Virus record (IMG/VR): IMGVR_UViG_2541047681_000007
Reading direction: 5' to 3' (one strand)
DNA length: 47,714 bases
Source of the DNA: a virus
Taxonomy: Duplodnaviria; Heunggongvirae; Uroviricota; Caudoviricetes
In this document: one piece after another, positions 1-47,714 of the stretch
Numbering within the stretch: position 1 is the first letter of the stretch
How the letters are laid out: every line of letters begins with the position of its first letter
The notes under the pieces: model-generated
What the model was told of the DNA's origin: nothing
Seen by the model: only the letters and a program-made list of their open reading frames with translations
The model's database searches: none
Position numbers and translations under genes: made by a program

Positions 1-1209
1 ATGTCGGTTTTTCATAACTGGCTGCTTGATATCGCAAGCGGGAATTACTTTATCTACATCAAACGCCTTTCTGCAAACGACACAGGCGCAACAGGTGGCC
101 ATCAGGTCGGACTTTATATCCCCTCAAATATCGTTGAAAAGCTTTTTCCATCTATCAATCATACTCGCGAACTGAACCCTTCAGTCTTCCTTACTGCGCA
201 TGTATCATCCCATGATTGCCCTGATACCCAAGCACGCGCAATTTATTACAACAACCGTTATTTTGGTAAGACCCGAAACGAAAAAAGAATTACGCGCTGG
301 GGGAGAGGAAGTCCATTACAGAACCCTGAAAATACAGGAGCCCTCACAATTCTTGCTTTCAGGTTAAACGAACAGAACACTGACTGTTCCGAGGTAGATA
401 TATGGGTCTGCGTCAATCCCGATGAAGAGGATATCATCGAGTCTGCTATTGGCGAAATCATACCTGGAACCCTAATTTCCGGCCCTGCTGGACAAATTTT
501 GGGCGGATTGTCTCTTCAGCAAACTCCAGTAAATCATAAATATGTTATTCCTGAAGACTGGAAGAAGCGTTTTCCTTCTGGAAACGAAATTATTCAATAT
601 GCTGCTGGCCATTATGCTAAAAACTCCAAGGATCCAGATGAGCAACTGATTGACCGTCGGCGTGTCGAGTATGATATTTTTCTACTCGTCGAGGAATTAC
701 ATGTTCTTGATATTATTAAGAAAGGATTCGATTCTGTAGATGAGTTTATTGCATTAGCCAACTCTGTCAGTAATCGACGTAAATCAAGGGCAGGCAAATC
801 ACTTGAACTTCACCTAGAGAAGCTTTTTATCGAGCACGGACTACGGCATTTCTCCACTCAGGCAGTTACTGAAGGTAATAAAAAACCAGATTTCCTGTTT
901 CCTTCAGCAGAGGCATATCATAACGTTGAATTTCCTGTAGAAAACTTACGTATGCTGGCAGTAAAGACCACCTGCAAAGATCGCTGGCGTCAGATACTGA
1001 ATGAAGCAGATAAAATCCATCAGGTACATTTATTTACACTGCAAGAAGGTGTTTCTTCAGCACAATACCGAGAAATGAAAGATGCGGGTGTCAGACTCGT
1101 TGTACCATCAACTTTACATAAAAAATACCCAGAAGCAGTTAGAGAAGAATTAATAACGCTCGGAGCATTCATTACTGAGCTGATAGAGCTTTACGCTGAA
1201 CTATCATAG
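1..1209 (+). CDS. ecoRIIR: Type IIE restriction endonuclease, EcoRII-like
   Basis: 402 aa ORF starting at window position 1; N-terminus MSVFHNWLL...YIKRLSANDTGATGGHQVGLYIP and overall length match my recollection of EcoRII (about 404 aa); convergent with a Dcm-type methyltransferase. Confidence 0.75.
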   Translation: MSVFHNWLLDIASGNYFIYIKRLSANDTGATGGHQVGLYIPSNIVEKLFPSINHTRELNPSVFLTAHVSSHDCPDTQARAIYYNNRYFGKTRNEKRITRWGRGSPLQNPENTGALTILAFRLNEQNTDCSEVDIWVCVNPDEEDIIESAIGEIIPGTLISGPAGQILGGLSLQQTPVNHKYVIPEDWKKRFPSGNEIIQYAAGHYAKNSKDPDEQLIDRRRVEYDIFLLVEELHVLDIIKKGFDSVDEFIALANSVSNRRKSRAGKSLELHLEKLFIEHGLRHFSTQAVTEGNKKPDFLFPSAEAYHNVEFPVENLRMLAVKTTCKDRWRQILNEADKIHQVHLFTLQEGVSSAQYREMKDAGVRLVVPSTLHKKYPEAVREELITLGAFITELIELYAELS

Positions 1210-1243
1210 GCTGACTCCCGGCTTAAAAGGCCGGGAGATGTTC

Positions 1244-2677
1244 TCAAGGCTGCCCAGTCTTACCAGCATCAGCAGAAACAGCTTTGAGGATATAGGGTTC
1301 CAGAAGTCTGGCAACAGCTTCAAATACTGGCACCACAACTGAGTTACCGAACTGCCGATATGACTGAGTATCTGAAACCGGAATACGGAATGGTTTCCCT
1401 CCAGGTTTTTCAAATCCCATAAGGCGTGCGCACTCTCGGGGAGTCAGCCTGCGTGGTCGACGAGCCTGATTACTCTCATTCATAAAGTCAGCCTCTCCCG
1501 TTGCCATATCCCAACCACGATCAATAAGAATTTCTGATCCGTCTTTGTGATATCTGGCAGAAAGTGTGCGTGCAATGCTTTCCTTATTCTCAGGATTGAC
1601 CAACCCAAAGCCAAAACCATTCCCCTTGGCTGCATGCTTTTTGGCGTAGTTATAAAGGTACTCCCATAGTTTTGGCGTAAGTATATATTTACTGTCGACT
1701 ACAGGCTCCAGCAATTCACCAAATGATGGGCGGTGTTCCGGATAAAAACGACTGATATCACGCAAGGTAAACCCCTTGTGAATATTCAGATCTCGTCTAA
1801 ATCCGACCAGAACAATGCGTTCACGATGCTGAGGCAAAAAATGCTTCCCATCGATAATCTTTGGATCGTTTTTTCCCATTTCTGCAGCATCGGCAACTTC
1901 GTAGCCCAGCTCGTCAAGGGTCTCCATAATGACTTTGAAAGTTTTACCCTTATCATGGCTCTTCAGATTTTTGACATTTTCCAGCACAAAAATTGCCGGT
2001 TTTTTTGCTCGTATAATACGTGCCACGTCAAAAAAAAGTGTTCCTTGTGCTTCACATTCAAAACCATGCGCACGACCAAGTGAGTTTTTCTTACTAACAC
2101 CAGCAAGGCTAAATGGCTGGCACGGGAACCCCGCAAGAAGCACATCATGATCCGGCACATGCTCATCAATATATGCATAAGCATCCGTTTCCAATACATC
2201 GGTTTTATCACTCAGCGTGACTTCCCGAATATCGAGATTGAATTTATGCACCTGTTCATCGTTAAACCAGTTGGCCTTGTATGTACGCACAGCATCTTTA
2301 TTCCATTCACTGGTAAAAACACACTGGCCTCCAATGGCCTCAAAACCTTTCCGTATCCCTCCAATTCCAGCAAATAAGTCAATGAAGCGGAAAGCATATT
2401 CTGGATGGTTTGCAGGTGGTTCTGGTAGCATCTTACGCAGAAGAGACTCTTCTACTGAAGTCAACGATTTTGGTAAACACTTGCCATTAATCCAGCGGTT
2501 AATGGTTTCACGGCTCCACTCATTTTTTCCGACTTTTCTCAGTAATTCAGCCACATACTTCTGATCATAGATTTCCAGCACTTTCTCGATAAGCTTTTTA
2601 TCATTTTCCTGTCGCAGCTTTTCTTCCGCCTCGGCTTCCTTCAGCAGATGCTGTGCCAACACTTCAAATTCAGACAT
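1244..2677 (-). CDS. dcm: DNA (cytosine-5)-methyltransferase, Dcm / M.EcoRII-like
   Basis: C5-MTase motifs [11 protein letters not shown] (motif I), [11 protein letters not shown] (PCQ, motif IV), ENVKNL (motif VI), [10 protein letters not shown] (motif X); ORF extends to 2719 but the ATG at 2677 (MSEFEVLAQ...) is preceded by GGAGG and gives 477 aa. Confidence 0.85.
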
Positions 2678-3038
2678 AATTCCTCCAAGGGGTCTAATGG
2701 GTGAAACTTTATCACTCATTCAACCCAGAAGGAAATGTTTTATCTGGATATTTAAACAGTGACTACAACGTAATCTAGCACTGGTGATGCTTTGTTAGGC
2801 ATAGAGAATCATTCTATATACGACTAATGACAGAAAAACAGCAGACAAGTAGTTTGTTCATAAATTAACGCATACTATGTGTCTACGGTTTTCGAGACCG
2901 GTCCAATCATCAAACGAAACATAAAATTAGCTCACATTATGAGGAAAAGTATCTTTTTTGTACTATGTAAATTCAAAGGCTTAGCCTCATTTCTCCGATG
3001 GTTTTCTCAATACTACTGGTTGTGAGCCCTTGCAATGA

Positions 3039-3857
<819 letters not shown>

Positions 3858-3878
3858 GTCTTTAAGTGATAAGCATAA

Positions 3879-3925
3879 ACCGCAGCACGTCATGCATACG
3901 TCGTGTCTGCGGTTTTTCTTTTTTG
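3879..3925 (+). terminator. Rho-independent terminator after the GIY-YIG gene
   Basis: inverted repeat ACCGCAG...CTGCGGT followed by TTTTTCTTTTTT. Confidence 0.5.
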
Positions 3926-3926
3926 C

Positions 3927-4511
3927 TTACACGGTGTCTGGTTCTTCTGGCCACTCAATATCCGGTGCAGTTGTTGTATTAACACGGTTCAGCAACACCC
4001 GATATTTTTTCCAGGCTTCCAGCAATGAGGTTTCTTCCTCCGTTGCGATCTCCAGATCTACAGCATCCTGAAGTGGCGCTATATGCTCACTGGCTACCTG
4101 CATCAGGCTGTTTTTTGTTTCTTCCGCCTCCCGGATCCGGAACAGTTTTTCTGCTTCCGTATCCTTCACCCAGGCTGTGCCGTTCCACTTCTGATATTCC
4201 CCTTCCGGCGATAACCAGGTGACATTTTCCGGTAACGAGCCAAGTTCAGAAATAAATAACGCGTCGCCGGAAGCCACGTCATAGACGGTTTTTCCCCGAT
4301 GATCTTCAACGAGATGCCACGATGCCTCATCACTGTTGAAAACAGCCACAAAGCCAGCCGGAATATCTGGCGGTGCAATATCGGTACTGTTTGCTGGCAG
4401 ACCTGTATGAGGCGGAATATATGCGTCACCTTCACCAATAAATTCATTAGTTCCGGCCAGCAGATTATAAATTTTTATGGTCCGTGGTTGTTCACTCATT
4501 CTGAATGCCAT
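3927..4511 (-). CDS. tfa: Tail fiber assembly protein Tfa
   Basis: 194 aa, [51 protein letters not shown] typical lambdoid Tfa; start overlaps stf stop. Confidence 0.85.
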
Positions 4512-7500
4512 TATGCAAGCCTCACAATATAGTTAAATGCGATGTTTTTGACGGTGTTTTCCGCGTTACCAGCAGCGTTAACGGTGATGGTGTGTCCATG
4601 TGAACCAATCGCAACGGAGTGCGTGTGTGCACCAATACCGACAGTATGTGCGTGTGCACCTGCAGATGCTGCTGTGCCGGACAGTGAGTGGCTATGGTTA
4701 CCATCTGTACTGGTATTAGCTAACGCCCCCGTAGACATACCTACTGAGCCTTGTACACCCCAGGTATTTTGACCTGAGCTTGTATAACCATATTGATAAG
4801 TATCTTTAAAAACACTGGGGTTAAATCGACGGCCATCTCTATGGCTGTGATTACCAGCTGCATTCGTGCTGCCACTTAAACTATGGGTATGCGCACCAGT
4901 GTTATTCGTGGATTTAGTGCCGTAATCAAACGACGATGTGGTTTTCGTCCCCAAATCAGTACTGGATGCGCTGGCGCTGTGGGTATGCGATTTTATGCCG
5001 TCCTGTTCCTGAGACAATACGGCACGACCACTGGCGGGCTTGCCCTTAATCGTCCAGCCACGCATATCAGGGATCACGCCTGACGGATAAGCGGCTGCAA
5101 GTTTCGGGTAGGCAGATTTGTCAAAAGTCTGCCCCTGCATCAGGGCATAACCAGACGGAACGGTATCTGATGGCCACGGGATTGGTGCGCCGACTGGGTA
5201 GCTTTCTGGTGGAAGATTTTTCGAGGTATAAACTTCTGCCCAGTCTTCCTCAAAACCATAACCGTCTCTTGAAGAACGGTAGAACAGACCACCATTTCTG
5301 TAATGCGCCTTCATCTGCAAGGTCCGGCAACTTCCGACTCCGGTATAGAAGTTAACCAGAATATAGCTGTCGCCAGAGCGGGTGACATTATAAGCGCCTG
5401 ATTCGGCATTCCAGGGAACGCCACCATCCGCATCGGCATATGTATCCGTTGCCCTTCTGGCAAAAGCAGCCACATGCGCGGCGGTTAAAGTAATATCTTT
5501 GGAACCATCAAACTCAACACCAGAAACCCGTCTTGGCGTTTGCAGCTTTGTTGCTGTTAATGCATTACCGTTCAGACTTGCGGACAGTTTGGTTCCAATA
5601 ACCAGTTCGCCGGTTGCGTTATCAATAGCAAACGGTCTTAATGTATTCCAGCCACCATAAACATCACCTTGATTGGTAAGCAGCAGGTAAGTTTTAGCGC
5701 CATCATTACGCCATAATGCCCCATACTCCCCACCTATCATTCGAATCTGATTACCACCACGCGCTACAATTTCGTCTGTGGCAAAAAGTTTTTTGCACGA
5801 CAAGTTATCGTTAACGATTAACGAATGAGACTCATAAAAACCACGCCCACTCTTAAAATCAAGGATAACGTCCGCCGCGATACATTCAGTCGCCGGATTT
5901 GTTGCCCCAAACTTATAGGTCGTATCATTAACAACGAGATCAGCACCAGGTGCGGATATTGACAGGCCATCTTCGATAAACGCAAAAACAGGGAAAGCTG
6001 CGCCATCAACATAGAACACAGAGCGCAAATCATCGCCCTTATTACTCATCATTATTGAGTGGATGGCTCGTTCATTGTTTTGATATTGCCAGAACATGCC
6101 ATAAGCATAACGCCCCCTGTCAGTCCAGCCGCCAGGCATAACAAATCCGTTAAACTCGCAGTTATTCATCGGATCGCCTGCGGTTCGCGTTGCCGTGGTG
6201 ATAATGACCCTTGATGCCAGTTCGCTTACTGAGCCAGCAGAACGCATAACAACAACAGGGTAATATTTTCCAGATGTTGCACCTGCAGGAGCGTTAACCC
6301 GCACATAACGCATACCACGCTTATCAGCAAAGTCTGTTTTACTGACCGCGTTAATGTTGTTCAGGAAGCGTCCCTTATCGGGTATATCAGCGCCGTTCTG
6401 GTCTTTCTGCAGACGTTTCTCTGCATTGTCATAGGCTGATTTTACTGCCTTTGGCGTTGCCGCCAGCGTTTCAGACGTACTGTTGGTCGCACTGCTTAGC
6501 TGAACTATCCCTTTCTGTGCTGTCGTTGCATCCTGTGCGGTGTATTTCCCGTTAGCCAGGTCATACGCGGCCTTAACGGCTTTTGGTGTTGCCGCCAGTG
6601 ACTCGGAAGTGCTGTTAGTCGCACTACTGAGCTGTACTATCCCCTTTTTCGTCGTGCTCGCATCCTCAAGCGCCACGGCGGATGCAATATCCTCTGCCCG
6701 TTTTGCCGCTGTCTCAGCGCGCGTTGCCGCGGATTCCGCCGTACTTTTGCTCTGTGCTGCCGCCGTCGCACTGCCAGCTGCCTCTGTCGCCTTCGTGGAT
6801 GCTGTCGTGGCGCTGCCCTTCGCTGCTGACGCCTGTCTGGTCGCCTCATCTTTTGAAGCAGACGCCGATGATGCCGATGACGCCGCCGAACTGGCTGACG
6901 ATGCGGCAGCCGTTTTTGAGGATTCTGCACGGGTTTCCGACGCTTTTGCGTTCGTTTCGGATGTCTTCGCTGCGGAAGCAGACCTCGCTGCTGCCGTGGC
7001 CTGCTCAGTGGCTTCGCCAGCCTTCGTTGTGGCTGTTGAAGCAGACGATGCGGCACTTTCTGCCGACTTTCCGGCAGCGGTGGCACTGGCTGAGGCCTGC
7101 CCGGCACTTGTTGACGCGGCGCTGGCAGATGATGCAGCCGCTGTTTTTGAGCCTGCCGCAGCCGAGGCGCTCTGTCCCGCTGCCGTTTCAGAAGACCTGG
7201 CGTTCGTCTCGGACGTTTTTGCCGCCTTCGCGGAATTTCCTGCCGCCGTTGCCGAGGAAGCGGCACTACTGGCGCTTGATGATGCGTTCGTTTCTGATGA
7301 TTTCGCTGCCTCTTTTGAGGCCGCCGCATCCCGGGCTGAGGTGGCAGCTTCTGACGCTTTCGTGGTCGCGGTGGATGCAGAAGTGGCTGCAGATTTTTGT
7401 GACGCTGCAGCATTCGTTTCTGACGTTTTCGCCGCACCGGCACTGGTAGCCGCCGCGCTTTTTGAGGACTCTGCAGCGGCAGCACTTTTTGATGCTTCAG

Positions 7501-8041
7501 TAGCCTTTGTTGATGCCGTTCCTGCGCTGGAAGACGCTGACTGAGCCGACGACGCGGCCTGTCCGGCTGACGTGCTGGCTGCGCGTGCTGAGCCTGCAGC
7601 ATCAGTCGCATGGGTTGCCGCCTCACGGGCTGATGTGCTGGCATCGCTGGCTGACTTCTTCGCGGCTGCCGTGTTCTGTGCCACGGCGGACGCGTTACGC
7701 GCCACCTCTTCCACCATCAGTTCAAAACGGCGCAGTGCCTCAGGACGGGCATCATCCTCCGTCATGGCACCGAGAAAATCATTCAGCGTACCGGGTCGGG
7801 AATCTTCATACACGGTGATGGTCCCGGCATGTGACGGCGGGAATCCTTCCACCAACAGAATAACGCTGTACTGACCGTACTCAACGTCCATGCTGTAACG
7901 CCCGGCCTCATCCGGATTTTCTGAGGCCAGCGTGTTCACCACCACCGTGGTGCTGTTACGTTTTGCTTTCAGCTGGATTGTGCAGTTCTGTACCGGTTTT
8001 CCTGTGCCGTCTTTCAGTACACCTGAAATCTTTACTGCCAT
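4511..8041 (-). CDS. stf: Side tail fiber protein Stf (long form)
   Basis: N-terminus [26 protein letters not shown] and C-terminus [31 protein letters not shown] match lambda Stf; long Ala/Ser/Thr-rich repeat region; ORF track starts 2 codons earlier at 8047. Confidence 0.85.
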
Positions 8042-8052
8042 ATTCACCCCAC

Positions 8053-8078
8053 AAAAAAGCCCGCCTGAAACGGCGGGC
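8053..8078 (-). terminator. Putative intrinsic terminator downstream of lom
   Basis: hairpin GCCCGCC-loop-GGCGGGC followed by a T-run on the minus strand. Confidence 0.4.
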
Positions 8079-8105
8079 TGTCATAACACTGTGTTACCTG
8101 GCTAA

Positions 8106-8705
8106 TCAGAACTTATAACCGACACCCACGATGAAACCGTCAGTGCGCCAGTCGCCACTGCCGGAACCTTCATAAGCGACATCAATGGCCACGGACTCGG
8201 TCGGGTTAAACTGCACGCCAGCTCCCCACGCCAGAGACGTGTTGCTGTGGCGACCGTCATCACTTCCGGTCAGCACATCGTGCGTTTTCCCCTTGTTGTC
8301 AGTTACGCGGATATAATCTCCGGAGAAAGTCGAAACACGGCTGTAAGCCATACCCGCCATCGCATACGCGCTGAACCATTCATTCACGCGCACAGACGGC
8401 CCCGCCATCACGCTGAACCAGCGGTTACGCACGGAATCCTCATGCCAGCGGGTATCGCTGTAATGCGTTTTTTGCTCATCTTCAGCGTTGGCATAACTGA
8501 ATGACGTAATCAGCCCCAGCGTGTCCGTAAACTCATAACGGTATTTCACGTTAATCCCGTTCAGATTATCGCTGCCGGGAGCGTTCGTACGGGCATGAAG
8601 ATACCCTGCGCTCAGTGTGGCCGGCTGCTCAGACGCCCATGCAGGCGCACCGGATACGGCCAGACAGATGGCTGCGGACAAAATGGCTACACAAACTTTA
8701 CGCAT
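8106..8705 (-). CDS. lom: Outer membrane protein Lom (Ail/Lom family)
   Basis: 199 aa with signal peptide MRKVCVAILSAAICLAVSGAPAWA and C-terminal ...GFIVGVGYKF, near identical in pattern to lambda Lom. Confidence 0.85.
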   Translation of the reverse strand: MRKVCVAILSAAICLAVSGAPAWASEQPATLSAGYLHARTNAPGSDNLNGINVKYRYEFTDTLGLITSFSYANAEDEQKTHYSDTRWHEDSVRNRWFSVMAGPSVRVNEWFSAYAMAGMAYSRVSTFSGDYIRVTDNKGKTHDVLTGSDDGRHSNTSLAWGAGVQFNPTESVAIDVAYEGSGSGDWRTDGFIVGVGYKF

Positions 8706-8726
8706 AATTACCTCTCGCTTTTCTGC

Positions 8727-8753
8727 AATAAAAAAGGCGCCATTTCTGGCGCC
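8727..8753 (-). terminator. Putative intrinsic terminator downstream of J
   Basis: GGCGCCA-loop-TGGCGCC hairpin followed by a U-run on the minus strand. Confidence 0.4.
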
Positions 8754-8772
8754 CGTATATGGGTTATAAAAT

Positions 8773-11700
8773 TCAGCTGATACTGATGCCTGCGGTGGCT
8801 TTCTTCATCACCACAACCAGCAAATCGCTGATACTTGCTGTGGGATACCAGTCATTTACCAGCCATGATGACACCGAAAACTCCAGCGTCATATGGCCGC
8901 GACCAGCTGGCATATCAATAACACCACTGTAAATCAGCGTATTATCCAGCGCGGTACGGTTATAAATTTCAGCACCGTTTTTCCGTACTATCAGGCGGCA
9001 TGACGAATAAATATCGTTATTCTCCCGCTCATGTTTAGCGCCGCTGAATGCCACCGCCGGAATAACAATCTGCCGGTCAAACGGCTGATCGTCATAAACC
9101 CTGACGGTGATGGTCCCTGATGGCCACCGTTCCGGTGCACGGGAGTCCCGGGGGAAAGCTTTGCCCACTGTTTTAACGAGATCGCCTTCAATCTGGTTGG
9201 CGGACAGTTTTCCCAGAACCCGACAGTTCTCGTTAATCGTGACGTTGTTGAGCGTCCCGGAGTTCGCATTCACGTTACCGCTGATATCGGCATTTTTCGC
9301 CGTCAGCCGCCCGTCCGGTGTCAGGGAAAATACCGGAGGATTACCGCCGCTGGTAATGGTGGGAGCCGTCAGGCGTTTCAGGAACACTTCGTTCATGAAT
9401 ATCTGATCGCCCTGCCCAACAAACATCGGCTTTGTGTTGCCATTCGCAGGATTAATCATCGCAATCCTGTCTGCCGCCAGCAGCACCTGACTCTGCATGC
9501 CGTCAGGGGTGTTCTCAATACCGGCACCAATACCCGCGATATAAAGGCGTCCGTCCTGCATCTGCTGCAGCTTCACAGCCCACATGCTGTTCAGGTTATT
9601 ATTTGTATCAACCTGAACCTTCTGTATCTGCTGAATCGCTGCACTCTGGTCTTCCAGTTTCTTATTGACGGTCTGCGTGATTTCATTGCTGACATCCGTA
9701 ATGGACGTCCTGATTTCAGCCAGGTCAGGCGCAAGCTGACCGTTATCAATCTGCGTCCACAGCTCCTGAGCCAGGTGTGTTTTCCCTATCTCTCCTTTGA
9801 AAAAATCCAGATAGCCGGATGCATCATCACTCGGCTGACCAACAGCCTCCACGAATGTCGATTTGCCAACGGTATTCACACTGCGAACGTAAAAATAATA
9901 ATCATGGCCCGGCCTGATATTGATACTGGCGGCTATCCAGTACAGCGCCGTACCAAGATAACGCGCGCTGGTTTCAACCTGCCTGATATCCGCAATCCGC
10001 GTTTCCGAGAACCAGAACTCAAACTGTACCGTCGGATCATAAACCGCAAGATGCGGCGTGGCGGTTATCTGAAAATAGCCCGGCGTCAGCTCAATCTGTG
10101 ACGGCGCTGCCGGTGCGGCAATCCGGAACGATACCGATGCCGGATCGCCCTGCTGCCCCCACGCATTTACTGCCCGGACTGTCAGCCTGTAGTTTCCTGG
10201 CGCCAGTTGTGTGAAGCGGTATGTGGTTTCCGTCGTCCGGGCCGTGCTGACCAGCCGCTCACTGCCGTCGTCCGCTGTTACGGTCAGACGGAGCAGGAAG
10301 CTCACGCCCTTCACCACCTTCGGAGTGTCCCATCGCGCCAGCACCTGATATTCCCCGCTGTCTGCAGTGACTTCGGCGGTCAGGTGCTGCACCGCTGGCG
10401 GCGTGACACCGTTCACCGTGCCACTCTGTTCGCCGTCAAAGTGCGCCCCGTTATCCACGATGGCCTCTTTTTCCGGTACATGCTGCACGGCGGTGATGGC
10501 ATACGTGCCGTCGTCGTTCTCACGGATACTCACGCAGCGGAACAGGCGCTGGCGCAACGTCGGCAGCTTCAGCCCCCATACGCTGTATTCAGCAACGCCG
10601 TCAGGAACACGGCTCACTTTCACCTTCACGCCGTCGGTGACGGACTGAACCTCCACGCTGACCGGACTCCCCTGCCCGTCAACCAGGCTTATCAGCGTGG
10701 TGCCGGAAGATGGCAGCGTGATTTCACGGTCGAGCGTCAGCGTCCGGGTCTGGCTGTTTACCGCCAGCACGCGCCCGCCGGTGCGGATACCGGCATAGTC
10801 ATCATCGCAGATTTCAATGACATCGCCCGGTACATGGCGAAGCCCTTCGGCACCCACGCTGAAGTCCACGGTCTGCGTTTCCAGCAGTTCTGTTTTAATC
10901 AGCCACAGCCCGGCGCGGTGTGCCTGCCCCCGGCTGGTACAGCCAAAGGCATCCATCTTCGTGACATTACGACCGTAACGGGCAATGGCCTGCGTATCTT
11001 CAACAAGCTCTGTCGCCGTCTCCCAGCCGTTGTTCGGGTCAATCCAGTTCACCTCAACGGCATTATGGCGGTCCTTCAGGGCGCTGAAGCTGTAGCGGAA
11101 CGGCGCGCCATCATCCGGCATCACCACATTACTGCGGTTATAGGTCCACACCTTATCTGATGGCCGGTCCTGCACGAACGTCAGCGTCTGCCCGTTCCAT
11201 ACCGGCATACAGCGCATCGCCGAGCAGAAATCACTGAGCACATCCCACGCCTTACGCTGTGTGGTCAGCCAGGCATTACAGGTGATGCGCGGCTCCGTGC
11301 CACCAAATCCATCCGGCACCGACTGGTCGCAATTCTGGCCGATGACATACAGCGCCCATTTATCCACATCCGCTGCACCAAGACGTTTCCCCATGCCGTA
11401 ACGCGGGTGGGTCAGCATATCCCACAGACACCAGGCCATGTTGTTGCTGTATGCCGGTTTTAACGTTCCGTCCCAGATACCGCTGTATTGCCGCGTCTGC
11501 GGGTTATAGTTCGACGGCACCTGCAGAATGCGCCCGCGAAGATGATAATTACGGCTCACCTGCTGGCTGCCGAACTGCTCCGAATCCACCTGCACGCCGA
11601 CCAGTGCCGTGTTCGGGTAGCACTGTTTCACATCGATGATTTCGGTGTATGACGACCAGAGCGTTTTGTTCTGCAGCTGGTCTGTGGTGCTGTCCGGCGT

Positions 11701-12252
11701 CATCCTGCGCATCCGTATATTGAACGGGCGCGGCGGCAGGTTACCCACCACCACCGAGGCCAGATACTGCGAGGTGGTTTTGCCCTTAATGGTGATGTCT
11801 TTTTCCGTCACCCAGCCACCATTACGCTGGATCTGAACCAGCAGGCGGACTTCCGACGGATTCCTGTCCCCCTTTGAGGTGGTTTCCACCAGTGCCTGCA
11901 CGCCGAAGGTAAAACGCAGTCGGTCAATGTTTGCCGACGTGATGGTCCGGGTGATCGGCGTGTCGTATTTCACTTCCGTACCCAGCACCGTCTCGGAGCC
12001 AGAGGATTCAAATCCCTCCGGCGGTGTCTGCTCCTGCTCACCGGCCCGGAACACCACCGTGACGCCGGAGATATTGGTATTCCCCTCACTGTCCAGCACT
12101 GGCGTACTGTTCAGCAGCACGCTTTTTAATCCATCCACCGGACCTTCAATCGGCCCTTCGCTGATGGCATCGATCACACTCAGCAACTGCGTGGACTTCA
12201 GGTTGTCCTTCGCTTCGCGCGGGGTATGCCCCTTACTGCTGCCTTTACCCAT
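8773..12252 (-). CDS. J: Tail tip host specificity protein J
   Basis: 1159 aa; N-terminus [53 protein letters not shown] as in lambda J. Confidence 0.9.
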
Positions 12253-12312
12253 TCCTCACGCTCCATAAACGACAAAACCGCCCGGAGGCGGTTTCACATA
12301 AAACATTTTGCA

Positions 12313-12960
12313 TCAGCGACCAATCACCACAACCTGACCACCATCCCCTTCGTCTGCCGTGCTGATCTCCTGAGAAACCACACGTGACCCCACGCGCATT
12401 TCACCGTACAGAACAGGCAGAACATTGCCCTGGGCAACCATGTTATCCAGTGAGGAGAAATAGGTGTTCTGTTTGCCGTTATCTGTACTGGCTGCCGTGG
12501 GCGTCCTGGCTTTCGGTGCCAGCATCTGCGCCACTCCGCCCAGGATCATACTGGCCCCTGCCGCATACATGCCCGATACAGCCGCGGCCCCCAGCCAGCC
12601 CACAGGGTTCCACCATGCCACCGCAATCAGCGCCGCCCCAAGCACCACCTGAAACACACCGCCACTTTTAGCTCCCGCCAGACGCGGCACGATGTGGATC
12701 ACGGCACCATTTGCCAGCGGCTCATTAAGACGGGCAGATAATTCATTTTCGCCTGCATCACGCCCGGCAATGCGCACCTGATACCAGCCCTCATTCAGTT
12801 TCTGACGAAACACCGGGAGCTGTGTGGCCAGTGCCCGGATGGCTTCAGCCCCCGTTTTCACACGAAGGTCGATACGGCGACCAAATCGTTGCAAATCCCC
12901 GTAAAGGCAGATGCGTGCCATGCCCGGTGACGCCAGAGGGAGTGTGTGCGTCGCTGCCAT
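12313..12960 (-). CDS. I: Tail assembly protein I
   Basis: MAATHTLPLASPGMARICLYGDLQRFGRRIDLRVKTGAEAIRALATQLP matches lambda I; overlaps K as in lambda. Confidence 0.85.
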   Translation of the reverse strand: MAATHTLPLASPGMARICLYGDLQRFGRRIDLRVKTGAEAIRALATQLPVFRQKLNEGWYQVRIAGRDAGENELSARLNEPLANGAVIHIVPRLAGAKSGGVFQVVLGAALIAVAWWNPVGWLGAAAVSGMYAAGASMILGGVAQMLAPKARTPTAASTDNGKQNTYFSSLDNMVAQGNVLPVLYGEMRVGSRVVSQEISTADEGDGGQVVVIGR

Positions 12961-13610
12961 TTGTCGGTGTACCTCTCTCGTTTACTCAGTTGTTCAGGAA
13001 TATGGTGCAGCAGCTCGCCGTCGCCACAGTAAATGGCGGCATGATTCGGCACCGATGAACCAAAACAGCACAGCAGCACGTCGCCAGGCTGCGCCTCTGT
13101 CAGTGGGACACGGTAAAAACCCGTTGCCTCCATATTGTCAAGATAGAGATTCTGGCCGTGACGCCACCAGTCATCCCCGCGATGCAAATCCGGCATCTCA
13201 ATTCCCGCCAGATGGTAAGCGTCCCGGAACAGCGTGTAACAGTCCGTCACCCCGTGCTCAAAGCGCCGCCCGGTGAGATGCGGCACACAGCGGAATTTAT
13301 GAATCGCCCCCCGGCAGACCAGCCACCACGGCAAATCACTCTGCACCTGCAGCCGCCGGTCGGCCTCACTCAGCCAGGGCAGACCACCGGGGTGGCTGTG
13401 GACCAGCGCCACAATCTCTCCCTGCATTTCTGCACTCAGCCAGTCCTCCGGCGACATCCGGAAATACGCCTCCGGCTCACCAGAGATATTCACGCAGGGA
13501 AAATATCTTTCCCCCTCCGGTGTTCTCACCACGAAGCCGCACGACTCCGCTGGCGCACATCGCCGGGCATGCGCCAGAATCGCTGATTCTGTCTCTGTCA
13601 TGGGATTCAC
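12858..13610 (-). CDS. K: Tail assembly protein K (JAB/MPN plus NlpC/P60 domains)
   Basis: HSHPGG (JAMM-like) motif and C-terminal Cys/His peptidase region; ATGA start/stop overlap with L. Confidence 0.85.
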   Translation of the reverse strand: MNPMTETESAILAHARRCAPAESCGFVVRTPEGERYFPCVNISGEPEAYFRMSPEDWLSAEMQGEIVALVHSHPGGLPWLSEADRRLQVQSDLPWWLVCRGAIHKFRCVPHLTGRRFEHGVTDCYTLFRDAYHLAGIEMPDLHRGDDWWRHGQNLYLDNMEATGFYRVPLTEAQPGDVLLCCFGSSVPNHAAIYCGDGELLHHIPEQLSKRERYTDKWQRRTHSLWRHRAWHASAFTGICNDLVAVSTFV

Positions 13611-14305
13611 TGCGAAAGTTTGTTAATGGAAAGGAAGCCGCCAAAGTTGCCGACGTTATTGCGAAACTTACAGCCGCTCAGGCATTTGCTGCATTTATCC
13701 TTCGTGATATCGGACGTCGGCTGATCATATTCATCCGCGACCGCCGGACCGTGATAACCGCACTCGTCACCGCGATAGGTCCAGGTGCAGGTGTTGGCCA
13801 GCATGATACGTCCCGGAAAAACGGCACCGTCCGTTTCCGTCGGCGTGGACAGTACAAAAGAGGCACTCACCGCGCTCAGTTCGCTGCACTGCTCGATGCG
13901 CCAGCGGCTAATCACCTCCTGCTCCGGATCGGCGTCACTGTTTCCGTTGACGAAGTTCACCGCATCCAGAAAACGGGCGTAAACCTTACGCCGGACCACC
14001 GTTCCGCCGACCAGACTCTGCAGGTCTTCCGCCATCCCGGTGACCATGCCGTGCAGGTTAGAAACCGTCAGTGTCGGACGGGCAGCACTGCCCTTGCCAT
14101 TCAGTTCAAATCCCGTCCCCTGAATGGGGTATGCCTGATACTGCCGCCCCTGCCAGGTAACCGGCTCACCTTTTTCGTTCTGCTCATTACAGAAAAAATA
14201 ACGTTCACCACCGACCTCTGTCAGATCGATTTCCCAGAGCACCACCTGGGCTGACTGAGTGAGGCGTGTCGTCTCATGATGTGTTTCCTGTGGAATATCC
14301 TGCAT
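13607..14305 (-). CDS. L: Minor tail protein L
   Basis: 232 aa, same length as lambda L, conserved Cys cluster (CTWTYRGDECGY...CSKCLSGC). Confidence 0.85.
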   Translation of the reverse strand: MQDIPQETHHETTRLTQSAQVVLWEIDLTEVGGERYFFCNEQNEKGEPVTWQGRQYQAYPIQGTGFELNGKGSAARPTLTVSNLHGMVTGMAEDLQSLVGGTVVRRKVYARFLDAVNFVNGNSDADPEQEVISRWRIEQCSELSAVSASFVLSTPTETDGAVFPGRIMLANTCTWTYRGDECGYHGPAVADEYDQPTSDITKDKCSKCLSGCKFRNNVGNFGGFLSINKLSQ

Positions 14306-14314
14306 CAGAGCCTC

Positions 14315-14644
14315 CTATGCCACGACCTGTTCAAAATCTGCCGTTATGGTTATCCACAGCGCCCCCACGCTTGCCGACCATTTACGACAAACCACCCTGA
14401 TCGGCTTCCAGTCATAAGGTGGCGTCCACTGAAATGCGCGGACGCCACCGTGCCGTTCCAGAAAGGCTTTTAAAGATGGGTGTTCACATTTACGAACACG
14501 TATCGTCACGCTGTAAATCGACAACTGGTTATTCAGTCCCGCCGCACGACGCTGTTCATAACCATCGCCCAGCTTCACTGTCACCACTTTCGGCTCTGAT
14601 ACCACATTCATATCCGGGCGCACTTTCCAGTGAAACGTCTCCAT
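14315..14644 (-). CDS. M: Minor tail protein M
   Basis: 109 aa, METFHWKVRPDMNVVSEPKVVTVKLGDGYEQRRAAGLNNQ as lambda M. Confidence 0.85.
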   Translation of the reverse strand: METFHWKVRPDMNVVSEPKVVTVKLGDGYEQRRAAGLNNQLSIYSVTIRVRKCEHPSLKAFLERHGGVRAFQWTPPYDWKPIRVVCRKWSASVGALWITITADFEQVVA

Positions 14645-17600
14645 TACCGATATGCTCCACTTAACCGACCACCATCACGGGCCTGCTGTTGCATAAAGTC
14701 CGCTGCCGCTTTTTTCCCGAGGTCATAAACCACCTTCAGGGCAGCCGGACCTATCTGCCCGTTCGTGCCATCGTTATTGATCTCGATGTTGTACTGCGGG
14801 GCAAACATCGCCATACCTGAACCACCAATATCCGCCACAACCCCCAGCTTACCGTCAGCACCACGACGCAGTGGCAGAATGGCTTCAGGTCCCGCTTCCC
14901 CCATCACACCCGCGCCTTTTGCAAAAGCAAAAAACGTCGGACGGTTAACCACCGTGCCACTGTAACGACTCAAATCAGCAGACTGATAAATCCCCCCATT
15001 GGCATTCAGGGAAAGGCTGCTGAGATCAAATCCCAGTACACTGCCAATCCCTTTTATCGATTTCATCATGGTTGCCTGCGCCAGGATTTTCGCCATATCT
15101 GACAGCACAGAAGAGGTGAAGGATTTGAAATTGAGTTTGCCGGTAGTGACAAAAGTTGCCAGGCCATTTCCCATGTTGCTGAAGGCTGACGAGAACACCT
15201 GTTCTGCTGTTCCTGCCGTATTATCTGCATCCACGGTAAAATTCTGAAATGCACGCAGGACTCCGTTTTTCCAGTTACCCTGCACAACTTCAAGCTGTTG
15301 CCAGTAACGGCGATTCTCATTCAGTTGTCGGTTCAGGCTCTCCGTCAGCGCCTGCTCGGCCTTTCTGTAGTCATCCGTGTTATATGTTCCTTTCTGCTCA
15401 CTATCCCGCCTCAACTGCTCCAGCTGTTGCTGGTATTTCTGGCGAAGACTCAGTTGTACCTGATATCGCTGCCGCTGCTGATCACCCATACCCACCGTGG
15501 CGATATCCAGGTCATGTTGCTGACGCTGAGCGCGCTCTTCTTCAGCCAGTTGACTGGTCAGCTGAATTGTTTTTTTCTTCAGCTCGTTGAGTGCCGTCTG
15601 TTTCTGAAGCTCCTGCTGTTTTACATCCAGCAGCGTCAGTGCCTGAATCAGTTCATCTTTACGGGCCAGCACACTCTTTTCATCTGCCGTCAGTTTTTTC
15701 CCGTCCAGGTCGCTGATGCGCTGCTGCAGAGCCAGAAGCTGTTTATGCGCTTCTGTCATCCTTTCCGTGGCAATGCCTGCTGACTGTCTGGCAGCAGCAA
15801 TCTGTCCTTCCACCTGTACCTGTTGCTGACTGTACTGCAGCAATAACCGGGTGGCCTCATCATTACGGGGTTCGCGTGTTTTTTTCTTACCGGATGCCAG
15901 GGCTTTCTCGTAACGTTCATTTTCACGTTGTATCGCCGCATCCCTGACAGCCTGATCGGCGTACTGCATGGAATTAATACGCGCAATTTCACGCTGATGT
16001 CGTGCTGCTTCCGTTTCATTCATCCGGTTCAGTGCAGCATTTTCAGCATTACGGCGTTTCTGTTGCTCCTGATAATTCCGCTCTGCCTGCTCTTTTGCAT
16101 CCTGCAAATCCTTCTGGCGTTTTTTCTCCTGAAGCTCGTTAAGACGCTGCTGATCGTACTCAACCTGAGAAGATGATGCCGTCCAGGGGAGTCTTTTCGC
16201 CCGCGACACTTTCTCCTGTAAAGCGGAAATCTGTTCATCCAGCGAGTCTTCACGACCAATATTCATGGCCGCATCCCAGAAACGACTCCATAAATCAGAC
16301 AGATACTTCAGCGTACTGCCCAGCGCATTGAGGTTATTATCAATATCCGCAGTACGCCGACCGGTTTCCTCTGCCAGTGCAGACATGGCTATCCGTGCCG
16401 CATCACTGGACCGCCCCTGTTCCCCAAGGACGCGTATCTGCTCAAGCTGAGTGGCAGTAAGAAAATGCAGCTCATTGTCCAGAGCCTTCGCGGCATTTAC
16501 AGGATCATCCTTCAGCCGCTTAAACTGATTTATGGTATCGCTGACCGACTGGCCAACCGATCGCTCCATCTGTGCGGCAGCTCTCGCCACCATACCGATA
16601 TCGTTTCCACGAAATGCACCACTCCCCACCACCTGAGCCAGCGCACCGGCTGCAGCATGTTGCGTAATACCATTCCCGGAAATAGCACGACTGAGCGTCC
16701 ACAGCTGCCCGGCAGTGACTCCGGCATAATGCCCCGTCAGCGACAACTGGCGGTTAAATTCTTCCCCCTCCTTCTGACCATCATACCAGGCTTTACCCAG
16801 ACCATAGACGGCCGCGGCAATACCGCCAATAACCCCGCCCAGCATCATGCCTTTCGGTGACATCAGTGTGTCTATCCATCCGGCACGGTTAGCCAGCGTT
16901 ATCCCGGATCCCCTCAGCGCACCTAAATTGCCGCGAGCCAGTTCACCTATCAGAACGCCTATCTCCTGGCGGGCCGCTGCACTTTTCAGACCCAGCGAAT
17001 GCGTGGCTTTTCCTGCCTGCTCCATTTTGCGGATATACACTTCTGCAGCACTGCTTACCCCCAGCTGGGCAGCCTTAGCACGAAGCAACTCAGAAGAAGA
17101 AAGATTCTGGCGGGTTGCCTGCTCTTTAAGCTGACGGATAAACGCCACTTTCTGTCGGGTAGCCTCTGCCTCAGCCTGCGTAAGAACACCGGTTTTCGCC
17201 GTAACCTCAGAAATCAGCGCCAGATAATCCTGCTGACCAATCCCGCCACTGTTTCTGGCCTGTCGGATCTGCTGCTGAATACGCTGTAATTCCTGCAGTC
17301 CCGCACTGGCCTGTTTCACACTGTCAATCTGACGATAAAACGCGGCAGCCGCTTTATCCTGAGCCTCCGCCAGAGCCATGGCCTGCGCCTGTTCCTCGCG
17401 CATTTTCTGGCTCAGTGCCTCCATACGCTGGCGGGTTTGCTCCACCTCGCGGGCCATGCGTTCATGAGCCTGTGCGCTCTTCTCCACCGTCTGCGCATGG
17501 ACGGATGCGGCTGTTGCAGCCGAAGAAGCCGCCTGCATTGTCTGCCGGGCGGCCTGAGTCTGACGCTCCATAAAACGCTGCATACGGGCAGAAGACCGTT

Positions 17601-17709
17601 CTGCATCGCTGGCTGCACCATTCAGAAGGTTTTTGATACGGGGAATTTCATTTTTAAACTCTGCCGCATCAATCCCCAAATCAATGACCAGGTTGGCTAT
17701 CTGGTCCAT
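14644..17709 (-). CDS. H: Tail tape measure protein H
   Basis: long coiled-coil-rich protein with C-terminal ...INNDGTNGQIGPAALKVVYD as lambda H; ATG at 17709 (MDQIANLVIDLGIDAAEF) preceded by GGAGG; ORF track extends to 17739. Confidence 0.85.
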   Translation of the reverse strand: MDQIANLVIDLGIDAAEFKNEIPRIKNLLNGAASDAERSSARMQRFMERQTQAARQTMQAASSAATAASVHAQTVEKSAQAHERMAREVEQTRQRMEALSQKMREEQAQAMALAEAQDKAAAAFYRQIDSVKQASAGLQELQRIQQQIRQARNSGGIGQQDYLALISEVTAKTGVLTQAEAEATRQKVAFIRQLKEQATRQNLSSSELLRAKAAQLGVSSAAEVYIRKMEQAGKATHSLGLKSAAARQEIGVLIGELARGNLGALRGSGITLANRAGWIDTLMSPKGMMLGGVIGGIAAAVYGLGKAWYDGQKEGEEFNRQLSLTGHYAGVTAGQLWTLSRAISGNGITQHAAAGALAQVVGSGAFRGNDIGMVARAAAQMERSVGQSVSDTINQFKRLKDDPVNAAKALDNELHFLTATQLEQIRVLGEQGRSSDAARIAMSALAEETGRRTADIDNNLNALGSTLKYLSDLWSRFWDAAMNIGREDSLDEQISALQEKVSRAKRLPWTASSSQVEYDQQRLNELQEKKRQKDLQDAKEQAERNYQEQQKRRNAENAALNRMNETEAARHQREIARINSMQYADQAVRDAAIQRENERYEKALASGKKKTREPRNDEATRLLLQYSQQQVQVEGQIAAARQSAGIATERMTEAHKQLLALQQRISDLDGKKLTADEKSVLARKDELIQALTLLDVKQQELQKQTALNELKKKTIQLTSQLAEEERAQRQQHDLDIATVGMGDQQRQRYQVQLSLRQKYQQQLEQLRRDSEQKGTYNTDDYRKAEQALTESLNRQLNENRRYWQQLEVVQGNWKNGVLRAFQNFTVDADNTAGTAEQVFSSAFSNMGNGLATFVTTGKLNFKSFTSSVLSDMAKILAQATMMKSIKGIGSVLGFDLSSLSLNANGGIYQSADLSRYSGTVVNRPTFFAFAKGAGVMGEAGPEAILPLRRGADGKLGVVADIGGSGMAMFAPQYNIEINNDGTNGQIGPAALKVVYDLGKKAAADFMQQQARDGGRLSGAYR

Positions 17710-18010
17710 AACGCACACCTCCGGAAATACCTTCCCCAAGATGCATCAGTTCTTCGTCCGTTCGCTCCGGTATCCCGTTCTCTTCCGGTAAAAGGCTGAA
17801 ATCAGCCACCGCAGCATCACTGCTACCGGACACCATTCTCACGATCAATGCCTTCAGCGAGGCAAACTGCGCATCCATCCACACATCACTGAAGCTCTGC
17901 ATCTGGAAATAATCGCCCCATTCACCAAGCTCAGTGGCCGACATTTCCGACAGCATCCGCCGCCAGTCTGCCCGCCGGAACTCCCGGGCAAGCCGCATGA
18001 CAAACTGCAT
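17681..18010 (-). CDS. T: Tail assembly chaperone T segment (expressed as G-T fusion by -1 frameshift)
   Basis: ORF in -1 frame relative to G, open across the end of G; A-AAG slip-prone sequence GGAAAAG just before the G stop codon. Confidence 0.6.
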   Translation of the reverse strand: MQFVMRLAREFRRADWRRMLSEMSATELGEWGDYFQMQSFSDVWMDAQFASLKALIVRMVSGSSDAAVADFSLLPEENGIPERTDEELMHLGEGISGGVRYGPDSQPGH

Positions 18011-18018
18011 TTCCCGCG

Positions 18019-18405
18019 TCAGGACTTTTCCGGCGTCAGCACCTCATGCTCCAAATCCCCGGCATTCTCAATGGCTCCCATACCGCTCAGCGACAGAACC
18101 ATCTCCGCCCCCGCTCCCAGGGCATCATACGACCATGTTGTAATAACGGATGCGCAAAGCGTCTCAACATCCTGAGACTGTTCCGCATTCCACAGTGAGC
18201 GGGAAACCAGCCAGGCATTGATATCCATCCCCATCCGCAGAAAAGCAATCTGTCGTTCAGCCTCCGGCAGTTCTCCCTCTTCGGCATCAAACTTTGCCGT
18301 TCGCTGCTGAACAAACGCCAGATATTCAATTCTCTGCAGCCCGGACAGCTCACTGAGCACCACGGACTGCTTTTCATAATTAAACGAGCCCTGTTTCAGA
18401 AACAT
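18019..18405 (-). CDS. G: Tail assembly chaperone G
   Basis: MFLKQGSFNYEKQSVVLSELSGLQRIEYLAF resembles lambda G N-terminus; GGAG 6 nt upstream of ATG at 18405. Confidence 0.8.
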   Translation of the reverse strand: MFLKQGSFNYEKQSVVLSELSGLQRIEYLAFVQQRTAKFDAEEGELPEAERQIAFLRMGMDINAWLVSRSLWNAEQSQDVETLCASVITTWSYDALGAGAEMVLSLSGMGAIENAGDLEHEVLTPEKS

Positions 18406-18465
18406 CATGTTCTCCACCTGCAAAAAAGCCCCGGATAACCGGGGCAAATGATGAGTATCGTCCTG

Positions 18466-19215
18466 TTAACCTGCGGCGCTGACAGCCACCGCAGCCACGG
18501 CCACAAAATCGCCGTCAGAAGTCATGCCCACAATGCTGACACTGCCCTGCTTCACGCCTTTCACCGTGGCCACAAGCCCGTTCAGGGTCACCGTGGCAGT
18601 CTGTGGATCTGTCGAATGCACACTGATCGCTTTGTCACTGGCTCCGTCAGGTTTTACTGTAAAGGTCAGCGTGGTGGTTGCTCCCACTTTTACACTGGCA
18701 GATGCCGGTGCCACCGTCAGCCCGGTAACGCTCACTGTTTCAGTGCCTTCCTCTGCCAGATGCGGACGCCCCACACCGCTGATTTTCACTGTGCGGGTCA
18801 TCACGTCTTTTGAGGCAATGGTTTTACCCAGTGAGCTCAGCCAGCCACGGAAAACATCAACAGTGCCGTTGGGATATTTGATACGAAACGCGCAGACTTC
18901 ACCGGAGTCGAACAACTGAACCAGTTTTTTCTGCCCGCTGTCACCCGGACGCCAGGCCAGCGTCGCCGAAGTATCACCGACGGATTTCTGCCCCTGGGTT
19001 GTCGTTTTCCAGTCTGCATCTTCATCATCGAGATAAGTGTCATCTTCTGCATCAGCGGTCATTTCGCCAGGTTGCAGATCCTTCACCATCGCAAGACGCA
19101 GCCAGTCAGTGTCCGATAAAGGGTTCGCAAACGCATCGCCCTTGCCGGTGTACATCCAGAACGTCGTTCCCGCACCTTTCGTTTTTGCCAGTGGATTTGG
19201 TGTGGTCATTGCCAC
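18466..19215 (-). CDS. V: Major tail protein V with C-terminal Ig-like domain
   Basis: 249 aa, position after U and before G; C-terminal Big_2-like region (VTGLTVAPASASVKVGATTTLTFTVKPDGASDK). Confidence 0.85.
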   Translation of the reverse strand: MAMTTPNPLAKTKGAGTTFWMYTGKGDAFANPLSDTDWLRLAMVKDLQPGEMTADAEDDTYLDDEDADWKTTTQGQKSVGDTSATLAWRPGDSGQKKLVQLFDSGEVCAFRIKYPNGTVDVFRGWLSSLGKTIASKDVMTRTVKISGVGRPHLAEEGTETVSVTGLTVAPASASVKVGATTTLTFTVKPDGASDKAISVHSTDPQTATVTLNGLVATVKGVKQGSVSIVGMTSDGDFVAVAAVAVSAAG

Positions 19216-19220
19216 CTCCT

Positions 19221-19622
19221 TTAATTCGTGTACGTGATCTGGTACGTGATTTCCGCCATCGCCCAGGTGGCCATCTCATTATCACGTTGATAGTTAAAAC
19301 CGAGAGGGATCAGGGTGTCGATGAGTCCGGAAAGTGCCGGTATATCATTCAGAGCCGGGAAAATGGTGCTCTCCATCCACATATCCAGCTCTGAATCCGG
19401 TGCCTGTGCCCGGATGAAGACAGCAATATGCAGAACAGCCTGCCAGTCATCTTCATCCGTCATTTTTCCGGTGTACTGAGCATCACTCAGCCACACCGCC
19501 ACGGCAGGCAGTTCCTGCGCATCAATAAATGCCGGAAGCCCGTCAAAAAACGTGGCGCTGTCTCCACACTGTTCCCGAAGGCGTGCCAGTACGGCCTGGC
19601 GGATTTGTGTATGTCGGTTCAT
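19221..19622 (-). CDS. U: Tail terminator protein U
   Basis: similar to lambda U (ATFFDG...AVAV...YTG...); ATGA overlap with Z stop places start at 19622. Confidence 0.85.
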   Translation of the reverse strand: MNRHTQIRQAVLARLREQCGDSATFFDGLPAFIDAQELPAVAVWLSDAQYTGKMTDEDDWQAVLHIAVFIRAQAPDSELDMWMESTIFPALNDIPALSGLIDTLIPLGFNYQRDNEMATWAMAEITYQITYTN

Positions 19623-20197
19623 CGGGTCAGCCATAACCTCAGTTGTTGTTTCAGTGCATACCCCAGCTGTTTCGGCATTTCCGCAGCAATAATGCGGTCG
19701 CGGGCATCTTCAAATGCCTGTGTCAGCGGTCCGGACAGCGGGACTTTCACCACATCAATGGGGTAACGATTTTTGCCATCAATACGCCGCATCACATGCC
19801 AGCGACCATTCGCCAGTTGCTGAATAAACGCATCCCGGAAAAGATATTTACCCACCTTCAGCACACTGCCACGGTACTGCAGTTTTCCACCACGCCGGGC
19901 CAGTCTGACCCGGGCTGTCCCCAGCTTAATAGCGGGCAGATTGCCCCGGTTAACGCGGATTCTGGCCGTCATTTTTCCTGACGGACTGGCTTTAAACACC
20001 CGGACACGCTGACGTACCAGTTTCAGGGGGATCCCTTTCACCTGGTTATCTCCCGCAACGGTATTCCCGGCAACCTGCCGGGTGGCGACCGAGACCGCTT
20101 TCTGTGCCACACGGTTTATCGCCCATGCGCTGGCCTGTGGCACCATACGGGTATCAAGGCTGTTCAGATTACGGATGGCATTCTCAAGCCCCTTCAT
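19619..20197 (-). CDS. Z: Tail completion protein Z
   Basis: 192 aa, same length as lambda Z, N-terminus MKGLENAIRNL. Confidence 0.8.
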   Translation of the reverse strand: MKGLENAIRNLNSLDTRMVPQASAWAINRVAQKAVSVATRQVAGNTVAGDNQVKGIPLKLVRQRVRVFKASPSGKMTARIRVNRGNLPAIKLGTARVRLARRGGKLQYRGSVLKVGKYLFRDAFIQQLANGRWHVMRRIDGKNRYPIDVVKVPLSGPLTQAFEDARDRIIAAEMPKQLGYALKQQLRLWLTR

Positions 20198-20208
20198 CCC
20201 ACACCTCT

Positions 20209-20484
20209 TTACTCAATAAAGATCATTGGCTTACCGTTAAAACGTTCATGCCGTGTGACCGTCCATTGTTGTCCGTCATAAACAACGCGATCCCCGCGCC
20301 GTGGGCGGTATCCCGAAGAAAACACCACCAGAGAGACCGCAGGTCCGGACAGAGCATTCAGCTCTGCCAGTGTTTCTCCCGGGATCACAGTCATATCGGC
20401 ATCATTAATCGAGGCTGTCTTTCCCATCTTTCTGACCGTGATCGCATCCATACGCGCTGCCAGCCGGGAAAAGGGATCAGACAT
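20209..20484 (-). CDS. Head-tail joining protein, FII-like
   Basis: 91 aa; position between head genes and Z; MSDPF...RRGDRVVYDGQQWTV resembles lambda FII pattern. Confidence 0.5.
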   Translation of the reverse strand: MSDPFSRLAARMDAITVRKMGKTASINDADMTVIPGETLAELNALSGPAVSLVVFSSGYRPRRGDRVVYDGQQWTVTRHERFNGKPMIFIE

Positions 20485-20800
20485 TGAGTTTTACCGGCAC
20501 TTCTTCTGCACTGGTTCCGGCATCTGCCCAGACAACCCCGACCAGCGGATCAGAGCCGCTGTTAGTCAGCTGAACTTTTCCGGACTTTAGATAAACCTTC
20601 TTACCCGTTTTCATGTCATCCGTTTTCAGCTTAGGCAGCATAAACACACCTTCGGTCATGCCGTCGCCTGTTTCACCCTGTGGAATATCGGTCAGCGCCA
20701 CCGCAAAAACATCACCCACCTGCACCAGATCTCCGCTGCTGATGGCTGCACTGGCAACAATCGCCACCGTTTTTCCTTCTTCTACAAAATTCTTTGCCAT
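20477..20800 (-). CDS. Small head protein (FI position, possible decoration/cement protein)
   Basis: 107 aa from ATG at 20800 preceded by GGAG; immediately downstream of major capsid gene. Confidence 0.45.
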   Translation of the reverse strand: MAKNFVEEGKTVAIVASAAISSGDLVQVGDVFAVALTDIPQGETGDGMTEGVFMLPKLKTDDMKTGKKVYLKSGKVQLTNSGSDPLVGVVWADAGTSAEEVPVKLNV

Positions 20801-20886
20801 AACTGTCTCCGCACAGCCCCGTTCAGGGGCTGATTTCAGGTACAAAAAAAGCCCTTACGGGCCATCAGAGTTGTTGTCTGCGACGT

Positions 20887-22845
20887 TTACGCCGTACATT
20901 TCACCAGGCCGCGGTGATCAACTGGCGCAACACCAGCGTCAATACGCACTTTCGTTGTCACGCCATCCACACTGAAGCCCTCCATCTGATCAATATATGG
21001 CGTATCCACACCGTTGAGATAAGCCACTTCAATCGTATCGGAGCCTTTGGACGCAGCCAGGTAGAAGGTGGTCTTGCTGTTATCATCAAGACGAGGCTCT
21101 GCAATAACGGTCGCAAAATCTTTCACCGGGTTAATAATACCGGCGTTAATGTCAGCCCCCTTGACACTTGAGGAGCGAATGACCTGGTTAGCAACAGACT
21201 CCATCGCCGTCGGTACCAGTACGAACGCAGGACGAATATTCAGATGACGCTCACCCTCTTTCTGAACGCGCATCAACTGGCGGGCTTTATCCAGCGATGC
21301 CACGTCCATTGCAGCGCTCTCCAGTACGTTTGCATGTTTCGCTTTATCGAACAGACTTACATTATCTGTGGAGATTTTCGGGTTAGACGTCAGAATGGCA
21401 TAAACCAGATCGGCAATAGTGGATTTCGCCGCACGGCCCAGCTTCATCGGGACATCGGTCAGCATATTCAGATCATCATTGATAATGGCCTGACGGGTGA
21501 TACTGAACAGCTCGCCATAGGTCGCCAGTGCAATAGTGGCCTGTTTATCTCCGGTGGTGACGTATTTATATTCCGCCCCTTCACGCACCTGACGCAGAGC
21601 ACTGAAGCCCCCCATACCCACACGATGGGCAATTTTAAAATCAGACAACTGACCTTTCCGCGTCCACTGTTCATAGGTTTCAGGGGCATCTTCCCAGCCC
21701 TGCAGAATGGCTTTGTTCGCAACATCCAGCAGAATATTACCGAAGTCAGACGTACTGTGTGTGAACGCCGCACCGACCATCTGCATCGGGTTATAACCGG
21801 AAACCCCAATACCCCGTTCAGTCAGTGACATACGGGCATATTCACGCAGGGTCATCCCGTTGTAGACATTATCACGTTCGGTTTTTTCAAATCCGGCACG
21901 CGCCATCAGCGCCTGGCGGATCCCGTCCCCCACAAAATTACCGTTACCGGCATAAATATGAGCCGGGGTATTTTTATTGGATGGCGTGGACTCGCGCCCC
22001 ATCTCGTTCAACAACTTTTCGCGGGCCTGCTCCAGCGAACATTCAGGATCGGTAAGACACTGGGCCTGCAGCGTCTGATAACGCCCGCCAAACATGGCAA
22101 ACAGATCATTAATACCGTTTACACGCGCTTTTTGCTCTGCCAGTACCTGCGCACGGATACTGTTTTCATCCACCACGGGTTCTGCTGCCTGCACTGGCGT
22201 CCGGGAGGCTGCAGGTTCATCATCCTGTACGCGTGGAGCACTGTTGCGTGGCGGAGTAATCATGTTTCGAATGGATTCCGGCATCTTTTTAAATTCCTCT
22301 GTACGTTTTGACTGAATACATGCCATTGCCTTAACGGCTAGCGTTACCTGATCAGCAAATCCATGTGCCAGACATTCGGCACCGGACATCCAGGTCTCAT
22401 CCGCCAGCATGGCAGCAATTTCATCGGTGGTTTTCCCGGTTTTCTGTGCATAAGCGGGTAACAGAACCGCCTCAACTTTATCGAGCAGGTCGGCATAGGT
22501 GCGCATGTCCTCCGCATCACCGCCCGTAAAGCCAAATGGTTTATGAATCATCATGAAGGTGTTTTCCGGCATAATGACCGGGTTTCCCACCATCGCAATG
22601 ACCGACGCCATTGACGCCGCCACACCGTCGACATAAACGGTAATGGACGCACCATGTGTTTTCAGCGCATTAAAAATGGCGATGCCTTCAAAGACATCGC
22701 CACCCGGTGAATTAATATGGAGATTAATGTGGGTGATATCGCCCAGTGCATTCAGATCACTGATAAACTGCTTCGCTGTAACACCCCAGAAACCAATCTC
22801 GTCATAAATATAAATATCCGCGTCACTCTGGTGACCAGCCTGCAT
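20887..22845 (-). CDS. Prohead protease (S49/ClpP-like) fused to major capsid protein
   Basis: N-terminal NSPGGDVFEGIAIFNALK...ITVYVDGVAASMASVI ClpP/S49 serine protease motifs followed by a roughly 400 aa capsid-like domain; start taken at internal Met (MQAGHQSDADIYIYDEIG) just after portal stop; ORF track extends to 23106. Confidence 0.7.
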   Translation of the reverse strand: MQAGHQSDADIYIYDEIGFWGVTAKQFISDLNALGDITHINLHINSPGGDVFEGIAIFNALKTHGASITVYVDGVAASMASVIAMVGNPVIMPENTFMMIHKPFGFTGGDAEDMRTYADLLDKVEAVLLPAYAQKTGKTTDEIAAMLADETWMSGAECLAHGFADQVTLAVKAMACIQSKRTEEFKKMPESIRNMITPPRNSAPRVQDDEPAASRTPVQAAEPVVDENSIRAQVLAEQKARVNGINDLFAMFGGRYQTLQAQCLTDPECSLEQAREKLLNEMGRESTPSNKNTPAHIYAGNGNFVGDGIRQALMARAGFEKTERDNVYNGMTLREYARMSLTERGIGVSGYNPMQMVGAAFTHSTSDFGNILLDVANKAILQGWEDAPETYEQWTRKGQLSDFKIAHRVGMGGFSALRQVREGAEYKYVTTGDKQATIALATYGELFSITRQAIINDDLNMLTDVPMKLGRAAKSTIADLVYAILTSNPKISTDNVSLFDKAKHANVLESAAMDVASLDKARQLMRVQKEGERHLNIRPAFVLVPTAMESVANQVIRSSSVKGADINAGIINPVKDFATVIAEPRLDDNSKTTFYLAASKGSDTIEVAYLNGVDTPYIDQMEGFSVDGVTTKVRIDAGVAPVDHRGLVKCTA

Positions 22846-22858
22846 CCTGAACCAGGAA

Positions 22859-32898: not shown

Positions 32899-33816
32899 AT
32901 GGTATCATATTTTATTAAGCCATATCTAAACGACCATATTTATCATTTTAAAGATACTTTTGCGTACGCGTTAGTAAAATCGTATAATTCTTCATTTGTT
33001 ATTTACAAATGGAGAATTAATGTGGCAGCAAACGTTGAATTTGATTTCCCAAATTACTTTGAAGTGGATGAAGAAAAGTTAAGAAGAATTCATTCCATTA
33101 TTAAAAAGAGGCTTCCAGAAAAAAACAAAGAAACTATAGAATTCATTATCAAAAAATCCGATAATTTTATCTACCACACTAAAAACATTATTGATATAAT
33201 TAATGAACCAAATGACTCCACTTCAAAAATAAACAGCATAAAAATTAATTATAATTCAGAAAATATGGATGTTGCTGTATTGCTAAGTAATAAAACAGGT
33301 GCGTCAATAAATGTATCAGGAGAAAATCGTGATGATGTTTTTCTTCTGTCATCCGAGTTGAAGGAATATATATCAAAAGAAGTCGCAAATATAACAAAAA
33401 TGAAATGGATGCAAGCAAGAACTATTTCATCAATAATTATGCTGCTTCTTGTTGGATATATAACGTATATATTTTCGGATATAAAAATAATAGATGCAAA
33501 TGCCCTCAAAGTAGCACTTGAAAGTACAAACCCCAATGACAAGCTTAACTTTTTGATAAGCAAGGGAAATAAAGACATTAAAACAGCAACAACTATAGTA
33601 CCTATGTTTATATTATTACTAGCAGTAATTGCTGGTCAAATCATACCTTTTGAAAAAATCATGAACTATATCTACCCAAGAAACATATTCCTTTTCGGTA
33701 AAGAAATATCTCTCATTGAACGCAAGAAGAGAAATAGAAGTAATATATTTTGGGTGATTATTGTTGGTAGCATCATATCACTTTTAGTTGCATTTATCAG
33801 CACAAGATACATGTAA
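32899..33816 (+). CDS. Hypothetical membrane protein, AT-rich moron (three predicted C-terminal TM helices)
   Basis: 305 aa ORF of low GC content on the strand opposite to late transcription; TM segments ISSIIMLLLVGYITYIF, TIVPMFILLLAVIAGQIIPF, IFWVIIVGSIISLLVAFIS; followed by hairpin terminator. Confidence 0.55.
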   Translation: MVSYFIKPYLNDHIYHFKDTFAYALVKSYNSSFVIYKWRINVAANVEFDFPNYFEVDEEKLRRIHSIIKKRLPEKNKETIEFIIKKSDNFIYHTKNIIDIINEPNDSTSKINSIKINYNSENMDVAVLLSNKTGASINVSGENRDDVFLLSSELKEYISKEVANITKMKWMQARTISSIIMLLLVGYITYIFSDIKIIDANALKVALESTNPNDKLNFLISKGNKDIKTATTIVPMFILLLAVIAGQIIPFEKIMNYIYPRNIFLFGKEISLIERKKRNRSNIFWVIIVGSIISLLVAFISTRYM

Positions 33817-33826
33817 TAATTAATAA

Positions 33827-33860
33827 ACAAGCCTATGCATATGCAGTAGGCTTGTTTTTC
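33827..33860. terminator. Bidirectional hairpin terminator between convergent Q and moron genes
   Basis: ACAAGCCTA-loop-TAGGCTTGT followed by TTTTT on plus strand and U/A-rich tract on minus strand. Confidence 0.45.
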
Positions 33861-33867
33861 TATCTAA

Positions 33868-34230
33868 TTAATGATAAAGCATAGATATACAGCCATCAAT
33901 AAATCCGATGGCTGTTTGTAGATCTTTTCTAATTTTCCCATCAGAACATCTTCTTTTTTTTGCGATAGTTCGTAAGGATAAACCAATAACAAAATGAGCA
34001 ATAACCAACTCATACTCTTCTGGCTTGTACTTTCTTAATCTAGCTACACACCCATCGATCATGAGCCCCTCATCATCATCACACTGAATGCGGGACTTTT
34101 TACCATGAGGCAAAAGCCCCTTGAAGCCAGCTGCGATCGGTTGCCAGTCCACACCACTGTTATCTGCTGCGGCCCATGCTCCCCAGCGCTCCAAAACTTC
34201 ACACATGTCACGCATCAACTTTCTCCACAA
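33868..34230 (-). CDS. Q: Antitermination protein Q (small Q family)
   Basis: 120 aa, position upstream of lysis cassette, LPHG motif and Cys cluster as in the short Q antiterminator family. Confidence 0.65.
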   Translation of the reverse strand: MWRKLMRDMCEVLERWGAWAAADNSGVDWQPIAAGFKGLLPHGKKSRIQCDDDEGLMIDGCVARLRKYKPEEYELVIAHFVIGLSLRTIAKKRRCSDGKIRKDLQTAIGFIDGCISMLYH

Positions 34231-34232
34231 AA

Positions 34233-35228
34233 TCAGGCCAGCACGCCAATTGCCAGCGCACGATCGATAAAACGAAACATCAGCTCCAGCTGGGAGCCAT
34301 ACATCTCTTCAAATGCCACGGTATCCGCATGCAGCTCGTCGTGATGCTTTCTGCACAAAGGCAACACAAAGAGGTCATGCGCTTTTGTACCCATTCCACC
34401 CTGACCGTGGCCTATCAGGTGGTGGGGATCATCAGCTGGCTTTCCACAACATGCACACGGCTGTGTCTTAACCCAGCGCGTGTACTTTTCATTAACCCAG
34501 CGGCGACGTTTTGGGCGTAACATAAAAGACTCCGGCGACTCCGGATCCACTTTCAGCGCCAGCACCTTTTTCGCCTTATCCTGGATGATGCTGGTGGCAG
34601 GAACCGAAGGCACAAGGTCACTTTCCCGGGTGACAGACGGCACAACAGGCTTCGGTAATCTCAGTGCCTTACGGGCTGCACTTTCCGGTAAGGCATCTGC
34701 CAGATCATTACGAATCAGCCACCAGCACAGTTCCGGCATTGTCACAACGTGACTATCATCAAAACCGAGATCCCGACGCACAACAGACAACACCCAGCGG
34801 GCACAGTTATCCGTTGCCATTGATTCCAGCCGTTCCGTGAACTGATCGCGCAGCTGGTTATCGCAGTGCCAGCACAGACGGATTGCACCCGGAGCGTGTC
34901 GCATTGTGGTCATGTTCTCGCTGTGCCAGTCGGAATGAGGCCACTGGCAGCCTTTTTCACGAAGTAACCAGCTTTCAAGACATTCCACGCCACCAGCACG
35001 ACGGATCACTGCATCATTGCGGAACACGGCCCGAACGGCAGGATCATCCGCCAGCGGTTGTGATGCCGCCGGAACGGCACCACTGGCGAAAGATGAATAA
35101 CGTTCCGGCTCAGGCTCCAGCAGGACACGCCCCTGCATAAACAGGGGCATCAGCTCTGAACCTGGTCTGAACAATACGATCCCCATACGCGGGGCAATTT
35201 CAGGGGTCAGTAGTGCTCTCACGGTCAC
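34233..35228 (-). CDS. DUF968-like (YdfU-like) phage protein with C-terminal Cys/His HNH-like motif
   Basis: CACCGKPADDPHHLIGHGQGG...LCRKHHDELH motif; nin-region position. Confidence 0.5.
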   Translation of the reverse strand: MTVRALLTPEIAPRMGIVLFRPGSELMPLFMQGRVLLEPEPERYSSFASGAVPAASQPLADDPAVRAVFRNDAVIRRAGGVECLESWLLREKGCQWPHSDWHSENMTTMRHAPGAIRLCWHCDNQLRDQFTERLESMATDNCARWVLSVVRRDLGFDDSHVVTMPELCWWLIRNDLADALPESAARKALRLPKPVVPSVTRESDLVPSVPATSIIQDKAKKVLALKVDPESPESFMLRPKRRRWVNEKYTRWVKTQPCACCGKPADDPHHLIGHGQGGMGTKAHDLFVLPLCRKHHDELHADTVAFEEMYGSQLELMFRFIDRALAIGVLA

Positions 35229-35229
35229 C

Positions 35230-36039
35230 TCAATGAACGGTATCGAGCAGCTTTAACAGCTCAGGGAATCGGGATTCGAAGAAGTGCGGCTGCGTCTCGC
35301 GCGGATTTGCAGGACTGGTGATGTTCTTGCCGAACATGCAGCCTTTCGCCGTCAGCGACCAGAATTTTTTGATGTTGTTAATCGCGGTACGGCTGTATCG
35401 TTCGCGCTGCTCGACGATCCCCAGCTTCACCATCTGGTGATATGCCTGATTAGCCGTCAGGCGGATACCATACTGTTTCAGCAGTGCACTCAGCGACAGC
35501 GTGGGGCGGCTTGAGCCATCAGGCGCGTCAGCAGGAGCATCAATGGCATAGCGCGGTGCCAGATTCGGTAAGCCAACAGCCTCCTGGAGTTTCTGACAGG
35601 CACCAAGCACTGAAGAGTTAGACAGGTTTAACTCCCTGCGCATAAAGTCCAGCAGAATCACTCCAGCCTGCATCTTGTCAGCAGCCTGCCCGGATAATTT
35701 TTCCGGTGCGCTGGTTACCATATCGAAAGTACGGATCACCTTCAGATGGAATGACGGGCTGATCCACATTGCATAGGCATACACCAGTTCTTTGCAGACA
35801 TACGTCCCCTGGTTATTTCCGCCATTAATGACGCTAACTGGTTGATTTTGTTCCAGAGGCGTAATTCCACCCTCGGTGAAAAGTTGTTCAATCAATTCAC
35901 AGGTTTGCTTATTGGAGAGCCAGTATTTCGGGCGGTTTTTTTGTTCTCCCCCGGCTGCCCTGTGCAGATCGTTCAGGCTGTAACGCCCATAAGCATCACG
36001 ACGAACTTCAATACCATCAATGACCATCAGATTATTCAT
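35230..36039 (-). CDS. KilA-N domain / antirepressor-like protein
   Basis: N-terminal KilA-N-like MNNLMVIDGIEVRRDAYGRYSLNDLHRAAG; GAGGAG 9 nt upstream of ATG at 36039; ORF track extends to 36072. Confidence 0.6.
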   Translation of the reverse strand: MNNLMVIDGIEVRRDAYGRYSLNDLHRAAGGEQKNRPKYWLSNKQTCELIEQLFTEGGITPLEQNQPVSVINGGNNQGTYVCKELVYAYAMWISPSFHLKVIRTFDMVTSAPEKLSGQAADKMQAGVILLDFMRRELNLSNSSVLGACQKLQEAVGLPNLAPRYAIDAPADAPDGSSRPTLSLSALLKQYGIRLTANQAYHQMVKLGIVEQRERYSRTAINNIKKFWSLTAKGCMFGKNITSPANPRETQPHFFESRFPELLKLLDTVH

Positions 36040-36058
36040 ACTTCGTTTCTCCTCTTGA

Positions 36059-36448
36059 TCAGGCGGCTGCACCCGCCGTTTTCTCGTACTTACTGATAGT
36101 GATCTCGACCTTCCCTTCCGGGATAACCGGTCCCCACTCCACCAACATTCTTTTCACCTGGCTGTCGTCTTCCCACACACCCGCGTGGGTCAGGGCGTCA
36201 AACAGCGCCTTGTTATAGTTGTCCAGATCGCGGATCCTGTTATCCGGAGGAAACAACACGATCTCCACTGAAGCAGGTGCCGACGTTGGTTTCGGCAGAC
36301 GACGTAACTGCTCAACTATTGCTGCGCACGCCGCGCTCTGAAATTTTCGCCCAGCCGCGCTTATCAGGCTCTTACCAGAAAATGCCCCTTTGTTGGGGTG
36401 TCGCCAGTACGTGTTCACGCTGGGCGGGAAAGGCAGGATTAGCTTCAT
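36059..36448 (-). CDS. rusA: Holliday junction resolvase RusA
   Basis: 129 aa with conserved RusA pattern (PPSVNTYWRH..., DLDNYNKALFDALT, VWEDDSQV). Confidence 0.85.
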   Translation of the reverse strand: MKLILPFPPSVNTYWRHPNKGAFSGKSLISAAGRKFQSAACAAIVEQLRRLPKPTSAPASVEIVLFPPDNRIRDLDNYNKALFDALTHAGVWEDDSQVKRMLVEWGPVIPEGKVEITISKYEKTAGAAA

Positions 36449-36771
36449 ACTTTCAGGCCTCTCTCATGTAACCAGTGGGCTGCACGCAACCTGGCGTTCT
36501 CCTCACCGGCAAGCAGTGCGCGGATGATACCGACCGCCTCGCTGTCGTCGTCCTTCACCGCGGTATGAAGCGTGATCCCCCGGGCCACGCCACGCTTTAT
36601 CGTGATGACGCCTTTTTTCTCCAGTGCGCGAAGATGCTCCACCGCTGCATTCACTGAACGGTATCCCAGCATGGTTGCCACCTCCTGATTGGTTGGCGGG
36701 AAGCCACGTTCTTTCTGGTAAGAAATCAGCATATCCAGCACCTGCTGCTGGCATTGAGTTAACGTCGTCAT
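36445..36771 (-). CDS. LexA-like winged-helix DNA-binding protein
   Basis: QQVLDMLISYQKERGFPPTNQEVATMLGYRSVNAAVEHLRALEKKGVITI closely parallels LexA N-terminal DNA-binding domain; no peptidase domain. Confidence 0.6.
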   Translation of the reverse strand: MTTLTQCQQQVLDMLISYQKERGFPPTNQEVATMLGYRSVNAAVEHLRALEKKGVITIKRGVARGITLHTAVKDDDSEAVGIIRALLAGEENARLRAAHWLHERGLKV

Positions 36772-37103
36772 GCCGCCATCTCCCTGACCAGTTTTTCCGC
36801 CTGGCGAGTCAGGCCCAAAATCACCCGGGGATCGTTAGTGCCGACATAGAAATTGCGCACAGGTCTGGTTTCACGAACTGGTTGTGGTTCCGGCTCCTGC
36901 GCTCTCTCAGCCAGGCGTGGGAAATGTCTGCGTGTATCTCCTTCACAACGGTGAGCCACACGCCCACTCTGACGTAACTTGCTTGCTGACTGCAGAACGT
37001 GCTGCCGTGAGTAACCTGCAAAAGCATCCGCAATGTCTCCGGAAGTACCCCCCGGATGGGCTTCAATGAATTTCTGAACTTCATTCAAAAGACTCATGAT
37101 CAC
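36768..37103 (-). CDS. Hypothetical phage protein
   Basis: 111 aa ORF translationally coupled (ATGA overlaps) to neighbours in early-right operon. Confidence 0.45.
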   Translation of the reverse strand: MIMSLLNEVQKFIEAHPGGTSGDIADAFAGYSRQHVLQSASKLRQSGRVAHRCEGDTRRHFPRLAERAQEPEPQPVRETRPVRNFYVGTNDPRVILGLTRQAEKLVREMAA

Positions 37104-38041
37104 CCCCTGAATCCTGCCGGGATCTGGCTATAGTCCACGTTGTCGTAACTGGCTTTGAAGTACGGGTCTTCGCGTTTTTCTGTGTGCGTGCTGACGGACG
37201 GCGATAAGCGCAGGGAAAGCTCATCCCATTTTTCCCGCAACTTCGACGGGCTGAGCACGTTACGGCACCAGAACGGATCGCGGCTGACGCGGCTGTACAT
37301 CTCGCAGATTTGTTTGTGAGTACGACCATCCTGCACACACATCAGGCGAATTTCGTTTGCCCATGCTGTCCAGTTCGGTTCTTTGGGACGAACCACCTCG
37401 CCGTCACATTCGGCGGCCTGCTCGTACAGGGCAATGATTTTTTTCCAGAGCCACTGTGCGCAGGTCAAATCATCCTGCGTTCCCCACTGGCGCTTTTTAG
37501 GGCTGAATACAACCGCATCAGGATGGCGAGTTAAAAAATCCTGTTCAGCCGTCTGCGTGTCCGGTTGCGAAGCGTCCGGACGAGAAGGTTTTTTATCTGA
37601 CGGATCATGTTTTGATTTTACTGACGGATCCCCGCCAGATTCTGACGGGTGAAAACCCGCTTTTTTGCCAGATTTCGACGCATCAAATTTTGACGGGTCA
37701 GATTTTGATGCGTCAGATTTTGACGGGTCAGAATCTGACAGTTGAGAAAATGCCGCTGCCTGAAGCTTCGCAACGTTAAGCTGATAAACATTCGACGCAT
37801 TGCGGTTACCCTGGCGACGCGCCTTACGCGTTAACCAGCCTTCTGCTTCCAGCCGTGCGATAGCCGTTCTGACGGTACTCATCCCCGCGCCAATCTGACG
37901 GGCAATAGTTTCAATTGATGGCCAGCACACACCTTCGTCATTACTGAAATCAGCCAGGCGGGCCATAATTGCCACGCTGGATAATTTCATGCCTGACGCA
38001 GCGCAACCATCCCATACATAGCCGGTTAATTTAGTGCTCAT
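37100..38041 (-). CDS. Replication initiation protein, O-like (N-terminal wHTH, internal ori iterons)
   Basis: N-terminal winged-helix (SIETIARQIGAGMSTVRTAIARLEAEGWL), central repetitive DxSKS region encoded by iteron array, position downstream of cro/CII-like. Confidence 0.6.
   Translation of the reverse strand: MSTKLTGYVWDGCAASGMKLSSVAIMARLADFSNDEGVCWPSIETIARQIGAGMSTVRTAIARLEAEGWLTRKARRQGNRNASNVYQLNVAKLQAAAFSQLSDSDPSKSDASKSDPSKFDASKSGKKAGFHPSESGGDPSVKSKHDPSDKKPSRPDASQPDTQTAEQDFLTRHPDAVVFSPKKRQWGTQDDLTCAQWLWKKIIALYEQAAECDGEVVRPKEPNWTAWANEIRLMCVQDGRTHKQICEMYSRVSRDPFWCRNVLSPSKLREKWDELSLRLSPSVSTHTEKREDPYFKASYDNVDYSQIPAGFRG
37596..37745. repeat. Iteron array (putative phage replication origin) inside O-like gene
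   Basis: eight copies of about 11 bp core TYTGACGGRTC, the last four in tandem with 14-16 bp spacing, flanked by AT-rich stretch. Confidence 0.55.
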
Positions 38042-38389
38042 GACCGACCTCTATTTCCCTGAATTTACGACGAAACTGTTCGAGCGGGCTGAAGCACTCA
38101 TGCTCATAGCCTTCACGGAGGTAGATAACCCGTTGTGTTTCCGGCTCCCAACGAATGACTCTGACGGGCACTCCGTAGTGATCTTTGAACCAGCGGTTAA
38201 CTTGTCGCAAAGGACTGTCTCCTTCTGCCGGTTGAAATCCCCCACAGCCCACTCAGCAAAGCTGTGGGTTACAATTTCCCTGTCACCTGGTACATTTACT
38301 GCATAGCAATACTCCACCTTCGCTTTTCCACCCGGTACAGGAAGCGCAATCAGTTGCGAGCGACGGTAGTGTGTTGTTAAACTGTTCAT
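38031..38389 (-). pseudogene. Small early gene split between two frames at a G5 homopolymer (frameshifted)
   Basis: frame A (38051..38389, [10 protein letters not shown]...AEWAVG) and frame B (38031..38252, ...[36 protein letters not shown]...) join at minus-strand GGGGG run (38239..38243). Confidence 0.4.
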
Positions 38390-38943
38390 GCGTTAGTTTC
38401 TCCACAACCAGAAGCAATCGACGCCACGACGCCCGGAGCTGCACACTCGCGGGCGTCATTACTTTCTGAAACGCAAAAAATTTTGTAGACAAGTGCTGCA
38501 TGCTCCTGCAGCTTCGAAATTGAGAGGTACAGCTCGTCGTTAATTGCTGTCTTCTCATGCGGTTCCACTACACCGTCTTCGATTGCCGAACGAATCTGTT
38601 TTGAATAACTGCCGATCTGTTCAATGACTTCCAGTAAACGCTGGTTAATATCGGCATTGTCCACATCCTCGACGTCAGGAAGAGACACAAAGACGCCATT
38701 TGCAGACTGCGCCACAGCGTCAGCAATGAAGTGAGTGCCACCAGCACGTTGTAAAATCATTGCCCATCCCAGCGGGAAAATCTGATCGCCATCGGCACGA
38801 AGGCGGTTAAATAATGCGTTCTCTGTTACATCCAGCCACTCAGCAGCTTCAGCGTAACCCCCCGGCAACGCCGCGATAGTTTTTCTGACAGCTTTCACGT
38901 ACCACTCAGGCTGTTTTTCCACTTTCCAGTGATGATTACCCAC
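38386..38943 (-). CDS. CII-like regulatory protein (phage 186 CII/CP76-type)
   Basis: 185 aa immediately downstream of cro; pattern ...[29 protein letters not shown]... resembles CP76-type CII proteins. Confidence 0.5.
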
Positions 38944-39196
38944 GGCTTACCTCCTGTTTCTGTGGTTTAAACCCATTCTGGTTTTGGCTAGATTGAAAAC
39001 GTGCCGGATAAAGAATCTGCATTTCGCTGATTTCACCCTTAAAAAAATTGGCCAGACGTTCTGCAAGATCGATAGATGGAATTTGTTCCAGTCTTTCAAT
39101 ACGACTCAGCGTCGCTGGATTGACCTGAACGCCAGCAGCAACATGCTGCAAAGTAAATCCGTGCGCCTTACGCACATTCCGTAATGGTGATTGCAT
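38936..39196 (-). CDS. cro: Cro-like HTH repressor
   Basis: 86 aa XRE-type HTH (GFTLQHVAAGVQVNPATLSRIERLEQIPSIDLAERLANFF), divergent from cI, GGAGG 6 nt upstream. Confidence 0.7.
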   Translation of the reverse strand: MQSPLRNVRKAHGFTLQHVAAGVQVNPATLSRIERLEQIPSIDLAERLANFFKGEISEMQILYPARFQSSQNQNGFKPQKQEVSRG

Positions 39197-39293
39197 ATGA
39201 CCTCCACATATTGCGTGATGAGCATATTATTTCGCGCAAATATTTTGCGCAAGTTGATTTGCTTAACGCGCAATAAAGAAATGTAATAAACGC
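39197..39293. promoter_or_regulatory. Immunity region: divergent pR / pRM promoters with three operator sites
   Basis: operator-like TTGC-N7-GCAA sites TTGCGTGATGAGCAT (39211..39225), GCGCAAATATTTTGCGC (39234..39250), TTGCTTAACGCGCAA (39259..39273); pR -35 TTGCGC / -10 TAATAT on minus strand; pRM -35 TTGCTT, 17 bp spacer, -10 TGTAAT ending 7 nt before the cI ATG (leaderless cI mRNA as in lambda). Confidence 0.55.
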
Positions 39294-39986
39294 ATGAACA
39301 TAGGAAACCGAGTCAGACAACTTCGCCAGGCGAAGAACATGAAAATCGCCGATCTCGCTGAAGCAATAGGAGTGGATGCGGCGAATATCTCACGCCTGGA
39401 AACAGGTAAGCAGAAACAATTCACTGAACAAGCCCTGAGTAATATTGCCAAGAGCTTAGGTGTTGATATTGCTGATCTCTTTACCTCAGACTTCAAAAGT
39501 AATACTGTATGTAAAAACAGTATTAGTGAGGATGTTGCGCAGGTGAAGGATGTATTCCGTATTGAAATGCTGGATGTCAGTGCCAGTGCGGGAAATGGCC
39601 TTATCCAGGGCGGTGATGTCATTGATGTGATTCATGCCATTGAATACAGAACTGATAATGCTGTATCGATGTTTGGCGGACGGCCAGCCAATCACATTAA
39701 AGTTATCAACGTTCGTGGGGACAGTATGTGTCCAACCATTGAGCCAGGAGATCTCATCTTCGTTGATGTCAGTATCAATCAGTTTGATGGAGATGGTATC
39801 TATGTATTTGGTTTTGATGATAAAATTTATGTCAAACGACTGCAAATGATACCTGACAAACTACTGGTGATTTCTGATAACCAGATTTACCGTGAATGGG
39901 GAATTACCAGCGAAAATGAACACCGGTTTATGGTCTTTGGAAAGGTCTTAATCAGCCAGTCACAAACCCTTAAGCGACACAATTAA
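39294..39986 (+). CDS. cI: CI-type prophage repressor (HTH plus S24 LexA-like peptidase domain)
   Basis: N-terminal HTH (MKIADLAEAIGVDAANISRLETGKQ), C-terminal S24 domain with GDSM serine motif and downstream Lys (VKRL). Confidence 0.85.
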   Translation: MNIGNRVRQLRQAKNMKIADLAEAIGVDAANISRLETGKQKQFTEQALSNIAKSLGVDIADLFTSDFKSNTVCKNSISEDVAQVKDVFRIEMLDVSASAGNGLIQGGDVIDVIHAIEYRTDNAVSMFGGRPANHIKVINVRGDSMCPTIEPGDLIFVDVSINQFDGDGIYVFGFDDKIYVKRLQMIPDKLLVISDNQIYREWGITSENEHRFMVFGKVLISQSQTLKRHN

Positions 39987-40039
39987 CCCTTACCTCCTCA
40001 TCAATTAGCCACCCAAAGGTGGCTTTTCATTACCCTTTA

Positions 40040-40095
40040 AATTGCATATCTCGCAACAAAAACACTTGCATAATGCGCAACTTCATTTTATCTTT
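40040..40095 (+). promoter_or_regulatory. Putative pL promoter with OL operators
   Basis: two operator copies TTGCATATCTCGCAA (40042..40056) and TTGCATAATGCGCAA (40066..40080) matching the OR consensus, followed by a -10-like TATCTT. Confidence 0.5.
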
Positions 40096-40504
40096 CTTTC
40101 CAGACAAACAAACAAGGTACTAACAAAATTTGGTTGTAACACGGCGTATGGCACATGCGTCGTTAGCGGTCTGGGGACGTTAAAGGGGACAATCCACTCC
40201 TTGCTCGGGCAAACAAACCAGGTAGCCGGAATGTGCAAGTCAATGATGATGCTGATAAGACGCCTAACCAGCGTGGCGATTCGGTTTGACGCCTGGGAAG
40301 AGACCAGGGTGCAACGATGAGGGCATTTATGGAGCCGCGACAAAGTGTGGTGCCGTAACTGGCTAAGTGCTCTCAGCGTTGTGGTAATCCGCGAAATGGC
40401 GCGGCGGTAAGTATGGCGGGGTTACTCTTTCCCCGTTGAGGACACCGGATTGTCAGGTTGACCATACGCCTGAGTGACAACCCCACCACAACAGCCACTG
40501 CTTT

Positions 40505-40551
40505 GGCGGTACCAGTTTGTACCCTTGCTTCCGGCTGGTACCGCTCTTTTT
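40505..40551 (+). terminator. Intrinsic terminator in early-left leader
   Basis: perfect 10 bp inverted repeat GCGGTACCAG...CTGGTACCGC with 20 nt loop followed by TCTTTTT. Confidence 0.55.
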
Positions 40552-40688
40552 ACAAAACAGAGAAGAGCATCACCGGACGACGGGCTCATAACCCAATCCA
40601 TCCGGGCGGCTGCCACCGCAGGTGTTCTTCTCCGTTTTGTGGAGAAACCAACCGACCTTGCAGGGTCGATATGATGAGGAGCAGCAAA

Positions 40689-41051
40689 ATGGCTAGCGAA
40701 CGCAGTACTGATGTGCAGGCATTTATTGGGGAGCTGGACGGCGGCGTATTTGAAACCAAAATCGGCGCAGTTCTCAGTGAAGTCGCTTCCGGTGTGATGA
40801 ACACGAAAACCAAAGGTAAGGTCTCGCTCAACCTGGAAATCGAACCGTTTGATGAGAATCGTGTGAAAATCAAACACAAACTCTCGTATGTTCGCCCGAC
40901 TAACCGCGGGAAAATTTCCGAAGAAGACACCACCGAAACGCCGATGTATGTCAATCGCGGTGGTCGCCTGACTATTCTGCAGGAAGACCAGGGACAATTA
41001 CTGACTCTTGCCGGTGAACCTGACGGAAAACTCCGCGCAGCAGGTCATTAA
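40689..41051 (+). CDS. Early-left protein, YfdP-like
   Basis: 120 aa from ATG preceded by AGGAG (MASERSTDVQAFIGELDGG...); ORF track starts upstream at 40458; followed by YfdQ- and YfdR-like genes as in CPS-53-type prophages. Confidence 0.55.
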   Translation: MASERSTDVQAFIGELDGGVFETKIGAVLSEVASGVMNTKTKGKVSLNLEIEPFDENRVKIKHKLSYVRPTNRGKISEEDTTETPMYVNRGGRLTILQEDQGQLLTLAGEPDGKLRAAGH

Positions 41052-41116
41052 TATCGTTCTTAATTAACTGATTATTTATCTCATCACTGAATATCTTTAT
41101 ATAGTGAGGACTTATT

Positions 41117-41941
41117 ATGTCTCAGAACTTAGACGCAACCGCAATTAATCAAATCCATGCCCTTATTTCTGCTCAGGGTGTTAATGAAATTATCAGTAAG
41201 ATTGGTGCCGATGCTGTGGCATTGCCTGAGAATTTCCGCATTCATGATCTGGAAAAATTTAATTTAAATCGCTTCCGTTTCCGTGGTGCGCTTTCCACTG
41301 CCAGCATCGATGACTTTACCCGTTATTCTAAAGATCTTGCAGATGAAGGCACCCGCTGCTTTATCGATGCTGATAATATGCGTGCCGTCAGTGTGCTTAA
41401 CCTGGGTACTATTGATGAACCAGGTCACGCAGATAACACCGCCACTCTCAAACTGAAAAAGACAGCACCGTTCTCTGCTCTGTTGTCTGTTAATGGCGAG
41501 CGTAACTCCCAGAAATCACTGGCAGAATGGATTGAAGACTGGGCCGACTACCTTGTGGGCTTTGATGCTAATGGTGACACCATTCAGGCAACAAAAGCGG
41601 CTGCGGCGGTCCGTAAAATCACGATTGAAGCAAACCAGACCGCTGATTTTGAAGATAATGACTTCAGCGGCAAACGCTCCCTGATGGAGTCTGTCGAAGC
41701 GAAGACTAAAGACATTATGCCAGTGGCATTTGAATTTAAATGCGTTCCGTTTGAAGGCCTTAAAGAACGTCCGTTTAAATTACGCCTCAGCATTATCACT
41801 GGCGATCGTCCTGTACTGGTTCTGCGCATTATTCAGCTGGAAGCGGTGCAGGAAGAAATGGCTAACGAATTTCGTGATCTGCTTGTTGAGAAATTTAAAG
41901 ACAGCAAAGTAGAAACCTTTATTGGTACTTTCACCGCCTGA
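41117..41941 (+). CDS. yfdQ: YfdQ-like protein (DUF2303)
   Basis: 274 aa, same length as E. coli prophage protein YfdQ and same neighbourhood (followed by YfdR homolog). Confidence 0.6.
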
Positions 41942-42068
41942 TTTCATTACTGCAAATGCCCCTGCGGGGGCATTTATGGAAACATAATTTACTCAATAAT
42001 CGCCGGATGGTGATGGCTTCCTTTTACCAGAATTCAGCGTGGTGCAGCGCATATACGTGGAGAACAAA

Positions 42069-42593
42069 ATGTCATTTATTAAAACTTTTTCCGGGAAGCA
42101 TTTTTATTATGACAGGATAAATAAAGACGACATCGTGATTAACGATATCGCGGTTTCCCTTTCAAATATCTGTCGCTTTGCAGGACATCTTTCACACTTC
42201 TACAGCGTCGCCCAACATGCGGTGCTTTGCAGCCAGCTGGTACCGCAGGAATTTGCTTTTGAAGCGTTAATGCATGATGCAACAGAAGCATATTGCCAGG
42301 ACATCCCCGCACCACTGAAACGCCTTCTTCCTGACTATAAACGGATGGAAGAAAAAATAGACGCCGTAATCCGTGAGAAATACGGGTTACCTCCTGTTAT
42401 GAGCACGCCAGTGAAATATGCCGATCTCATCATGCTGGCAACCGAACGCCGCGATCTCGGGCTTGATGATGGCTCTTTCTGGCCCGTACTGGAAGGTATC
42501 CCGGCAACAGAGATGTTCAAAGTTATTCCACTGTCGCCAGGCCATTCCTATGGGATGTTTATGGAACGCTTTAAAGAGTTAACTGAGTCGTAA
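42069..42593 (+). CDS. yfdR: HD-domain 5-prime-deoxynucleotidase YfdR-like
   Basis: MSFIKTFSGKHFYYD..., HD motif region (SVAQHAVL...LMHDATEAY); ORF track starts 10 codons upstream at 42039. Confidence 0.7.
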   Translation: MSFIKTFSGKHFYYDRINKDDIVINDIAVSLSNICRFAGHLSHFYSVAQHAVLCSQLVPQEFAFEALMHDATEAYCQDIPAPLKRLLPDYKRMEEKIDAVIREKYGLPPVMSTPVKYADLIMLATERRDLGLDDGSFWPVLEGIPATEMFKVIPLSPGHSYGMFMERFKELTES

Positions 42594-42701
42594 AAATCAG
42601 CACGTACGAATTCAAACTCTGCCATAAAAGAACATATAAGTAATTTATTAACATATAGATATAGGTTATATTACAAATTGAAAAATTATTGGAGAGCAAC
42701 A

Positions 42702-43568
42702 ATGAATCAAAATCCATTCTCATTCTATGACTTTCTTGGATATTTAATACCAGGTGGTTTTTTTATCCTATTAATGTATTTCTGTGGTTTGACATTCGAT
42801 CTAGATATTGTTATTGACTTAACTGAATTGCTCAGAGGTCAAAGTCAAATCTTTGGCATTTTGAACTACGCTTCAATAGTTATTATATCTTATATAGCTG
42901 GACATTTTATTTCTATCACGTCAGCATTTTTTATCGAAAAATACATGAATAAAGAATTAGGATATCCTTCCAAATATCTATTTAAAAAATTGATAGATAT
43001 CTCAGAAAGCATTTGTAGCCCATCATGCGATGAGAGAAGCGCTGATAAAAAAACAAAAATAAAGAATCGCATAATCAAATGCGTATTATGTCCGATAATA
43101 CTATGGGATTTTGCAACACAAAAACTATGTTATTCTCAATCTCTACCATTTCATTTAGCTAATACAACATGGTTAATGATCAAAGAAGGTTATGAGAAAA
43201 AGTTCATAACAAATCGCCAATTATTACAAGATAAAAACGGACTTGATGATGATCTCTTCAGATTGGCATATCATTATGTTTATGAGTTTTCAAAACAACA
43301 TCAAACAAAAATTCAAAACTATGTTGCATTATATGGTTTTTGCAGAAACATATGTTTAATCTTTATAATTTCATTTTGGGTATCAGTTCCAACCTTTATT
43401 TATCGGTTATGTACTCATAGTGATTATCTTTATAGTTTACTTTCAATAATGCTTAGCTTTTTCTTCGTCTATGTTTTCTATGTTGGTTTTGTTAAATTTT
43501 ATAGAAGATATACTTTAGAAGTATTAATGGCATTTGCTGTACTTCAAAGTAACGACACTATTCGTTAA
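42702..43568 (+). CDS. Hypothetical polytopic membrane protein, AT-rich moron
   Basis: 288 aa from ATG preceded by GGAGAG; multiple hydrophobic helices (LGYLIPGGFFILLMYFCGL, IFGILNYASIVIISYIAGHFISI, ICLIFIISFWVSVPTFIY, LLSIMLSFFFVYVFYVGFV); low GC; ORF track starts at 42678. Confidence 0.55.
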   Translation: MNQNPFSFYDFLGYLIPGGFFILLMYFCGLTFDLDIVIDLTELLRGQSQIFGILNYASIVIISYIAGHFISITSAFFIEKYMNKELGYPSKYLFKKLIDISESICSPSCDERSADKKTKIKNRIIKCVLCPIILWDFATQKLCYSQSLPFHLANTTWLMIKEGYEKKFITNRQLLQDKNGLDDDLFRLAYHYVYEFSKQHQTKIQNYVALYGFCRNICLIFIISFWVSVPTFIYRLCTHSDYLYSLLSIMLSFFFVYVFYVGFVKFYRRYTLEVLMAFAVLQSNDTIR

Positions 43569-43609
43569 TAATGTTGCTCCCGTGTGCAGACGGAATAATG
43601 GAGAAACGT

Positions 43610-43816
43610 ATGCTGAACCTCGATTGTGTTCCTATCTCAACTTATTGCAAAGAAACTGGCGAAACTCCTGAAGCAATAAACAAACGTGTACAGCGCGGTG
43701 TTTGGCGTGAAGGTGTTCAGGTTTTAAAGGTTGAAGGCGTTAAGGAGAGGTGGATTGATCTTAGTGAGGTTGCAAAATGGGCCAGACAAAACTGCTCAAA
43801 CTACCGCGCGGCGTAA
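43610..43816 (+). CDS. xis: Excisionase-like DNA-binding protein (Xis/AlpA-type)
   Basis: small basic protein immediately upstream of and overlapping int; GGAG 6 nt upstream of ATG at 43610; ORF track starts at 43571. Confidence 0.5.
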   Translation: MLNLDCVPISTYCKETGETPEAINKRVQRGVWREGVQVLKVEGVKERWIDLSEVAKWARQNCSNYRAA

Positions 43817-44943
43817 CAATCAGGAAACACCGCCAGGGAGAAACGATCAATATAACTTTCACCTACAAAGGAGTTAGATGTCGTGAGCCGCTTTCCAATC
43901 TGGAAGTAACACCAAAGAACATTAAATACGCCGAGCGTACACTCGGCGAAATCCATAATAAGATCGAAAGGGGAACATTCATTTATGCAGAATATTTTCC
44001 CCGTTCTGCTCGTTTAAAAATTTTTGGTAATGCTGCTGCAGGCAAAACGGTAAAGATGTACCTGGACGAATATCTTGAAATCTGCGAAACAAGAAAACTT
44101 TCACCCTCTACGATTGGTGGCTATAAAAAATGCCGTAGTGCGTTAGCCTCACTTCACATTTGCCCTGCAAGTGAATTAACACCAGCAACCCTGAAAGCGT
44201 GGATTCAAAGCCAGAAAACAACCTTAAAAACCATTCGCAACCAGTTATCTTTCCTGCGGTCAGCACTTGATGAAGCCGTGACCGATGGGGTACTTCAAAT
44301 TAACCCCGTATCGTTAGTAACAGCTTCGCGCTACCAAAGTGATAAGTCAGAAGCAGAAAGCAGCTATGTGGTTGATCCGCTATCACCAGCAGAAGTTGAT
44401 GCATTACTAGCAGCAGCCGGAAACAAACAATGGGAAAATCTGTTCCGGTTCGCCATACATACAGGCCTGCGTAGTTCTGAATTATGTGCCCTACGATGGC
44501 ATGATATCGACTTTGTTGGAAAAACAGCCCATGTTCAGAGCGCAAGTGTTGTCGGAGTTATCAAAGGAACAAAGACAAAAGCCGGTACCCGTAAAGTTGA
44601 ACTGACTGAAGAAGCAATGTTGGCGTTGATAAACCAGAAGCCATTTACATTCATGAAGGATGCTACTGTCTTTGAAGATCCAAAGACCAATAAACCCTGG
44701 GCAAGTGCTGATGCAATTAGGAAAAAAGCATGGGTGCCAACATTGCGAAAAGCAGGTATTCGTTACAGAAACCCATATCAAACCAGGCATACATTCGCCA
44801 CCAGCCATATCAGCCGGGGAGCAAACCTGTTTTGGCTTGCAGCTCAAATGGGGCATAAAGGGCCTGAGATGCTTTTCAGGCACTATGGCTCATATCTGAA
44901 GGAATATGATGGACAAACAAGCTTGAAGAAGATAACAATATAA
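43777..44943 (+). CDS. int: Tyrosine integrase (phage integrase family)
   Basis: 388 aa; catalytic-region motifs RHTFATSH and LFRHYGSY (R...HxxR...Y), N-terminal arm-binding-like domain. Confidence 0.85.
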   Translation: MGQTKLLKLPRGVTIRKHRQGETINITFTYKGVRCREPLSNLEVTPKNIKYAERTLGEIHNKIERGTFIYAEYFPRSARLKIFGNAAAGKTVKMYLDEYLEICETRKLSPSTIGGYKKCRSALASLHICPASELTPATLKAWIQSQKTTLKTIRNQLSFLRSALDEAVTDGVLQINPVSLVTASRYQSDKSEAESSYVVDPLSPAEVDALLAAAGNKQWENLFRFAIHTGLRSSELCALRWHDIDFVGKTAHVQSASVVGVIKGTKTKAGTRKVELTEEAMLALINQKPFTFMKDATVFEDPKTNKPWASADAIRKKAWVPTLRKAGIRYRNPYQTRHTFATSHISRGANLFWLAAQMGHKGPEMLFRHYGSYLKEYDGQTSLKKITI

Positions 44944-44959
44944 TCCAAGCATGAAACTA

Positions 44960-44985
44960 TTGGCCACAATTTGTGGCCATTTTAC
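44960..44985 (+). terminator. Hairpin terminator downstream of int
   Basis: TTGGCCACAA-T-TTGTGGCCA perfect inverted repeat followed by TTTTAC. Confidence 0.5.
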
Positions 44986-45001
44986 GGAGCAAGATAGAAA
45001 C

Positions 45002-46735
45002 ATGGCAAATCAAATTACCAAACTAAAAAATATAAATGTTGTGAAGTTTCGCGGACTGAAAAATATAAACATCGAGTTTGGTTCTCGCCTAACTGTTATT
45101 TGTGGTAAAAATGGCACATCTAAATCCACAATTCTTGGCATTATCGCCCAAATATTTAGCTTTACAAAGGACTTTACCAAAAACCCTGAGACTGATTTAA
45201 CACAATATAAAACATTAACAAATGGCAGCTTCAAGTCAGCTTTCAGCGAACATTTTAGGCTTTCAGAACAATTTGATGTTCCTGGTTCAATGGACGTCAA
45301 AATTAGTGTCTATGATGGTGCATCGAACAAACATCTTGAAAAACTAACATTAGGTTTATACAGCTACAGTGACAGAGATAAATCAAGGCCTGTAGTCAGG
45401 GGAAATGATTCAATACCGGAAAAAAACCAAAGTAGAAACGTTACTCATCCTGTTATTTTTTTAAGCTTAGCACGACTTCTTCCTATTACATTAAGGACTG
45501 ATTACTCAACACGGGATGTTCAGTACATCAATGAAAATTCTGATGAAATCAGAATGATGAGTAACCAACTCTTACTAAAAAACAATGGAAGCTCAGTAAC
45601 AGCAACAAAAGGTACTATCGATTCAATGGTTGTCCATGGTGACAATTATGATCACCAATCAGTATCTGTTGGTGAAGATAATGTTGGACAATTAATCCAA
45701 GCAATTTTTTCATTTAAAAGATTGAAGGAAACTTATTCTGATTATCATGGCGGAATATTGTTAATTGATGAAGCCGATGCAGGTCTTTTCCCTGCTGCAC
45801 AGTTAGAGCTAATTAATATTCTAACTAAAGCAGCAAAACAATACGATCTGCAAATAATCATGACCTCGCACTCTCCATTAATAATAGAGGATATCTATAA
45901 TCGTTCAAAACAAGATAGTGATAGCTTTAAAACAATATATCTTACAGACACATATGGAGATATTAAAACAAAGAATAATCTTTCATGGACAGATATCCAC
46001 GCTGATTTACATGTTGAAACTGTAAAAATTAATGATGACATTTGTCTTCCAAAGGCAAATGTATATTTTGAAGACAAAGAAGGTTTCGACTTTTTCAAAC
46101 AATTGATAACAGATCGAAAAATAAATAAAATATTAAATCCATTAGGGAATATAAATATTAGCTGCTCTGCCATGCTTGACTTAATGGCAAGAAAAATACC
46201 AGAATTTACAGCTAAAAGCTTGATCGTCTTAGACGGTGATGTTGTTCACGACAATAGTGCTAATGCAAAAAAAGCCAAAAAAGAAAAAAACTTATGTTTG
46301 CTTCCAAGCACCTTACCTCCAGACCAAATGATTTTTGAGTTTTTATATAATTTACCACCTGATGATGCATATTGGGAAAATAAAAATAAATTTACAAAAG
46401 CTGTTTTTATGAAAACAGCTAAAGACATAATTGCAACGCTAAAGATTGGTAACGCTCCGATTGATTTAAAAATCCTTATAGATAATTATAAAAAAGTTAA
46501 CAAAAACCATGGCGGGATAGTTAGAAAACTGTTTAAAGATTTTGCACATACGACTCAATTTCAGGCCCAAGTAAAAGGGCGAGTTAAAGATAACCCATAT
46601 CGATATTGGGTCGAGAAAAATCCTGTGCAATCGGATAGCTTCAAGAATGAACTAATAAAGAGTCTTAAAGTTATTATGACAAGTGGACATGGTGTCGATT
46701 CTGCTACCATCTCATCATATCTGTCAGATAACTAA
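45002..46735 (+). CDS. OLD-family nuclease-like protein (N-terminal ABC-type ATPase, C-terminal TOPRIM-like domain)
   Basis: Walker A CGKNGTSKST, Walker B ILLIDEADAGLFP, H-loop-like TSHSP; C-terminal region with EG-x-D (FEDKEGFD) and DxD (LIVLDGDVV) TOPRIM-like motifs; 577 aa from ATG 45002 (MANQITKL...), comparable to P2 Old; ORF track starts at 44951 inside the int terminator. Confidence 0.6.
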   Translation: MANQITKLKNINVVKFRGLKNINIEFGSRLTVICGKNGTSKSTILGIIAQIFSFTKDFTKNPETDLTQYKTLTNGSFKSAFSEHFRLSEQFDVPGSMDVKISVYDGASNKHLEKLTLGLYSYSDRDKSRPVVRGNDSIPEKNQSRNVTHPVIFLSLARLLPITLRTDYSTRDVQYINENSDEIRMMSNQLLLKNNGSSVTATKGTIDSMVVHGDNYDHQSVSVGEDNVGQLIQAIFSFKRLKETYSDYHGGILLIDEADAGLFPAAQLELINILTKAAKQYDLQIIMTSHSPLIIEDIYNRSKQDSDSFKTIYLTDTYGDIKTKNNLSWTDIHADLHVETVKINDDICLPKANVYFEDKEGFDFFKQLITDRKINKILNPLGNINISCSAMLDLMARKIPEFTAKSLIVLDGDVVHDNSANAKKAKKEKNLCLLPSTLPPDQMIFEFLYNLPPDDAYWENKNKFTKAVFMKTAKDIIATLKIGNAPIDLKILIDNYKKVNKNHGGIVRKLFKDFAHTTQFQAQVKGRVKDNPYRYWVEKNPVQSDSFKNELIKSLKVIMTSGHGVDSATISSYLSDN

Positions 46736-46743
46736 TTGATTAA

Positions 46744-46781
46744 AAAGGGCTTTATGTGATGGCCACAAAGCCCTTTTTTTG
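46744..46781 (+). terminator. Hairpin terminator between OLD-like gene and methyltransferase gene
   Basis: AAGGGCTTT...AAAGCCCTT inverted repeat followed by TTTTTTT. Confidence 0.5.
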
Positions 46782-46814
46782 ATATACTTTAGATCTGACA
46801 TTTAGAGGTATCAT

Positions 46815-47714
46815 ATGCGTTTTAACACCCCACTTCGCTATCCTGGCGGTAAAGGCAAGCTTGCAAATTTCATGCTTCGGCTTATTGAAGAAAATAATCT
46901 TTCGCCTATACATTATGCCGAACCATATGCTGGGGGTGCTGGTTTAGCATTGAAACTGTTACATCTAAATGCAGCTGAAAAAATCATCCTTAATGATATT
47001 AATATTTCTGTTTATGCTTTTTGGCACAGTGTATTAAATCATGCAGATCAATTATGTTCTTTAATTGAAAGAACTGAAGTTACAATGGATGAATGGTTTA
47101 GGCAGAAAGATATAATTAATAATCCTAAAGACCATGATCTTTTAACAATTGGTTTCTCAACCTTTTTTCTCAATAGAACAAATCGCTCTGGAATATTAAA
47201 AGGTGGAGTAATTGGCGGTAAAAATCAAGAAGGGAAATGGAAGCTTGACGCTCGCTATAATAAGAGTGATTTGATTTCTCGAATCCATAAAATATCAGAA
47301 AATCGTCACAGAATAGATTTATATAACATGGATGCAATTGATTTCATTAAAAAAATAGTTATTCAATTGCCACAAAACTCATTAACATATTTGGATCCAC
47401 CTTATTACATAAAAGGTAAAGGTTTATATATCAACCATTATAATCATGATGATCATGTTAGGGTTGCAAAAGTCGTACAGAATAATATTAAAACACCTTG
47501 GATTGTTTCTTACGATAACACTCCTGAGATCCAAGCTATGTATAAGACATCATCATTAGTATATGGAATAAACTACAGTGCTCAAGATCGGTACAAAGGA
47601 TCTGAGGTAATGTTCTTCAGTGAACGATTGAAAATCTTTAAAACAGATGATCCAACTAAGGTAAAAGCGCCTGTATTTAAAAGAGGATGTGTTGACGACC
47701 ACATCCAGACATAA
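46815..47714 (+). CDS. Dam-like DNA N6-adenine methyltransferase (D12 class)
   Basis: N-terminal YPGGKGKL and EPYAGGAGLAL (AdoMet binding), FFLNRTNRSG, catalytic DPPYY; stop codon is the last three bases of the window. Confidence 0.75.
   Translation: MRFNTPLRYPGGKGKLANFMLRLIEENNLSPIHYAEPYAGGAGLALKLLHLNAAEKIILNDINISVYAFWHSVLNHADQLCSLIERTEVTMDEWFRQKDIINNPKDHDLLTIGFSTFFLNRTNRSGILKGGVIGGKNQEGKWKLDARYNKSDLISRIHKISENRHRIDLYNMDAIDFIKKIVIQLPQNSLTYLDPPYYIKGKGLYINHYNHDDHVRVAKVVQNNIKTPWIVSYDNTPEIQAMYKTSSLVYGINYSAQDRYKGSEVMFFSERLKIFKTDDPTKVKAPVFKRGCVDDHIQT

What the first reader, a model, noticed from the sequence alone, without database searches (positions are those of the whole stretch)
1..2677. EcoRII-like Type IIE restriction-modification system carried next to the prophage tail-fiber end
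Convergent REase and Dcm-type MTase separated by a 34 bp hairpin-containing spacer. This R-M pair sits in the phage accessory region (or immediately flanking it), suggesting phage-mediated carriage of restriction functions and self-methylation at CCWGG.
Basis: partly seen in the sequence, partly recalled or inferred. Interest (0 to 1): 0.45.

Follow-up and report, generated by a model that had tools for sequence, protein, structure and literature searches.

The report
EcoRII-type restriction-modification pair in prophage cargo
The first 2.7 kb of the window encode an intact, close relative of the classical EcoRII restriction enzyme and its CCWGG cytosine methylase, carried as cargo inside a lambda-like prophage; it is real but an ordinary, already catalogued kind of system.

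Summary
A 402-aa EcoRII homologue lies at 1-1209 (+) and a 477-aa Dcm/M.EcoRII-type C5 methylase at 1244-2677 (-). They converge on a 34-bp spacer with a GC-rich stem-loop.

The proteins are 86% and 90% identical to IncN-plasmid EcoRII. All 29 published catalytic and DNA-recognition residues of R.EcoRII are conserved, as are the six C5-methylase motifs checked. dN/dS against the plasmid allele is 0.05 for R and 0.03 for M, so both genes look functional. This is not chromosomal dcm: that gene is only 69% nt identical, and no vsr follows M.

The pair lies inside the prophage. In near-identical relatives (E. coli H1, NADC1036) the REase start is 234 bp after ssrA, and a 28-bp repeat of the ssrA 3' end recurs 46.4 kb away, just beyond the window's last gene. 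About 260 of 5426 complete E. coli genomes carry this junction.

The next gene (3084-3857) is CMoRE/PD-T4-3, a type IV nuclease for hydroxymethyl- and glucosyl-hydroxymethylcytosine DNA. R, M and CMoRE recur together in two other genomic contexts, one of them clearly a different prophage backbone. In this window an IS21-family insertion splits the prophage terminase gene.

Novelty and interest are low.

The parts
1..1209 (+). EcoRII-type restriction endonuclease gene (402 aa as called; 404 aa if the in-frame ATG 6 nt upstream of the window is used). N-terminal B3-like effector domain about aa 1-170, C-terminal PD-(D/E)XK catalytic domain about aa 171-402.
   Evidence: Pfam EcoRII-N plus EcoRII-C. 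PDB 1NA6 E = 1.3e-242 over the full length. 86% aa identity to IncN-plasmid EcoRII. 29 of 29 published functional residues conserved. dN/dS 0.049 against the plasmid allele. PADLOC REase_II 1.5e-233.
1210..1243 (.). 34-bp convergent intergenic spacer with a GC-rich stem-loop (arms 1215-1222 and 1230-1237). Probably a shared 3'-end structure for both transcripts. It has no U-tract, so it is not a canonical intrinsic terminator.
   Evidence: Sequence. Centroid folds on both strands. The same stem arms occur in the 33-bp spacer of plasmid EcoRII although the rest of the spacer differs. Not called by the terminator scan.
1244..2677 (-). M.EcoRII/Dcm-type DNA (cytosine-5) methyltransferase gene (477 aa) with an N-terminal regulatory HTH domain (aa 28-84).
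   Evidence: Pfam DNA_methylase plus DNA_meth_N. NCBIfam PRK10458 'DNA cytosine methylase', 927 bits. 90% aa identity to IncN M.EcoRII and motifs I, IV, VI, VIII, IX, X intact. PDB 3ME5/3LX6, E = 4e-209. dN/dS 0.033.
2678..2775 (-). Upstream control region of the methylase gene, about 95 bp including the Shine-Dalgarno GGAGG. It is conserved with the plasmid EcoRII cassette and is the probable promoter and autorepression site of M.
   Evidence: The alignment with the IncN cassette is near-identical for about 93 bp upstream of the ATG and then breaks. Autorepression by M.EcoRII is taken from the literature (Som & Friedman 1994, as summarised in PMC12707154).
2776..2884 (.). AT-rich junction (35% GC) that fuses the R-M module to the CMoRE module. 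It is identical in all three genomic contexts that carry the three-gene cassette.
   Evidence: Alignment A4; GC content.
3084..3857 (+). [quoted passage not shown] It travels with the R-M pair.
   Evidence: PADLOC PD-T4-3 7.6e-140, full length. PDB 9U75 E = 5.1e-171 and 9U7U E = 1.6e-150. Function from PMC12923530. Co-occurrence.

Best explanation
Window 1-2775 is a complete, self-contained EcoRII-type Type IIP/IIE restriction-modification module specific for CCWGG. It is a diverged allele of the classical IncN-plasmid EcoRII system (about 80% nt, 86% and 90% aa identity).

How it works (inferred by homology). The methylase uses SAM and the PCQ-motif cysteine to place a 5-methyl group on the inner cytosine of CCWGG, and its N-terminal HTH domain represses its own promoter. 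The endonuclease is a dimer whose N-terminal B3-like domains block the catalytic C-terminal core. When the N-domains bind further unmethylated CCWGG copies, autoinhibition is relieved. The C-domain dimer then flips the central A:T pair and cuts before the first C. DNA with a single or widely spaced site, or with C5-methylated sites, is spared.

Where it sits (shown by comparison with complete genomes). The module is cargo of a 46.4-kb lambda-like prophage integrated in the 3' end of the tmRNA gene ssrA. It occupies the variable slot between attL and the tail-fibre assembly gene, which corresponds to lambda's b region. It is fused to the type IV nuclease CMoRE.

Role (inferred). In the lysogen it restricts incoming DNA that lacks CCWGG methylation. 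Almost all E. coli already carry Dcm, so its targets are mostly DNA made in Dcm-negative hosts, and its potential to addict the host to the prophage is blunted.
For: Identity and integrity:
- Domain architecture and full-length match to the solved EcoRII structure.
- 86% and 90% aa identity to IncN EcoRII R and M, with the same convergent layout and a 33/34-bp hairpin spacer.
- All catalytic, CC:GG-readout, base-pocket and effector-domain contact residues listed in PMC2770665 are conserved, and the methylase motifs are intact.
- dN/dS is 0.05 for R (both domains) and 0.03 for M at dS of about 1.7.
- The exact R protein occurs on at least 1000 public contigs.

Self-contained module:
- Homology to the plasmid cassette runs from about 60 bp upstream of R to about 93 bp upstream of M and then stops.
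- GC is 43% against 51% for the prophage body.

Inside the prophage:
- In E. coli H1 and NADC1036 a 28-bp exact direct repeat of the ssrA 3' end flanks 46,398 and 46,428 bp respectively.
- The window aligns collinearly with H1 from the first gene after attL to the last gene before attR.
- In NADC1036 the second repeat is followed by another (P4-type) integrase, so the islands at ssrA are in tandem.
- In strain Esc22 the same slot of a related prophage holds RnlAB instead.

Distribution:
- The ssrA-REase junction is found in 261 of 5426 genomes.

Context for function:
- dcm-like sequence is present in 5367 of 5426 genomes, and a carrier listed in the search (strain M10) holds two copies.
- The window has 104 CCWGG sites with a median spacing of 348 bp, so the prophage itself needs protection.
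- Dcm is reported to attenuate EcoRII post-segregational killing (PMC3874152).
Against: - No biochemical or methylome data: the CCWGG specificity, the activity of R and its expression in the lysogen all rest on homology.
- The window contains neither att site nor the R promoter, so prophage membership is shown in near-identical relatives (97-99% identity), not in the source genome itself.
- No deposited phage genome among 50,697 carries this R gene, so transfer as a virion has not been documented.
- In this window an IS21-family insertion splits the terminase large subunit.
- In a second prophage context (strain AH02) both R and M are annotated as frameshifted, so decay does occur.
- The spacer hairpin is not statistically exceptional and lacks a U-tract.
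Confidence: 0.87

Rival explanations
1. The pair acts mainly as a selfish addiction (post-segregational killing) module that stabilises the prophage, rather than as a defence of the lysogen.
For: EcoRII is an established model for post-segregational killing (PMC3874152). The module sits next to the att site of a mobile element and recurs in three genomic contexts, at least two of them distinct prophages.
Against: Chromosomal Dcm methylates the same sites and is reported to attenuate killing after loss of EcoRII (PMC3874152). dcm-like sequence is present in 5367 of 5426 genomes, and a carrier listed in the search (strain M10) holds both copies. Addiction should therefore be weak in the actual hosts. 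The fusion to a dedicated anti-phage nuclease (CMoRE) and the alternative occupant RnlAB suggest a defence slot.
Confidence: 0.12
2. The R-M genes are not phage cargo. They belong to a chromosomal island at ssrA that merely abuts the tail-fibre end of the prophage.
For: The window has no att site. The 155 bp after ssrA, including a terminator hairpin, is also found next to ypjA in genomes without the prophage.
Against: The only copy of the ssrA 3'-end core apart from ssrA itself lies beyond int and its cargo genes, 46.4 kb away, in two genomes. In NADC1036 that copy is followed by the integrase of the next island. The 155-bp arm next to the intact ssrA must therefore have come in with the prophage. 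The same R-M-CMoRE cassette sits between int and the tail-fibre genes of an unrelated dusA-integrated prophage.
Confidence: 0.04
3. The endonuclease is inactive or has changed specificity, leaving in effect an orphan, phage-borne Dcm-like methylase that protects phage DNA from the EcoRII systems widespread on plasmids.
For: Plasmid EcoRII is very common: 1946 plasmid records hold at least 80% of the cassette. A phage-borne methylase would therefore be useful. R and M are frameshifted in one other genome.
Against: 29 of 29 functional residues are conserved, and dN/dS is 0.05 in both R domains at near-saturated dS. The exact R protein is on at least 1000 contigs. Host Dcm already supplies the protective methylation.
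Confidence: 0.04

Closest known systems
EcoRII restriction-modification system of IncN and related plasmids (R.EcoRII PDB 1NA6, 3HQF, 3HQG; M.EcoRII)
   Same: Same two genes in the same convergent order, with a 33/34-bp spacer carrying the same stem arms. The M control region and about 60 bp upstream of R are conserved. Sizes match (402/404 aa and 477 aa). All functional residues are conserved.
   Different: About 20% nucleotide divergence (dS about 1.7), with 86% and 90% aa identity. Carried by a prophage at ssrA rather than by a conjugative plasmid. Fused to CMoRE on the M side.
Chromosomal dcm-vsr locus of E. coli
   Same: The methylase belongs to the same subfamily (NCBIfam PRK10458, 927 bits) and presumably has the same CCWGG target.
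   Different: Only 69% nt identity, and a separate locus present as a second copy in a carrier genome checked (strain M10). Here M is paired with a REase, and no vsr overlaps or follows it: the sequence downstream of M is the hairpin and the 3' end of R.
EcoRII-C/Vsr/methylase module of Burkholderia phage KL3 (PMC3091744)
   Same: A temperate-phage-borne restriction-modification module of the EcoRII family predicted to target CCWGG.
   Different: KL3's nuclease is described through its EcoRII-C domain only. Its genes are co-directional and a vsr lies between them. The window has the full two-domain EcoRII, convergent genes and no vsr.
Prophage-encoded defence hotspots (for example the systems of Vassallo et al. 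2022, PMC9519451; PD-T4-3/CMoRE, PMC12923530)
   Same: Low-GC cargo genes occupy variable slots next to att and the tail-fibre genes, and alternative defence systems fill the same slot in related prophages (RnlAB in Esc22; three other genes in NADC1036).
   Different: Nothing mechanistically new. The specific linkage of EcoRII-type R-M with CMoRE was not mentioned in the papers I could read.

Membership tests
EcoRII family REase (Type IIP/IIE, CCWGG) | Two-domain architecture: an N-terminal B3-like effector domain (EcoRII-N) plus a C-terminal PD-(D/E)XK catalytic domain (EcoRII-C) | tested here: met
   Pfam PF09217 (3.9e-61, aa 16-163) and PF09019 (2.4e-71, aa 227-391). Full-length alignment to 1NA6.
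EcoRII family REase (Type IIP/IIE, CCWGG) | Active-site residues E271, D299, K324, E337 (EcoRII numbering) | tested here: met
   All four are present (window numbering is two lower). Residue list from PMC2770665.
EcoRII family REase (Type IIP/IIE, CCWGG) | Recognition residues: K328-D329-R330 and N260 (CC:GG readout); pocket R222, E225, Y226, F229, R265, A266; N-domain H36, Q37, N28, R98, Y85, R94, E96 | tested here: met
   All are identical. The N-arm (27-42) is 100% identical. The C-arm (78-101) has four substitutions, none at a contact residue (PMC2770665).
EcoRII family REase (Type IIP/IIE, CCWGG) | Cleavage needs two or more CCWGG copies (allosteric activation) and is blocked by C5 methylation of the inner C | not testable with these tools
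   This is a biochemical property, inferred from 86% identity and conserved residues only.
Type II R-M system | An adjacent cognate methyltransferase of matching specificity | tested here: met
   A C5 methylase lies 34 bp away, 90% identical to M.EcoRII (93.6% over aa 301-440), with all motifs checked intact. Specificity itself is inferred, not measured.
Methylase-autoregulated R-M (M.EcoRII / M.SsoII type) | N-terminal HTH domain on the methylase and a conserved operator upstream of its gene | tested here: inconclusive
   The DNA_meth_N domain is present (6.6e-27), and about 93 bp upstream of M are conserved with the plasmid cassette. The operator was not mapped here and repression was not tested.
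Chromosomal dcm-vsr | Orphan methylase with an overlapping downstream vsr, at the dcm locus | tested here: not met
   M is paired with R, no vsr follows it, it is 69% nt identical to dcm, and dcm is a second place in a carrier genome checked (strain M10).
Prophage cargo (moron / accessory-region gene) | Lies between the prophage att sites | tested here: met
   Shown in the relatives H1 and NADC1036: 28-bp direct repeats 46.4 kb apart enclose R-M through int and its cargo genes. Not testable in the window itself, which lacks both att sites.
Prophage cargo (moron / accessory-region gene) | Dispensable and variable: related prophages carry other genes in the slot; composition is atypical; the module has its own control regions | tested here: met
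   RnlAB occupies the slot in Esc22. GC is 43% against 51%. The module carries its own upstream regions, shared with the plasmid cassette.

The most novel reading that the evidence does not exclude
The EcoRII-type R-M and CMoRE may form one co-selected 'cytosine-state' defence cassette that moves as a unit between unrelated prophages. EcoRII would destroy DNA with unmodified CCWGG. CMoRE would destroy DNA in which cytosine is replaced by 5hmC or glucosyl-5hmC, the T-even way of escaping restriction. 5-methylcytosine, the cassette's own self mark, would be the only cytosine state that both nucleases tolerate.

The evidence is co-occurrence and shared junctions. About 93% of prophage-type EcoRII alleles have CMoRE next to them (244 genomes hold at least 80% of window 1-3900, against 263 records with the M allele at 99% identity or more). 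The M-CMoRE junction is identical in three genomic contexts: the ssrA lambdoid prophage, a dusA baseplate-type prophage, and a contig next to pinE. Against this, 838 genomes carry CMoRE in total, so most CMoRE genes occur without the R-M.

This evidence does not separate functional synergy from hitch-hiking after a single fusion event.
Probability: 0.3. Interest if true: 0.4.

Novelty: already known. Interest (0 to 1): 0.2.

Why it matters
Little is at stake scientifically. EcoRII is among the best-studied restriction enzymes, the exact protein is already in RefSeq on more than a thousand contigs, and phage-borne EcoRII-family modules have been described before.

Three modest points are useful:
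- This allele is an old (dS about 1.7) but strongly constrained lineage, found in about 5% of complete E. coli genomes.
- It is physically fused to the recently characterised hmC-specific nuclease CMoRE. This is a testable example of complementary defences packaged together on prophages, in hosts whose own Dcm makes the R-M half nearly redundant.

Tried and rejected
- I searched the window for a copy of the ssrA 3' end and found none. The window runs only from the first to the last gene between the att sites, so the boundaries had to be taken from complete-genome relatives.
- I tried to find an 'empty site' using the right flank of strain H1. The result was swamped by IS1 copies and was uninformative, except for locating the att repeat in NADC1036.
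- I searched 50,697 deposited phage genomes. None carries the REase; only distant methylase fragments matched.
- The consensus terminator scan does not call the spacer hairpin, and fold z-scores are weak. I therefore do not call it an intrinsic terminator.
- I considered that the 155 bp downstream of ssrA might be native chromosome, which would place R-M outside the phage. The tandem-island arrangement in NADC1036 rules this out.
- The AAA ATPase at 44951-46735 does not match PD-Lambda-5_A, although its methylase neighbour matches PD-Lambda-5_B. I did not file the pair as PD-lambda-5.
- ARAGORN finds no tRNA next to CMoRE in O157 or in the window. By eye, the sequence upstream of CMoRE resembles a fragment of a long-variable-arm tRNA.
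- One script failed because loci L004, L006 and L007 had not been copied to the script machine. I used DNA alignment instead.
- I ran no structure prediction or large protein searches. They are unnecessary at 86-90% identity to solved or characterised proteins.
Full report
**1. What is in the sequence.**
Window 1-1209 (+) is a 402-aa ORF and 1244-2677 (-) a 477-aa ORF. They converge on a 34-bp spacer, 1210-1243.

The first protein carries both Pfam EcoRII-N and EcoRII-C domains. The second carries DNA_methylase plus the DNA_meth_N regulatory domain. The REase aligns end to end with the solved EcoRII structure 1NA6 (E = 1.3e-242), and separately with the isolated N- and C-domain structures 3HQF and 3HQG. 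The methylase matches NCBIfam PRK10458 'DNA cytosine methylase' at 927 bits and PDB 3ME5/3LX6.

The spacer holds the stem CTCCCGGC/GCCGGGAG, which is the centroid fold on both strands. It has no U-tract, the terminator scan does not call it, and its energy is unremarkable against shuffles. The case for the stem is that the IncN EcoRII cassette keeps the same arms in an otherwise divergent 33-bp spacer.

**2. Are the genes intact, and is this really EcoRII?**
I compared the pair with the EcoRII genes of an IncN plasmid (pMTY13770_IncN, locus L003; R 404 aa, M 477 aa). R is 85.9% and M 90.4% identical in protein, and the DNA is about 80% identical along the whole cassette.

The structural paper on EcoRII (PMC2770665) lists these functional residues:
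- the active site: E271, D299, K324, E337;
- the CC:GG readout: K328-D329-R330 and N260;
- the pocket for the flipped central base: R222, E225, Y226, F229, R265, A266;
- the effector-domain base readout: H36, Q37, N28, R98, Y85, R94, E96;
- eight backbone contacts.

All 29 are identical in the window's protein. The six methylase motifs checked (I FAGIGG, IV PCQPFS, VI ENV, VIII QHRER, IX and X GNSV) are intact, and identity over residues 301-440 is 93.6%.

A Nei-Gojobori comparison with the plasmid allele gives dN/dS = 0.049 for R (0.064 in the N-domain, 0.039 in the C-domain) and 0.033 for M, at dS of about 1.7. This is an old lineage under strong purifying selection in both genes. The exact R protein sequence is on at least 1000 public contigs.

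The pair is also not chromosomal dcm. That gene is 69% nt identical and sits elsewhere. It is present in 5367 of 5426 complete genomes, and a carrier listed in the search (strain M10) has two places, one for each gene. No vsr follows M here.

**3. Extent of the module.**
Homology with the plasmid cassette starts about 60 bp upstream of the REase start. That position lies outside the window and was seen in relatives. Homology ends about 93 bp upstream of the methylase ATG, near window 2775. The module thus brings its own control regions.

The canonical EcoRII start codon is an in-frame ATG 6 nt upstream of window position 1. Some database entries use it and are 404 aa. GC content is 43% for the module against 51% for the prophage body.

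**4. Inside or outside the prophage?**
The window is a lambda-like prophage. Its genes include:
- tail-fibre assembly (3927-4511), side tail fibre (4511-8047), and Lom and J homologues by position matching the annotated relatives;
- tape measure, capsid, portal and terminase;
- lysis genes, Q, a CI-like repressor (39294-39986) and integrase (43777-44943).

It holds no att site. In complete genomes with 97-99% identical DNA (E. coli 2 HS-C, H1, NADC1036), the REase ATG lies 234 bp downstream of the tmRNA gene ssrA.

In H1 and NADC1036 the last 28 bp of ssrA (CGGGTTCAACTCCCGCCAGCTCCACCAA) recur exactly once, 46,398 and 46,428 bp further on. In H1 this is 79 bp after the Dam-like gene that ends the window. 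The window aligns collinearly with H1 from the first gene after attL to the last gene before attR.

In NADC1036 the second repeat is followed by a P4-type integrase, which belongs to the next island at ssrA. That tandem arrangement bears on the about 155 bp after the intact ssrA, which includes its terminator hairpin and is conserved in many genomes. This stretch must have come in with the phage, so R-M lies within the element.

Two further results support a swappable cargo slot between att and the tail-fibre genes. In strain Esc22 a related ssrA prophage carries the RnlAB toxin-antitoxin pair in exactly this slot. In strain 3150 ypjA follows the same 155 bp.

The ssrA-REase junction occurs in 261 of 5426 complete E. 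coli genomes. The methylase allele at 99% identity or more is in 263 records. At least 80% of window 1-3900 is in 244 genomes. No deposited phage genome carries the REase.

**5. The neighbours matter.**
The next gene (3084-3857) is a full-length match to PADLOC PD-T4-3 (7.6e-140) and to PDB 9U75/9U7U (5.1e-171 and 1.6e-150). This protein, renamed CMoRE, is a GIY-YIG type IV restriction enzyme. It degrades 5hmC and glucosyl-5hmC DNA but not DNA with C or 5mC (PMC12923530).

CMoRE occurs in 838 genomes, of which roughly 29% have the EcoRII-type pair beside it. About 93% of prophage-type EcoRII alleles have CMoRE beside them.

The M-CMoRE intergenic region, including an AT-rich junction at 2776-2884, is identical in three contexts:
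- the ssrA lambdoid prophage;
- a dusA-integrated prophage with baseplate genes in strain AH02, where R and M are annotated as frameshifted;
- a contig where the cassette abuts pinE.

O157:H7, which has CMoRE without the R-M, shares homology only from about 200 bp upstream of CMoRE. The three genes therefore arose from one fusion and have since moved between genomic contexts, at least two of them distinct prophage backbones.

On the other side of att, between int and attR, lie an ABC-type AAA ATPase and a Dam-like methylase. The methylase matches PD-Lambda-5_B (5.1e-124), and the pair has 33% GC. NADC1036 has three unrelated genes there. In the excised circular phage these two cargo regions would be contiguous around attP.

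**6. How it most likely works.**
Shown here: gene integrity, architecture, location, distribution and sequence constraint.

Inferred from the established biochemistry of EcoRII (PMC2770665; reviews PMC3874152 and PMC12707154):
- M methylates C5 of the inner cytosine of CCWGG and represses its own promoter through its N-terminal HTH domain.
- R is an autoinhibited dimer. It is activated when its N-domains bind additional unmethylated CCWGG sites, and it cleaves after flipping the central base pair.

The window has 104 CCWGG sites (2.2 per kb, median spacing 348 bp). This is not depleted relative to dinucleotide shuffles (83 +/- 9). Unmethylated, the prophage would therefore be a good substrate, and it depends on M or Dcm for protection.

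Since about 99% of E. coli genomes carry dcm, phage and plasmid DNA made in E. coli arrives already protected. The REase is then expected to act mainly on DNA from Dcm-negative sources. Its addiction potential is blunted, as shown for Dcm against EcoRII (PMC3874152). I rate 'functional CCWGG R-M carried as prophage cargo' at about 0.87. The defence role itself is inferred.

**7. Comparison with what is known, and novelty.**
The closest relative is plasmid EcoRII, with the same architecture and about 20% nucleotide divergence. Phage-borne modules of the EcoRII family have been described before, in Burkholderia phage KL3 (PMC3091744). Prophage defence hotspots are well established (PMC9519451).

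The protein is annotated in RefSeq as WP_000110239.1, 'type II restriction endonuclease'. I found no paper describing this ssrA-prophage allele or its linkage to CMoRE. Even so, nothing about it departs from the known kind, so I rate it already known and of low interest. The only mildly new angle is the fused R-M plus CMoRE cassette.

**8. Caveat for this particular copy.**
In the window the terminase large-subunit gene is split. The nuclease domain is at 24579-25886 and the ATPase domain at 28201-29094. Between them is a 2.4-kb IS21-family element (IstA-like 25898-27397, IstB 27394-28149; insertion about 25805-28214), which is absent from H1 and NADC1036. This copy of the prophage is probably unable to package DNA, so here the R-M is in effect a fixed chromosomal passenger.

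Noticed in passing
window 3084-3857 (+): The GIY-YIG gene next to the methylase is CMoRE / PD-T4-3, a recently characterised type IV restriction enzyme specific for 5hmC/glucosyl-5hmC DNA (PADLOC 7.6e-140; PDB 9U75 5.1e-171). It is compatible with 5mC and so with M.EcoRII-type methylation.
   Followed up: yes
window 1-3857; L009 (strain AH02) 2923-6774; L004 (NZ_CP104634.1) 8001-11854: R, M and CMoRE form one three-gene cassette with an identical M-CMoRE junction (window 2776-2884) in three contexts: the ssrA lambdoid prophage, a dusA baseplate-type prophage, and next to pinE. In AH02 both R and M are annotated as frameshifted.
   Followed up: partly
window about 25805-28214 (IstA-like 25898-27397, IstB 27394-28149); terminase halves 24579-25886 and 28201-29094 (-): An IS21-family insertion splits the terminase large-subunit gene (gpA nuclease and ATPase domains end up on separate ORFs). 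It is absent from the relatives H1 and NADC1036, whose flanks overlap by about 6 bp, which suggests a target-site duplication. This prophage copy is probably packaging-defective.
   Followed up: partly
window 44951-46735 (+) and 46815-47714 (+): A second low-GC (33%) cargo pair lies between int and attR. It consists of an ABC-type AAA ATPase (weak PtuA/AriA/GajA-like matches) and a Dam-like D12 methylase that matches PD-Lambda-5_B (5.1e-124). The ATPase does not match PD-Lambda-5_A, so this may be a variant ATPase-plus-methylase defence pair. NADC1036 has three different genes (hypothetical, STAS-like, hypothetical) in the same slot.
   Followed up: partly
L006 (strain Esc22) 9371-11534; L007 (strain 3150) 9231-13799: The slot between the ssrA-proximal 155-bp arm and the tail-fibre assembly gene holds RnlAB plus a pin-recombinase fragment in Esc22. 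In strain 3150 the same 155 bp are followed by ypjA and a pin fragment, which looks like the remnant of an older prophage of this family at ssrA.
   Followed up: partly
window about 2885-2905; L008 (O157:H7) about 5760-5830: The start of the CMoRE module (CGGTTTTCGAGACCGG...) continues in O157:H7 into sequence that by eye resembles the 3' part of a tRNA with a long variable arm, on the minus strand. This may be a fossil att site of another element. ARAGORN calls no tRNA in either place.
   Followed up: partly
window 31648-32490 (-): A further DNA methylase (Pfam N6_N4_Mtase, 4.3e-31) sits just upstream of the lysis genes. With M.EcoRII-type and the Dam-like gene, the window carries at least three methylase genes. 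Relatives also annotate a phage N-6-adenine methyltransferase in the early region.
   Followed up: no
window position 1 and 47714: Both window ends coincide with gene-call boundaries (REase ATG; the last base of the Dam-like ORF, which ends at its stop codon in relative H1). The window is exactly the gene content between attL and attR. The canonical EcoRII start ATG and the R promoter lie 6 to about 60 nt outside the left edge.
   Followed up: yes

Follow-up and report, generated by a model that had tools for sequence, protein, structure and literature searches.

The closest described counterparts of the locus studied here are the defence hotspots of P2 and P4 (Rousset et al. 2022, PMC9122126; Vassallo et al. 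2022, preprint 10.1101/2022.05.12.491691). As in those hotspots, a fixed backbone site holds swappable, AT-rich cargo; most of it is uncharacterised, and known defence systems are among it. Our locus differs in its backbone, which is lambdoid with an antiterminator Q of the QuuD/Q21 type, and in its site, which lies between Q and a putative late promoter PR'. It also differs in that the cargo promoter has its -35 element in common with a conserved late-promoter block. A second counterpart is found in the nmpC/lc porin morons of DLP12 and PA-2 (qsr' region). Like the gene described below, which we call X, they converge on a QuuD-type Q and diverge from the lysis genes, and a PR'-like block and a terminator lie on the late side. 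However, nmpC and lc encode outer-membrane porins, whereas the product of X is predicted to lie in the inner membrane, with a domain in the cytoplasm, and has no sequence relation to them.

In the lambdoid Stx phages, stx and other late-operon cargo also occupy the stretch from Q to the lysis genes. There stx belongs to the late strand, follows PR' and tR', and depends on Q (PMC6266700). X, in contrast, is encoded on the other strand, with a predicted sigma-70-type promoter of its own, and is located upstream of the putative PR'. P22 SieA, lambda RexB and T4 Imm are prophage-encoded inner-membrane proteins that are expressed in the lysogen and act on incoming phages (PMC10883804 for SieA). The likeness of X to these proteins is a predicted one. 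It differs from them in showing no detected sequence or profile similarity, in its large conserved cytoplasmic domain and in a spread that spans phyla.

We analysed a stretch of 47,714 nucleotides from a caudoviricete virus record (IMG/VR IMGVR_UViG_2541047681_000007), referred to as the window. The features on which the argument rests are the following.

30401-30880, minus strand: Rz
30865-31362, minus strand: lysozyme
31362-31640, minus strand: holin
31645..32697, minus strand: N6/N4 DNA methyltransferase (Pfam PF01555), first gene on the late strand, split by a stop
32843..32859, minus strand: weak terminator-like hairpin (GGCTA..TAGCC, then GTTTCTT), the sole tR' candidate in the window from a terminator scan
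32899..33021, plus strand: non-coding 5' part of a 305-aa open reading frame, holding the X promoter and leader
32945..32974, minus strand: putative PR' with Q-binding element (-35 CTAACG at 32974-69, 18-nt spacer, -10 TAAAAT at 32950-45; predicted start of transcription ~32938)
32960..32988, plus strand: predicted X promoter (-35 TTGCGT at 32960-65, 17-nt spacer, -10 TATAAT at 32983-88; predicted start of transcription ~32995)
32975..33889: exchangeable cargo module, ~0.9 kb with 29% GC; its borders are the PR' block and the final ~7 codons of Q
33011-33014, plus strand: Shine-Dalgarno sequence GGAG of X
33022..33816, plus strand: gene X, 264 aa, GTG start (RefSeq CDS WP_021512739.1)
33825..33857: intrinsic terminator hairpin between the convergent genes X and Q, with a U-run on the plus strand and an A/T-rich tail on the minus strand
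33868..34230, minus strand: antiterminator Q, QuuD/Q21 type (PF06530 at 2.4e-46; the RefSeq start gives 33868-34215, 115 aa)

The first-pass annotation had described a 305-aa reading frame of very low GC at 32899..33816, on the strand opposite the late operon, with three predicted transmembrane helices, its own upstream region and a hairpin terminator. The frame is indeed present on the plus strand, but the coding region is the 264 aa of 33022..33816. This is exactly the RefSeq CDS, and all 28 of 28 first-round homologues are about 264 aa long, span 85-87% of the longer frame and start with M/V-AANVE at the GTG codon. No homologue reaches into 32899..33021, and the first 41 codons of the longer frame are promoter and 5' leader of X, with the promoter elements present in the DNA. 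The remainder of the description stands: the X region has 27-31% GC, compared with about 50% on either side, X is on the plus strand and the late and lysis genes on the minus strand, and both a predicted upstream promoter and the hairpin were found. X is a real protein kept by purifying selection, with a dN/dS of 0.14-0.27 among seven orthologues (43-86% identity, all 29-33% GC).

The hairpin between X and Q has a folding energy of -17.9 kcal/mol (z -4.7; none of 200 shuffled sequences was as stable) and is followed by UUUUU. At six X loci a hairpin occupies the same position with different stem sequences. Judged by its predicted promoter, Shine-Dalgarno sequence, CDS and terminator, X is an autonomous unit.

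Our comparison of the interval between Q and the lysis genes shows that X is one of many tenants. Sister prophages with 80-90% identical Q carry other cargo in the same place. Among 15 loci (14 sampled prophages of the enterobacterial branch with related Q, and this window) there are 11 different cargos, X included. All have a GC content of 29-40% in a backbone of about 50%, and most are convergent with Q. The edges of the module are sharp. On the left it begins where similarity among different cargos ends, and on the right where the match among 90%-identical Q genes begins (query position 30-37). Several tenants are recognisable defence systems: Kiwa (KwaA 1.9e-83, KwaB 6e-150), an OLD-type nuclease HEC-04 (2.9e-34) with a C5 methyltransferase, a ThsB-like TIR protein (2e-12) with a caspase (1.6e-19), an NsnA/PD-T4-2-like DUF262 protein (5.6e-46) with a HEPN protein, and PDC-S60 (1.2e-94). 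An MBL-fold operon and five uncharacterised operons make up further cargo. In DLP12-type prophages the equivalent slot next to quuD holds an nmpC-like porin, hence not all cargo of the slot is defence. About 365 of 5,426 complete E. coli genomes have this type of Q. X itself is carried by three of these 5,426 genomes, and the adjoining 163 nt are found in more than 1,000.

X is thus, on sequence features, a moron: it has its own promoter and terminator, is replaced among similar phages and deviates in GC. It had been proposed that X was acquired horizontally, and as an exchanged, moron-like unit this holds, given its rarity and the different cargo in sister prophages. It is not a one-off recent insertion, however, because orthologues at 47-73% identity hold the same slot across several prophages. 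The order Q, X, first late gene is kept in E. coli/Citrobacter (72%), Kosakonia (65%), Pectobacterium (47%) and two metagenome contigs. The interval between Q and PR' in QuuD/Q21-type lambdoid prophages looks like a sharply bounded, rich defence hotspot; in the literature we searched, we found no description of such a slot next to Q.

The late-side limit of the slot is an invariant block, TTGCGTACGCGTTAG, which lies beside every cargo and at which the backbone alignment stops exactly. In the textbook Q cassette PR' follows directly after Q. Here 0.9-3.8 kb of cargo appear to part the two. For the Q of phage 21, the Q-binding element lies in the spacer between -35 and -10, and the stretch that is transcribed first contains a pause element resembling a -10 (PMC6606751). 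The Q next to X is a distant relative of Q21 (match to the structures 6P18/6JNX at 1.6e-3), and the block has the parts expected of a Q21 late cassette: a -35, a spacer containing a repeat, a -10, a conserved -10-like TGnTAA element downstream, and a terminator. The repeat is wACGCr twice, compared with TGAGCA in phage 21, and the candidate Q-binding element, ACGCGTACGC, lies within the 18-nt spacer. At 19 of 19 loci the putative PR' has a -10 of the form TAnnnT. The layout recurs at the DLP12 quuD locus, where the block is a variant one. We infer from this arrangement that TTGCGTACGCGTTAG serves, on the late strand, as PR' together with its Q-binding element. The cargo then probably sits between Q and PR', outside the late transcript and unlike stx. 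The first-pass annotation had placed X in the slot that carries stx in related phages; this probably does not hold, given the strand of X and, on our reading of the block, its position upstream of PR'. The PR'-like block and the terminator are found on the side of the cargo that faces the late genes.

The hairpin at 32843..32859 appears in the minimum free energy fold, in a region that is not unusually stable overall, and its role as tR' is uncertain. Sister loci mostly have a clean CCCGC..GCGGG-TTTT terminator, unlike the weak hairpin of the window. Another candidate late promoter, TTGATG-17-TATCAT (33899-33871), overlaps the 3' end of Q and was discarded; it is not conserved in other X loci.

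The predicted X promoter is tied to the same block. Its -35 falls inside the conserved backbone sequence, and its elements are invariant in four X loci. Across 12 different cargos, 19 of 19 loci have a TAnnnT 17-18 nt past TTGCGT, where the chance expectation is 0.047 per locus.

One could also argue that X belongs to the lytic programme of the phage, for example as an antiholin or a regulator of lysis timing, since it has three transmembrane helices and lies near the holin, endolysin and Rz genes. We regard this as very improbable, for the following reasons. First, X is on the opposite strand and has its own predicted promoter. Second, unrelated defence operons replace it in sister phages with the same lysis genes. 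Third, X occurs in 0 of 50,697 sequenced phage records, matches no holin, antiholin, spanin or lysis family in Pfam or PHROGs, and has family members in contexts other than phages.

The architecture of the protein can be described from its hydrophobicity and an AF2 model (pLDDT 80). Three hydrophobic segments on the Kyte-Doolittle scale appear as helices in the model, in line with the three helices noted before. In the 264-aa numbering the predicted parts are as follows.

Residues 1-121: N-terminal alpha/beta domain (~125 aa), cytoplasmic
Residues 134-152: transmembrane helix TM1
Between TM1 and TM2: periplasmic helices with conserved K174/N176
Residues 192-210: transmembrane helix TM2
Between TM2 and TM3: cytoplasmic loop with invariant F223/G226/K227 (FLFGKE)
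Residues 242-260: transmembrane helix TM3

Invariant residues of the family occur both in the N-terminal domain and in the loop next to the membrane, and in the model the FLFGKE loop packs against the N-terminal domain. The best-conserved portion is the cytoplasmic domain and not the periplasmic face.

KwaA of Kiwa invites comparison, as a multi-helix inner-membrane defence protein from the same prophage slot. KwaA depends on KwaB as its partner, but X is a lone gene whose product carries a cytoplasmic domain. A relationship between X and KwaA was considered and dropped (hhalign probability 0.3%; no second gene in the X module).

The X family is large. At E<=1e-3 it has 1,469 representatives (clusters at 50% identity), nearly all of full length (255-290 aa), from bacteria, including Gram-negatives and Chloroflexi, and from archaea. 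The sequence had not been recognised on first inspection, and database searches agree. X gave only noise against Pfam, PADLOC, PHROGs and NCBIfam, with no similarity to characterised defence or exclusion proteins; 67 diverse relatives gave only noise against Pfam, and X together with these 67 had 0 matches in PADLOC v2. The family profile has no match below E 0.8 among PDB sequences, and a fold search of BFVD with X returned no match at E<1e-3. A literature search with accessions of family proteins found nothing relevant.

Members of the family are found on several kinds of mobile element. A Pseudomonas aeruginosa homologue lies on a 10.2-kb circular record that is annotated as a plasmid and has the genes of a Pf-type filamentous phage, directly after an Arc-family DNA-binding gene. 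This phage is a second, unrelated temperate phage that carries a member of the family; a scan of viral contigs with the Pseudomonas homologue gave no match. Another member lies in an island bordered by an integrase and a transposase. Distant members from Chloroflexi, an uncultured archaeon and soil metagenomes stand alone amid housekeeping genes with no obvious defence islands, and most metagenome loci of the family are too short to show context. Only 2 of 185,579 species-representative genomes have a member by a search with a single peptide pattern; the diverse alignment gave no usable pattern.

We give an even chance to the reading that X is exchangeable prophage cargo made in the lysogen as a single-protein anti-phage defence, probably of the abortive-infection type. 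This function is inferred from location and architecture. X is a defence candidate because the same slot holds recognised defence systems in sister prophages, an association with known defence genes that was looked for, and found, in the enterobacterial branch. The earlier guess at superinfection exclusion or abortive infection hence has strong guilt-by-location support from the defence systems of the slot. Distant solitary members, the porin and the five uncharacterised cargo types in the slot and the lack of a match in defence databases were counted against a defence role. A gene of 30% GC in E. coli may also be silenced by H-NS, which we likewise counted against the favoured reading.

One could alternatively see X as cargo for lysogenic conversion or fitness with no role in defence, for example a protein of membrane stress, transport or signalling. 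The porin next to quuD would be a precedent, the distant members are solitary chromosomal genes amid housekeeping genes, and X matches no defence-database model. Yet defence makes up most of the identifiable cargo of the slot. The family is also patchy (the 3 E. coli genomes and 2 species representatives above) and linked to a prophage, a Pf phage and an integrase island, a spread typical for genes of conflict and not for those of normal physiology. All in all we find such a role rather unlikely.

X could also exclude superinfecting phages at the envelope, as an inner-membrane protein that blocks entry of the incoming genome in the manner of P22 SieA or T4 Imm while the cell survives. Its predicted place in the inner membrane and its predicted expression independent of the late operon would suit this function, and the conserved periplasmic helix (K174, N176) could touch the ejection apparatus. 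The family member beside the Arc-family gene points the same way; exclusion functions are common at this position in Pf-type phages. Conservation, however, peaks in the cytoplasmic domain (~125 aa), and searches of Pfam and PHROGs revealed no homology with known Sie proteins. Furthermore, the family spans Gram-negatives, Chloroflexi and archaea, whose envelopes differ greatly; this argues against exclusion because one would not expect a protein that recognises particular ejection proteins of phages to be so broadly distributed. Exclusion therefore appears unlikely, if worth keeping in mind.

If X is instead an abortive-infection protein, it would be anchored in the inner membrane, and its conserved N-terminal TBP/AdoMetDC-like domain would face the cytoplasm. 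This domain may sense a cue of infection, either a phage protein or a small ligand, and the signal could be relayed through the invariant juxtamembrane FLFGKE loop. The three transmembrane helices might then oligomerise and compromise the integrity or potential of the membrane; both oligomerisation and pore formation are pure conjecture. Damage to the membrane would halt the infecting phage but sacrifice the cell.

The overlap of the two promoters adds a possible level of control. Because the -35 of the cargo promoter overlaps the PR' spacer, where the Q site is expected, RNA polymerase at PR' or bound Q could shut X off in the lytic phase of the resident prophage. A more far-reaching version, which we think decidedly doubtful, is that X founds a widespread family of single-protein membrane immunity, housed in an undescribed lambdoid defence hotspot with a self-immunity switch. 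All cargos would have their -35 within the Q-binding spacer, and Q together with the firing of PR' would silence the defence and avoid self-triggered abortive infection.

If X is a defence gene, it represents a compact, single-gene membrane immunity family of 264 aa with broad spread and no known relatives. It would be an easy target for tests and structural study. The slot matters irrespective of X, as at least five cargo operons have no annotation and are candidates for discovery. The overlapping divergent promoters suggest a simple route by which a prophage could silence its own defence cargo in the lytic cycle. This bears on the wider question of how prophages avoid targeting themselves.

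The first gene on the late strand deserves a short remark. The methyltransferase has 98.5% nucleotide identity to the intact gene of mEp460, with no indels. It is probably inactive because of an in-frame TAA at codon 54 (32536-38), where E54 has become a stop.

The genes flanking X, which encodes a 264-aa membrane protein, all lie on the minus strand of the window:

34233-35228, minus strand: DUF968 gene
33868-34230, minus strand: antiterminator gene Q (PF06530, 2.4e-46)
33022-33816, plus strand: X
32536-32697 and 31645-32490, minus strand: N6/N4 DNA methylase, split
31362-31640, minus strand: holin
30865-31362, minus strand: lysozyme
30401-30880, minus strand: Rz

The first-pass annotation had described an antisense, AT-rich ORF of 305 aa (32899..33816, plus strand) with a hairpin terminator, and all of this holds except for the start of the gene. 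The ORF is present, its GC content is 27–31% compared with about 50% on either flank, and the 51 nt from the stop codon of the ORF to that of the convergent Q contain a hairpin with a U-run behind it (33825-33857, dG −17.9 kcal/mol, z −4.7). The start, however, is at 33022. Here the RefSeq CDS WP_021512739.1 (795 bp, 33022-33816) begins, and so do the 28 homologues that the first protein search yielded; all are about 264 aa long, cover 85–87% of the 305-aa query and begin with M/V-AANVE. The codon is GTG in the window, with GGAG 7 nt 5' of it. The 123 nt that had been counted as coding contain a predicted sigma-70-type promoter (TTGCGT at 32960-65, 17 nt, TATAAT at 32983-88), which is invariant among X loci whose proteins share just 65–73% identity.

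Seven X orthologues (43–86% amino acid identity) all retain a GC content of 29–33%. Their pairwise dN/dS values of 0.14–0.27 indicate purifying selection on a functional, protein-coding gene. In one E. coli isolate set X is disrupted, the annotation giving a 183-aa and a 78-aa fragment (cluster members P0185 and P0186), so that its loss is evidently tolerated.

The position of X is identical in every enterobacterial locus that we fetched, from E. coli/Citrobacter (P0003, 72% identity to X), Kosakonia (P0005, 65%) and Pectobacterium (P0014, 47%), as well as in two loci on metagenome contigs (P0010 and P0017). The orthologues are convergent with a PF06530 Q of 114–116 aa across a gap of 40–50 nt, and divergent from the first late-strand gene, which is variously a methylase, an Endonuclease_NS gene, a holin or HicB. 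A hairpin separates X and Q in all six aligned loci, with stem sequences that differ.

Sister prophages carry other genes in this position. About 365 of 5,426 complete E. coli genomes have a Q gene that is 80–90% identical to that of the window at the DNA level. We sampled 14 of them, and in all 14 loci AT-rich cargo (0.9–3.8 kb, 29–40% GC) follows just past the Q stop codon, nearly always on the strand opposite Q. The cargo differs almost every time.

Cargo between Q and the conserved block in the sampled loci, with matches
Kiwa, in two loci: KwaA 1.9e-83, KwaB 6e-150
OLD-family ATP-dependent nuclease and C5 methyltransferase: HEC-04, 2.9e-34
ThsB-like TIR protein (2e-12) and caspase-family protein (1.6e-19)
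DUF262 protein and HEPN-like nuclease: NsnA 5.6e-46 / PD-T4-2_A
Metallophosphoesterase of 1,047 aa: PDC-S60, 1.2e-94
Operon with an MBL-fold protein
STAS-like (DUF4325) operon
Four further operons without annotation, one of them in two loci

The slot can be regarded as a defence hotspot, and this association, which is not proof, is the main support for a role of X in defence. No other cargo is as small as X, and none of the others consists of a single gene. Six of the operons have no or only weak PADLOC matches and are candidate new defence systems (L041 2081-3947; L043 2067-4467; L044 3470-4470; L046 3011-4472; L054 2628-3958; L056 1526-3897); their contents are STAS-like/DUF4325, MBL-fold, hyp87+hyp246, hyp308+hyp182, hyp273+hyp161, and a nucleoid-associated-like protein with hyp408. 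The slot is not used exclusively for recognisable defence genes, since the DLP12-type quuD locus of E. coli N61 (L050 2877-3974) has an nmpC-like porin in the equivalent position; the same PR'-like block and terminator precede essD there. One could also argue that X is a conversion or fitness gene unrelated to defence, which we consider unlikely.

On the late-gene side, the 15-mer TTGCGTACGCGTTAG (32960-74) lies just upstream of every cargo type with 0–2 mismatches. Similarity among loci with different cargo extends from the late genes exactly to this block and then ends. Judged from these alignments, lambdoid prophages have a variable slot with sharp boundaries between Q and the TTGCGTACGCGTTAG block. 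The conserved backbone reads CTAACGCGTACGCAAAAAGTATTG-TATCGT-GTTAAGAGTGGTTACTTCGCCACACAGCTTAAA-CCCGCC....GCGGG-TTTTG on the late strand, and its elements are those of a Q-dependent late cassette in canonical order:

32969-74, minus strand: −35-like hexamer, CTAACG, TTAACG or TTTACG
32951-68, minus strand: 18-nt spacer with a direct repeat (wACGCr twice)
32950-45, minus strand: hexamer TAnnnT in 19/19 loci, TAAAAT in the window
Next: conserved −10-like TGnTAA element
Last: intrinsic terminator

The Q protein of the window is a distant relative of Q21 (6P18/6JNX, E 1.6e-3). [quoted passage not shown] In the DLP12 quuD locus, where Q is more divergent, the layout is the same but the repeat is the variant TTTACGTACGTAAAA, as expected of a Q-specific site. 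Hence, by conservation and analogy, we read the block (32945-32974, minus strand) as a putative PR' plus QBE; the hairpin of the candidate late terminator tR' is weak in the window. If so, the late transcript would not include the cargo, which would lie between Q and PR'. That X has a role in lysis seems to us very improbable. The first-pass annotation had likened the position to the slot that carries stx. However, stx lies downstream of PR' and tR', whereas the cargo studied here would lie between Q and the putative PR'. The earlier observation was largely right, and its interpretation reasonable but imprecise.

A second promoter is predicted on the cargo strand. In 19 of 19 loci, which represent 12 cargo types, a TAnnnT hexamer (TATAAT, TATACT, TAATAT, TATTAT, TATGTT, TATTTT, TAGTAT, TAAACT, TACAAT, TAGAAT or TATGCT) lies 17 nt past TTGCGT, or 18 nt in two loci; in cargo DNA, the empirical chance of finding TAnnnT at one or the other offset is 0.047 per locus. 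This regularity argues for a hybrid promoter, in which every cargo appears to take the TTGCGT of the backbone as its −35 and to supply its own −10. The cargo −35 (32960-65) falls within the spacer of the putative PR', and the putative PR' −35 within the spacer of the cargo promoter, so that the two predicted promoters (32960-32988, plus strand; 32945-32974, minus strand) are divergent and overlap. The arrangement points to a coupling, perhaps an inverse one, between cargo expression and the activity of PR' or Q. We speculate that RNA polymerase at either promoter would exclude polymerase from the other, that Q at ACGCGTACGC would cover the cargo −35, and that defence cargo would be silenced once the resident prophage turns lytic. 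Our limited literature search found no description of this hotspot between Q and PR' or of the shared promoter.

X itself is of a familiar kind, being one of the AT-rich morons that occupy prophage hotspots. When 1.84 billion cluster representatives were searched exhaustively with the family profile, 1,469 family proteins were found at E≤1e-3 (236 at E≤1e-30), almost all of 255–290 aa and aligning end to end. No characterised protein is related to the family in sequence or fold: 67 diverse members gave no match to any Pfam or PADLOC model, the family profile matches no PDB sequence, all database names are "hypothetical protein", and a literature search found no paper citing the accessions. Named sources are E. 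coli, Citrobacter, Kosakonia, Cedecea, Pectobacterium, a Chloroflexi MAG, Methanosarcinales and an uncultured archaeon, in addition to many soil and groundwater metagenomes. Among isolates the family is rare. X is carried by 3 of the 5,426 complete E. coli genomes, tblastn against 50,697 phage records gave no match, and a single peptide pattern, which yields a lower bound, found at least 2 family loci among 185,579 species (one genome each).

Distant members stand alone: an integrase and a transposase flank the island that contains one of them, and others lie amid housekeeping genes. Another member (hhalign probability 100%, E 2.8e-59) lies at 855-1652 of NZ_CP137488.1, a circular P. aeruginosa record of 10.2 kb that carries a plasmid annotation. 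It is directly downstream of an Arc-family DNA-binding gene and adjoins a ParE/Phd toxin-antitoxin pair; the remaining genes (zonular occludens toxin family, attachment protein, major capsid protein, integrase) are the set of a Pf-type filamentous phage. The family is hence accessory cargo in temperate phages of two unrelated kinds.

The three TM helices predicted earlier are borne out by hydropathy (residues 134-152, 192-210 and 242-260) and by an AlphaFold2 model (pLDDT 80, pTM 0.66, 29-sequence alignment). In this model an N-terminal alpha/beta sandwich ending in a long helix (residues 1-121) precedes TM1; two short helices and a long helix running into TM2 follow, then the FLFGKE loop with invariant F223, G226 and K227, which forms a short strand beside the N-domain, and TM3. 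The N-domain is expected to be cytoplasmic because X has no signal peptide, and the K/R-rich TM2-TM3 loop agrees with this topology. (Nearly) invariant residues are E17, R30, D47, E62, N64, R103, D104, S111 and Y116 in the N-domain, K174 and N176 in the predicted periplasmic helix, and elsewhere the FLFGKE loop and W244.

We think it fairly likely that X serves in defence of some kind. Our preferred reading is a single-protein membrane defence expressed in the lysogen, most likely of the abortive-infection type, in which a cytoplasmic sensor domain would act through a three-TM effector; among defence functions we would tentatively give this type slightly less than an even chance. Exclusion at the stage of entry, which the first-pass annotation had named as well, would also suit a membrane protein in a prophage, but conservation is strongest in the cytoplasmic domain and the juxtamembrane loop, and the family spans phyla with very different envelopes. 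For these reasons we favour abortive infection and regard entry exclusion as a rather doubtful form of defence for X. As a defence candidate, X is concrete and cheaply testable, and it offers a way into a rich hotspot.

A human E. coli isolate also has the same prophage region, including a 99.6% identical X, as a circular record of 44,611 bp with plasmid annotation (NZ_CP148393.1). The record looks like an excised phage genome, which suggests that the prophage is inducible. In the window, the late-strand DNA methyltransferase (31645-32697, minus strand) has an in-frame TAA at codon 54 (32536-32538), just past the DPPY motif, and RefSeq annotates the downstream 291-aa part only. Its sequence otherwise matches the intact mEp460 gene at 98.5% identity, which makes it a probable pseudogene. 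Unrelated to X, the IS009 sRNA has a full-length Rfam match close to one end of the window (3970-4168, minus strand; 225 bits, E 2.8e-55).

Follow-up and report, generated by a model that had tools for sequence, protein, structure and literature searches.

Probable initiator-binding sites of a lambda-type replication origin within the O-like initiator gene of an enterobacterial prophage

The repeats lying within the O-like replication initiator gene of this prophage are probably the initiator-binding sites (iterons) of a lambda-type phage origin situated inside its own initiator gene, and, to judge from its sequence, the locus is a further member of the lambda-type 'origin inside initiator gene' class. 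The observations in favour of this reading are the uniqueness of the sites within the window (by which we mean the whole stretch of DNA analysed, 47,714 nucleotides), their constraint at the nucleotide level, their covariation with the N-terminal domain of the encoded protein, the collinearity of the region with the origins of lambda and phi80, and the predicted disorder of the linker that the repeats encode; a further point is that the least stable 40 bp of the gene adjoins the iterons on their promoter-distal side. In the mechanism that we envisage, the N-terminal winged-helix domain, probably as dimers, would bind six 13-bp near-palindromes, the resulting nucleoprotein complex would destabilise the adjoining A+T-rich segment (37583-37622) with its two GATC boxes, and the C-terminal part of the O-like protein would then recruit the replicative helicase of the host. 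The DxSKS peptide repeat would be a by-product of an origin written into a structurally unconstrained linker. The first-pass annotation had already proposed a probable prophage origin on the lambda pattern of an ori within gene O; comparison with the lambda and phi80 origins finds the layout collinear and comparative evidence supports the proposal, while origin activity, N-domain binding and unwinding of the A+T-rich segment are what we infer by analogy with lambda, and the route of helicase recruitment by the O-like protein is a proposal.

The initiator gene and the parts of its product are laid out as follows.

37100-38041, minus strand: O-like replication initiator gene, 313 aa (from the ORF listing and a PHROG 391 match)
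37742-38041, minus strand: N-terminal winged helix-turn-helix domain, aa 1-100, the presumed iteron-binding domain
37559-37738, minus strand: predicted disordered interdomain linker, aa 102-161 (AlphaFold2 pLDDT below 50, higher on both sides)
37202-37552, minus strand: C-terminal helical domain, aa 164-280, homologous to the C-domains of lambda O and phi80 gp15
37103-37129, minus strand: C-terminal tail SQIPAGFRG, sharing 8 of its 9 residues with the end of E. coli DnaT

The gene stands in an early-right operon with the order cI, cro, cII-like, unknown and O-like, and its product matches PHROG 391 ('replication initiation O-like') over its full length (E 9.4e-136). At the DNA level it is 97-98% identical to loci of Shigella phages SfII and SfIV and of E. 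coli phages, where it is annotated as 'replication protein O' or 'primosomal protein'. Downstream lie a PHROG 1324 'transcriptional activator', a protein with a LexA DNA-binding domain and a 129-aa ORF, which we read as a putative RusA-like gene by synteny with the SfII record. In SfII and SfV a Dam methylase gene is found two genes downstream of the initiator gene; the prophage in the window lacks dam, and its match to these relatives is split around their ~800-bp insertion. Two short ORFs that run across the repeats (37612-37779, plus strand, and 37618-37800, minus strand) were set aside as by-products of the repeats and not genes.

The two folded domains of the initiator have different affinities. 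The N-domain contains a Pfam HTH_36 match at aa 23-70 (E 4.3e-11); Phage_rep_O is absent from the Pfam matches to the initiator (E up to 0.01), which comprise HTH_36, GntR and related families instead, and the tblastn alignment with lambda O begins only at lambda residue 78, so that the N-domain is not of the lambda O type. A PDB sequence search returned just weak matches to MarR-type winged-helix chains. An AlphaFold2 model of the initiator, built on 27 homologs, places helices at residues 3-16, 20-31, 43-50, 54-66 and 90-98 of the N-domain and strands at 70-73 and 85-88 (pLDDT block means 62-88), and we read the two predicted strands as the likely wing of this domain. The C-domain is by contrast that of the lambda O family: it is 36% identical to phi80 gp15 (E 4e-25, BLASTP) and 30.6% identical over ~200 aa to lambda O aa 78-270 (E 3e-23, tblastn), and in the model it is helical, the block means for pLDDT being 70-92 across aa 190-280. 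We rejected phi80 gp15 as a full-length homolog, the alignment being confined to the C-domain; presumably the name 'Replication protein 15' given to one relative (P0081) reflects this shared C-domain. All of the cis elements described below, that is the iterons, the spacer, the GATC boxes and the A+T-rich segment, sit in the DNA that codes for the linker.

The first-pass annotation had placed an array of repeats at 37596-37745, inside the coding sequence of the O-like gene, and had it encode a repetitive DxSKS linker, and on both counts it was right: the array lies within the ORF at 37100-38041 (minus strand), and the four gene-strand units (GAC CCG TCA AAA TCT, GAC GCA TCA AAA TCT, GAC CCG TCA AAA TTT and GAT GCG TCG AAA TCT) encode DPSKS, DASKS, DPSKF and DASKS. 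The check by repeat finder that it had suggested gave a period of 15 and 4.3 copies at 37669-37732 (Tandem Repeats Finder), and a separate repeat search agrees on the register. The eight copies of a TYTGACGGRTC core that it had counted hold up less well: three are exact (0.12 expected), seven are found on the plus strand at up to 2 mismatches (37596-37729), and the eighth (37734) needs 3 mismatches. A better repeat unit is the 13-bp near-palindrome GTCARAWYYTGAC, and with it the tandem part, previously given as four copies at about 15 bp, keeps its 15-bp period and becomes five contiguous sites (GTCAGAWTYTGAC; 37667-37739) plus one isolated site (37634-37646), six in total. Nor does a single core account for all the copies, as those at 37596-37606 (TCTGACGGATC) and 37620-37630 (ACTGACGGATC) belong to a different element that is conserved where the iterons differ. 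The sites, listed in the direction of the gene, are these.

37727-37739: iteron 1, the first in the gene direction, GTCAGAATCTGAC, 0 mismatches to GTCARAWYYTGAC on both strands
37712-37724: iteron 2, GTCAGATTTTGAC, 0 mismatches to GTCARAWYYTGAC, in the 15-bp tandem array
37697-37709: iteron 3, GTCAGATTTTGAT, 1 mismatch to GTCARAWYYTGAC, in the 15-bp register
37682-37694: iteron 4, ATCAAATTTTGAC, 1 mismatch to GTCARAWYYTGAC, in the 15-bp register
37667-37679: iteron 5, degenerate, GCCAGATTTCGAC, in the 15-bp register of repeat family D1
37647-37666: spacer of ~20 bp with A6 and T4 tracts, from the array to the distal iteron
37634-37646: iteron 6, isolated and distal, GCCAGATTCTGAC (gene strand GTCAGAATCTGGC), 1 mismatch to GTCARAWYYTGAC

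At a threshold of up to 1 mismatch, GTCARAWYYTGAC is found at five sites, all within 37634-37739 and none elsewhere in the 47.7 kb; counted over both strands this makes 10 matches where ~1 is expected, a number reached by 0 of 100 shuffled sequences. Iteron 5 departs from the 13-bp unit by 2 mismatches and from the 15-mer consensus by 3. The core of iteron 6, TCAGAATCTGG, is invariant in all four aligned relatives, phiP27 included, and the spacer stretch GGCAAAAAA..GGTTTT is kept in phiNP and phiP27. The gene thus has what an origin of this kind should have at its middle, namely several repeated dyad-symmetric sites, and differs from the plasmid-type arrangement of direct repeats, 17-22 bp long and spaced at ~22 bp (about two helical turns), in non-coding DNA beside rep, its sites being contiguous, at a 15-bp period and inside a coding sequence. 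Tandem Repeats Finder also reports a 30-bp super-repeat (period 30, 88% matches), which we did not take as the functional period because the alternation of Pro and Ala codons that underlies it is restricted to this copy and is not seen in the relatives. A terminator-like hairpin at 37646-37659 (plus strand) is not obviously conserved in phiNP or in locus L011 and was treated as due to chance. An Rfam scan of the whole window placed no RNA family near the repeats (the sole match is IS009 at 3970-4168).

Beyond the distal iteron lie the second element and the segment that contains it.

37620-37630: GATC box 1, read on the gene strand as GATCCGTCAGT; its GATC (Dam) site is at 37627-37630
37596-37606: GATC box 2, read on the gene strand as GATCCGTCAGA; its GATC site is at 37603-37606, and the spacing to box 1 is 24 bp
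37583-37622: A+T-rich segment, candidate DNA-unwinding element, lowest in stability of all 40-bp stretches in the gene

On the gene strand the two boxes read GATCCGTCAG(A/T), and GATCCGTCAGTAA hardly varies among the three N-domain subfamilies, whatever their iteron type. The Asp codon is GAT and never GAC in every box pair listed, which preserves the GATC, unlike the iteron units, in which Asp is GAC in 82%; box-to-box spacing is 24 bp in genes of the window type and 18 bp in the second subfamily (described below) and in L017. By this pattern of conservation the GATC boxes are an element separate from the iterons. The DNA between and after the boxes remains A+T-rich while the encoded amino acids vary, and we infer that the A+T-rich segment with its boxes serves as a common unwinding element. 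As in lambda, it is found beyond the iterons as seen from the promoter. The adjacent AT-rich stretch of the first-pass annotation is thus real, if modest: the segment is 70% A+T and has a nearest-neighbour dG of -47.0 kcal/mol (regional mean -56.1, sd 3.8), yet a near-identical 40-bp segment starting at 37586 ranks no higher than about the top 8% of all 40-bp segments for instability across the whole 47.7 kb, so that the meltable segment is moderately extreme by the standard of the window.

Evidence that the repeats matter as DNA comes from a comparison of relatives, for which we collected 80 genomic loci that encode them (one genome per species) together with phiNP, phiP27, SfII, SfV, phi80 and lambda. 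From 63 distinct linkers of the window type we took 284 five-codon units; their phase was set by the amino acids alone, requiring Ser at position 3 and Lys, Glu, Asn or Gln at position 4. The third-position serine of these units is encoded by TCA in 261 of the 284 and by TCG in the other 23, with no other Ser codon; position 4 is AAA in 203 of 203 lysines, GAA in 50 of 50 glutamates and AAT in 31 of 31 asparagines; and Ser5 is TCT in 153 of 207. Usage in the rest of the same genes is TCA 0.26, TCT 0.11 and AAA 0.67. Conserved residues of the N-domain have the same codon as the gene in the window in 43% of cases (1839/4294), as against the canonical codon in 87% (783/898) for the repeats, which are kept in relatives from many genera. 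Within the unit the third-codon positions carry uneven information (1.59 bits at position 9, 1.50 bits at position 12 and 0.44 bits at position 6), so the constraint is site-specific and does not stem from a recent transfer of the whole segment.

Comparison between subfamilies points the same way. A second N-domain subfamily (L007, L008, L009 and L012, with the N-terminus MSSKLHGLVWEGCAH...) has a different 15-nt unit, YYAANNNNTTGASSSS, which encodes PNIDP, PTVEG, LTVDP and SNIDP, such that the DNA is constant and the peptide varied, and in which C4-to-G4 flips turn Asp-Pro into Glu-Gly. The motif follows the N-domain cluster, with 4.3 type-A sites per gene in 66 genes and 3.0 type-B sites per gene in six, and SfV orf39, from yet another subfamily, has repeats of its own in the same place. 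In phiP27 the distal iteron CTTCAGAATCTGGAC is conserved in another reading frame, encoding TLQNLD where the window has HPSESGG. Furthermore, the N-domain and the repeats recur together at 73-83% identity joined to unrelated C-domains, in phiNP and in many loci whose match is confined to residues 1-168; this is the mobility to expect if binding domain and sites together formed a specificity module. In these alignments the repeat motif is conserved as DNA rather than as protein, and the sites appear selected as DNA and specific to the N-domain type, by codons, frame and covariation alike. The first-pass annotation held that its proposal would fall if the repeats were not conserved in homologs or were purely coding; they are conserved across genera at the nucleotide level, including at synonymous positions and in another frame, and this check thus speaks for the proposal.

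The number of units varies. Near-identical relatives of the initiator are 303, 313 and 323 aa long, and their linkers differ in length by whole 5-aa units; a range of 3-9 units per linker came from our first phasing pass, which used Ser3 only and mixed two registers. The 15-bp period is a multiple of three, and the number of iterons can therefore change by slippage with the frame intact, by which the origin reading accounts for the 5-aa steps in initiator length. Three relatives (P0016, P0019 and P0029) have near-identical proteins that lack most of the repeats, which shows that the protein tolerates their loss; the prophages that carry them may be replication-defective. These three are also a point against the repeats as an origin, and others should be set beside them: the 15-bp centre-to-centre spacing is much tighter than that of lambda (20-24 bp) or phi80 (~21 bp), perhaps too tight for every site to be filled simultaneously, the A+T-rich segment is, as noted, just moderately unstable, and the window lacks a helicase-loader gene (see below).

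If the sites are bound by the O-like protein, they might be bound for regulation (autorepression, copy control or handcuffing, or incompatibility), the origin of the phage being elsewhere. Nucleotide conservation and covariation with the DNA-binding domain attest to a function at the DNA level and would fit either, and plasmid iterons, which serve both initiation and regulation, are a precedent for sites doing both jobs. We nonetheless consider regulation without an origin improbable, given that the parts stand in line with those of two origins defined by experiment (lambda and phi80), that the low-stability segment alongside is kept whatever the iteron type, and that sites ~300-400 nt into a gene, in a region (37000-38600) where a scan for sigma-70-like promoters found none, would be poorly placed for an operator. 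A different alternative, that the repeats are recognised by another factor (a host or other phage protein) or act as a structural element such as phased A-tract bending, finds some encouragement in the A4/T4 tract of each unit and in the GATC boxes, which are conserved independently of iteron type. For the iterons themselves it is very unlikely, given their covariation with the N-domain: a different N-domain subfamily in the encoding protein goes with a different iteron type, N-domain and repeats move as one module as specific recognition predicts, and the 15-bp period would be out of phase with the DNA helical repeat. The GATC boxes are another matter, since their conservation across iteron types means that at least part of the region is read by something common to all subfamilies, and recognition of the boxes by a different factor is plausible. 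That the array codes for protein and nothing else, as a Ser/Asp/Lys linker of low complexity grown by replication slippage and devoid of DNA-level function, is hardly credible and to our reading largely refuted by the codon and frame evidence: the differences of whole 5-aa units that separate close relatives (303, 313 and 323 aa), the predicted disorder of the region and the relatives without most units would suit it, yet across many genera there is almost no variation at synonymous positions, in genes whose N-domain has come close to synonymous saturation, the second subfamily keeps its DNA unit while the peptide varies, the phiP27 iteron is conserved in a different frame, and the preferred Ser codon TCA is not the commonest elsewhere in these genes (0.26, against 0.27 for AGC).

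Returning to the repeats as iterons of an origin, we turn to the step that would follow unwinding. Searches of the 47.7-kb window by tblastn with lambda P, phi80 gp14, E. coli DnaC and the DnaC-like and DnaB-like proteins of phiP27 found no homolog (best E 0.006), so the initiator lacks the downstream partner helicase-loader gene P of the lambda O family, and with no P, DnaC-like or DnaB-like gene the window offers no candidate for the step after unwinding. The initiator does end in a tail that resembles that of E. coli DnaT, which ends SQIPPGFRG, and some of its homologs match 13 of the last 17 residues of DnaT. We rejected the identification of the initiator as DnaT (primosomal protein I), which some records give, as the two share the tail motif only: the alignment of DnaT to the initiator extends to nothing beyond the last 9 residues, and neither Pfam nor NCBIfam gives a DnaT family match for the initiator. 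The tail is kept even where the C-domain is swapped.

Its distribution among relatives is distinctive. The initiator ends in ..GFR(x0-2) at 44 of 81 loci, and at 43 of these 44 (all but L064) the ~2-2.5 kb downstream contain neither a P-like nor a DnaC-like gene. Wherever the initiator ends in ..W(N/D)..(A/G)WE(N/D)(T/V)L, and at L008 as well, a lambda-P homolog follows (E 1e-31 to 1e-42), and phiP27, which has its own DnaC-like and DnaB-like genes, is without the tail. The DnaT-like tail and a downstream P-like or DnaC-like gene are thus almost mutually exclusive. How DnaT recruits DnaB/DnaC was described as still unknown in a 2026 structural paper (PMC13377028), and our literature searches on the C-terminal tail of DnaT found no stated function for it. 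Because of this exclusion of tail and P, the retention of the tail when the C-domain is swapped and the unexplained recruitment of DnaB/DnaC by DnaT, we suggest, purely as a hypothesis, that the tail might be a host-factor recruitment peptide that replaces P. A broader proposal, which we put forward tentatively and regard as rather doubtful, is that this widespread O-like family initiates without a phage helicase loader, combining a compact, slippage-tunable in-frame array of 15-bp iterons, on which the initiation complex would be built, with a C-terminal ..IPxGFRG motif borrowed from host DnaT that, instead of lambda P, recruits the host helicase-loading machinery directly; were it true, the tail would identify the surface by which DnaT hands over to DnaB/DnaC.

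If the repeats are what we take them to be, a probable origin has been located for a very common group of E. coli, Shigella and enterobacterial prophages (SfII, SfIV and relatives), whose initiator gene has so far been annotated only as 'helix-turn-helix protein' or 'primosomal protein'; our literature searches (on the iteron sequence, on the SfII and SfIV origins and on iterons in prophage initiator genes) returned nothing on this O-like family. The region would also provide a clean natural example of a cis-acting DNA signal in a disordered protein linker, visible in the fixation of codons and in a conserved site that is shifted in frame. Two features seem worth following up, the tight in-frame geometry of the iterons and the mutual exclusion of DnaT-like tail and P gene, and of these the tail may prove of more use to replication biology.

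Among known origins, E. coli oriC, with its 13-mers, and P1 oriR have GATC sites in the unwinding region. The window resembles them in having GATC sites, conserved at the nucleotide level, in a low-stability segment beside the initiator sites, and differs in that there are just two. The closer comparison is with the lambda paradigm, in which iterons and an A+T-rich tract midway along O make up the origin (PMC7466680). The window, lambda and phi80 share one order of parts, from DNA-binding domain through iterons, A+T-rich segment and a short junction to the O-type C-domain: the lambda record has four iterons at O codons ~116-144, then an A-rich stretch, SSENSGESSD and the C-domain, phi80 has four annotated gp15 sites at the same relative place, and in relatives L011 and L017 the junction SS(E/Q/G)NS(D/G)ES comes directly after the A+T-rich part as it does in phi80 and lambda. 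Like lambda, the window has its presumed origin in the middle of the initiator gene, dyad-symmetric sites, an A+T-rich segment on their promoter-distal side, an iteron region that encodes the interdomain linker and a homologous C-terminal domain. Unlike lambda, it has an N-domain from another Pfam family (HTH_36), sites of 13 bp at a contiguous in-frame 15-bp period (those of lambda are 18 bp long, spaced at 20-24 bp and in mixed frames), a weaker A+T-rich segment with two GATC boxes, and no P gene. With phi80 gene 15 it likewise has the architecture and a homologous C-domain in common, whereas the N-domains are unrelated at the sequence level, the phi80 sites have a period of ~21 bp, and phi80 has a P-like gene 14 to which the window offers no equivalent. 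Finally, Stx phages have six lambda-type iterons as opposed to four, and an O protein longer by 13 residues (PMC7466680); the window resembles their origins in that the number of iterons varies between relatives and alters the length of the initiator, and differs from these phages, which have a true lambda O and its iterons, in both its N-domain and its iteron sequence.

Within the linker of the phage phiP27 initiator, a deletion of 1 nt, offset by a compensating insertion, alters approximately nine codons relative to the window (GKKTVLTLQNLDP versus GKKAGFHPSESGG; positions 2918-3016 of the phiP27 locus against window 37586-37675), and the DNA of the distal iteron, the isolated sixth copy of the repeat, is retained despite these altered linker codons. 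Across subfamilies, defined by the type of initiator N-terminal domain, conservation at the nucleotide level is seen in the two GATC sites of the A+T-rich segment (window 37596-37630), where the Asp codon is GAT in all of the box pairs listed. In the relatives SfII and SfV, the second gene downstream of the initiator encodes a Dam methylase (5431-6084 in locus L084 and 3247-3900 in the SfV locus, L087). The window lacks dam, the relatives having an additional stretch of ~800 bp. Together, the conserved GATC sites and the dam genes of these relatives raise the possibility that control of the origin may be tied to a phage Dam.

SfV orf39 (region 2203-2349 of L087) and its counterpart in locus L064 form a further N-domain subfamily, which has linker repeats of its own (GTGCAGGAGATTCAC.. 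and AGAACCAGTCA) and shares the C-terminal end DYSQIPAGFRG; the presence of these repeats suggests that initiators of this group generally have repeats in the linker. Two E. coli chromosomes (loci L003 and L004) carry copies of the initiator gene that lack the first 78 codons, that is, the DNA-binding domain, and match residues 79-313 only, at 99% identity by tblastn and with the repeat-coding region included. These copies are probably truncated remnants in defective prophages.

RNA-like features were found at two positions:
3970-4168, minus strand: IS009 (RF02111), a full-length Rfam match (225 bits, E 2.8e-55)
37646-37669, plus strand: terminator-like hairpin and T-run in antisense orientation relative to the initiator gene, CGGGTGAAAACCCG CTTTTTTGCC
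IS009 is the sole Rfam match in the window. The hairpin sits in the spacer separating the array from the distal iteron, shows no obvious conservation in phiNP or L011, two loci with relatives of the initiator, and is probably a chance occurrence.

The 3' end of the initiator gene and its neighbours in the early-right operon comprise:
37103-37129, minus strand: C-terminal tail SQIPAGFRG of the O-like protein, an 8/9 match to the end of E. coli DnaT
36768-37103, minus strand: 111-aa ORF with a GTG start, matching PHROG 23071 and PHROG 1324 'transcriptional activator'
36445-36771, minus strand: 108-aa LexA DNA-binding-domain protein (Pfam LexA_DNA_bind, E 2.9e-19)
The GTG of the 111-aa ORF (37101-37103), which has no match in Pfam or NCBIfam, overlaps the initiator stop codon (37100-37102). 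The 108-aa protein is a LexA DNA-binding domain alone, without the peptidase domain, and the initiator gene lies two genes upstream of it.

No P, DnaC-like or DnaB-like gene was found anywhere in the window. In a survey of 81 loci (numbered within L002-L083), a P-like or DnaC-like gene downstream was absent for 43 of the 44 tail-bearing initiators, and a lambda-P homolog followed in every case where the initiator had a ..WENTL-type end. The tail itself resembles a host protein: eight of the last nine residues of E. coli DnaT are identical to those ending the O-like protein, and in some homologs the agreement extends to 13 of the final 17 DnaT residues.

Follow-up and report, generated by a model that had tools for sequence, protein, structure and literature searches.

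In phage lambda, the interval from OL/pL to the first early-left gene is occupied by the N/nutL leader, for which processing by RNase III is plausible, and T4 encodes the stable species 1 and 2 RNAs in its tRNA cluster. HK022, a lambdoid phage without an N protein, carries put, a promoter-proximal folded RNA of about 70 nt with two stems. Copies of put with a stem II signature in common occur in each of the two early operons. The dicBF operon of the Qin prophage in E. coli K-12 is an early-left-type operon with a CI/Cro-like switch, in which the terminator of the small RNA DicF is followed by protein genes. The 5' seed of DicF, UUUCUGGUGACG, serves for pairing with xylR, and its loop/3' region pairs with ftsZ and pykA. 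Much of the K-12 transcription stops at DicF, and terminated dicBF transcripts of 1146 nt occur alongside read-through transcripts of 1608 nt (PMC10448788). DicF occurs as a 190-nt RNase III product, an RNase E product and a 53-nt species and is bound by Hfq (PMC10448788, PMC5069750), and RNase III trims its 3' ends on the read-through RNA (PMC5069750).

We analysed a stretch of 47,714 nucleotides of phage DNA, referred to here as the window. Its immunity region consisted of a CII-like gene (38386-38943) and a cro-like HTH gene (38936-39196), both on the minus strand, and a cI-like gene with HTH and S24 peptidase domains (39294-39986, plus strand). The terminator scan detected an intrinsic terminator of cI at 40007..40028 on the plus strand (AGCCACCCAAAGGTGGCT then TTTTCATT), which ends the pRM transcript. 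OL contained two operator copies of the pattern TTGC-N7-GCAA, TTGCATATCTCGCAA and TTGCATAATGCGCAA (40042-40056 and 40066-40080), also recovered as the direct repeat D2, and a third copy was located in the cI/cro interval (39259-39273). The putative pL was placed at 40066..40094 on the plus strand (-35 TTGCAT, 17-nt spacer, -10 TATCTT), from which transcription would start near 40101. These hexamers were presumed from their position among the operators and match the consensus at just 7 of 12 positions, for which reason the promoter scan did not list the site. In phages with different immunity regions, similarity to the leader begins only at about 40113-40122, indicating that transcription starts upstream of this point.

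Composition and coding potential of the leader

The first-pass annotation of this DNA had described about 590 nt of relatively GC-rich, untranslated sequence between OL/pL and the first early-left gene. Indeed, the first gene (yfdP) starts at 40689, and the G+C content was 0.50-0.565 over 40100-40800 versus 0.385-0.415 over 39700-40199. The annotation had also treated the sequence as a single leader, which had to be revised. The interval 40101-40688 is a mosaic of conserved folded RNA modules, at least four in number and independently distributed, and not a plain leader; its homology, fold, covariation, strand specificity and non-coding nature were established in this analysis.

The leader shares the map position of the lambda N/nutL leader, and processing by RNase III is plausible here likewise. 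Unlike lambda, the window lacked an N-like ORF, an Arg-rich motif and, with up to two mismatches allowed, an rrn-type boxA, and small ORFs with an Arg-rich N-terminus were not detected anywhere in the 38-45 kb region. The previously claimed absence of an N-like gene was thus upheld, as none of the four ORFs in the interval had a Pfam match and none was a small Arg-rich ORF. The motif CGCUCUUUUUA on the 3' side of the terminator was considered as a boxA and dismissed, as the related types L152 and e14 have not kept it.

It is highly improbable that an overlooked small protein (an N analogue) is encoded in the interval or that the interval is decayed coding sequence. Open reading frames of 92, 86, 66 and 41 codons do exist in the interval, and hypothetical proteins are annotated there in some phage records, including 'ymfH' in e14. 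Nevertheless, besides the lack of Pfam matches and of an Arg-rich motif, homologues of the conserved core differed by frame-breaking indels of 1, 2 and 5 nt, the P1 copy had stop codons in all six frames, and the substitutions were compensatory in RNA helices. PGAP annotates no gene in the interval.

The RefSeq annotation is empty over the leader, and Rfam holds no model for the modules. The Rfam search suggested by the first-pass annotation was done on the window at the gathering thresholds and at E <= 10, and on four divergent homologues of the leader at E <= 1; within the leader, both gave chance matches only. ARAGORN detected no tRNA or tmRNA gene in the window, and the Rfam tRNA-clan, tmRNA and Y-RNA models found nothing in the leader; the flanking tRNAs in P1, phiV10-like phages and SPN1S were detected by ARAGORN/Rfam. 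The small RNAs AgvB/AsxR and Pas were inapplicable, being Rfam families or located in the late region. Full-text literature searches, run with the conserved stretches and on comparable RNAs of P1 or prophages, gave no match in the texts available.

Modules A and C and the junction hairpin

The core of module A spanned 40139..40312 on the plus strand and folded into a structured RNA of at least five helices with long invariant single-stranded stretches, for example CCAGGTAGCCGGAATGTGCAAG. The covariance model R2 detected it as a single copy in the pL operon (191 bits, E = 3e-50). When covariation was examined in 15 diverse homologues, 95.1% of the cells were paired and 37 double-change cells were counted, compared with 12.9 in shuffles and 0-7 in slid controls; the sequences of modules A and C are related phage copies, and the shuffle counts given here and below are not probabilities. 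In both modules many G-U pairs fitted the plus strand only. Module A, which is absent from Rfam, is a new and well-supported structured RNA in three unrelated phage types. Its invariant unpaired stretches reached 22 nt across P1, lambdoid and epsilon15-like phages; long stretches of this type, in module C as in module A, point to the binding of a conserved partner, for which a role as pure scaffold gives no explanation.

Module A always adjoined tRNAs or other RNA genes. In P1 (185 bits) it is located deep in the ban operon, in the spacer between tRNA-Ile and ban with no terminator before ban, and the similarity starts 2 nt past the CCA of tRNA-Ile. In the epsilon15-like phages it lies upstream of tRNA-Arg in a self-contained cassette of promoter, RNA and tRNA, in which its partners are rare-codon tRNAs; module A is found there just 3' of a promoter-like site, and about 40 nt past the inferred pL start in the window. 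Its adjacency to tRNA in P1 and the epsilon15-like phages likens module A to structured RNAs that are co-transcribed with phage tRNA genes or lie next to them, namely the T4 species 1 and 2 RNAs and the ornate phage RNAs ROOL and GOLLD (PMC12286853). Unlike ROOL and GOLLD, module A is enterobacterial and much smaller (about 170-250 nt), and it matched neither their sequences nor their Rfam models.

These surroundings raise the reading that modules A and C are stable trans-acting RNAs, such as tRNA-linked decoys, sponges or RNP components, directed at host RNases, the ribosome or tRNA-targeting defences, and that the DicF-like hairpin described below is merely a terminator. The ends of module A coincide with tRNA processing sites, namely 2 nt past the CCA of P1 tRNA-Ile and the +1 position in typing phage 10, so RNase P and tRNA 3' processing would release it. 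The rare-codon partners in the epsilon15-like cassette point in the same direction, as do the UCCUU-like (anti-Shine-Dalgarno-like) loops kept in the variable hairpins of both modules. We nevertheless consider this reading quite unlikely: the function is derived wholly from context, any binding partners are putative, and neither ARAGORN nor the Rfam tRNA, tmRNA and Y-RNA models recognised anything in the leader.

Module C was delimited at 40377..40494 on the plus strand and comprised the closing stem GUUGUGGU/ACCACAAC, the hairpin CCGCG/CGCGG, a variable hairpin with a UCCUU-like loop, a 9-bp hairpin (GGAUUGUCA/UGACAACCC) and the pseudoknot GUAUGG/CCAUAC. The covariance model R1 found it in the window as a single copy in the pL operon (139 bits, E = 3e-37). 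Among 24 sequences, 94.2% of the cells were paired and 16 pairs were double-changed, a level that none of 500 shuffles reached. The pseudoknot, scored independently of the model, was paired in 100% of cases with UA-to-CG and UG variants. A likeness of module C to loop C of 5S rRNA, seen by eye, found no support from the Rfam 5S model.

In the Qin prophage of K-12, module C was detected at L124:2500-2617 (144 bits), directly 5' of DicF (RF00039, L124:2633-2684). The 5' edge of module C, where a stem of about 24 bp has its foot, coincides with the RNase III-dependent 5' end of the 190-nt DicF. By sequence, module C can be identified as the 5' domain of this known RNase III-made species. The 190-nt DicF 'precursor' holds a conserved pseudoknotted domain that is found across Enterobacterales prophages and in P1, and this conservation suggests a role for the long form beyond that of a processing intermediate. 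The P1 copy (90 bits) extends from directly upstream of the annotated 'dicF-like region' into it and is followed by a terminator.

Modules A and C were separated in the window by the junction hairpin (40311..40384, plus strand), GCAACG-A-UGAGGGCA...UGCUCUCA-G-CGUUGU, with a folding energy of -35.4 kcal/mol (z = -3.1). In L019, SPN1S and F1055 the stem was kept and the inner part replaced, and in typing phage 10 the junction/extension hairpin abutted the +1 position of tRNA-Arg. By analogy with its K-12 counterpart, a stem of about 24 bp that ends where RNase III generates the 5' terminus of the 190-nt DicF, the junction hairpin is probably an RNase III site that parts module A from module C.

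The P1 ban operon likewise contains both modules in a repressor-controlled early operon. In P1, unlike the window, they lie 2.2 kb apart in reverse order with tRNAs and genes between them, and module C is followed by an ordinary terminator hairpin (GCCCA...TGGGC followed by a T run) that bears no relation to DicF.

The hairpin in the DicF position

The strong terminator reported earlier at 40505..40551 on the plus strand was confirmed by its fold and as an inverted repeat, with a folding energy of -21.2 kcal/mol (z = -3.26) matched by only one of 200 shuffles. The exact 10-bp arms GCGGTACCAG/CTGGTACCGC (40506-40515 and 40535-40544) extended to a stem of 13 bp (40505-40517/40533-40545) with a 15-nt loop, followed by UCUUUUU. 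As the loop of 15-19 nt exceeds the limit of 8 in the simple terminator scan, the scan had missed this element.

The base of the hairpin, GGCGG/CCGCC, and its U-tailed 3' end were as in DicF (GGCGGUACCAG...CUGGUACCGCU then CUUUUU). The terminator aligned with Qin DicF and with the e14 hairpin through the common stretch TTTGGCGGTAYCAGTTT, having 17 nt in common with DicF, and started 11 nt after module C in an arrangement like that of K-12 dicF. Judged from sequence and position, the terminator is a positional and partial sequence homologue of DicF and probably a DicF-family small RNA; it may act in trans.

The likeness to the Qin locus covers the early-left-type operon with a CI/Cro-like switch, the protein genes past the terminator, the 118-nt module C directly upstream of a GGCGG...CCGCC hairpin with a U run, and the long junction hairpin on the 5' side, where RNase III cuts in K-12. 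Unlike in Qin, where the locus follows ydfABC and dicB lies downstream, the window locus directly follows the promoter, has module A before it and module D after it, and leads into yfdPQR. The hairpin itself also differs from DicF in the loop, in a longer perfect stem and in the 5' single-stranded seed, which is deleted in the alignment. The DicF model RF00039 gave no match in the window at its gathering threshold (48 bits), nor at E <= 10 over 39950-40750. This model scored 76.7 bits on K-12 and 58.9 bits on the variant L147, and missed seven other DicF-position hairpins including the window type and e14; the tenth locus in this search, L011, was again of the window type. RNAduplex energies between the hairpin and ftsZ were no better than those of shuffles, a test without power, as genuine DicF behaved likewise.

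In all enterobacterial prophage variants, module C was followed by a GGCGG...CCGCC hairpin with a U run and of variable sequence. A variable loop on a covarying stem, as observed in these hairpins, is what a small RNA whose seed evolves would be expected to show. Since the DicF-position hairpin is hypervariable, prophages may carry a family of DicF-like small RNAs with differing targets that current models miss.

The constant adjacency of an intrinsic terminator to module C, with its compact pseudoknotted fold and highly conserved junction nucleotides, would also suit a riboswitch-like or factor-binding sensor that sets termination at the hairpin and thereby gates the early-left genes. We regard this as very unlikely. 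In 11 variants, module C had no conserved alternative (antiterminator) pairing with the terminator's 5' strand, the best duplexes failing to beat shuffles (z of -0.4 to +1.4), the linker between the two varied in length and sequence, the module C of K-12 persists within the stable 190-nt RNA, and no Rfam riboswitch family matched.

Antitermination, processing and downstream genes

The first-pass annotation had concluded that expression of the downstream genes needs antitermination, by an RNA like HK022 put or an unrecognised factor, or else that the region encodes a regulatory small RNA. The need for antitermination does not follow, because dicBF transcripts pass the DicF terminator without a known antiterminator, terminated and read-through forms coexisting (PMC10448788). 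Among the options, the regulatory small RNA gained support, since the terminator is a positional and partial sequence homologue of DicF and the preceding 118 nt are the element that makes up the 5' part of the 190-nt DicF in K-12. The put-like option did not stand. The leader resembles put as a promoter-proximal folded RNA in the early-left operon of a lambdoid phage without N protein, whereas none of the specific features of put was found: the best blastn matches between the leader and the HK022 pL/pR regions had E values of 0.33-1.2, compared with 2e-4 for the putL versus putR control, the stem II signature AGGAUGA...CAAUG had no match in the window, the folds differed and the pR side carried no copy. 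A 15-nt resemblance between helix 1 of module A and putL stem I was taken as chance, because its E value was about 1 and this stem is not conserved between putL and putR.

A polymerase resistant to the DicF-position terminator and to later ones could also arise if module A, module C or both folded on the nascent pL RNA and bound it, similarly in action to HK022 put or Bacillus EAR and unrelated to them. Such phages lack an N gene, and the same idea has been published (PMC12315714) for a related phage that likewise carries a yfdPQR early-left operon, LLS. The promoter-proximal position of module A in the window and in epsilon15-like phages, the terminator located always 10-35 nt past module C with genes or tRNAs beyond it (Qin, P1 and the window), and the invariant unpaired stretches, which suggest a conserved host partner, are consistent with this. 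It appeared unlikely nonetheless: nothing ties the modules to put (similarity of E about 1 at best, different size and fold), each phage has one copy and the pR operon has none, and in K-12 much transcription does end at DicF. Moreover, most module C loci lacked module A, indicating that module A is not generally required to pass the terminator, and the P1 module A lies after a tRNA, deep in an operon with no terminator before ban.

Stated more broadly, it is rather unlikely that module A, and possibly module C, are undescribed phage RNA families that act themselves on conserved host machinery. The most consequential version would be a new polymerase-bound class of antiterminator RNA replacing N in the large group of yfdPQR-type lambdoid prophages; the other would be a tRNA-linked RNA that tRNA-processing enzymes release and that is directed at RNases, translation or tRNA-targeting defences. 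If either were true, the copies in P1 and in K-12 Qin would have been overlooked for decades. The question of early-left expression in lambdoid phages without N, raised for LLS (PMC12315714), now has defined candidate elements.

We favoured, with a probability of roughly 55%, the interpretation of the interval as a polycistronic non-coding RNA locus transcribed from pL and built like the dicF part of the Qin dicBF operon. Upon loss of the repressor, transcription from about 40101 would yield module A, the junction hairpin, module C and the DicF-position hairpin in succession. A fraction of the polymerases would stop at this hairpin, giving a precursor with an Hfq/terminator-type small RNA at its 3' end. 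Cleavage by RNase III in the junction hairpin would then split off module A and leave module C plus the hairpin as a species of about 170-190 nt, the counterpart of the 190-nt DicF; RNase E may trim this species further. Other polymerases would read through into module D, whose long stem is a likely second RNase III site; its cleavage would trim the 3' end of the small RNA and give the yfdPQR mRNA its 5' end. Under this precursor model a dedicated N-type antiterminator would be unnecessary. Against the model count the absence of an RF00039 match, the missing DicF seed, the long invariant unpaired stretches of modules A and C, and the window terminator, which is stronger than that of DicF (-21.2 versus -16.2 kcal/mol), so that unaided read-through could be too low. 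Processing as in dicBF is proposed for the window prophage by analogy, and modules A and C may have roles beyond those of stable scaffolds or processing domains.

Module D, the structured 5' UTR of yfdP (40552..40688, plus strand), had a folding energy of -54.8 kcal/mol (z = -3.3). Its long stem (40552-40576/40616-40640, inverted repeat I1) begins right after the U run and is followed by an RBS-proximal hairpin (40653-40668) and the Shine-Dalgarno sequence GAGGAG (40676-40681). This module was common to e14 (where it is annotated as 'ymfH'), ST64B, F1055 and the Klebsiella phage Kp4866-6, and seven pairs held through double changes among 5-6 sequences. The first early-left protein gene, yfdP (40689..41051, plus strand), was assigned from the ORF list and the RefSeq annotation of identical DNA and belongs to no Pfam family; it is followed by yfdQ (DUF2303) and a yfdR-like HD phosphatase gene (Pfam YfbR-like).

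Among 5426 complete E. coli genomes, 1158 (about a fifth) carried at least 80% of the leader, and 4857 carried at least one of its modules. The scan of GTDB for module C gave 62 pattern matches, 17 of which were confirmed by the model, all in Enterobacterales or in likely contaminated MAGs.

Untranslated leader downstream of pL

The interval between pL and the first early-left protein gene is apparently a dicF-type RNA locus with at least one RNA family new to description. The window carries an immunity region of the lambdoid type, in which ORF and Pfam analyses identified genes for CII-like (38386-38943) and cro-like HTH (38936-39196) proteins on the minus strand and a cI-like repressor with HTH and S24 peptidase domains (39294-39986) on the plus strand, and the terminator scan placed a cI terminator at 40007-40024. 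Operator copies TTGC-N7-GCAA were located at 40042-40056 and 40066-40080, with a third copy between cI and cro. The putative promoter pL (-35 TTGCAT, -10 TATCTT, start near 40101) was placed by its position among the operators, as its hexamers are weak and were absent from the promoter-scan list. The next protein gene, yfdP, starts only at 40689, which leaves an untranslated stretch of about 590 nt; behind yfdP come yfdQ (DUF2303) and a gene for a yfdR-like HD phosphatase. The G+C content of this stretch was 0.50-0.565 when compared to 0.385-0.415 just upstream (39700-40199), in agreement with the first-pass annotation, which had described a GC-rich non-coding stretch of this size between OL/pL and the first early-left gene. 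The direct repeat CAAACAAACAAGGTA / CAAACAAACCAGGTA at 40105-40119 and 40210-40224, by which the start of the pL transcript duplicates a piece of the interior of module A, is possibly a recombination scar.

A small protein concealed in the interval is very unlikely. No Pfam family was found among the ORFs of the interval and no Arg-rich small ORF in the early region, bearing out the earlier claim that an N-like ORF is absent; indels of 1, 2 and 5 nt separate homologues of the conserved core, and stops interrupt all six frames of the P1 copy. The RefSeq annotation of the interval contains nothing, and the leader was present over at least 80% of its length in 1158 of 5426 complete E. coli genomes. 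In the e14 element of K-12 (L125 2363-2674), the annotated gene ymfH overlaps copies of the DicF-position hairpin and module D, and is probably not a protein gene. The blastn comparison with phage genomes showed that the parts of the interval differ in distribution, defining four modules.

Module C, the DicF-position terminator and module D

Module C (40377-40494) was identified by fold, covariation and the covariance model R1, the E-values of which, like those of the module A model R2, are approximate. In E. coli K-12 it lies between ydfC and dicB in the Qin prophage (L124:2500-2617), followed by DicF (RF00039, 76.7 bits) at L124:2633-2684. A stable 190-nt DicF species is made in K-12 (PMC10448788). 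Measured from the 3' end of DicF, 190 nt reach to within some 5 nt of the 5' boundary of module C; in K-12 this point lies at the base of a stem of about 24 bp that corresponds to the junction hairpin of the window. The 190-nt DicF is thus module C, a linker and DicF. The annotated 'dicF-like region' of P1 overlaps module C and not DicF itself.

Besides its closing stem, module C has three hairpins (one invariant, one variable with a UCCUU-like loop and one of 9 bp) and a pseudoknot (GUAUGG/CCAUAC). The leader had been described as structured, and the covariance analysis of 24 copies upheld this, with 94.2% of cells paired and 16 pairs kept through double changes, a number reached by 0 of 500 shuffles, although the homologues are related phage copies and shuffle statistics exaggerate significance; slid-partner controls and compensatory changes in several steps carry more weight. 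In the Izhakiella copy four successive pairs of the 9-bp hairpin were altered, and the pseudoknot was fully paired (100%), with UA replaced by UG or CG in variants, though it lay outside the search model. Among species-representative genomes, module C was confirmed in Enterobacterales only (Escherichia, Shigella, Citrobacter, Erwinia, Trabulsiella and Izhakiella, and also Serratia symbiotica), and blastn detected a copy in an Actinobacillus phage. Pyrimidine-rich, anti-Shine-Dalgarno-like UCCUU/CUCC loops on covarying stems occur in the variable hairpins of both modules A and C (40185-40196 and 40420-40428; alignments A5, A6), and the CUCUUU loop of module C could pair with the yfdP Shine-Dalgarno sequence GAGGAG (40676-40681).

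The strong terminator reported by the first-pass annotation at 40505-40551 was confirmed, having a 13-bp stem with exact 10-bp arms, UCUUUUU, -21.2 kcal/mol and z = -3.26. It occupies the same position as DicF and shares TTTGGCGGTAYCAGTTT with it, but lacks the 5' seed of DicF and has a different loop. Across prophages a hypervariable hairpin follows module C, with at least 10 sequence types; those of enterobacterial prophages retain a GGCGG/CCGCC base and the U run, and P1 types have another terminator (GCCCA...TGGGC and a T run). The Rfam DicF model recognised the K-12 type and one prophage variant, L147, but missed the types of the window and e14 and six further variants. A riboswitch-like switch is unlikely, as no conserved alternative pairing partner for the terminator was found.

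Module D (40552-40688; -54.8 kcal/mol, z = -3.3) is a structured 5' UTR, in which a stem of about 20 bp starts directly after the U run and a further hairpin adjoins the ribosome-binding site. It recurs, with compensatory changes at some of its pairs, in e14, ST64B, F1055 and a Klebsiella phage.

Module A and the antitermination readings

The core of module A (40139-40312, plus strand) was defined by blastn against phage genomes, fold and covariation. It directly follows the immunity region in the lambdoid phages mEp460, mEp390, cdtI and Stx2c phages, and in P1 the similarity begins 2 nt past the CCA of tRNA-Ile(CAU), upstream of ban. In the epsilon15-like phages phiV10, typing phage 10, SPN1S, PAT1 and Klebsiella ST512-KPC3phi13.3, a cassette of a promoter-like site, module A and tRNA-Arg(UCU) lies on the strand opposite to the neighbouring portal (head-tail adaptor) and terminase genes. 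The tRNA precedes module A in all P1-type copies and follows it in 32 of 33 phiV10-type copies.

Fifteen diverse copies supported five helices with 95.1% pairing, and double-changed cells numbered 37 compared with 12.9 in shuffles and 0-7 with partners slid, so that the structure ascribed to the leader held here as well. The fold is possible only on the plus strand, the direction of pL, because many pairs are G-U. Long unpaired stretches, such as CCAGGTAGCCGGAATGTGCAAG, are invariant, and variable hairpins retain UCCUU-like loops. Neither the window copy nor four divergent copies matched any Rfam 15 family. With boundaries coinciding with tRNA processing sites, module A would fit a stand-alone, tRNA-linked stable RNA.

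The first-pass annotation had raised an HK022 put-like RNA; as family membership this was rejected, since comparison with putL and putR gave no support and no such element was found on the pR side. Helix 1 of module A (ACGGCG..CATGCGTCG..AGCG, 40140-40175) resembles stem I of putL (ACGGCG..CATGCGTCGGGAGCG; L297 4070-4422, minus strand), a likeness probably due to chance, given a blastn E-value of about 1 and the lack of conservation of the stem in putR. An RNA antiterminator unrelated to put, an idea already raised for the related phage LLS (PMC12315714), would account for the unpaired stretches that never vary, the location of module A close to the promoter and the constant coupling of module C to a terminator; we consider it rather improbable, as module A is missing from most module C loci, follows a tRNA in P1 and faces no terminator there, and has no copy on the pR side.

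Junction hairpin, exchangeable modules and predicted processing

Modules A and C are independent: module A was present at a single one of about 95 further module C loci, K-12 has module C without module A, and P1 has both 2.2 kb apart. In the window they meet at the junction hairpin (40311-40384; -35.4 kcal/mol, z = -3.1), the interior of which is exchanged in other phages while the stem is retained. Its end coincides exactly with position +1 of tRNA-Arg in typing phage 10, and in epsilon15-like phages a tRNA with an acceptor stem starting GUGG takes the slot position after the hairpin. The slot GUUGUGG...CCACAAC is filled by module C or, in ST64B, Kp4866-6 and mEp460, by another module; the 815-nt leader of ST64B matched neither model R1 nor R2. 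Since slots interchange, modules are independent and isrK/C4 RNAs can follow, early operons look like arrays of swappable RNA genes with a recurrent junction hairpin between them.

The junction element, the 3' strand of the hairpin GTGC(T/G)CT.. followed by (C/G)GTTGTGG, recurs in different phages, separating RNA modules (window 40360-40384; L124 ~2480-2507; L233 ~1100-1135; L231 ~1105-1135; L003 ~3225-3245). It lies 5' of module C in the window and K-12 Qin, of module A in PAT1 and the Klebsiella ST512 phage, and of tRNA-Arg in typing phage 10, and in K-12 falls at the 5' end that RNase III gives the 190-nt DicF. The alternative slot module, GTGGTGAATGCGGCT.AGCGCACGCGG ... CACCACAAC within GTTGTGG...CCACAAC, occupies the place of module C in ST64B (L300 ~1310-1425), Kp4866-6 (L301 ~1245-1365) and mEp460 (L001 from ~3405), and Qin has a related sequence 3' of DicF (L124 ~2705-2745). 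Two T-loop-like hairpins (CTGGTTCGATTCCAG, GTCCGTTCAATTCGGAC), absent from the window, form an insert within the junction hairpin of SPN1S (L230 ~1300-1420), F1055 (L299 ~1395-1510), L301 (~1180-1295) and L090, a layout reminiscent of double T-loop modules that bind tRNA elbows. The isrK and C4 antisense RNAs (Rfam, above gathering) were detected in prophages with module C loci (L200 1171-1359; L172 4732-4920; L011 5052-5240), in L200 and L172 on the same strand just 3' of module C and its hairpin; at least four RNA genes are therefore possible in one early-left operon.

The homology, the folds and the lack of coding capacity were established here for the window, and processing has been demonstrated in K-12 alone; we infer K-12-type processing in the window prophage and any trans-acting role of the products. 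From homology with dicBF, pL would produce a polycistronic RNA precursor, with a fraction of polymerases terminating at 40546-40551 and the rest passing the terminator. RNase III cleavage of the junction hairpin would then free module A from a species of module C and its hairpin, and the DicF-position hairpin with its U tail would act as a DicF-family small RNA having another seed. RNase III probably has a second site in the long stem of module D; cleavage there would shorten the small RNA and give the yfdPQR mRNA its 5' end. In K-12 dicBF, terminated and read-through transcripts occur side by side with no known antiterminator (PMC10448788), and the DicF 3' end on read-through RNA is trimmed by RNase III (PMC5069750).

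DicF is known, as is its 190-nt form, and the P1 'dicF-like region' is annotated. In Rfam 15 and the literature open to search, we found no description of module A, of the junction element, or of module C as a conserved pseudoknotted domain, nor recognition of this widespread leader as a dicF-type locus. The sole Rfam family above gathering in the entire window was IS009 RNA (RF02111; 3970-4168, minus strand, 225 bits). An ORF of 296 codons (42678-43568, plus strand) between the yfdR-like gene and xis/int, membrane-like and with 27-30% G+C, resembles a moron (accessory gene cassette) gained by horizontal transfer.

Follow-up and report, generated by a model that had tools for sequence, protein, structure and literature searches.

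A single-gene cassette between yfdR and xis/int of a lambdoid prophage encodes a predicted four-TM protein that appears distantly related to Csx27

An AT-rich gene occupies a variable slot of the prophage

The window, that is, the whole stretch of DNA analysed here, comprises 47,714 nucleotides of a virus of the Caudoviricetes (IMG/VR record IMGVR_UViG_2541047681_000007). The gene under study lies between yfdR and the xis/int pair, where the sequence-only reading had placed it:

42069-42593, + strand: left flank, yfdR, an HD-domain 5'-deoxynucleotidase; a conserved backbone gene and not a partner of the ORF
42594-42701, + strand: upstream spacer of the cassette, 108 bp, which holds GGAG at 42691-42694
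42702-43568, + strand: ORF body, 288 aa, gene for a predicted four-TM, Csx27-like protein; PHROG 12528; RefSeq WP_021512747 / WP_001075212, 'hypothetical protein'
43610-43816, + strand: right flank, excisionase (PHROG 2917)
43777-44943, + strand: right flank, tyrosine integrase (Arm-DNA-bind_2 + Phage_integrase)

The + strand reading frame is open from either TTG 42678 or ATG 42702 to 43568, and initiation at the in-frame TTG would lengthen the protein by 8 residues. We take ATG 42702 to be the true start, since the GGAG acts as a Shine-Dalgarno sequence with a 7-nt spacer ahead of it, the RefSeq gene call is the 288-aa form and all homologs have MNQNPFS as their N-terminus.

The unusually low GC content that the sequence-only reading had pointed out is borne out by the numbers: 28.7% for the ORF (GC3 22%) versus 51% for the prophage body. 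It had also called this the second AT-rich membrane ORF; the other one is a frame of 305 aa at 32899-33816 with a GC content of 28.9%. Its description of the product as a highly hydrophobic, polytopic, Cys-containing protein holds in part. Four TM segments are predicted; with a GRAVY of only +0.32, we regard the protein as a four-TM protein with a big soluble domain and not as hydrophobic all through. There are indeed nine cysteines, but not one is invariant in an alignment of 110 family sequences; the Cys content therefore carries no signal, and we have dropped it as a clue to function. The same prophage also carries the EcoRII restriction-modification system, PD-T4-3 and an ATPase with a PD-Lambda-5_B-like methylase.

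Comparison with the equivalent locus in related prophages, which the sequence-only reading had suggested, confirms that the slot is polymorphic. Homology of the window with approximately 3000 E. coli genomes that carry yfdQ-yfdR ends in nearly all of them at the yfdR stop (~42588). E. coli 042 shares xis, int and the downstream ATPase and methylase genes with the window, and its slot holds a yfdS-like ORF and a 71-aa ORF; other prophages have longer strings of small genes between yfdR and xis. An allele of 79% identity occupies the same slot next to a different excision module, in a prophage located beside a truncated tRNA-dihydrouridine synthase gene. Alignment of the upstream regions shows that the last ~75 nt of the 42594-42701 spacer accompany the gene from one prophage backbone to another. 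The slot is thus a genuine variable accessory position, and in the window the ORF stands there in place of yfdS-type genes.

The gene belongs to a large family without a name

The 288-aa protein matches PHROG 12528 over its full length (3e-173). At the DNA level the ORF is intact in 205 of the 5426 complete E. coli genomes (~4%, counting this allele group alone) and is always annotated as 'hypothetical protein'. Between diverged alleles (~85% and 79% identity) dN/dS is 0.20-0.23. A word-indexed search recovered 593 clusters at 90% identity, and an exhaustive profile search 947 clusters at 50% identity, 203 of which fall below 1e-30; most of the best 150 of the 947 are full length, at ~270-300 aa. 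Named sources include the Enterobacteriaceae, Pseudomonas, Thioalkalivibrio, Luteimonas, Sulfuritalea, Vibrio and Thermodesulfobacteriota, and 69 IMG/VR contigs carry family members. The ORF at 42702-43568 is therefore a genuine conserved gene, far beyond a chance ORF, and the family to which it belongs is a large one that has no name, no Pfam family and no solved fold.

Conserved blocks converge on one predicted face of the membrane

Hydropathy analysis and AlphaFold2 (AF2) modelling agree on the following layout of the protein:

42711-42755, + strand: N-terminal motif NPFSxYDFLGYLIPG, residues 4-18; conservation 0.90, the highest in the family; the Csx27 version is SxYExLxFVxPG
42729-42797, + strand: TM1, predicted, residues ~10-32 (hydropathy; AF2 helix 8-32)
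42858-42935, + strand: TM2, predicted, residues ~53-78 (hydropathy, AF2), with invariant Y64, G67, H68 and S74
42936-43319, + strand: central helical domain, residues 79-206; basic, predicted to be cytoplasmic
43320-43412, + strand: TM3, predicted, residues ~207-237; opens with YVALYGFCRN, in Csx27 (S)xYFxFRN
43428-43499, + strand: TM4, predicted, residues ~243-266 (hydropathy, AF2)
43488-43541, + strand: post-TM4 motif FVKFYRRYxLEVLMAF, residues 263-280; conservation 0.88

The central domain comprises 128 residues between TM2 and TM3 and contains 22 K/R versus 14 D/E. By the positive-inside rule, this suggests an N-in/C-in topology and a cytoplasmic location of the central domain. Across 110 diverse family sequences 37 positions are invariant, and conservation is concentrated at the membrane. 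The two ends of the central domain are conserved, both in the block after TM2 (E79..PSxYLF, mean conservation 0.80) and in the block that leads into TM3 (DLFRLAYHYxYE..HQxKIQNYVALYGFxR, mean 0.83, its part within the domain being DLFRLAYHYxYE..HQxKIQNY), with a variable middle (residues 96-128 and 160-182; conservation 0.34) between them. The two loops predicted to face the periplasm are short and poorly conserved (0.31 and 0.11). All four conserved juxtamembrane blocks (0.80-0.90) are thus predicted to lie on one face of the membrane, the cytoplasmic one.

AlphaFold2 supplied with the 110-sequence alignment yields an all-helical model (pLDDT 85.3, pTM 0.85), in which three of the four TM helices (TM2-TM4) extend into the central-domain side. 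Foldseek comparison of this model with the PDB and BFVD gave no match with E <= 1e-3, and a search of PDB sequences with the 110-sequence profile gave no matches. MotA and PomA chains do recur among the top Foldseek PDB matches, at an insignificant level (E ~1-4, TM-score ~0.2). Stators of the MotA/PomA/ExbB type, as well as ZorA of Zorya, have four TM helices and a big cytoplasmic domain between TM2 and TM3, and the matches reflect this shared topology only: no MotA_ExbB Pfam match was found, nor any MotB/ExbD/ZorB-like partner, and we have rejected a MotA/ExbB/ZorA stator as an identification. Likewise, no sequence or fold match was obtained to O-antigen or envelope conversion proteins (Gtr, Oac) or to a transporter. 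The homology search proposed in the sequence-only reading, which had named a known transporter or a fragment of an LPS-modification enzyme as the outcomes that would tell against it, accordingly matched no such family.

A distant relationship to Csx27

The only recurrent similarity of the family, across searches with PADLOC, Pfam, NCBIfam and PDB sequences, is to Csx27, a membrane protein that accompanies Cas13b as an accessory in type VI-B1 CRISPR systems. The PADLOC Csx27 model (PDLC01605) matches the window protein at 7e-6 and 70 of 90 diverse relatives, the best with an E-value of 2e-10, and tm_4, a second type VI-B-associated PADLOC model, is matched by 23 of the 90 relatives. Pfam searches with the 90 relatives gave scattered single matches only; overall, searches of Pfam, NCBIfam and PDB sequences with the protein, the 90 relatives and the 110-sequence profile found no family beyond weak Csx27 matches. 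Against NF040557, the NCBIfam equivalog for Csx27, the window protein scores 15.2 bits (E 0.016) and the family 15-20 bits overall, versus a cutoff of 65, while genuine Csx27 proteins reach 290 and 315. With such a score and with neither cas13b nor CRISPR neighbours, the protein is not Csx27 proper.

Genuine Csx27 sequences were reached from the type VI-B repeat of B. zoohelcum, which led to Cas13b, from there to Cas13b homologs and finally to the contigs that encode these. The repeat search itself gave 8-kb loci ending at the start of cas13b, and a metagenome scan with the Cas13b N-terminus returned no match. The route yielded Csx27 genes of 219 aa (Capnocytophaga) and 226 aa (Myroides), each directly upstream of cas13b. 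The family HMM gives these two proteins 25.0 and 15.1 bits, the signal lying in two collinear segments that correspond to the N-terminal motif and the pre-TM3 motif; the maximum among 4000 composition-preserving shuffles, which served as the null, is 15.4 bits. Alignment of the family with Csx27 by hhalign gives an E-value of 7.9e-5 and a probability of 61%. Judged by these profile comparisons, the prophage family is probably a distant homolog of Csx27, with a relationship that is weak rather than overwhelming.

The two groups share a small size, four predicted TM helices, profile matches in both directions and two motifs in the same order, the N-terminal SxY[DE]xLxx[VI]xPG and the pre-TM3 F..AY.Y...K.QN..xY.F.RN. 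They differ in length, the window protein having ~280 aa and a longer central domain whereas Csx27 has ~220 aa (~60 residues fewer). The invariant H68/H191/E195/H200 and the C-terminal KFYRRYxLE are found only in the window family, with H191, E195 and H200 being invariant in the prophage proteins but unconserved in Csx27. Finally, members of the window family adjoin neither cas13b nor a CRISPR array and were not found in Bacteroidota.

Csx27 itself is enigmatic. It lowered rather than raised Cas13b interference in E. coli, and the RFP-tagged protein showed no visible membrane localisation (bioRxiv 10.1101/092577; PMC11662929). As cited in PMC7642515, Makarova et al. (2019) defined a Csx27-like superfamily of four-TM proteins, and the family is predicted there to form a ssDNA channel tied to competence, as relayed by PMC7642515 and PMC11662929. 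The window protein shows two of the traits of this superfamily, four TM helices (by hydropathy and AF2) and detectable homology. Makarova et al. are also said to call the Csx27 family 'expansive', so that the prophage family may already fall inside it, and they reportedly list natural-transformation genes, ubiquitin-system fusion proteins and WYL-HTH regulators as its usual operon partners. Typical operon partners were not found for our family: there is no recurrent partner across 54 lineages. Our literature search found no publication giving the Csx27 kinship of this prophage family. What appears to be new here, on the basis of sequence comparison, is a stand-alone, enlarged and phage-borne Csx27-like protein; a P2-borne cousin had already been catalogued.

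The gene travels alone among hotspots of phages and islands

In enterobacterial lineages (48-99% identity) the gene is followed directly by a small xis-like ORF and then an integrase gene, as in the window, so that its placement next to xis-int recurs and supports the accessory slot postulated in the sequence-only reading. At least three types of integrase are found beside family members in prophage lineages, and the upstream neighbours vary among the enterobacterial lineages: yfdR, ParB-HTH proteins or S24 repressors. The same gene-xis-int arrangement is present in the Klebsiella phage P7641.

P2-like Peduoviridae carry a homolog between gpA/ParM and the portal gene gpQ, an interval that we take to be the place of old and tin. 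This homolog is 43.6% identical to the window protein over residues 1-273 (E 8e-63). Table S5B of Rousset et al. (2022) lists it as P2-hotspot system #3, 'DUF4760; 1 TM in protein 1, 4 TM in protein 2', with 1102 occurrences (PMC9122126). Tables S2A/S2B of the same study, which give the cloned systems, do not contain the sequence of system #3 (PMC9122126). Protein 2 of system #3 is a member of our family, and both genes are hotspot cargo of temperate coliphages. In contrast to the window cassette, which sits in the lambdoid yfdR/xis slot without DUF4760, system #3 resides in the gpA-gpQ hotspot, where the four-TM gene is preceded by one for a 165-aa single-TM DUF4760 protein. A tblastn search of the window with the DUF4760 protein found nothing; DUF4760 is confined to the P2-like loci.

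Other phage lineages have a family member beside AIPR, PIN-like, AAA_13 or C5-methylase genes. Relatives outside phages are found in islands that also hold genes for HipA, HicAB, HigB, an integrase, WYL proteins or methylases, the WYL gene lying ~7 kb away in one island only. Some relatives are located between housekeeping genes, which counts against a conflict role. When three neighbours on each side were clustered across 54 lineages, no neighbouring gene family occurred in more than four, and the most recurrent ones were integrases; an 8xMP-like neighbour was seen in one Pseudomonas lineage only. The gene is solitary across the 54 lineages. Its AT content also exceeds that of the flanks in 42 of 43 lineages, the mean difference being 11 points, a trait typical of mobile accessory genes. 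The gene, then, is an AT-rich single-gene cassette that moves from one accessory hotspot to another, in temperate phages as well as in genomic islands. We are highly confident in this description and in that of the family as a distant, enlarged (~280 aa) branch of the Csx27 family of four-TM proteins.

Expression signals

A scan of the 42594-42701 spacer found no consensus sigma-70 promoter, and no terminator was found before or after the ORF. By eye, a TTAACA/TTGACA box can be seen in the spacer; we have not called a promoter, since only 13-15 nt separate this box from the nearest -10-like hexamers. With no terminator on either side, read-through of the early-left transcript across the ORF into xis/int is plausible from the sequence. 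The sequence-only reading had taken the early-left location as grounds for expression in the lysogen. This argument fails: the location implies repression in the lysogen unless the gene has a promoter of its own, and lysogen expression does not follow. The co-orientation with the early-left operon, together with the lack of a clear promoter, speaks against constitutive expression in the lysogen.

The situation differs at other loci. In the related prophage L070 the S24 repressor gene is followed immediately by a terminator and a promoter matching the consensus at 11 of 12 positions, and the ORF comes first after these. The DUF4760-4TM pair of P2-like phages is preceded by a strong terminator and oriented away from the genes next to it, from which we infer independent transcription there.

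Possible functions

Our leading, still tentative reading, to which we assign somewhat less than even weight, is that the gene serves conflict at the inner membrane, either between phages or between host and phage. In its favour are the places in which the family resides, namely the yfdR/xis slot, the xis-int position beside three types of integrase, the P2 gpA-gpQ interval and the vicinity of defence-type genes, as well as the other defence-type systems of the same prophage. Through guilt by association only, a defence or exclusion role is plausible. It is against this role that the PADLOC defence models other than the weak Csx27/tm_4 pair were matched neither by the window protein nor by the 90 relatives. 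A literature search with the protein accessions, the PHROG identifier, 'Csx27-like' and DUF4760 found no functional study.

In mechanistic terms, the protein would sit in the inner membrane as a stand-alone unit with both termini inside and might oligomerise into a gate or channel. Such a gate could stop the genome of a superinfecting phage from entering; alternatively, it could collapse membrane function in response to a cytoplasmic trigger. Detection of the trigger would then fall to the variable middle of the central domain, which may also be a specificity element. The fullest version of this proposal, which we consider rather doubtful, makes the family a widespread anti-phage or exclusion module that consists of one gene only: an oligomeric inner-membrane gate of the Csx27 type, operating from its cytoplasmic face, that would govern either the passage of nucleic acids or the integrity of the membrane during infection. 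Were it true, the family would be abundant cargo of both the P2 old/tin hotspot (as system #3) and the lambdoid xis/int-proximal slot, and it would provide the first mechanistic handle on the job of Csx27 beside Cas13b. The family recurs where temperate phages keep their weapons against other phages, it is large (947 clusters) and common in E. coli (~4% of complete genomes, plus the 1102 occurrences in P2-like hotspots), and its link to Csx27 would connect two puzzles, a common hotspot gene that has remained an orphan and a CRISPR accessory protein that is itself enigmatic.

The chief competing explanation, unlikely in our estimation, is an early-lytic accessory protein that serves the phage's own cycle, being expressed with the early-left operon upon induction or infection and having no part in defence of the lysogen. 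Its job could then be, at the same modest level of likelihood, to exclude secondary infection during lytic growth (compare imm and sp, early genes of T4), to tune the state of the membrane or the time of lysis, or to help the phage take over the host. This would fit the shared orientation of the ORF with yfdP/Q/R, xis and int without a terminator on either side, its substitution for yfdS-type early genes and its place behind the promoter downstream of the repressor gene in L070. Overexpression of yfdQRST of K-12 affects host replication, which indicates that host-directed early functions are encoded in this region of the operon (PMC4776307). The early-lytic explanation sits poorly with the wider distribution of the family, which is also found in non-phage islands and between chromosomal genes, as well as in the P2 hotspot, the known cargo of which, old and tin, is expressed in the lysogen. 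The genes that flank the P2-borne member run in the opposite direction, so it does not depend on a lambdoid early promoter, and the ~75 nt of upstream sequence that co-travel with the gene suggest a control region of its own.

Less probable still are two readings that tie the gene to a biochemical activity, and we give them similarly low weight. The protein might be a membrane-embedded enzyme, with the invariant D10, H68, S74, E79, H191, E195, H200 and R215 forming a catalytic or metal-binding site in the cytoplasmic leaflet, that modifies a lipid or an envelope precursor, phage resistance being a secondary result (lysogenic conversion). Invariant polar or ionisable residues do cluster at one face of the membrane, with H-x3-E-x4-H on one helix, and int-proximal slots of enterobacterial prophages often hold envelope-modifying genes. 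Yet neither sequence nor fold matches an acyl-, glycosyl- or phosphotransferase, a CPBP/Abi protease or Gtr/Oac, the His and Glu residues are not retained in Csx27, and no gene for a partner enzyme or for a substrate pathway was found in linkage. The protein might instead be a nucleic-acid conduit or a regulator of DNA uptake, acting in general DNA traffic as predicted for Csx27. Under ordinary conditions E. coli lacks natural competence, which weighs against such a role, and competence, ubiquitin-like and adjacent WYL genes are never recurrent partners in the sampled neighbourhoods; what favours it is the distant homology to Csx27 and the published ssDNA-channel prediction, as reported second-hand in PMC7642515 and PMC11662929. 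That the ORF is merely a hitch-hiking or decaying AT-rich frame, as its atypical composition and the absence of an annotated function might suggest, is scarcely credible: dN/dS of ~0.2, intactness in 205 genomes, 947 clusters with full-length relatives, 37 invariant residues and a confidently predicted fold make a chance or functionless ORF untenable.

In general appearance, the protein resembles other small polytopic inner-membrane accessory proteins of phages, such as RexB of lambda, SieB of lambda and P22, SieA of P22 and Imm of T4, and RexB likewise has four TM helices. RexB, SieB and Imm nevertheless show no sequence similarity to the window protein by Pfam, and RexB requires RexA whereas the window gene is solitary. 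Membership in the RexB, SieB, Imm, CPBP/Abi or SLATT families was rejected, as neither the protein nor the 90 relatives gave a Pfam match to any of them and PADLOC returned Csx27 and tm_4 only. The combination of conservation at the predicted cytoplasmic face with unconserved periplasmic loops is unlike what one would expect of a classical injection blocker that contacts periplasmic parts of the phage.

Low GC content as a trait of the family

In 42 of the 43 lineages compared (loci L006-L178) the AT content of the family gene exceeds that of the sequence around it, and this holds also in hosts of 55-67% GC. Low GC is therefore a persistent trait of the family rather than the mark of a recent transfer, and it is compatible with putative xenogeneic silencing. 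The prophage encodes another AT-rich ORF:

32899-33816, + strand: the other AT-rich ORF, 305 aa, GC 28.9%

This gene lies on the strand opposite to that of its neighbours, and the N-terminal part of its product is soluble, with hydrophobic segments within the C-terminal third. Pfam and PADLOC searches with it returned no match. It is unrelated to the studied ORF (42702-43568).

In a related prophage, L070, a terminator and a candidate promoter lie in the interval that separates the S24 repressor gene from the family member, 300 nt before the start of the latter:

L070 5643-5701: terminator (9 pairs plus T-run) followed at once by TTGACA-16-CATAAT (11/12)

The promoter-like element may be an early-left promoter, whose transcript would then begin with a long leader.

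Lineage-specific neighbours of family members

The company kept by family members differs among lineages. Two settings of family members and one csx27 locus supply the following features:

L080 5464-5961 and L022 4800-4961 (P2-like phages): DUF4760 protein, 165 aa, single-TM
L006 7882-8352 (Pseudomonas sp.): 156-aa protein, 8xMP-like, 39 nt downstream of the family member
L025 2333-2991 (Capnocytophaga canimorsus Cc5): csx27 as two ORFs (124 and 89 aa), upstream of cas13b

In the P2-like phages the DUF4760 gene is always upstream of the family member, and 18 nt before the DUF4760 gene starts there is a hairpin (10 pairs, 7 of them G-C) that resembles a strong terminator; in record ON470623 the DUF4760 ORF is unannotated and readable only in its C-terminal part on the + strand. 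The Pseudomonas 156-aa protein scores 27.3 bits against the 'octameric membrane protein' family 8xMP, which is below the threshold (cutoff 30), and may be a lineage-specific partner of the family member. In IMG/VR prophage contigs (L089-L091) the family member occupies a slot flanked by the genes for a DUF1367 protein and a DnaB-type helicase, where its companion alternates between an AIPR protein and a PIN_8 protein; the slot looks like another small defence-type hotspot. As for the C. canimorsus ORF pair, the two jointly match the intact Csx27 of C. stomatis, and the split probably reflects either a sequencing error or a frameshift that has turned csx27 into a pseudogene.

Other cargo of the prophage region

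Three genes lie in the left part of the window:

1-1209, + strand: EcoRII-type restriction endonuclease (EcoRII-N/C domains; PADLOC REase_II, 1.5e-233)
1244-2719, - strand: Dcm-like C5 methyltransferase (MTase_II, 4e-230)
3084-3857, + strand: GIY-YIG protein (PD-T4-3 match, full length, 7.6e-140)

The endonuclease and methyltransferase genes, at the very left edge, are convergent and together constitute a complete type II R-M pair. PD-T4-3, which the GIY-YIG protein matches along its full length, is a validated single-gene defence system. The GIY-YIG gene sits just past the tail-fibre end of the prophage.

At the other end, two genes follow directly 3' of int:

44951-46735, + strand: AAA_15/AAA_21 ATPase (best PADLOC matches PtuA-like, 4e-20)
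46815-47714, + strand: Dam-like methylase (PD-Lambda-5_B match, 5e-124)

For the ATPase there is no strong match to PD-Lambda-5_A. Strain EC43 has DarTG in the post-int position and strain UTI89 has STAS-like or hypothetical genes there; because its contents differ in this way, the post-int position is a second variable cargo slot.

Follow-up and report, generated by a model that had tools for sequence, protein, structure and literature searches.

The two genes that follow the integrase of this E. coli prophage, one for an ABC-type ATPase protein and one for an adenine DNA methylase, are one unit, as seen in their near-obligate linkage and correlated divergence. We lean towards reading the pair as a two-gene, methylation-gated defence cargo of a temperate phage that resembles restriction-modification (RM), and give this slightly better than an even chance. 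The RM-like or self-protection arrangement suggested in a sequence-only reading of the same DNA is supported as the best reading of the locus. By its methylase and its gene order, the cassette looks like an undescribed relative of the anti-phage system PD-λ-5, equipped with a different nuclease.

The cassette lies between the integrase and the prophage end, in the integrase-proximal cargo slot where it had been placed from the sequence, and occupies the last part of a window of 47,714 nucleotides (the whole stretch of DNA that was analyzed). The tyrosine integrase of the prophage (43777..44943, + strand; Pfam Arm-DNA-bind_2, E 1e-23, and Phage_integrase, E 3e-16), whose product is labelled site-specific integrase by RefSeq in identical loci, ends at 44943, 58 bp upstream of the ATPase start. 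The ATPase open reading frame extends over 44951-46735, and its start was set at 45002 because of the N-terminus MANxITKLK conserved in the family and the RefSeq annotation of identical loci. The resulting 577-aa protein (45002..46735, + strand), our proposed nuclease effector, has an ABC-type ATPase head, a C-terminal TOPRIM-like domain and a helical subdomain. After a spacer of 79 bp follows the methylase of 299 aa (46815..47714, + strand), placed by PADLOC and Pfam among the α-class D12 N6-adenine DNA methyltransferases of the PD-Lambda-5_B family; its open reading frame is complete, with the stop codon formed by the final three bases of the window. These coordinates and sizes agree with those of the sequence-only reading. 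Both genes have a GC content of 33%, vs 51% for the rest of the window. The only neighbour of the methylase is the ATPase protein, and no recognisable restriction endonuclease (PD-(D/E)xK, HNH, GIY-YIG or PLD) was found beside it. In identical loci, the next gene beyond the window end, 270-310 bp past the methylase, is the integrase of another element; this rules out a conventional restriction enzyme at that place and speaks against the earlier concern that the methylase might serve a restriction enzyme beyond the window.

The spaces on either side of the ATPase gene were inspected for regulatory features. Between the integrase stop and the ATPase start there is a perfect palindrome, TGGCCACAA-T-TTGTGGCCA (44961..44979), which from its sequence may be the terminator hairpin of the integrase gene or an operator. 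Its RNA fold has a dG of -13.6 kcal/mol (z -1.95), and the palindrome 9-mer occurs four times in the window (0.75 expected), with three of the four occurrences at the cassette. The terminator-like hairpin that had been proposed to separate the ATPase and methylase genes was recovered at 46742..46780 (+ strand), where AAAAAGGGCTTT...AAAGCCCTTTTTTT is followed by a T7 run (seven U in the RNA) in the manner of an intrinsic terminator. This fold is stable (dG -17.2 kcal/mol, z -3.6, with 1 of 200 shuffles equally stable), and its 13-nt loop is the reason why a simple hairpin scan overlooked it; an equivalent intergenic hairpin is also found in phiNP and in the ICE-borne variants (L002, L008). Overlapping the 3′ arm of the hairpin, a consensus scan returned a promoter-like site, TGGCCA-17-TATACT with a TG extended -10 (46760..46788, + strand), a possible separate promoter for the methylase, although this is a pattern match of a kind no commoner here than in shuffled sequence. 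Together, the hairpin and the possible promoter allow for independent expression of the two genes. The hexamer TGGCCA is about 3-fold enriched in ATPase-methylase spacers, yet it was set aside as a candidate recognition or regulatory site, as just 7 of 73 loci carry it.

The methylase gene is present in 78 of the 80 species-level loci that encode the ATPase, and the two exceptions are contigs ending right past the ATPase gene; hence all 78 informative loci have it, and a stand-alone ATPase gene in the style of HEC-04 was not found among them. In 73 loci the methylase is immediately downstream on the same strand, with a gap of 41-172 bp, and the adjacent pair is kept across Proteobacteria, Bacteroidota, Actinobacteria, Firmicutes and Acidobacteria, the range of the cassette extending from Proteobacteria to Listeria and mycobacteria. 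The distance matrices of the two proteins are correlated (Mantel r 0.785), a value reached by none of 2,000 permutations. Within complete E. coli genomes, the block of integrase, ATPase and methylase was found at 98-99.5% identity in 85 of 5,426, and the methylase allele at an identity of at least 95% also in 85, a near one-to-one correspondence. Such recurrence in E. coli, and that of the gene pair across phyla, goes far beyond chance. The cassette resides in lysogenic-conversion slots of several mobile elements: it is inside the packaged genome of Citrobacter phage phiNP, directly after an S24 cI-like repressor in P. aeruginosa prophages, and among the transfer genes of one integrative conjugative element. 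When the ATPase was compared by tblastn with 50,697 phage records, matches were obtained only in phiNP, a Vibrio phage and three Streptococcus phages. The gp29/gp30 genes of mycobacteriophage MichelleMyBell, presumably a prophage ATPase and methylase pair, were absent from these matches and were dropped as candidate homologues.

The Dam-like adenine methylase predicted to accompany the ATPase is borne out by a match to Pfam MethyltransfD12 (E 2e-19) and by the motifs YPGGK, EPYAGGAG (46920-46943) and DPPYY (47394-47408). Its match to NCBIfam dam is 54 bits, under the cut-off of 114.85 bits, and its match to PADLOC MTase_II has an E of 3.7e-107. The best description is given by PADLOC PD-Lambda-5_B (PDLC04018; E 5.1e-124, 411 bits), with methylase residues 1-282 aligned to positions 1-283 of the 291 in the model. 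PD-λ-5, which was recovered via selection for phage resistance, has been validated by experiment and is broad in its anti-phage action; its discoverers termed it a compacted 'RM+Abi' rather than plain RM (Vassallo et al., 2022, Nat Microbiol, PMC9519451). It could be cloned only in an mrr-deleted host (PMC9519451), and its methylase is therefore taken to be active.

We compared the cassette with a P2-hotspot locus (L005) whose gene lengths, span and HMM scores agree with those of the published PD-λ-5. The window methylase is 51-52% identical to the methylase of this locus and scores as high on PD-Lambda-5_B (411 vs 404 bits; E 7.9e-122 for the latter). Each system is a prophage cargo of two genes, with the effector gene ahead of the methylase gene. 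The effectors, however, are unrelated, PD-λ-5A being a ParB/HEPN protein of about 500 aa and its counterpart here a 577-aa ABC ATPase with a TOPRIM-like domain. PD-Lambda-5_A was absent from the best 25 PADLOC matches of the window ATPase protein, and tblastn with PD-λ-5A detected no such gene in the window; six positive-control loci (L004, L005, L007, L014, L039 and L083) matched the same model at E 4e-74 to 7e-168. PD-λ-5 proper is ruled out by this missing component. In four loci (L007, L014, L039 and L083), belonging to four lineages and showing four gene orders, the ATPase, PD-Lambda-5_A (E 1e-97 to 1e-164) and the methylase occur together. One of these three-gene loci is that of Edaphovirga cremea. 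The ATPase protein is both interchangeable with PD-λ-5 A and able to co-occur with it on the same methylase clade. The arrangement had not been recognised as a described system; it is not wholly undescribed, as the methylase belongs to the family of a validated component, but the pairing of this methylase with the ATPase protein appears to be undescribed. A literature search found no description of the ATPase-methylase pair; outside its scope was the 2020 ABC ATPase classification of the Aravind group (NAR), which may mention methylase-linked ABC-TOPRIM systems.

Matches of the 577-aa protein to Pfam AAA_15 and AAA_21 are confined to residues 1-300, and the ABC-ATPase motifs noted earlier at the N-terminus are all there and invariant. 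They comprise the Walker A/P-loop GKNGTSKST (aa 35-43; 45104..45130, + strand), in which G35, K36, N37, G38, T39, K41 and S42 are invariant among 45 homologues, and a stretch (45665..45787, + strand) holding the ABC signature-like SVGEDNVGQ (aa 222-230) and the Walker B/D-loop LLIDEADAGL (aa 253-262). The Walker B core LLIDEAD (253-259) and an SHSP motif (289-292) are likewise invariant in the family, and the region from the signature to Walker B can be aligned to PtuA, retron ATPases and P2 Old. The full-length AF2 model (pLDDT 86.6) has Thermus OLD and GajA (6p74, 8sm3) as its best Foldseek matches. Pfam and profile searches recognised no DNA sequence-reading domain in the protein, which PHROG assigns to phrog_3940, 'unknown function'.

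The C-terminal domain is likely TOPRIM-like, as indicated by a fitting topology, an invariant Glu and DxD, and an HMM link to HEC-04. Its AF2 model (pLDDT 94.2, pTM 0.90) has a β-α-β-α-β-α-β topology, with strands at model residues 13-17, 39-42, 67-71 and 92-94 and helices between them. In an alignment of 32 diverse C-terminal domains, strand 1 (NVYFEDKEGFD; 46058..46090, + strand) carries the invariant E357 and D358, and strand 3 (IVLDGDV; 46223..46243, + strand) the invariant DxD of D411 and D413. E357 is model residue 18, right after strand 1, and D411 and D413 are model residues 72 and 74, right after strand 3. An α/β domain with invariant E and DxD motifs in this half of the protein is supported, while the OLD-family identity proposed earlier is not supported. 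The OLD-TOPRIM family PF20469, which is present on every full-length P2 Old homologue among the matches listed, matched none of 45 full-length members (E up to 5) and none of 32 C-terminal domains (E up to 10). Alignment of C-terminal profiles to the P2 Old C-terminus with hhalign gave no match (probability 0.3%, E 0.2), also when repeated with an enlarged profile (Neff 5.1). The top Foldseek match of the domain, the Xanthomonas OLD C-terminal region 6njw, is weak (E 0.38, TM 0.34-0.38), as are further matches to 6nk8 and 6p74, also OLD C-terminal regions, and to 6njv. A PDB sequence search with the C-terminal profile returned nothing relevant. Membership of the 577-aa protein in the OLD family is not shown by these results, and no match was significant enough to establish the domain as TOPRIM. 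Relatives of the domain were also collected with phmmer from 1.84 billion representatives (193 matches, including a sister group of about 500 aa), and they had neither a Pfam TOPRIM match nor a PADLOC match at E 1e-30 or better, a threshold possibly too strict to reveal HEC-04.

HEC-04 is a validated single-protein ABC ATPase-TOPRIM defence that is toxic upon induction and in which the Walker A lysine, E319, D375 and D377 are essential for defence (Payne et al., bioRxiv 10.1101/2024.01.29.577857). The window family has a like architecture, with an ABC ATPase that is followed by a C-terminal domain of probable TOPRIM type, and alignments of family members to the HEC-04 HMM reach from Walker B past the E to the DxD. 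The C-terminal region was matched in three of six members tested (best E 1.5e-5), with the match to the TOPRIM-like region at positions 313-406; for two members other than the window protein the C-terminal domain alone was sufficient (E 1.5e-5 and 2.4e-4). One homologue (L003) has HEC-04 as its top PADLOC match (E 3.4e-22), with residues 252-441 on positions 233-405 of 494, reaching from Walker B to the DxD. The window protein itself has a modest match to the model, in the ATPase part only (E 3.8e-16, best stretch residues 8-53), and its own C-terminus gave no match to the HEC-04 HMM. HEC-04 has about 494 aa, acts alone and was discovered embedded in Hma loci. Proteins of the window family have about 575 aa; their ATPase head contains another β-rich insert, they end in an additional helical subdomain, and in practically every case a D12 methylase is encoded beside them. 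These sequence comparisons point to related families rather than the same one. The OLD family (P2 Old, class 2 Bp/Xcc OLD, GajA and retron Eco8 OLD) resembles the window family in general plan, with an ABC ATPase at the N-terminus and, at the C-terminus, an α/β domain of metal-binding nuclease type (putatively so in the window family) to which a helical appendage is attached, and P2 Old is also prophage cargo. The Gabija and PARIS partners, the UvrD-like helicase GajB and a separate AriB TOPRIM, were found neither in the window nor in the homologous loci inspected for them (L001, L002, L003, L087 and L089-L091), and the GajA and AriA models matched only the ATPase motifs of the window protein (E ~1e-17). 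Gabija, PARIS, Septu, retron effectors, MADS and Menshen were rejected as identities of the cassette, their matches being generic to ATPase motifs.

In the methylation-gated reading that we favour, the D12 adenine methyltransferase would mark the DNA of the lysogen and the prophage, and the ABC-ATPase/TOPRIM-like protein would be the effector attacking unmethylated incoming DNA. ATP binding or hydrolysis by the ABC head would control a metal-dependent TOPRIM-type nuclease centre formed by E357/D358 and D411/D413. As the effector has no recognisable sequence-reading domain and one methylase clade serves two unrelated effectors, the methylase may provide target recognition, with the effector docking on it as Res does on Mod in Type III RM. 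For the cassette we infer nuclease activity, methylation sensitivity, a physical complex and an anti-phage phenotype. The likeness to Type III RM, where a methylase gene is also found beside an ATP-using nuclease subunit without an obvious specificity domain, is one of function only and not of homology: Res is an SF2 helicase with a PD-(D/E)xK nuclease, whereas here an ABC-type ATPase is joined to a proposed TOPRIM-like nuclease, and Mod, a β-class methylase, carries a target-recognition domain itself, whereas here the methylase is α-class and Dam-like.

HEC-04 and OLD-type proteins defend without a methylase, so that the effector could alternatively be an abortive-infection sensor and not a restriction enzyme. 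It would then be a guard in the style of OLD, HEC-04 or PARIS that fires indiscriminately upon phage interference, such as a block of the methylase by an anti-restriction protein of the phage, or a lapse in methylation. The methylase itself would be what is guarded, or would act as a brake on the effector. This is in keeping with the description of the studied ABC ATPase-TOPRIM proteins (OLD, PARIS, Gabija and HEC-04) as triggered by phage factors, with the toxicity of HEC-04, with the 'RM+Abi' label of PD-λ-5, and with an effector that lacks a recognisable domain for reading DNA sequence. However, a sensor of phage proteins needs no methylase, yet one is present in every informative locus, and the sharing of one methylase clade by the unrelated PD-λ-5A and ATPase is in keeping with both of them depending on the methyl mark or using the methylase as a platform. 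We consider such a guard unlikely. A distinctly unlikely explanation, in our judgement, is an addiction module that stabilises the mobile element, with the nuclease as toxin, the methylase as antidote and defence as an incidental effect. Classical Type II RM systems are known to behave as addiction modules; the pair invariably resides on a mobile element, be it a prophage, a phage genome or an ICE, its linkage is tight, and no genome with the nuclease alone was seen. Addiction is nonetheless compatible with defence, the homologous PD-λ-5 came from a selection for phage resistance, and the slots concerned (beside cI, at int/att and, for PD-λ-5, in the P2 old/tin hotspot) are typical for anti-phage cargo. 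That the genes are two co-travelling but independent functions is very improbable and, in view of the synteny data, already largely refuted. An OLD-like exclusion nuclease acting by itself would in this case be accompanied by an orphan Dam-like methylase of the phage, which would protect phage DNA against restriction by the host or control phage genes. Temperate phages commonly carry orphan Dam-like methylases, the window has another one at 31645-32490, and a terminator-like hairpin and promoter-like site separate the genes. However, adjacency is kept across five phyla with a usual gap of 41-45 bp, in which a terminator plus a separate promoter would hardly fit, rearranged loci still hold the methylase within 2-5 kb of the ATPase, and the two proteins diverge in a correlated way.

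Returning to the methylation-gated reading, a broader version of it is that the PD-λ-5-type methylase is a hub licensing interchangeable, unrelated effectors, and that the cassette is the commonest form, a new class of ATP-dependent restriction enzyme in which DNA methylation lets an OLD/HEC-04-like ABC ATPase-TOPRIM protein distinguish self from non-self; this is a tentative proposal to which we give somewhat less than an even chance. If true, discrimination by a methyl mark would be seen for the first time in a nuclease type until now known solely as an abortive-infection sensor of phage proteins, and the three-gene loci would be natural 'RM + second effector' composites on one methylase.

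The cassette would probably be missed by current catalogues of defence systems. No model in PADLOC v2 represents the ATPase protein, and PD-λ-5 calling presumably needs the ParB/HEPN gene, such that tools requiring both PD-λ-5 genes would skip the locus. For the host, the methylase will alter the methylome of the lysogen, and DNA methylated in this way may become a target of Mrr-type enzymes, as with PD-λ-5. The three-gene loci indicate that one methylase clade can serve two unrelated effectors, which bears on the evolution of defence by effector swapping. If the effector is methylation-gated, the cassette would link ATPase-TOPRIM nucleases of the OLD/HEC-04 type with restriction-modification, two areas so far treated separately, and would be a simple model, made up of two genes, of the way in which such nucleases spare self DNA.

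The integrase gene (43777-44943) is followed directly, in the final 2.7 kb of the window, by an ATPase gene (45002-46735, 577 aa) and, on the same strand, by a complete methylase gene (46815-47714, 299 aa) whose stop is the window's last codon. An alternative in-frame ATG at 44951 would give a 594-aa ATPase; a start at 45002 is supported by the N-terminal sequence MANxITKLK, which is conserved in the family, and by RefSeq, which annotates identical loci in this way. The two genes have a GC content of 33% each, compared with 44% for the integrase and 51% for the remaining window, and on account of this low GC they look like one foreign cassette. ORFs, motifs and GC thus confirm the arrangement proposed in the sequence-only reading, an ATPase gene and then a Dam-like methyltransferase immediately after the integrase. 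The hairpin that it had placed between the genes is also present in the 79-bp spacer (46742-46780; dG -17.2 kcal/mol, z -3.6) and is followed by seven T residues; its 3′ arm is overlapped by a promoter-like site. A perfect palindrome at 44961-44979, between the end of the integrase gene and the beginning of the ATPase gene, is formed by the 9-mer TGGCCACAA, which is found again at 46760-46768, in the hairpin (loop and 3′ arm). This 9-mer has four occurrences in the window, where 0.75 would be expected. In 7 of 73 other loci the spacer between ATPase and methylase also contains TGGCCA, at about three times background density. These sequences could serve as an operator or a -35 element, or be targeted by methylation.

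Taking one genome per species, we obtained 80 loci with ATPase relatives (42-88% identity) from Gamma- and Betaproteobacteria, Geobacter, Bacteroidota, Mycobacterium, Listeria and Acidobacteria. The methylase is also encoded in 78 of them, and the remaining two are contigs that end just past the ATPase. In 73 loci the methylase directly follows the ATPase on the same strand, mostly after a gap of 41-45 bp. Pairwise distances for the two proteins are correlated (Mantel r 0.785; none of 2000 permutations as high). Among complete E. coli genomes the whole block is present in 85 and the methylase allele, at 95% identity or above, in 85, and none was seen with one cassette gene only. The ATPase and the methylase are therefore a unit. 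In Symbiopectobacterium (L006:6001-8327) and Listeria rocourtiae (L085:6001-8163) the best matches are partial for both genes, reaching about residue 414-433 of the ATPase and about residue 162-179 of the methylase, which may reflect joint decay or frameshift-split matches.

The methylase is an α-class D12 N6-adenine methyltransferase (motifs YPGGK, EPYAGGAG and DPPYY) that matches the PADLOC PD-Lambda-5_B model over its full length (E 5e-124). PD-λ-5, a two-gene system of E. coli ECOR7, was obtained in a functional selection (PMC9519451). In an E. coli genome we identified a locus at the P2 hotspot (L005) that agrees with the published PD-λ-5 coordinates in its gene lengths and its span of 2,460 bp, and whose proteins match the A and B models (E 7e-168 and 8e-122). 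The window methylase is 51-52% identical to that of L005 and scores similarly on the B model (411 vs 404 bits). While the B-family methylase is common to both systems, the ParB/HEPN A protein was not found in the window, where the ATPase stands in its place. Both effectors occur with one methylase in Edaphovirga (L007:3231-7689), Kushneria (L014:6001-10559), Mycolicibacter (L039:2996-7671) and Sterolibacterium (L083:5986-10028), where the methylase is displaced, as a third gene adjoins it. This gene is a PD-Lambda-5_A homologue in 4/4 loci (E 1e-97 to 1e-164), and the four unrelated lineages have four different gene orders. The Edaphovirga methylase is 73% identical to that of L005. ATPase and ParB/HEPN proteins are therefore alternative partners of a single methylase clade, and in some loci joint ones; the three-gene loci suggest a shared methylase for two unrelated effectors.

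Residues 1-300 of the effector are an ABC-type ATPase (Pfam AAA_15, AAA_21) in which Walker A, a signature-like motif, Walker B and the H-loop are invariant across the family. The nearest solved relatives by sequence, PtuA, retron ATPases and Thermus OLD, match through the ATPase motifs only. A β-rich insert in the head (roughly residues 55-215), rich in invariant Arg, His and Asn, is a candidate surface for binding DNA or a partner. An AlphaFold model based on 45 homologues had a pLDDT of 86.6, and a separate model of residues 340-577 reached 94.2 (pTM 0.90). The modeled C-terminal domain has a β-α-β-α-β-α-β topology, and the predicted placement of invariant E357/D358 after strand 1 and D411-x-D413 after strand 3 corresponds to the arrangement in TOPRIM domains. 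The core is followed by a helical subdomain with an invariant R508/F511/K512/F514 motif. In other members of the family, the isolated C-terminal domain matched the HEC-04 model at model positions 313-406 (E 1.5e-5, 2.4e-4 and 0.027), and HEC-04 was the best PADLOC match of an E. coli homologue (L003; E 3.4e-22), in a single stretch that begins at Walker B and extends past the DxD. By a near-linear mapping, the family Glu and DxD appear to fall on or at most two positions from HEC-04 E319 and D375/D377. We consider a TOPRIM-type nuclease domain likely. A sister group of ABC ATPases of roughly 500 aa (P0296, P0306, P0307, P0315, P0318, P0325, P0345, P0353, P0372 and P0388) has only the TOPRIM-like core in common with the family (query residues 12-132, 30-44% identity); none is annotated with a Pfam TOPRIM domain or matches a PADLOC model at E ≤ 1e-30.

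The protein had earlier been assigned to the OLD family. Foldseek with the whole model did place Thermus OLD (6p74) and GajA (8sm3) at the top (569-660 columns aligned), but homology to OLD was not supported for the C-terminal half. With that domain alone, the Xanthomonas OLD C-terminal region came first, with Burkholderia and Thermus OLD structures also among the top 12, and these matches were non-significant (E 0.38-0.7, TM 0.34-0.38). Pfam OLD-like_TOPRIM (PF20469), present in every full-length P2 Old homologue listed, was matched by 0/45 full-length members and 0/32 C-terminal domains. Against a P2 Old family alignment only the ATPase halves aligned; the C-terminal halves gave no profile-profile match, even with an enlarged profile. 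For these reasons we do not file the protein under OLD.

The E. coli cassette is located between integrase and prophage end; in an e14-like prophage at icd, the equivalent slot holds a diverged allele (47% and 56% identity) in the opposite orientation. Another E. coli strain carries the cassette on an integrative conjugative element, amid the transfer genes, and Citrobacter phage phiNP carries it within its 44.9-kb genome. The phiNP methylase (L086:7814-8680, OR565852.1 about 43926-44792; 89% aa identity to the window's) has no CDS in OR565852.1, where it sits downstream of an annotated "AAA family ATPase." In P. aeruginosa prophages (L089-L091:8001-10679) the pair is immediately downstream of an S24-peptidase cI-like repressor, a different lysogenic-conversion slot from the int-proximal one of E. 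coli. Genes that a resident mobile element expresses typically occupy such positions. The window itself has further candidate cargo. A 296-aa predicted multi-pass membrane protein (42678-43568, +; low GC, 36-39%), between a yfdR-like gene and the excisionase, matches phrog_12528 of "unknown function" (E 3e-173), weakly PADLOC Csx27 (E 9e-6) and no Pfam family; its slot holds two small ORFs in the otherwise identical prophages L001 and L087, making it a second variable cargo position. A 305-aa ORF without a PHROG match (32899-33816, +), with hydrophobic C-terminal segments, lies in the window's lowest-GC kilobase (29.5%) beside the N6-adenine methyltransferase of the phage itself (31645-32490, minus strand) and is probably further cargo.

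Both parts have known relatives, PD-λ-5 B for the methylase and HEC-04 or OLD-like proteins for the ATPase, for which PHROGs gives "unknown function." PADLOC v2 has no model for the combination, and we found no description of the pair in the searchable literature. The sequence-only reading had considered a conventional restriction-modification partner just beyond the window end; in identical loci the gene that follows is the integrase of another element, and no restriction enzyme was found there. We somewhat favor a methylation-gated, restriction-modification-like mechanism, all of whose activities we infer. An abortive-infection guard is an unlikely alternative, and a role chiefly as an addiction module, which is compatible with defence, somewhat more so. 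That two unrelated functions merely travel together is very improbable, being largely refuted by the synteny of ATPase and methylase. Under the methylation-gated mechanism, the methylase would mark resident DNA and the ATPase protein would act as a nuclease whose ABC head controls a TOPRIM-type metal centre. As no sequence-reading domain is recognisable in the effector and the methylase is shared by two unrelated effectors, this enzyme may also supply target recognition by serving as a docking platform for its effector, by analogy with Type III systems, in which Mod does so for Res.
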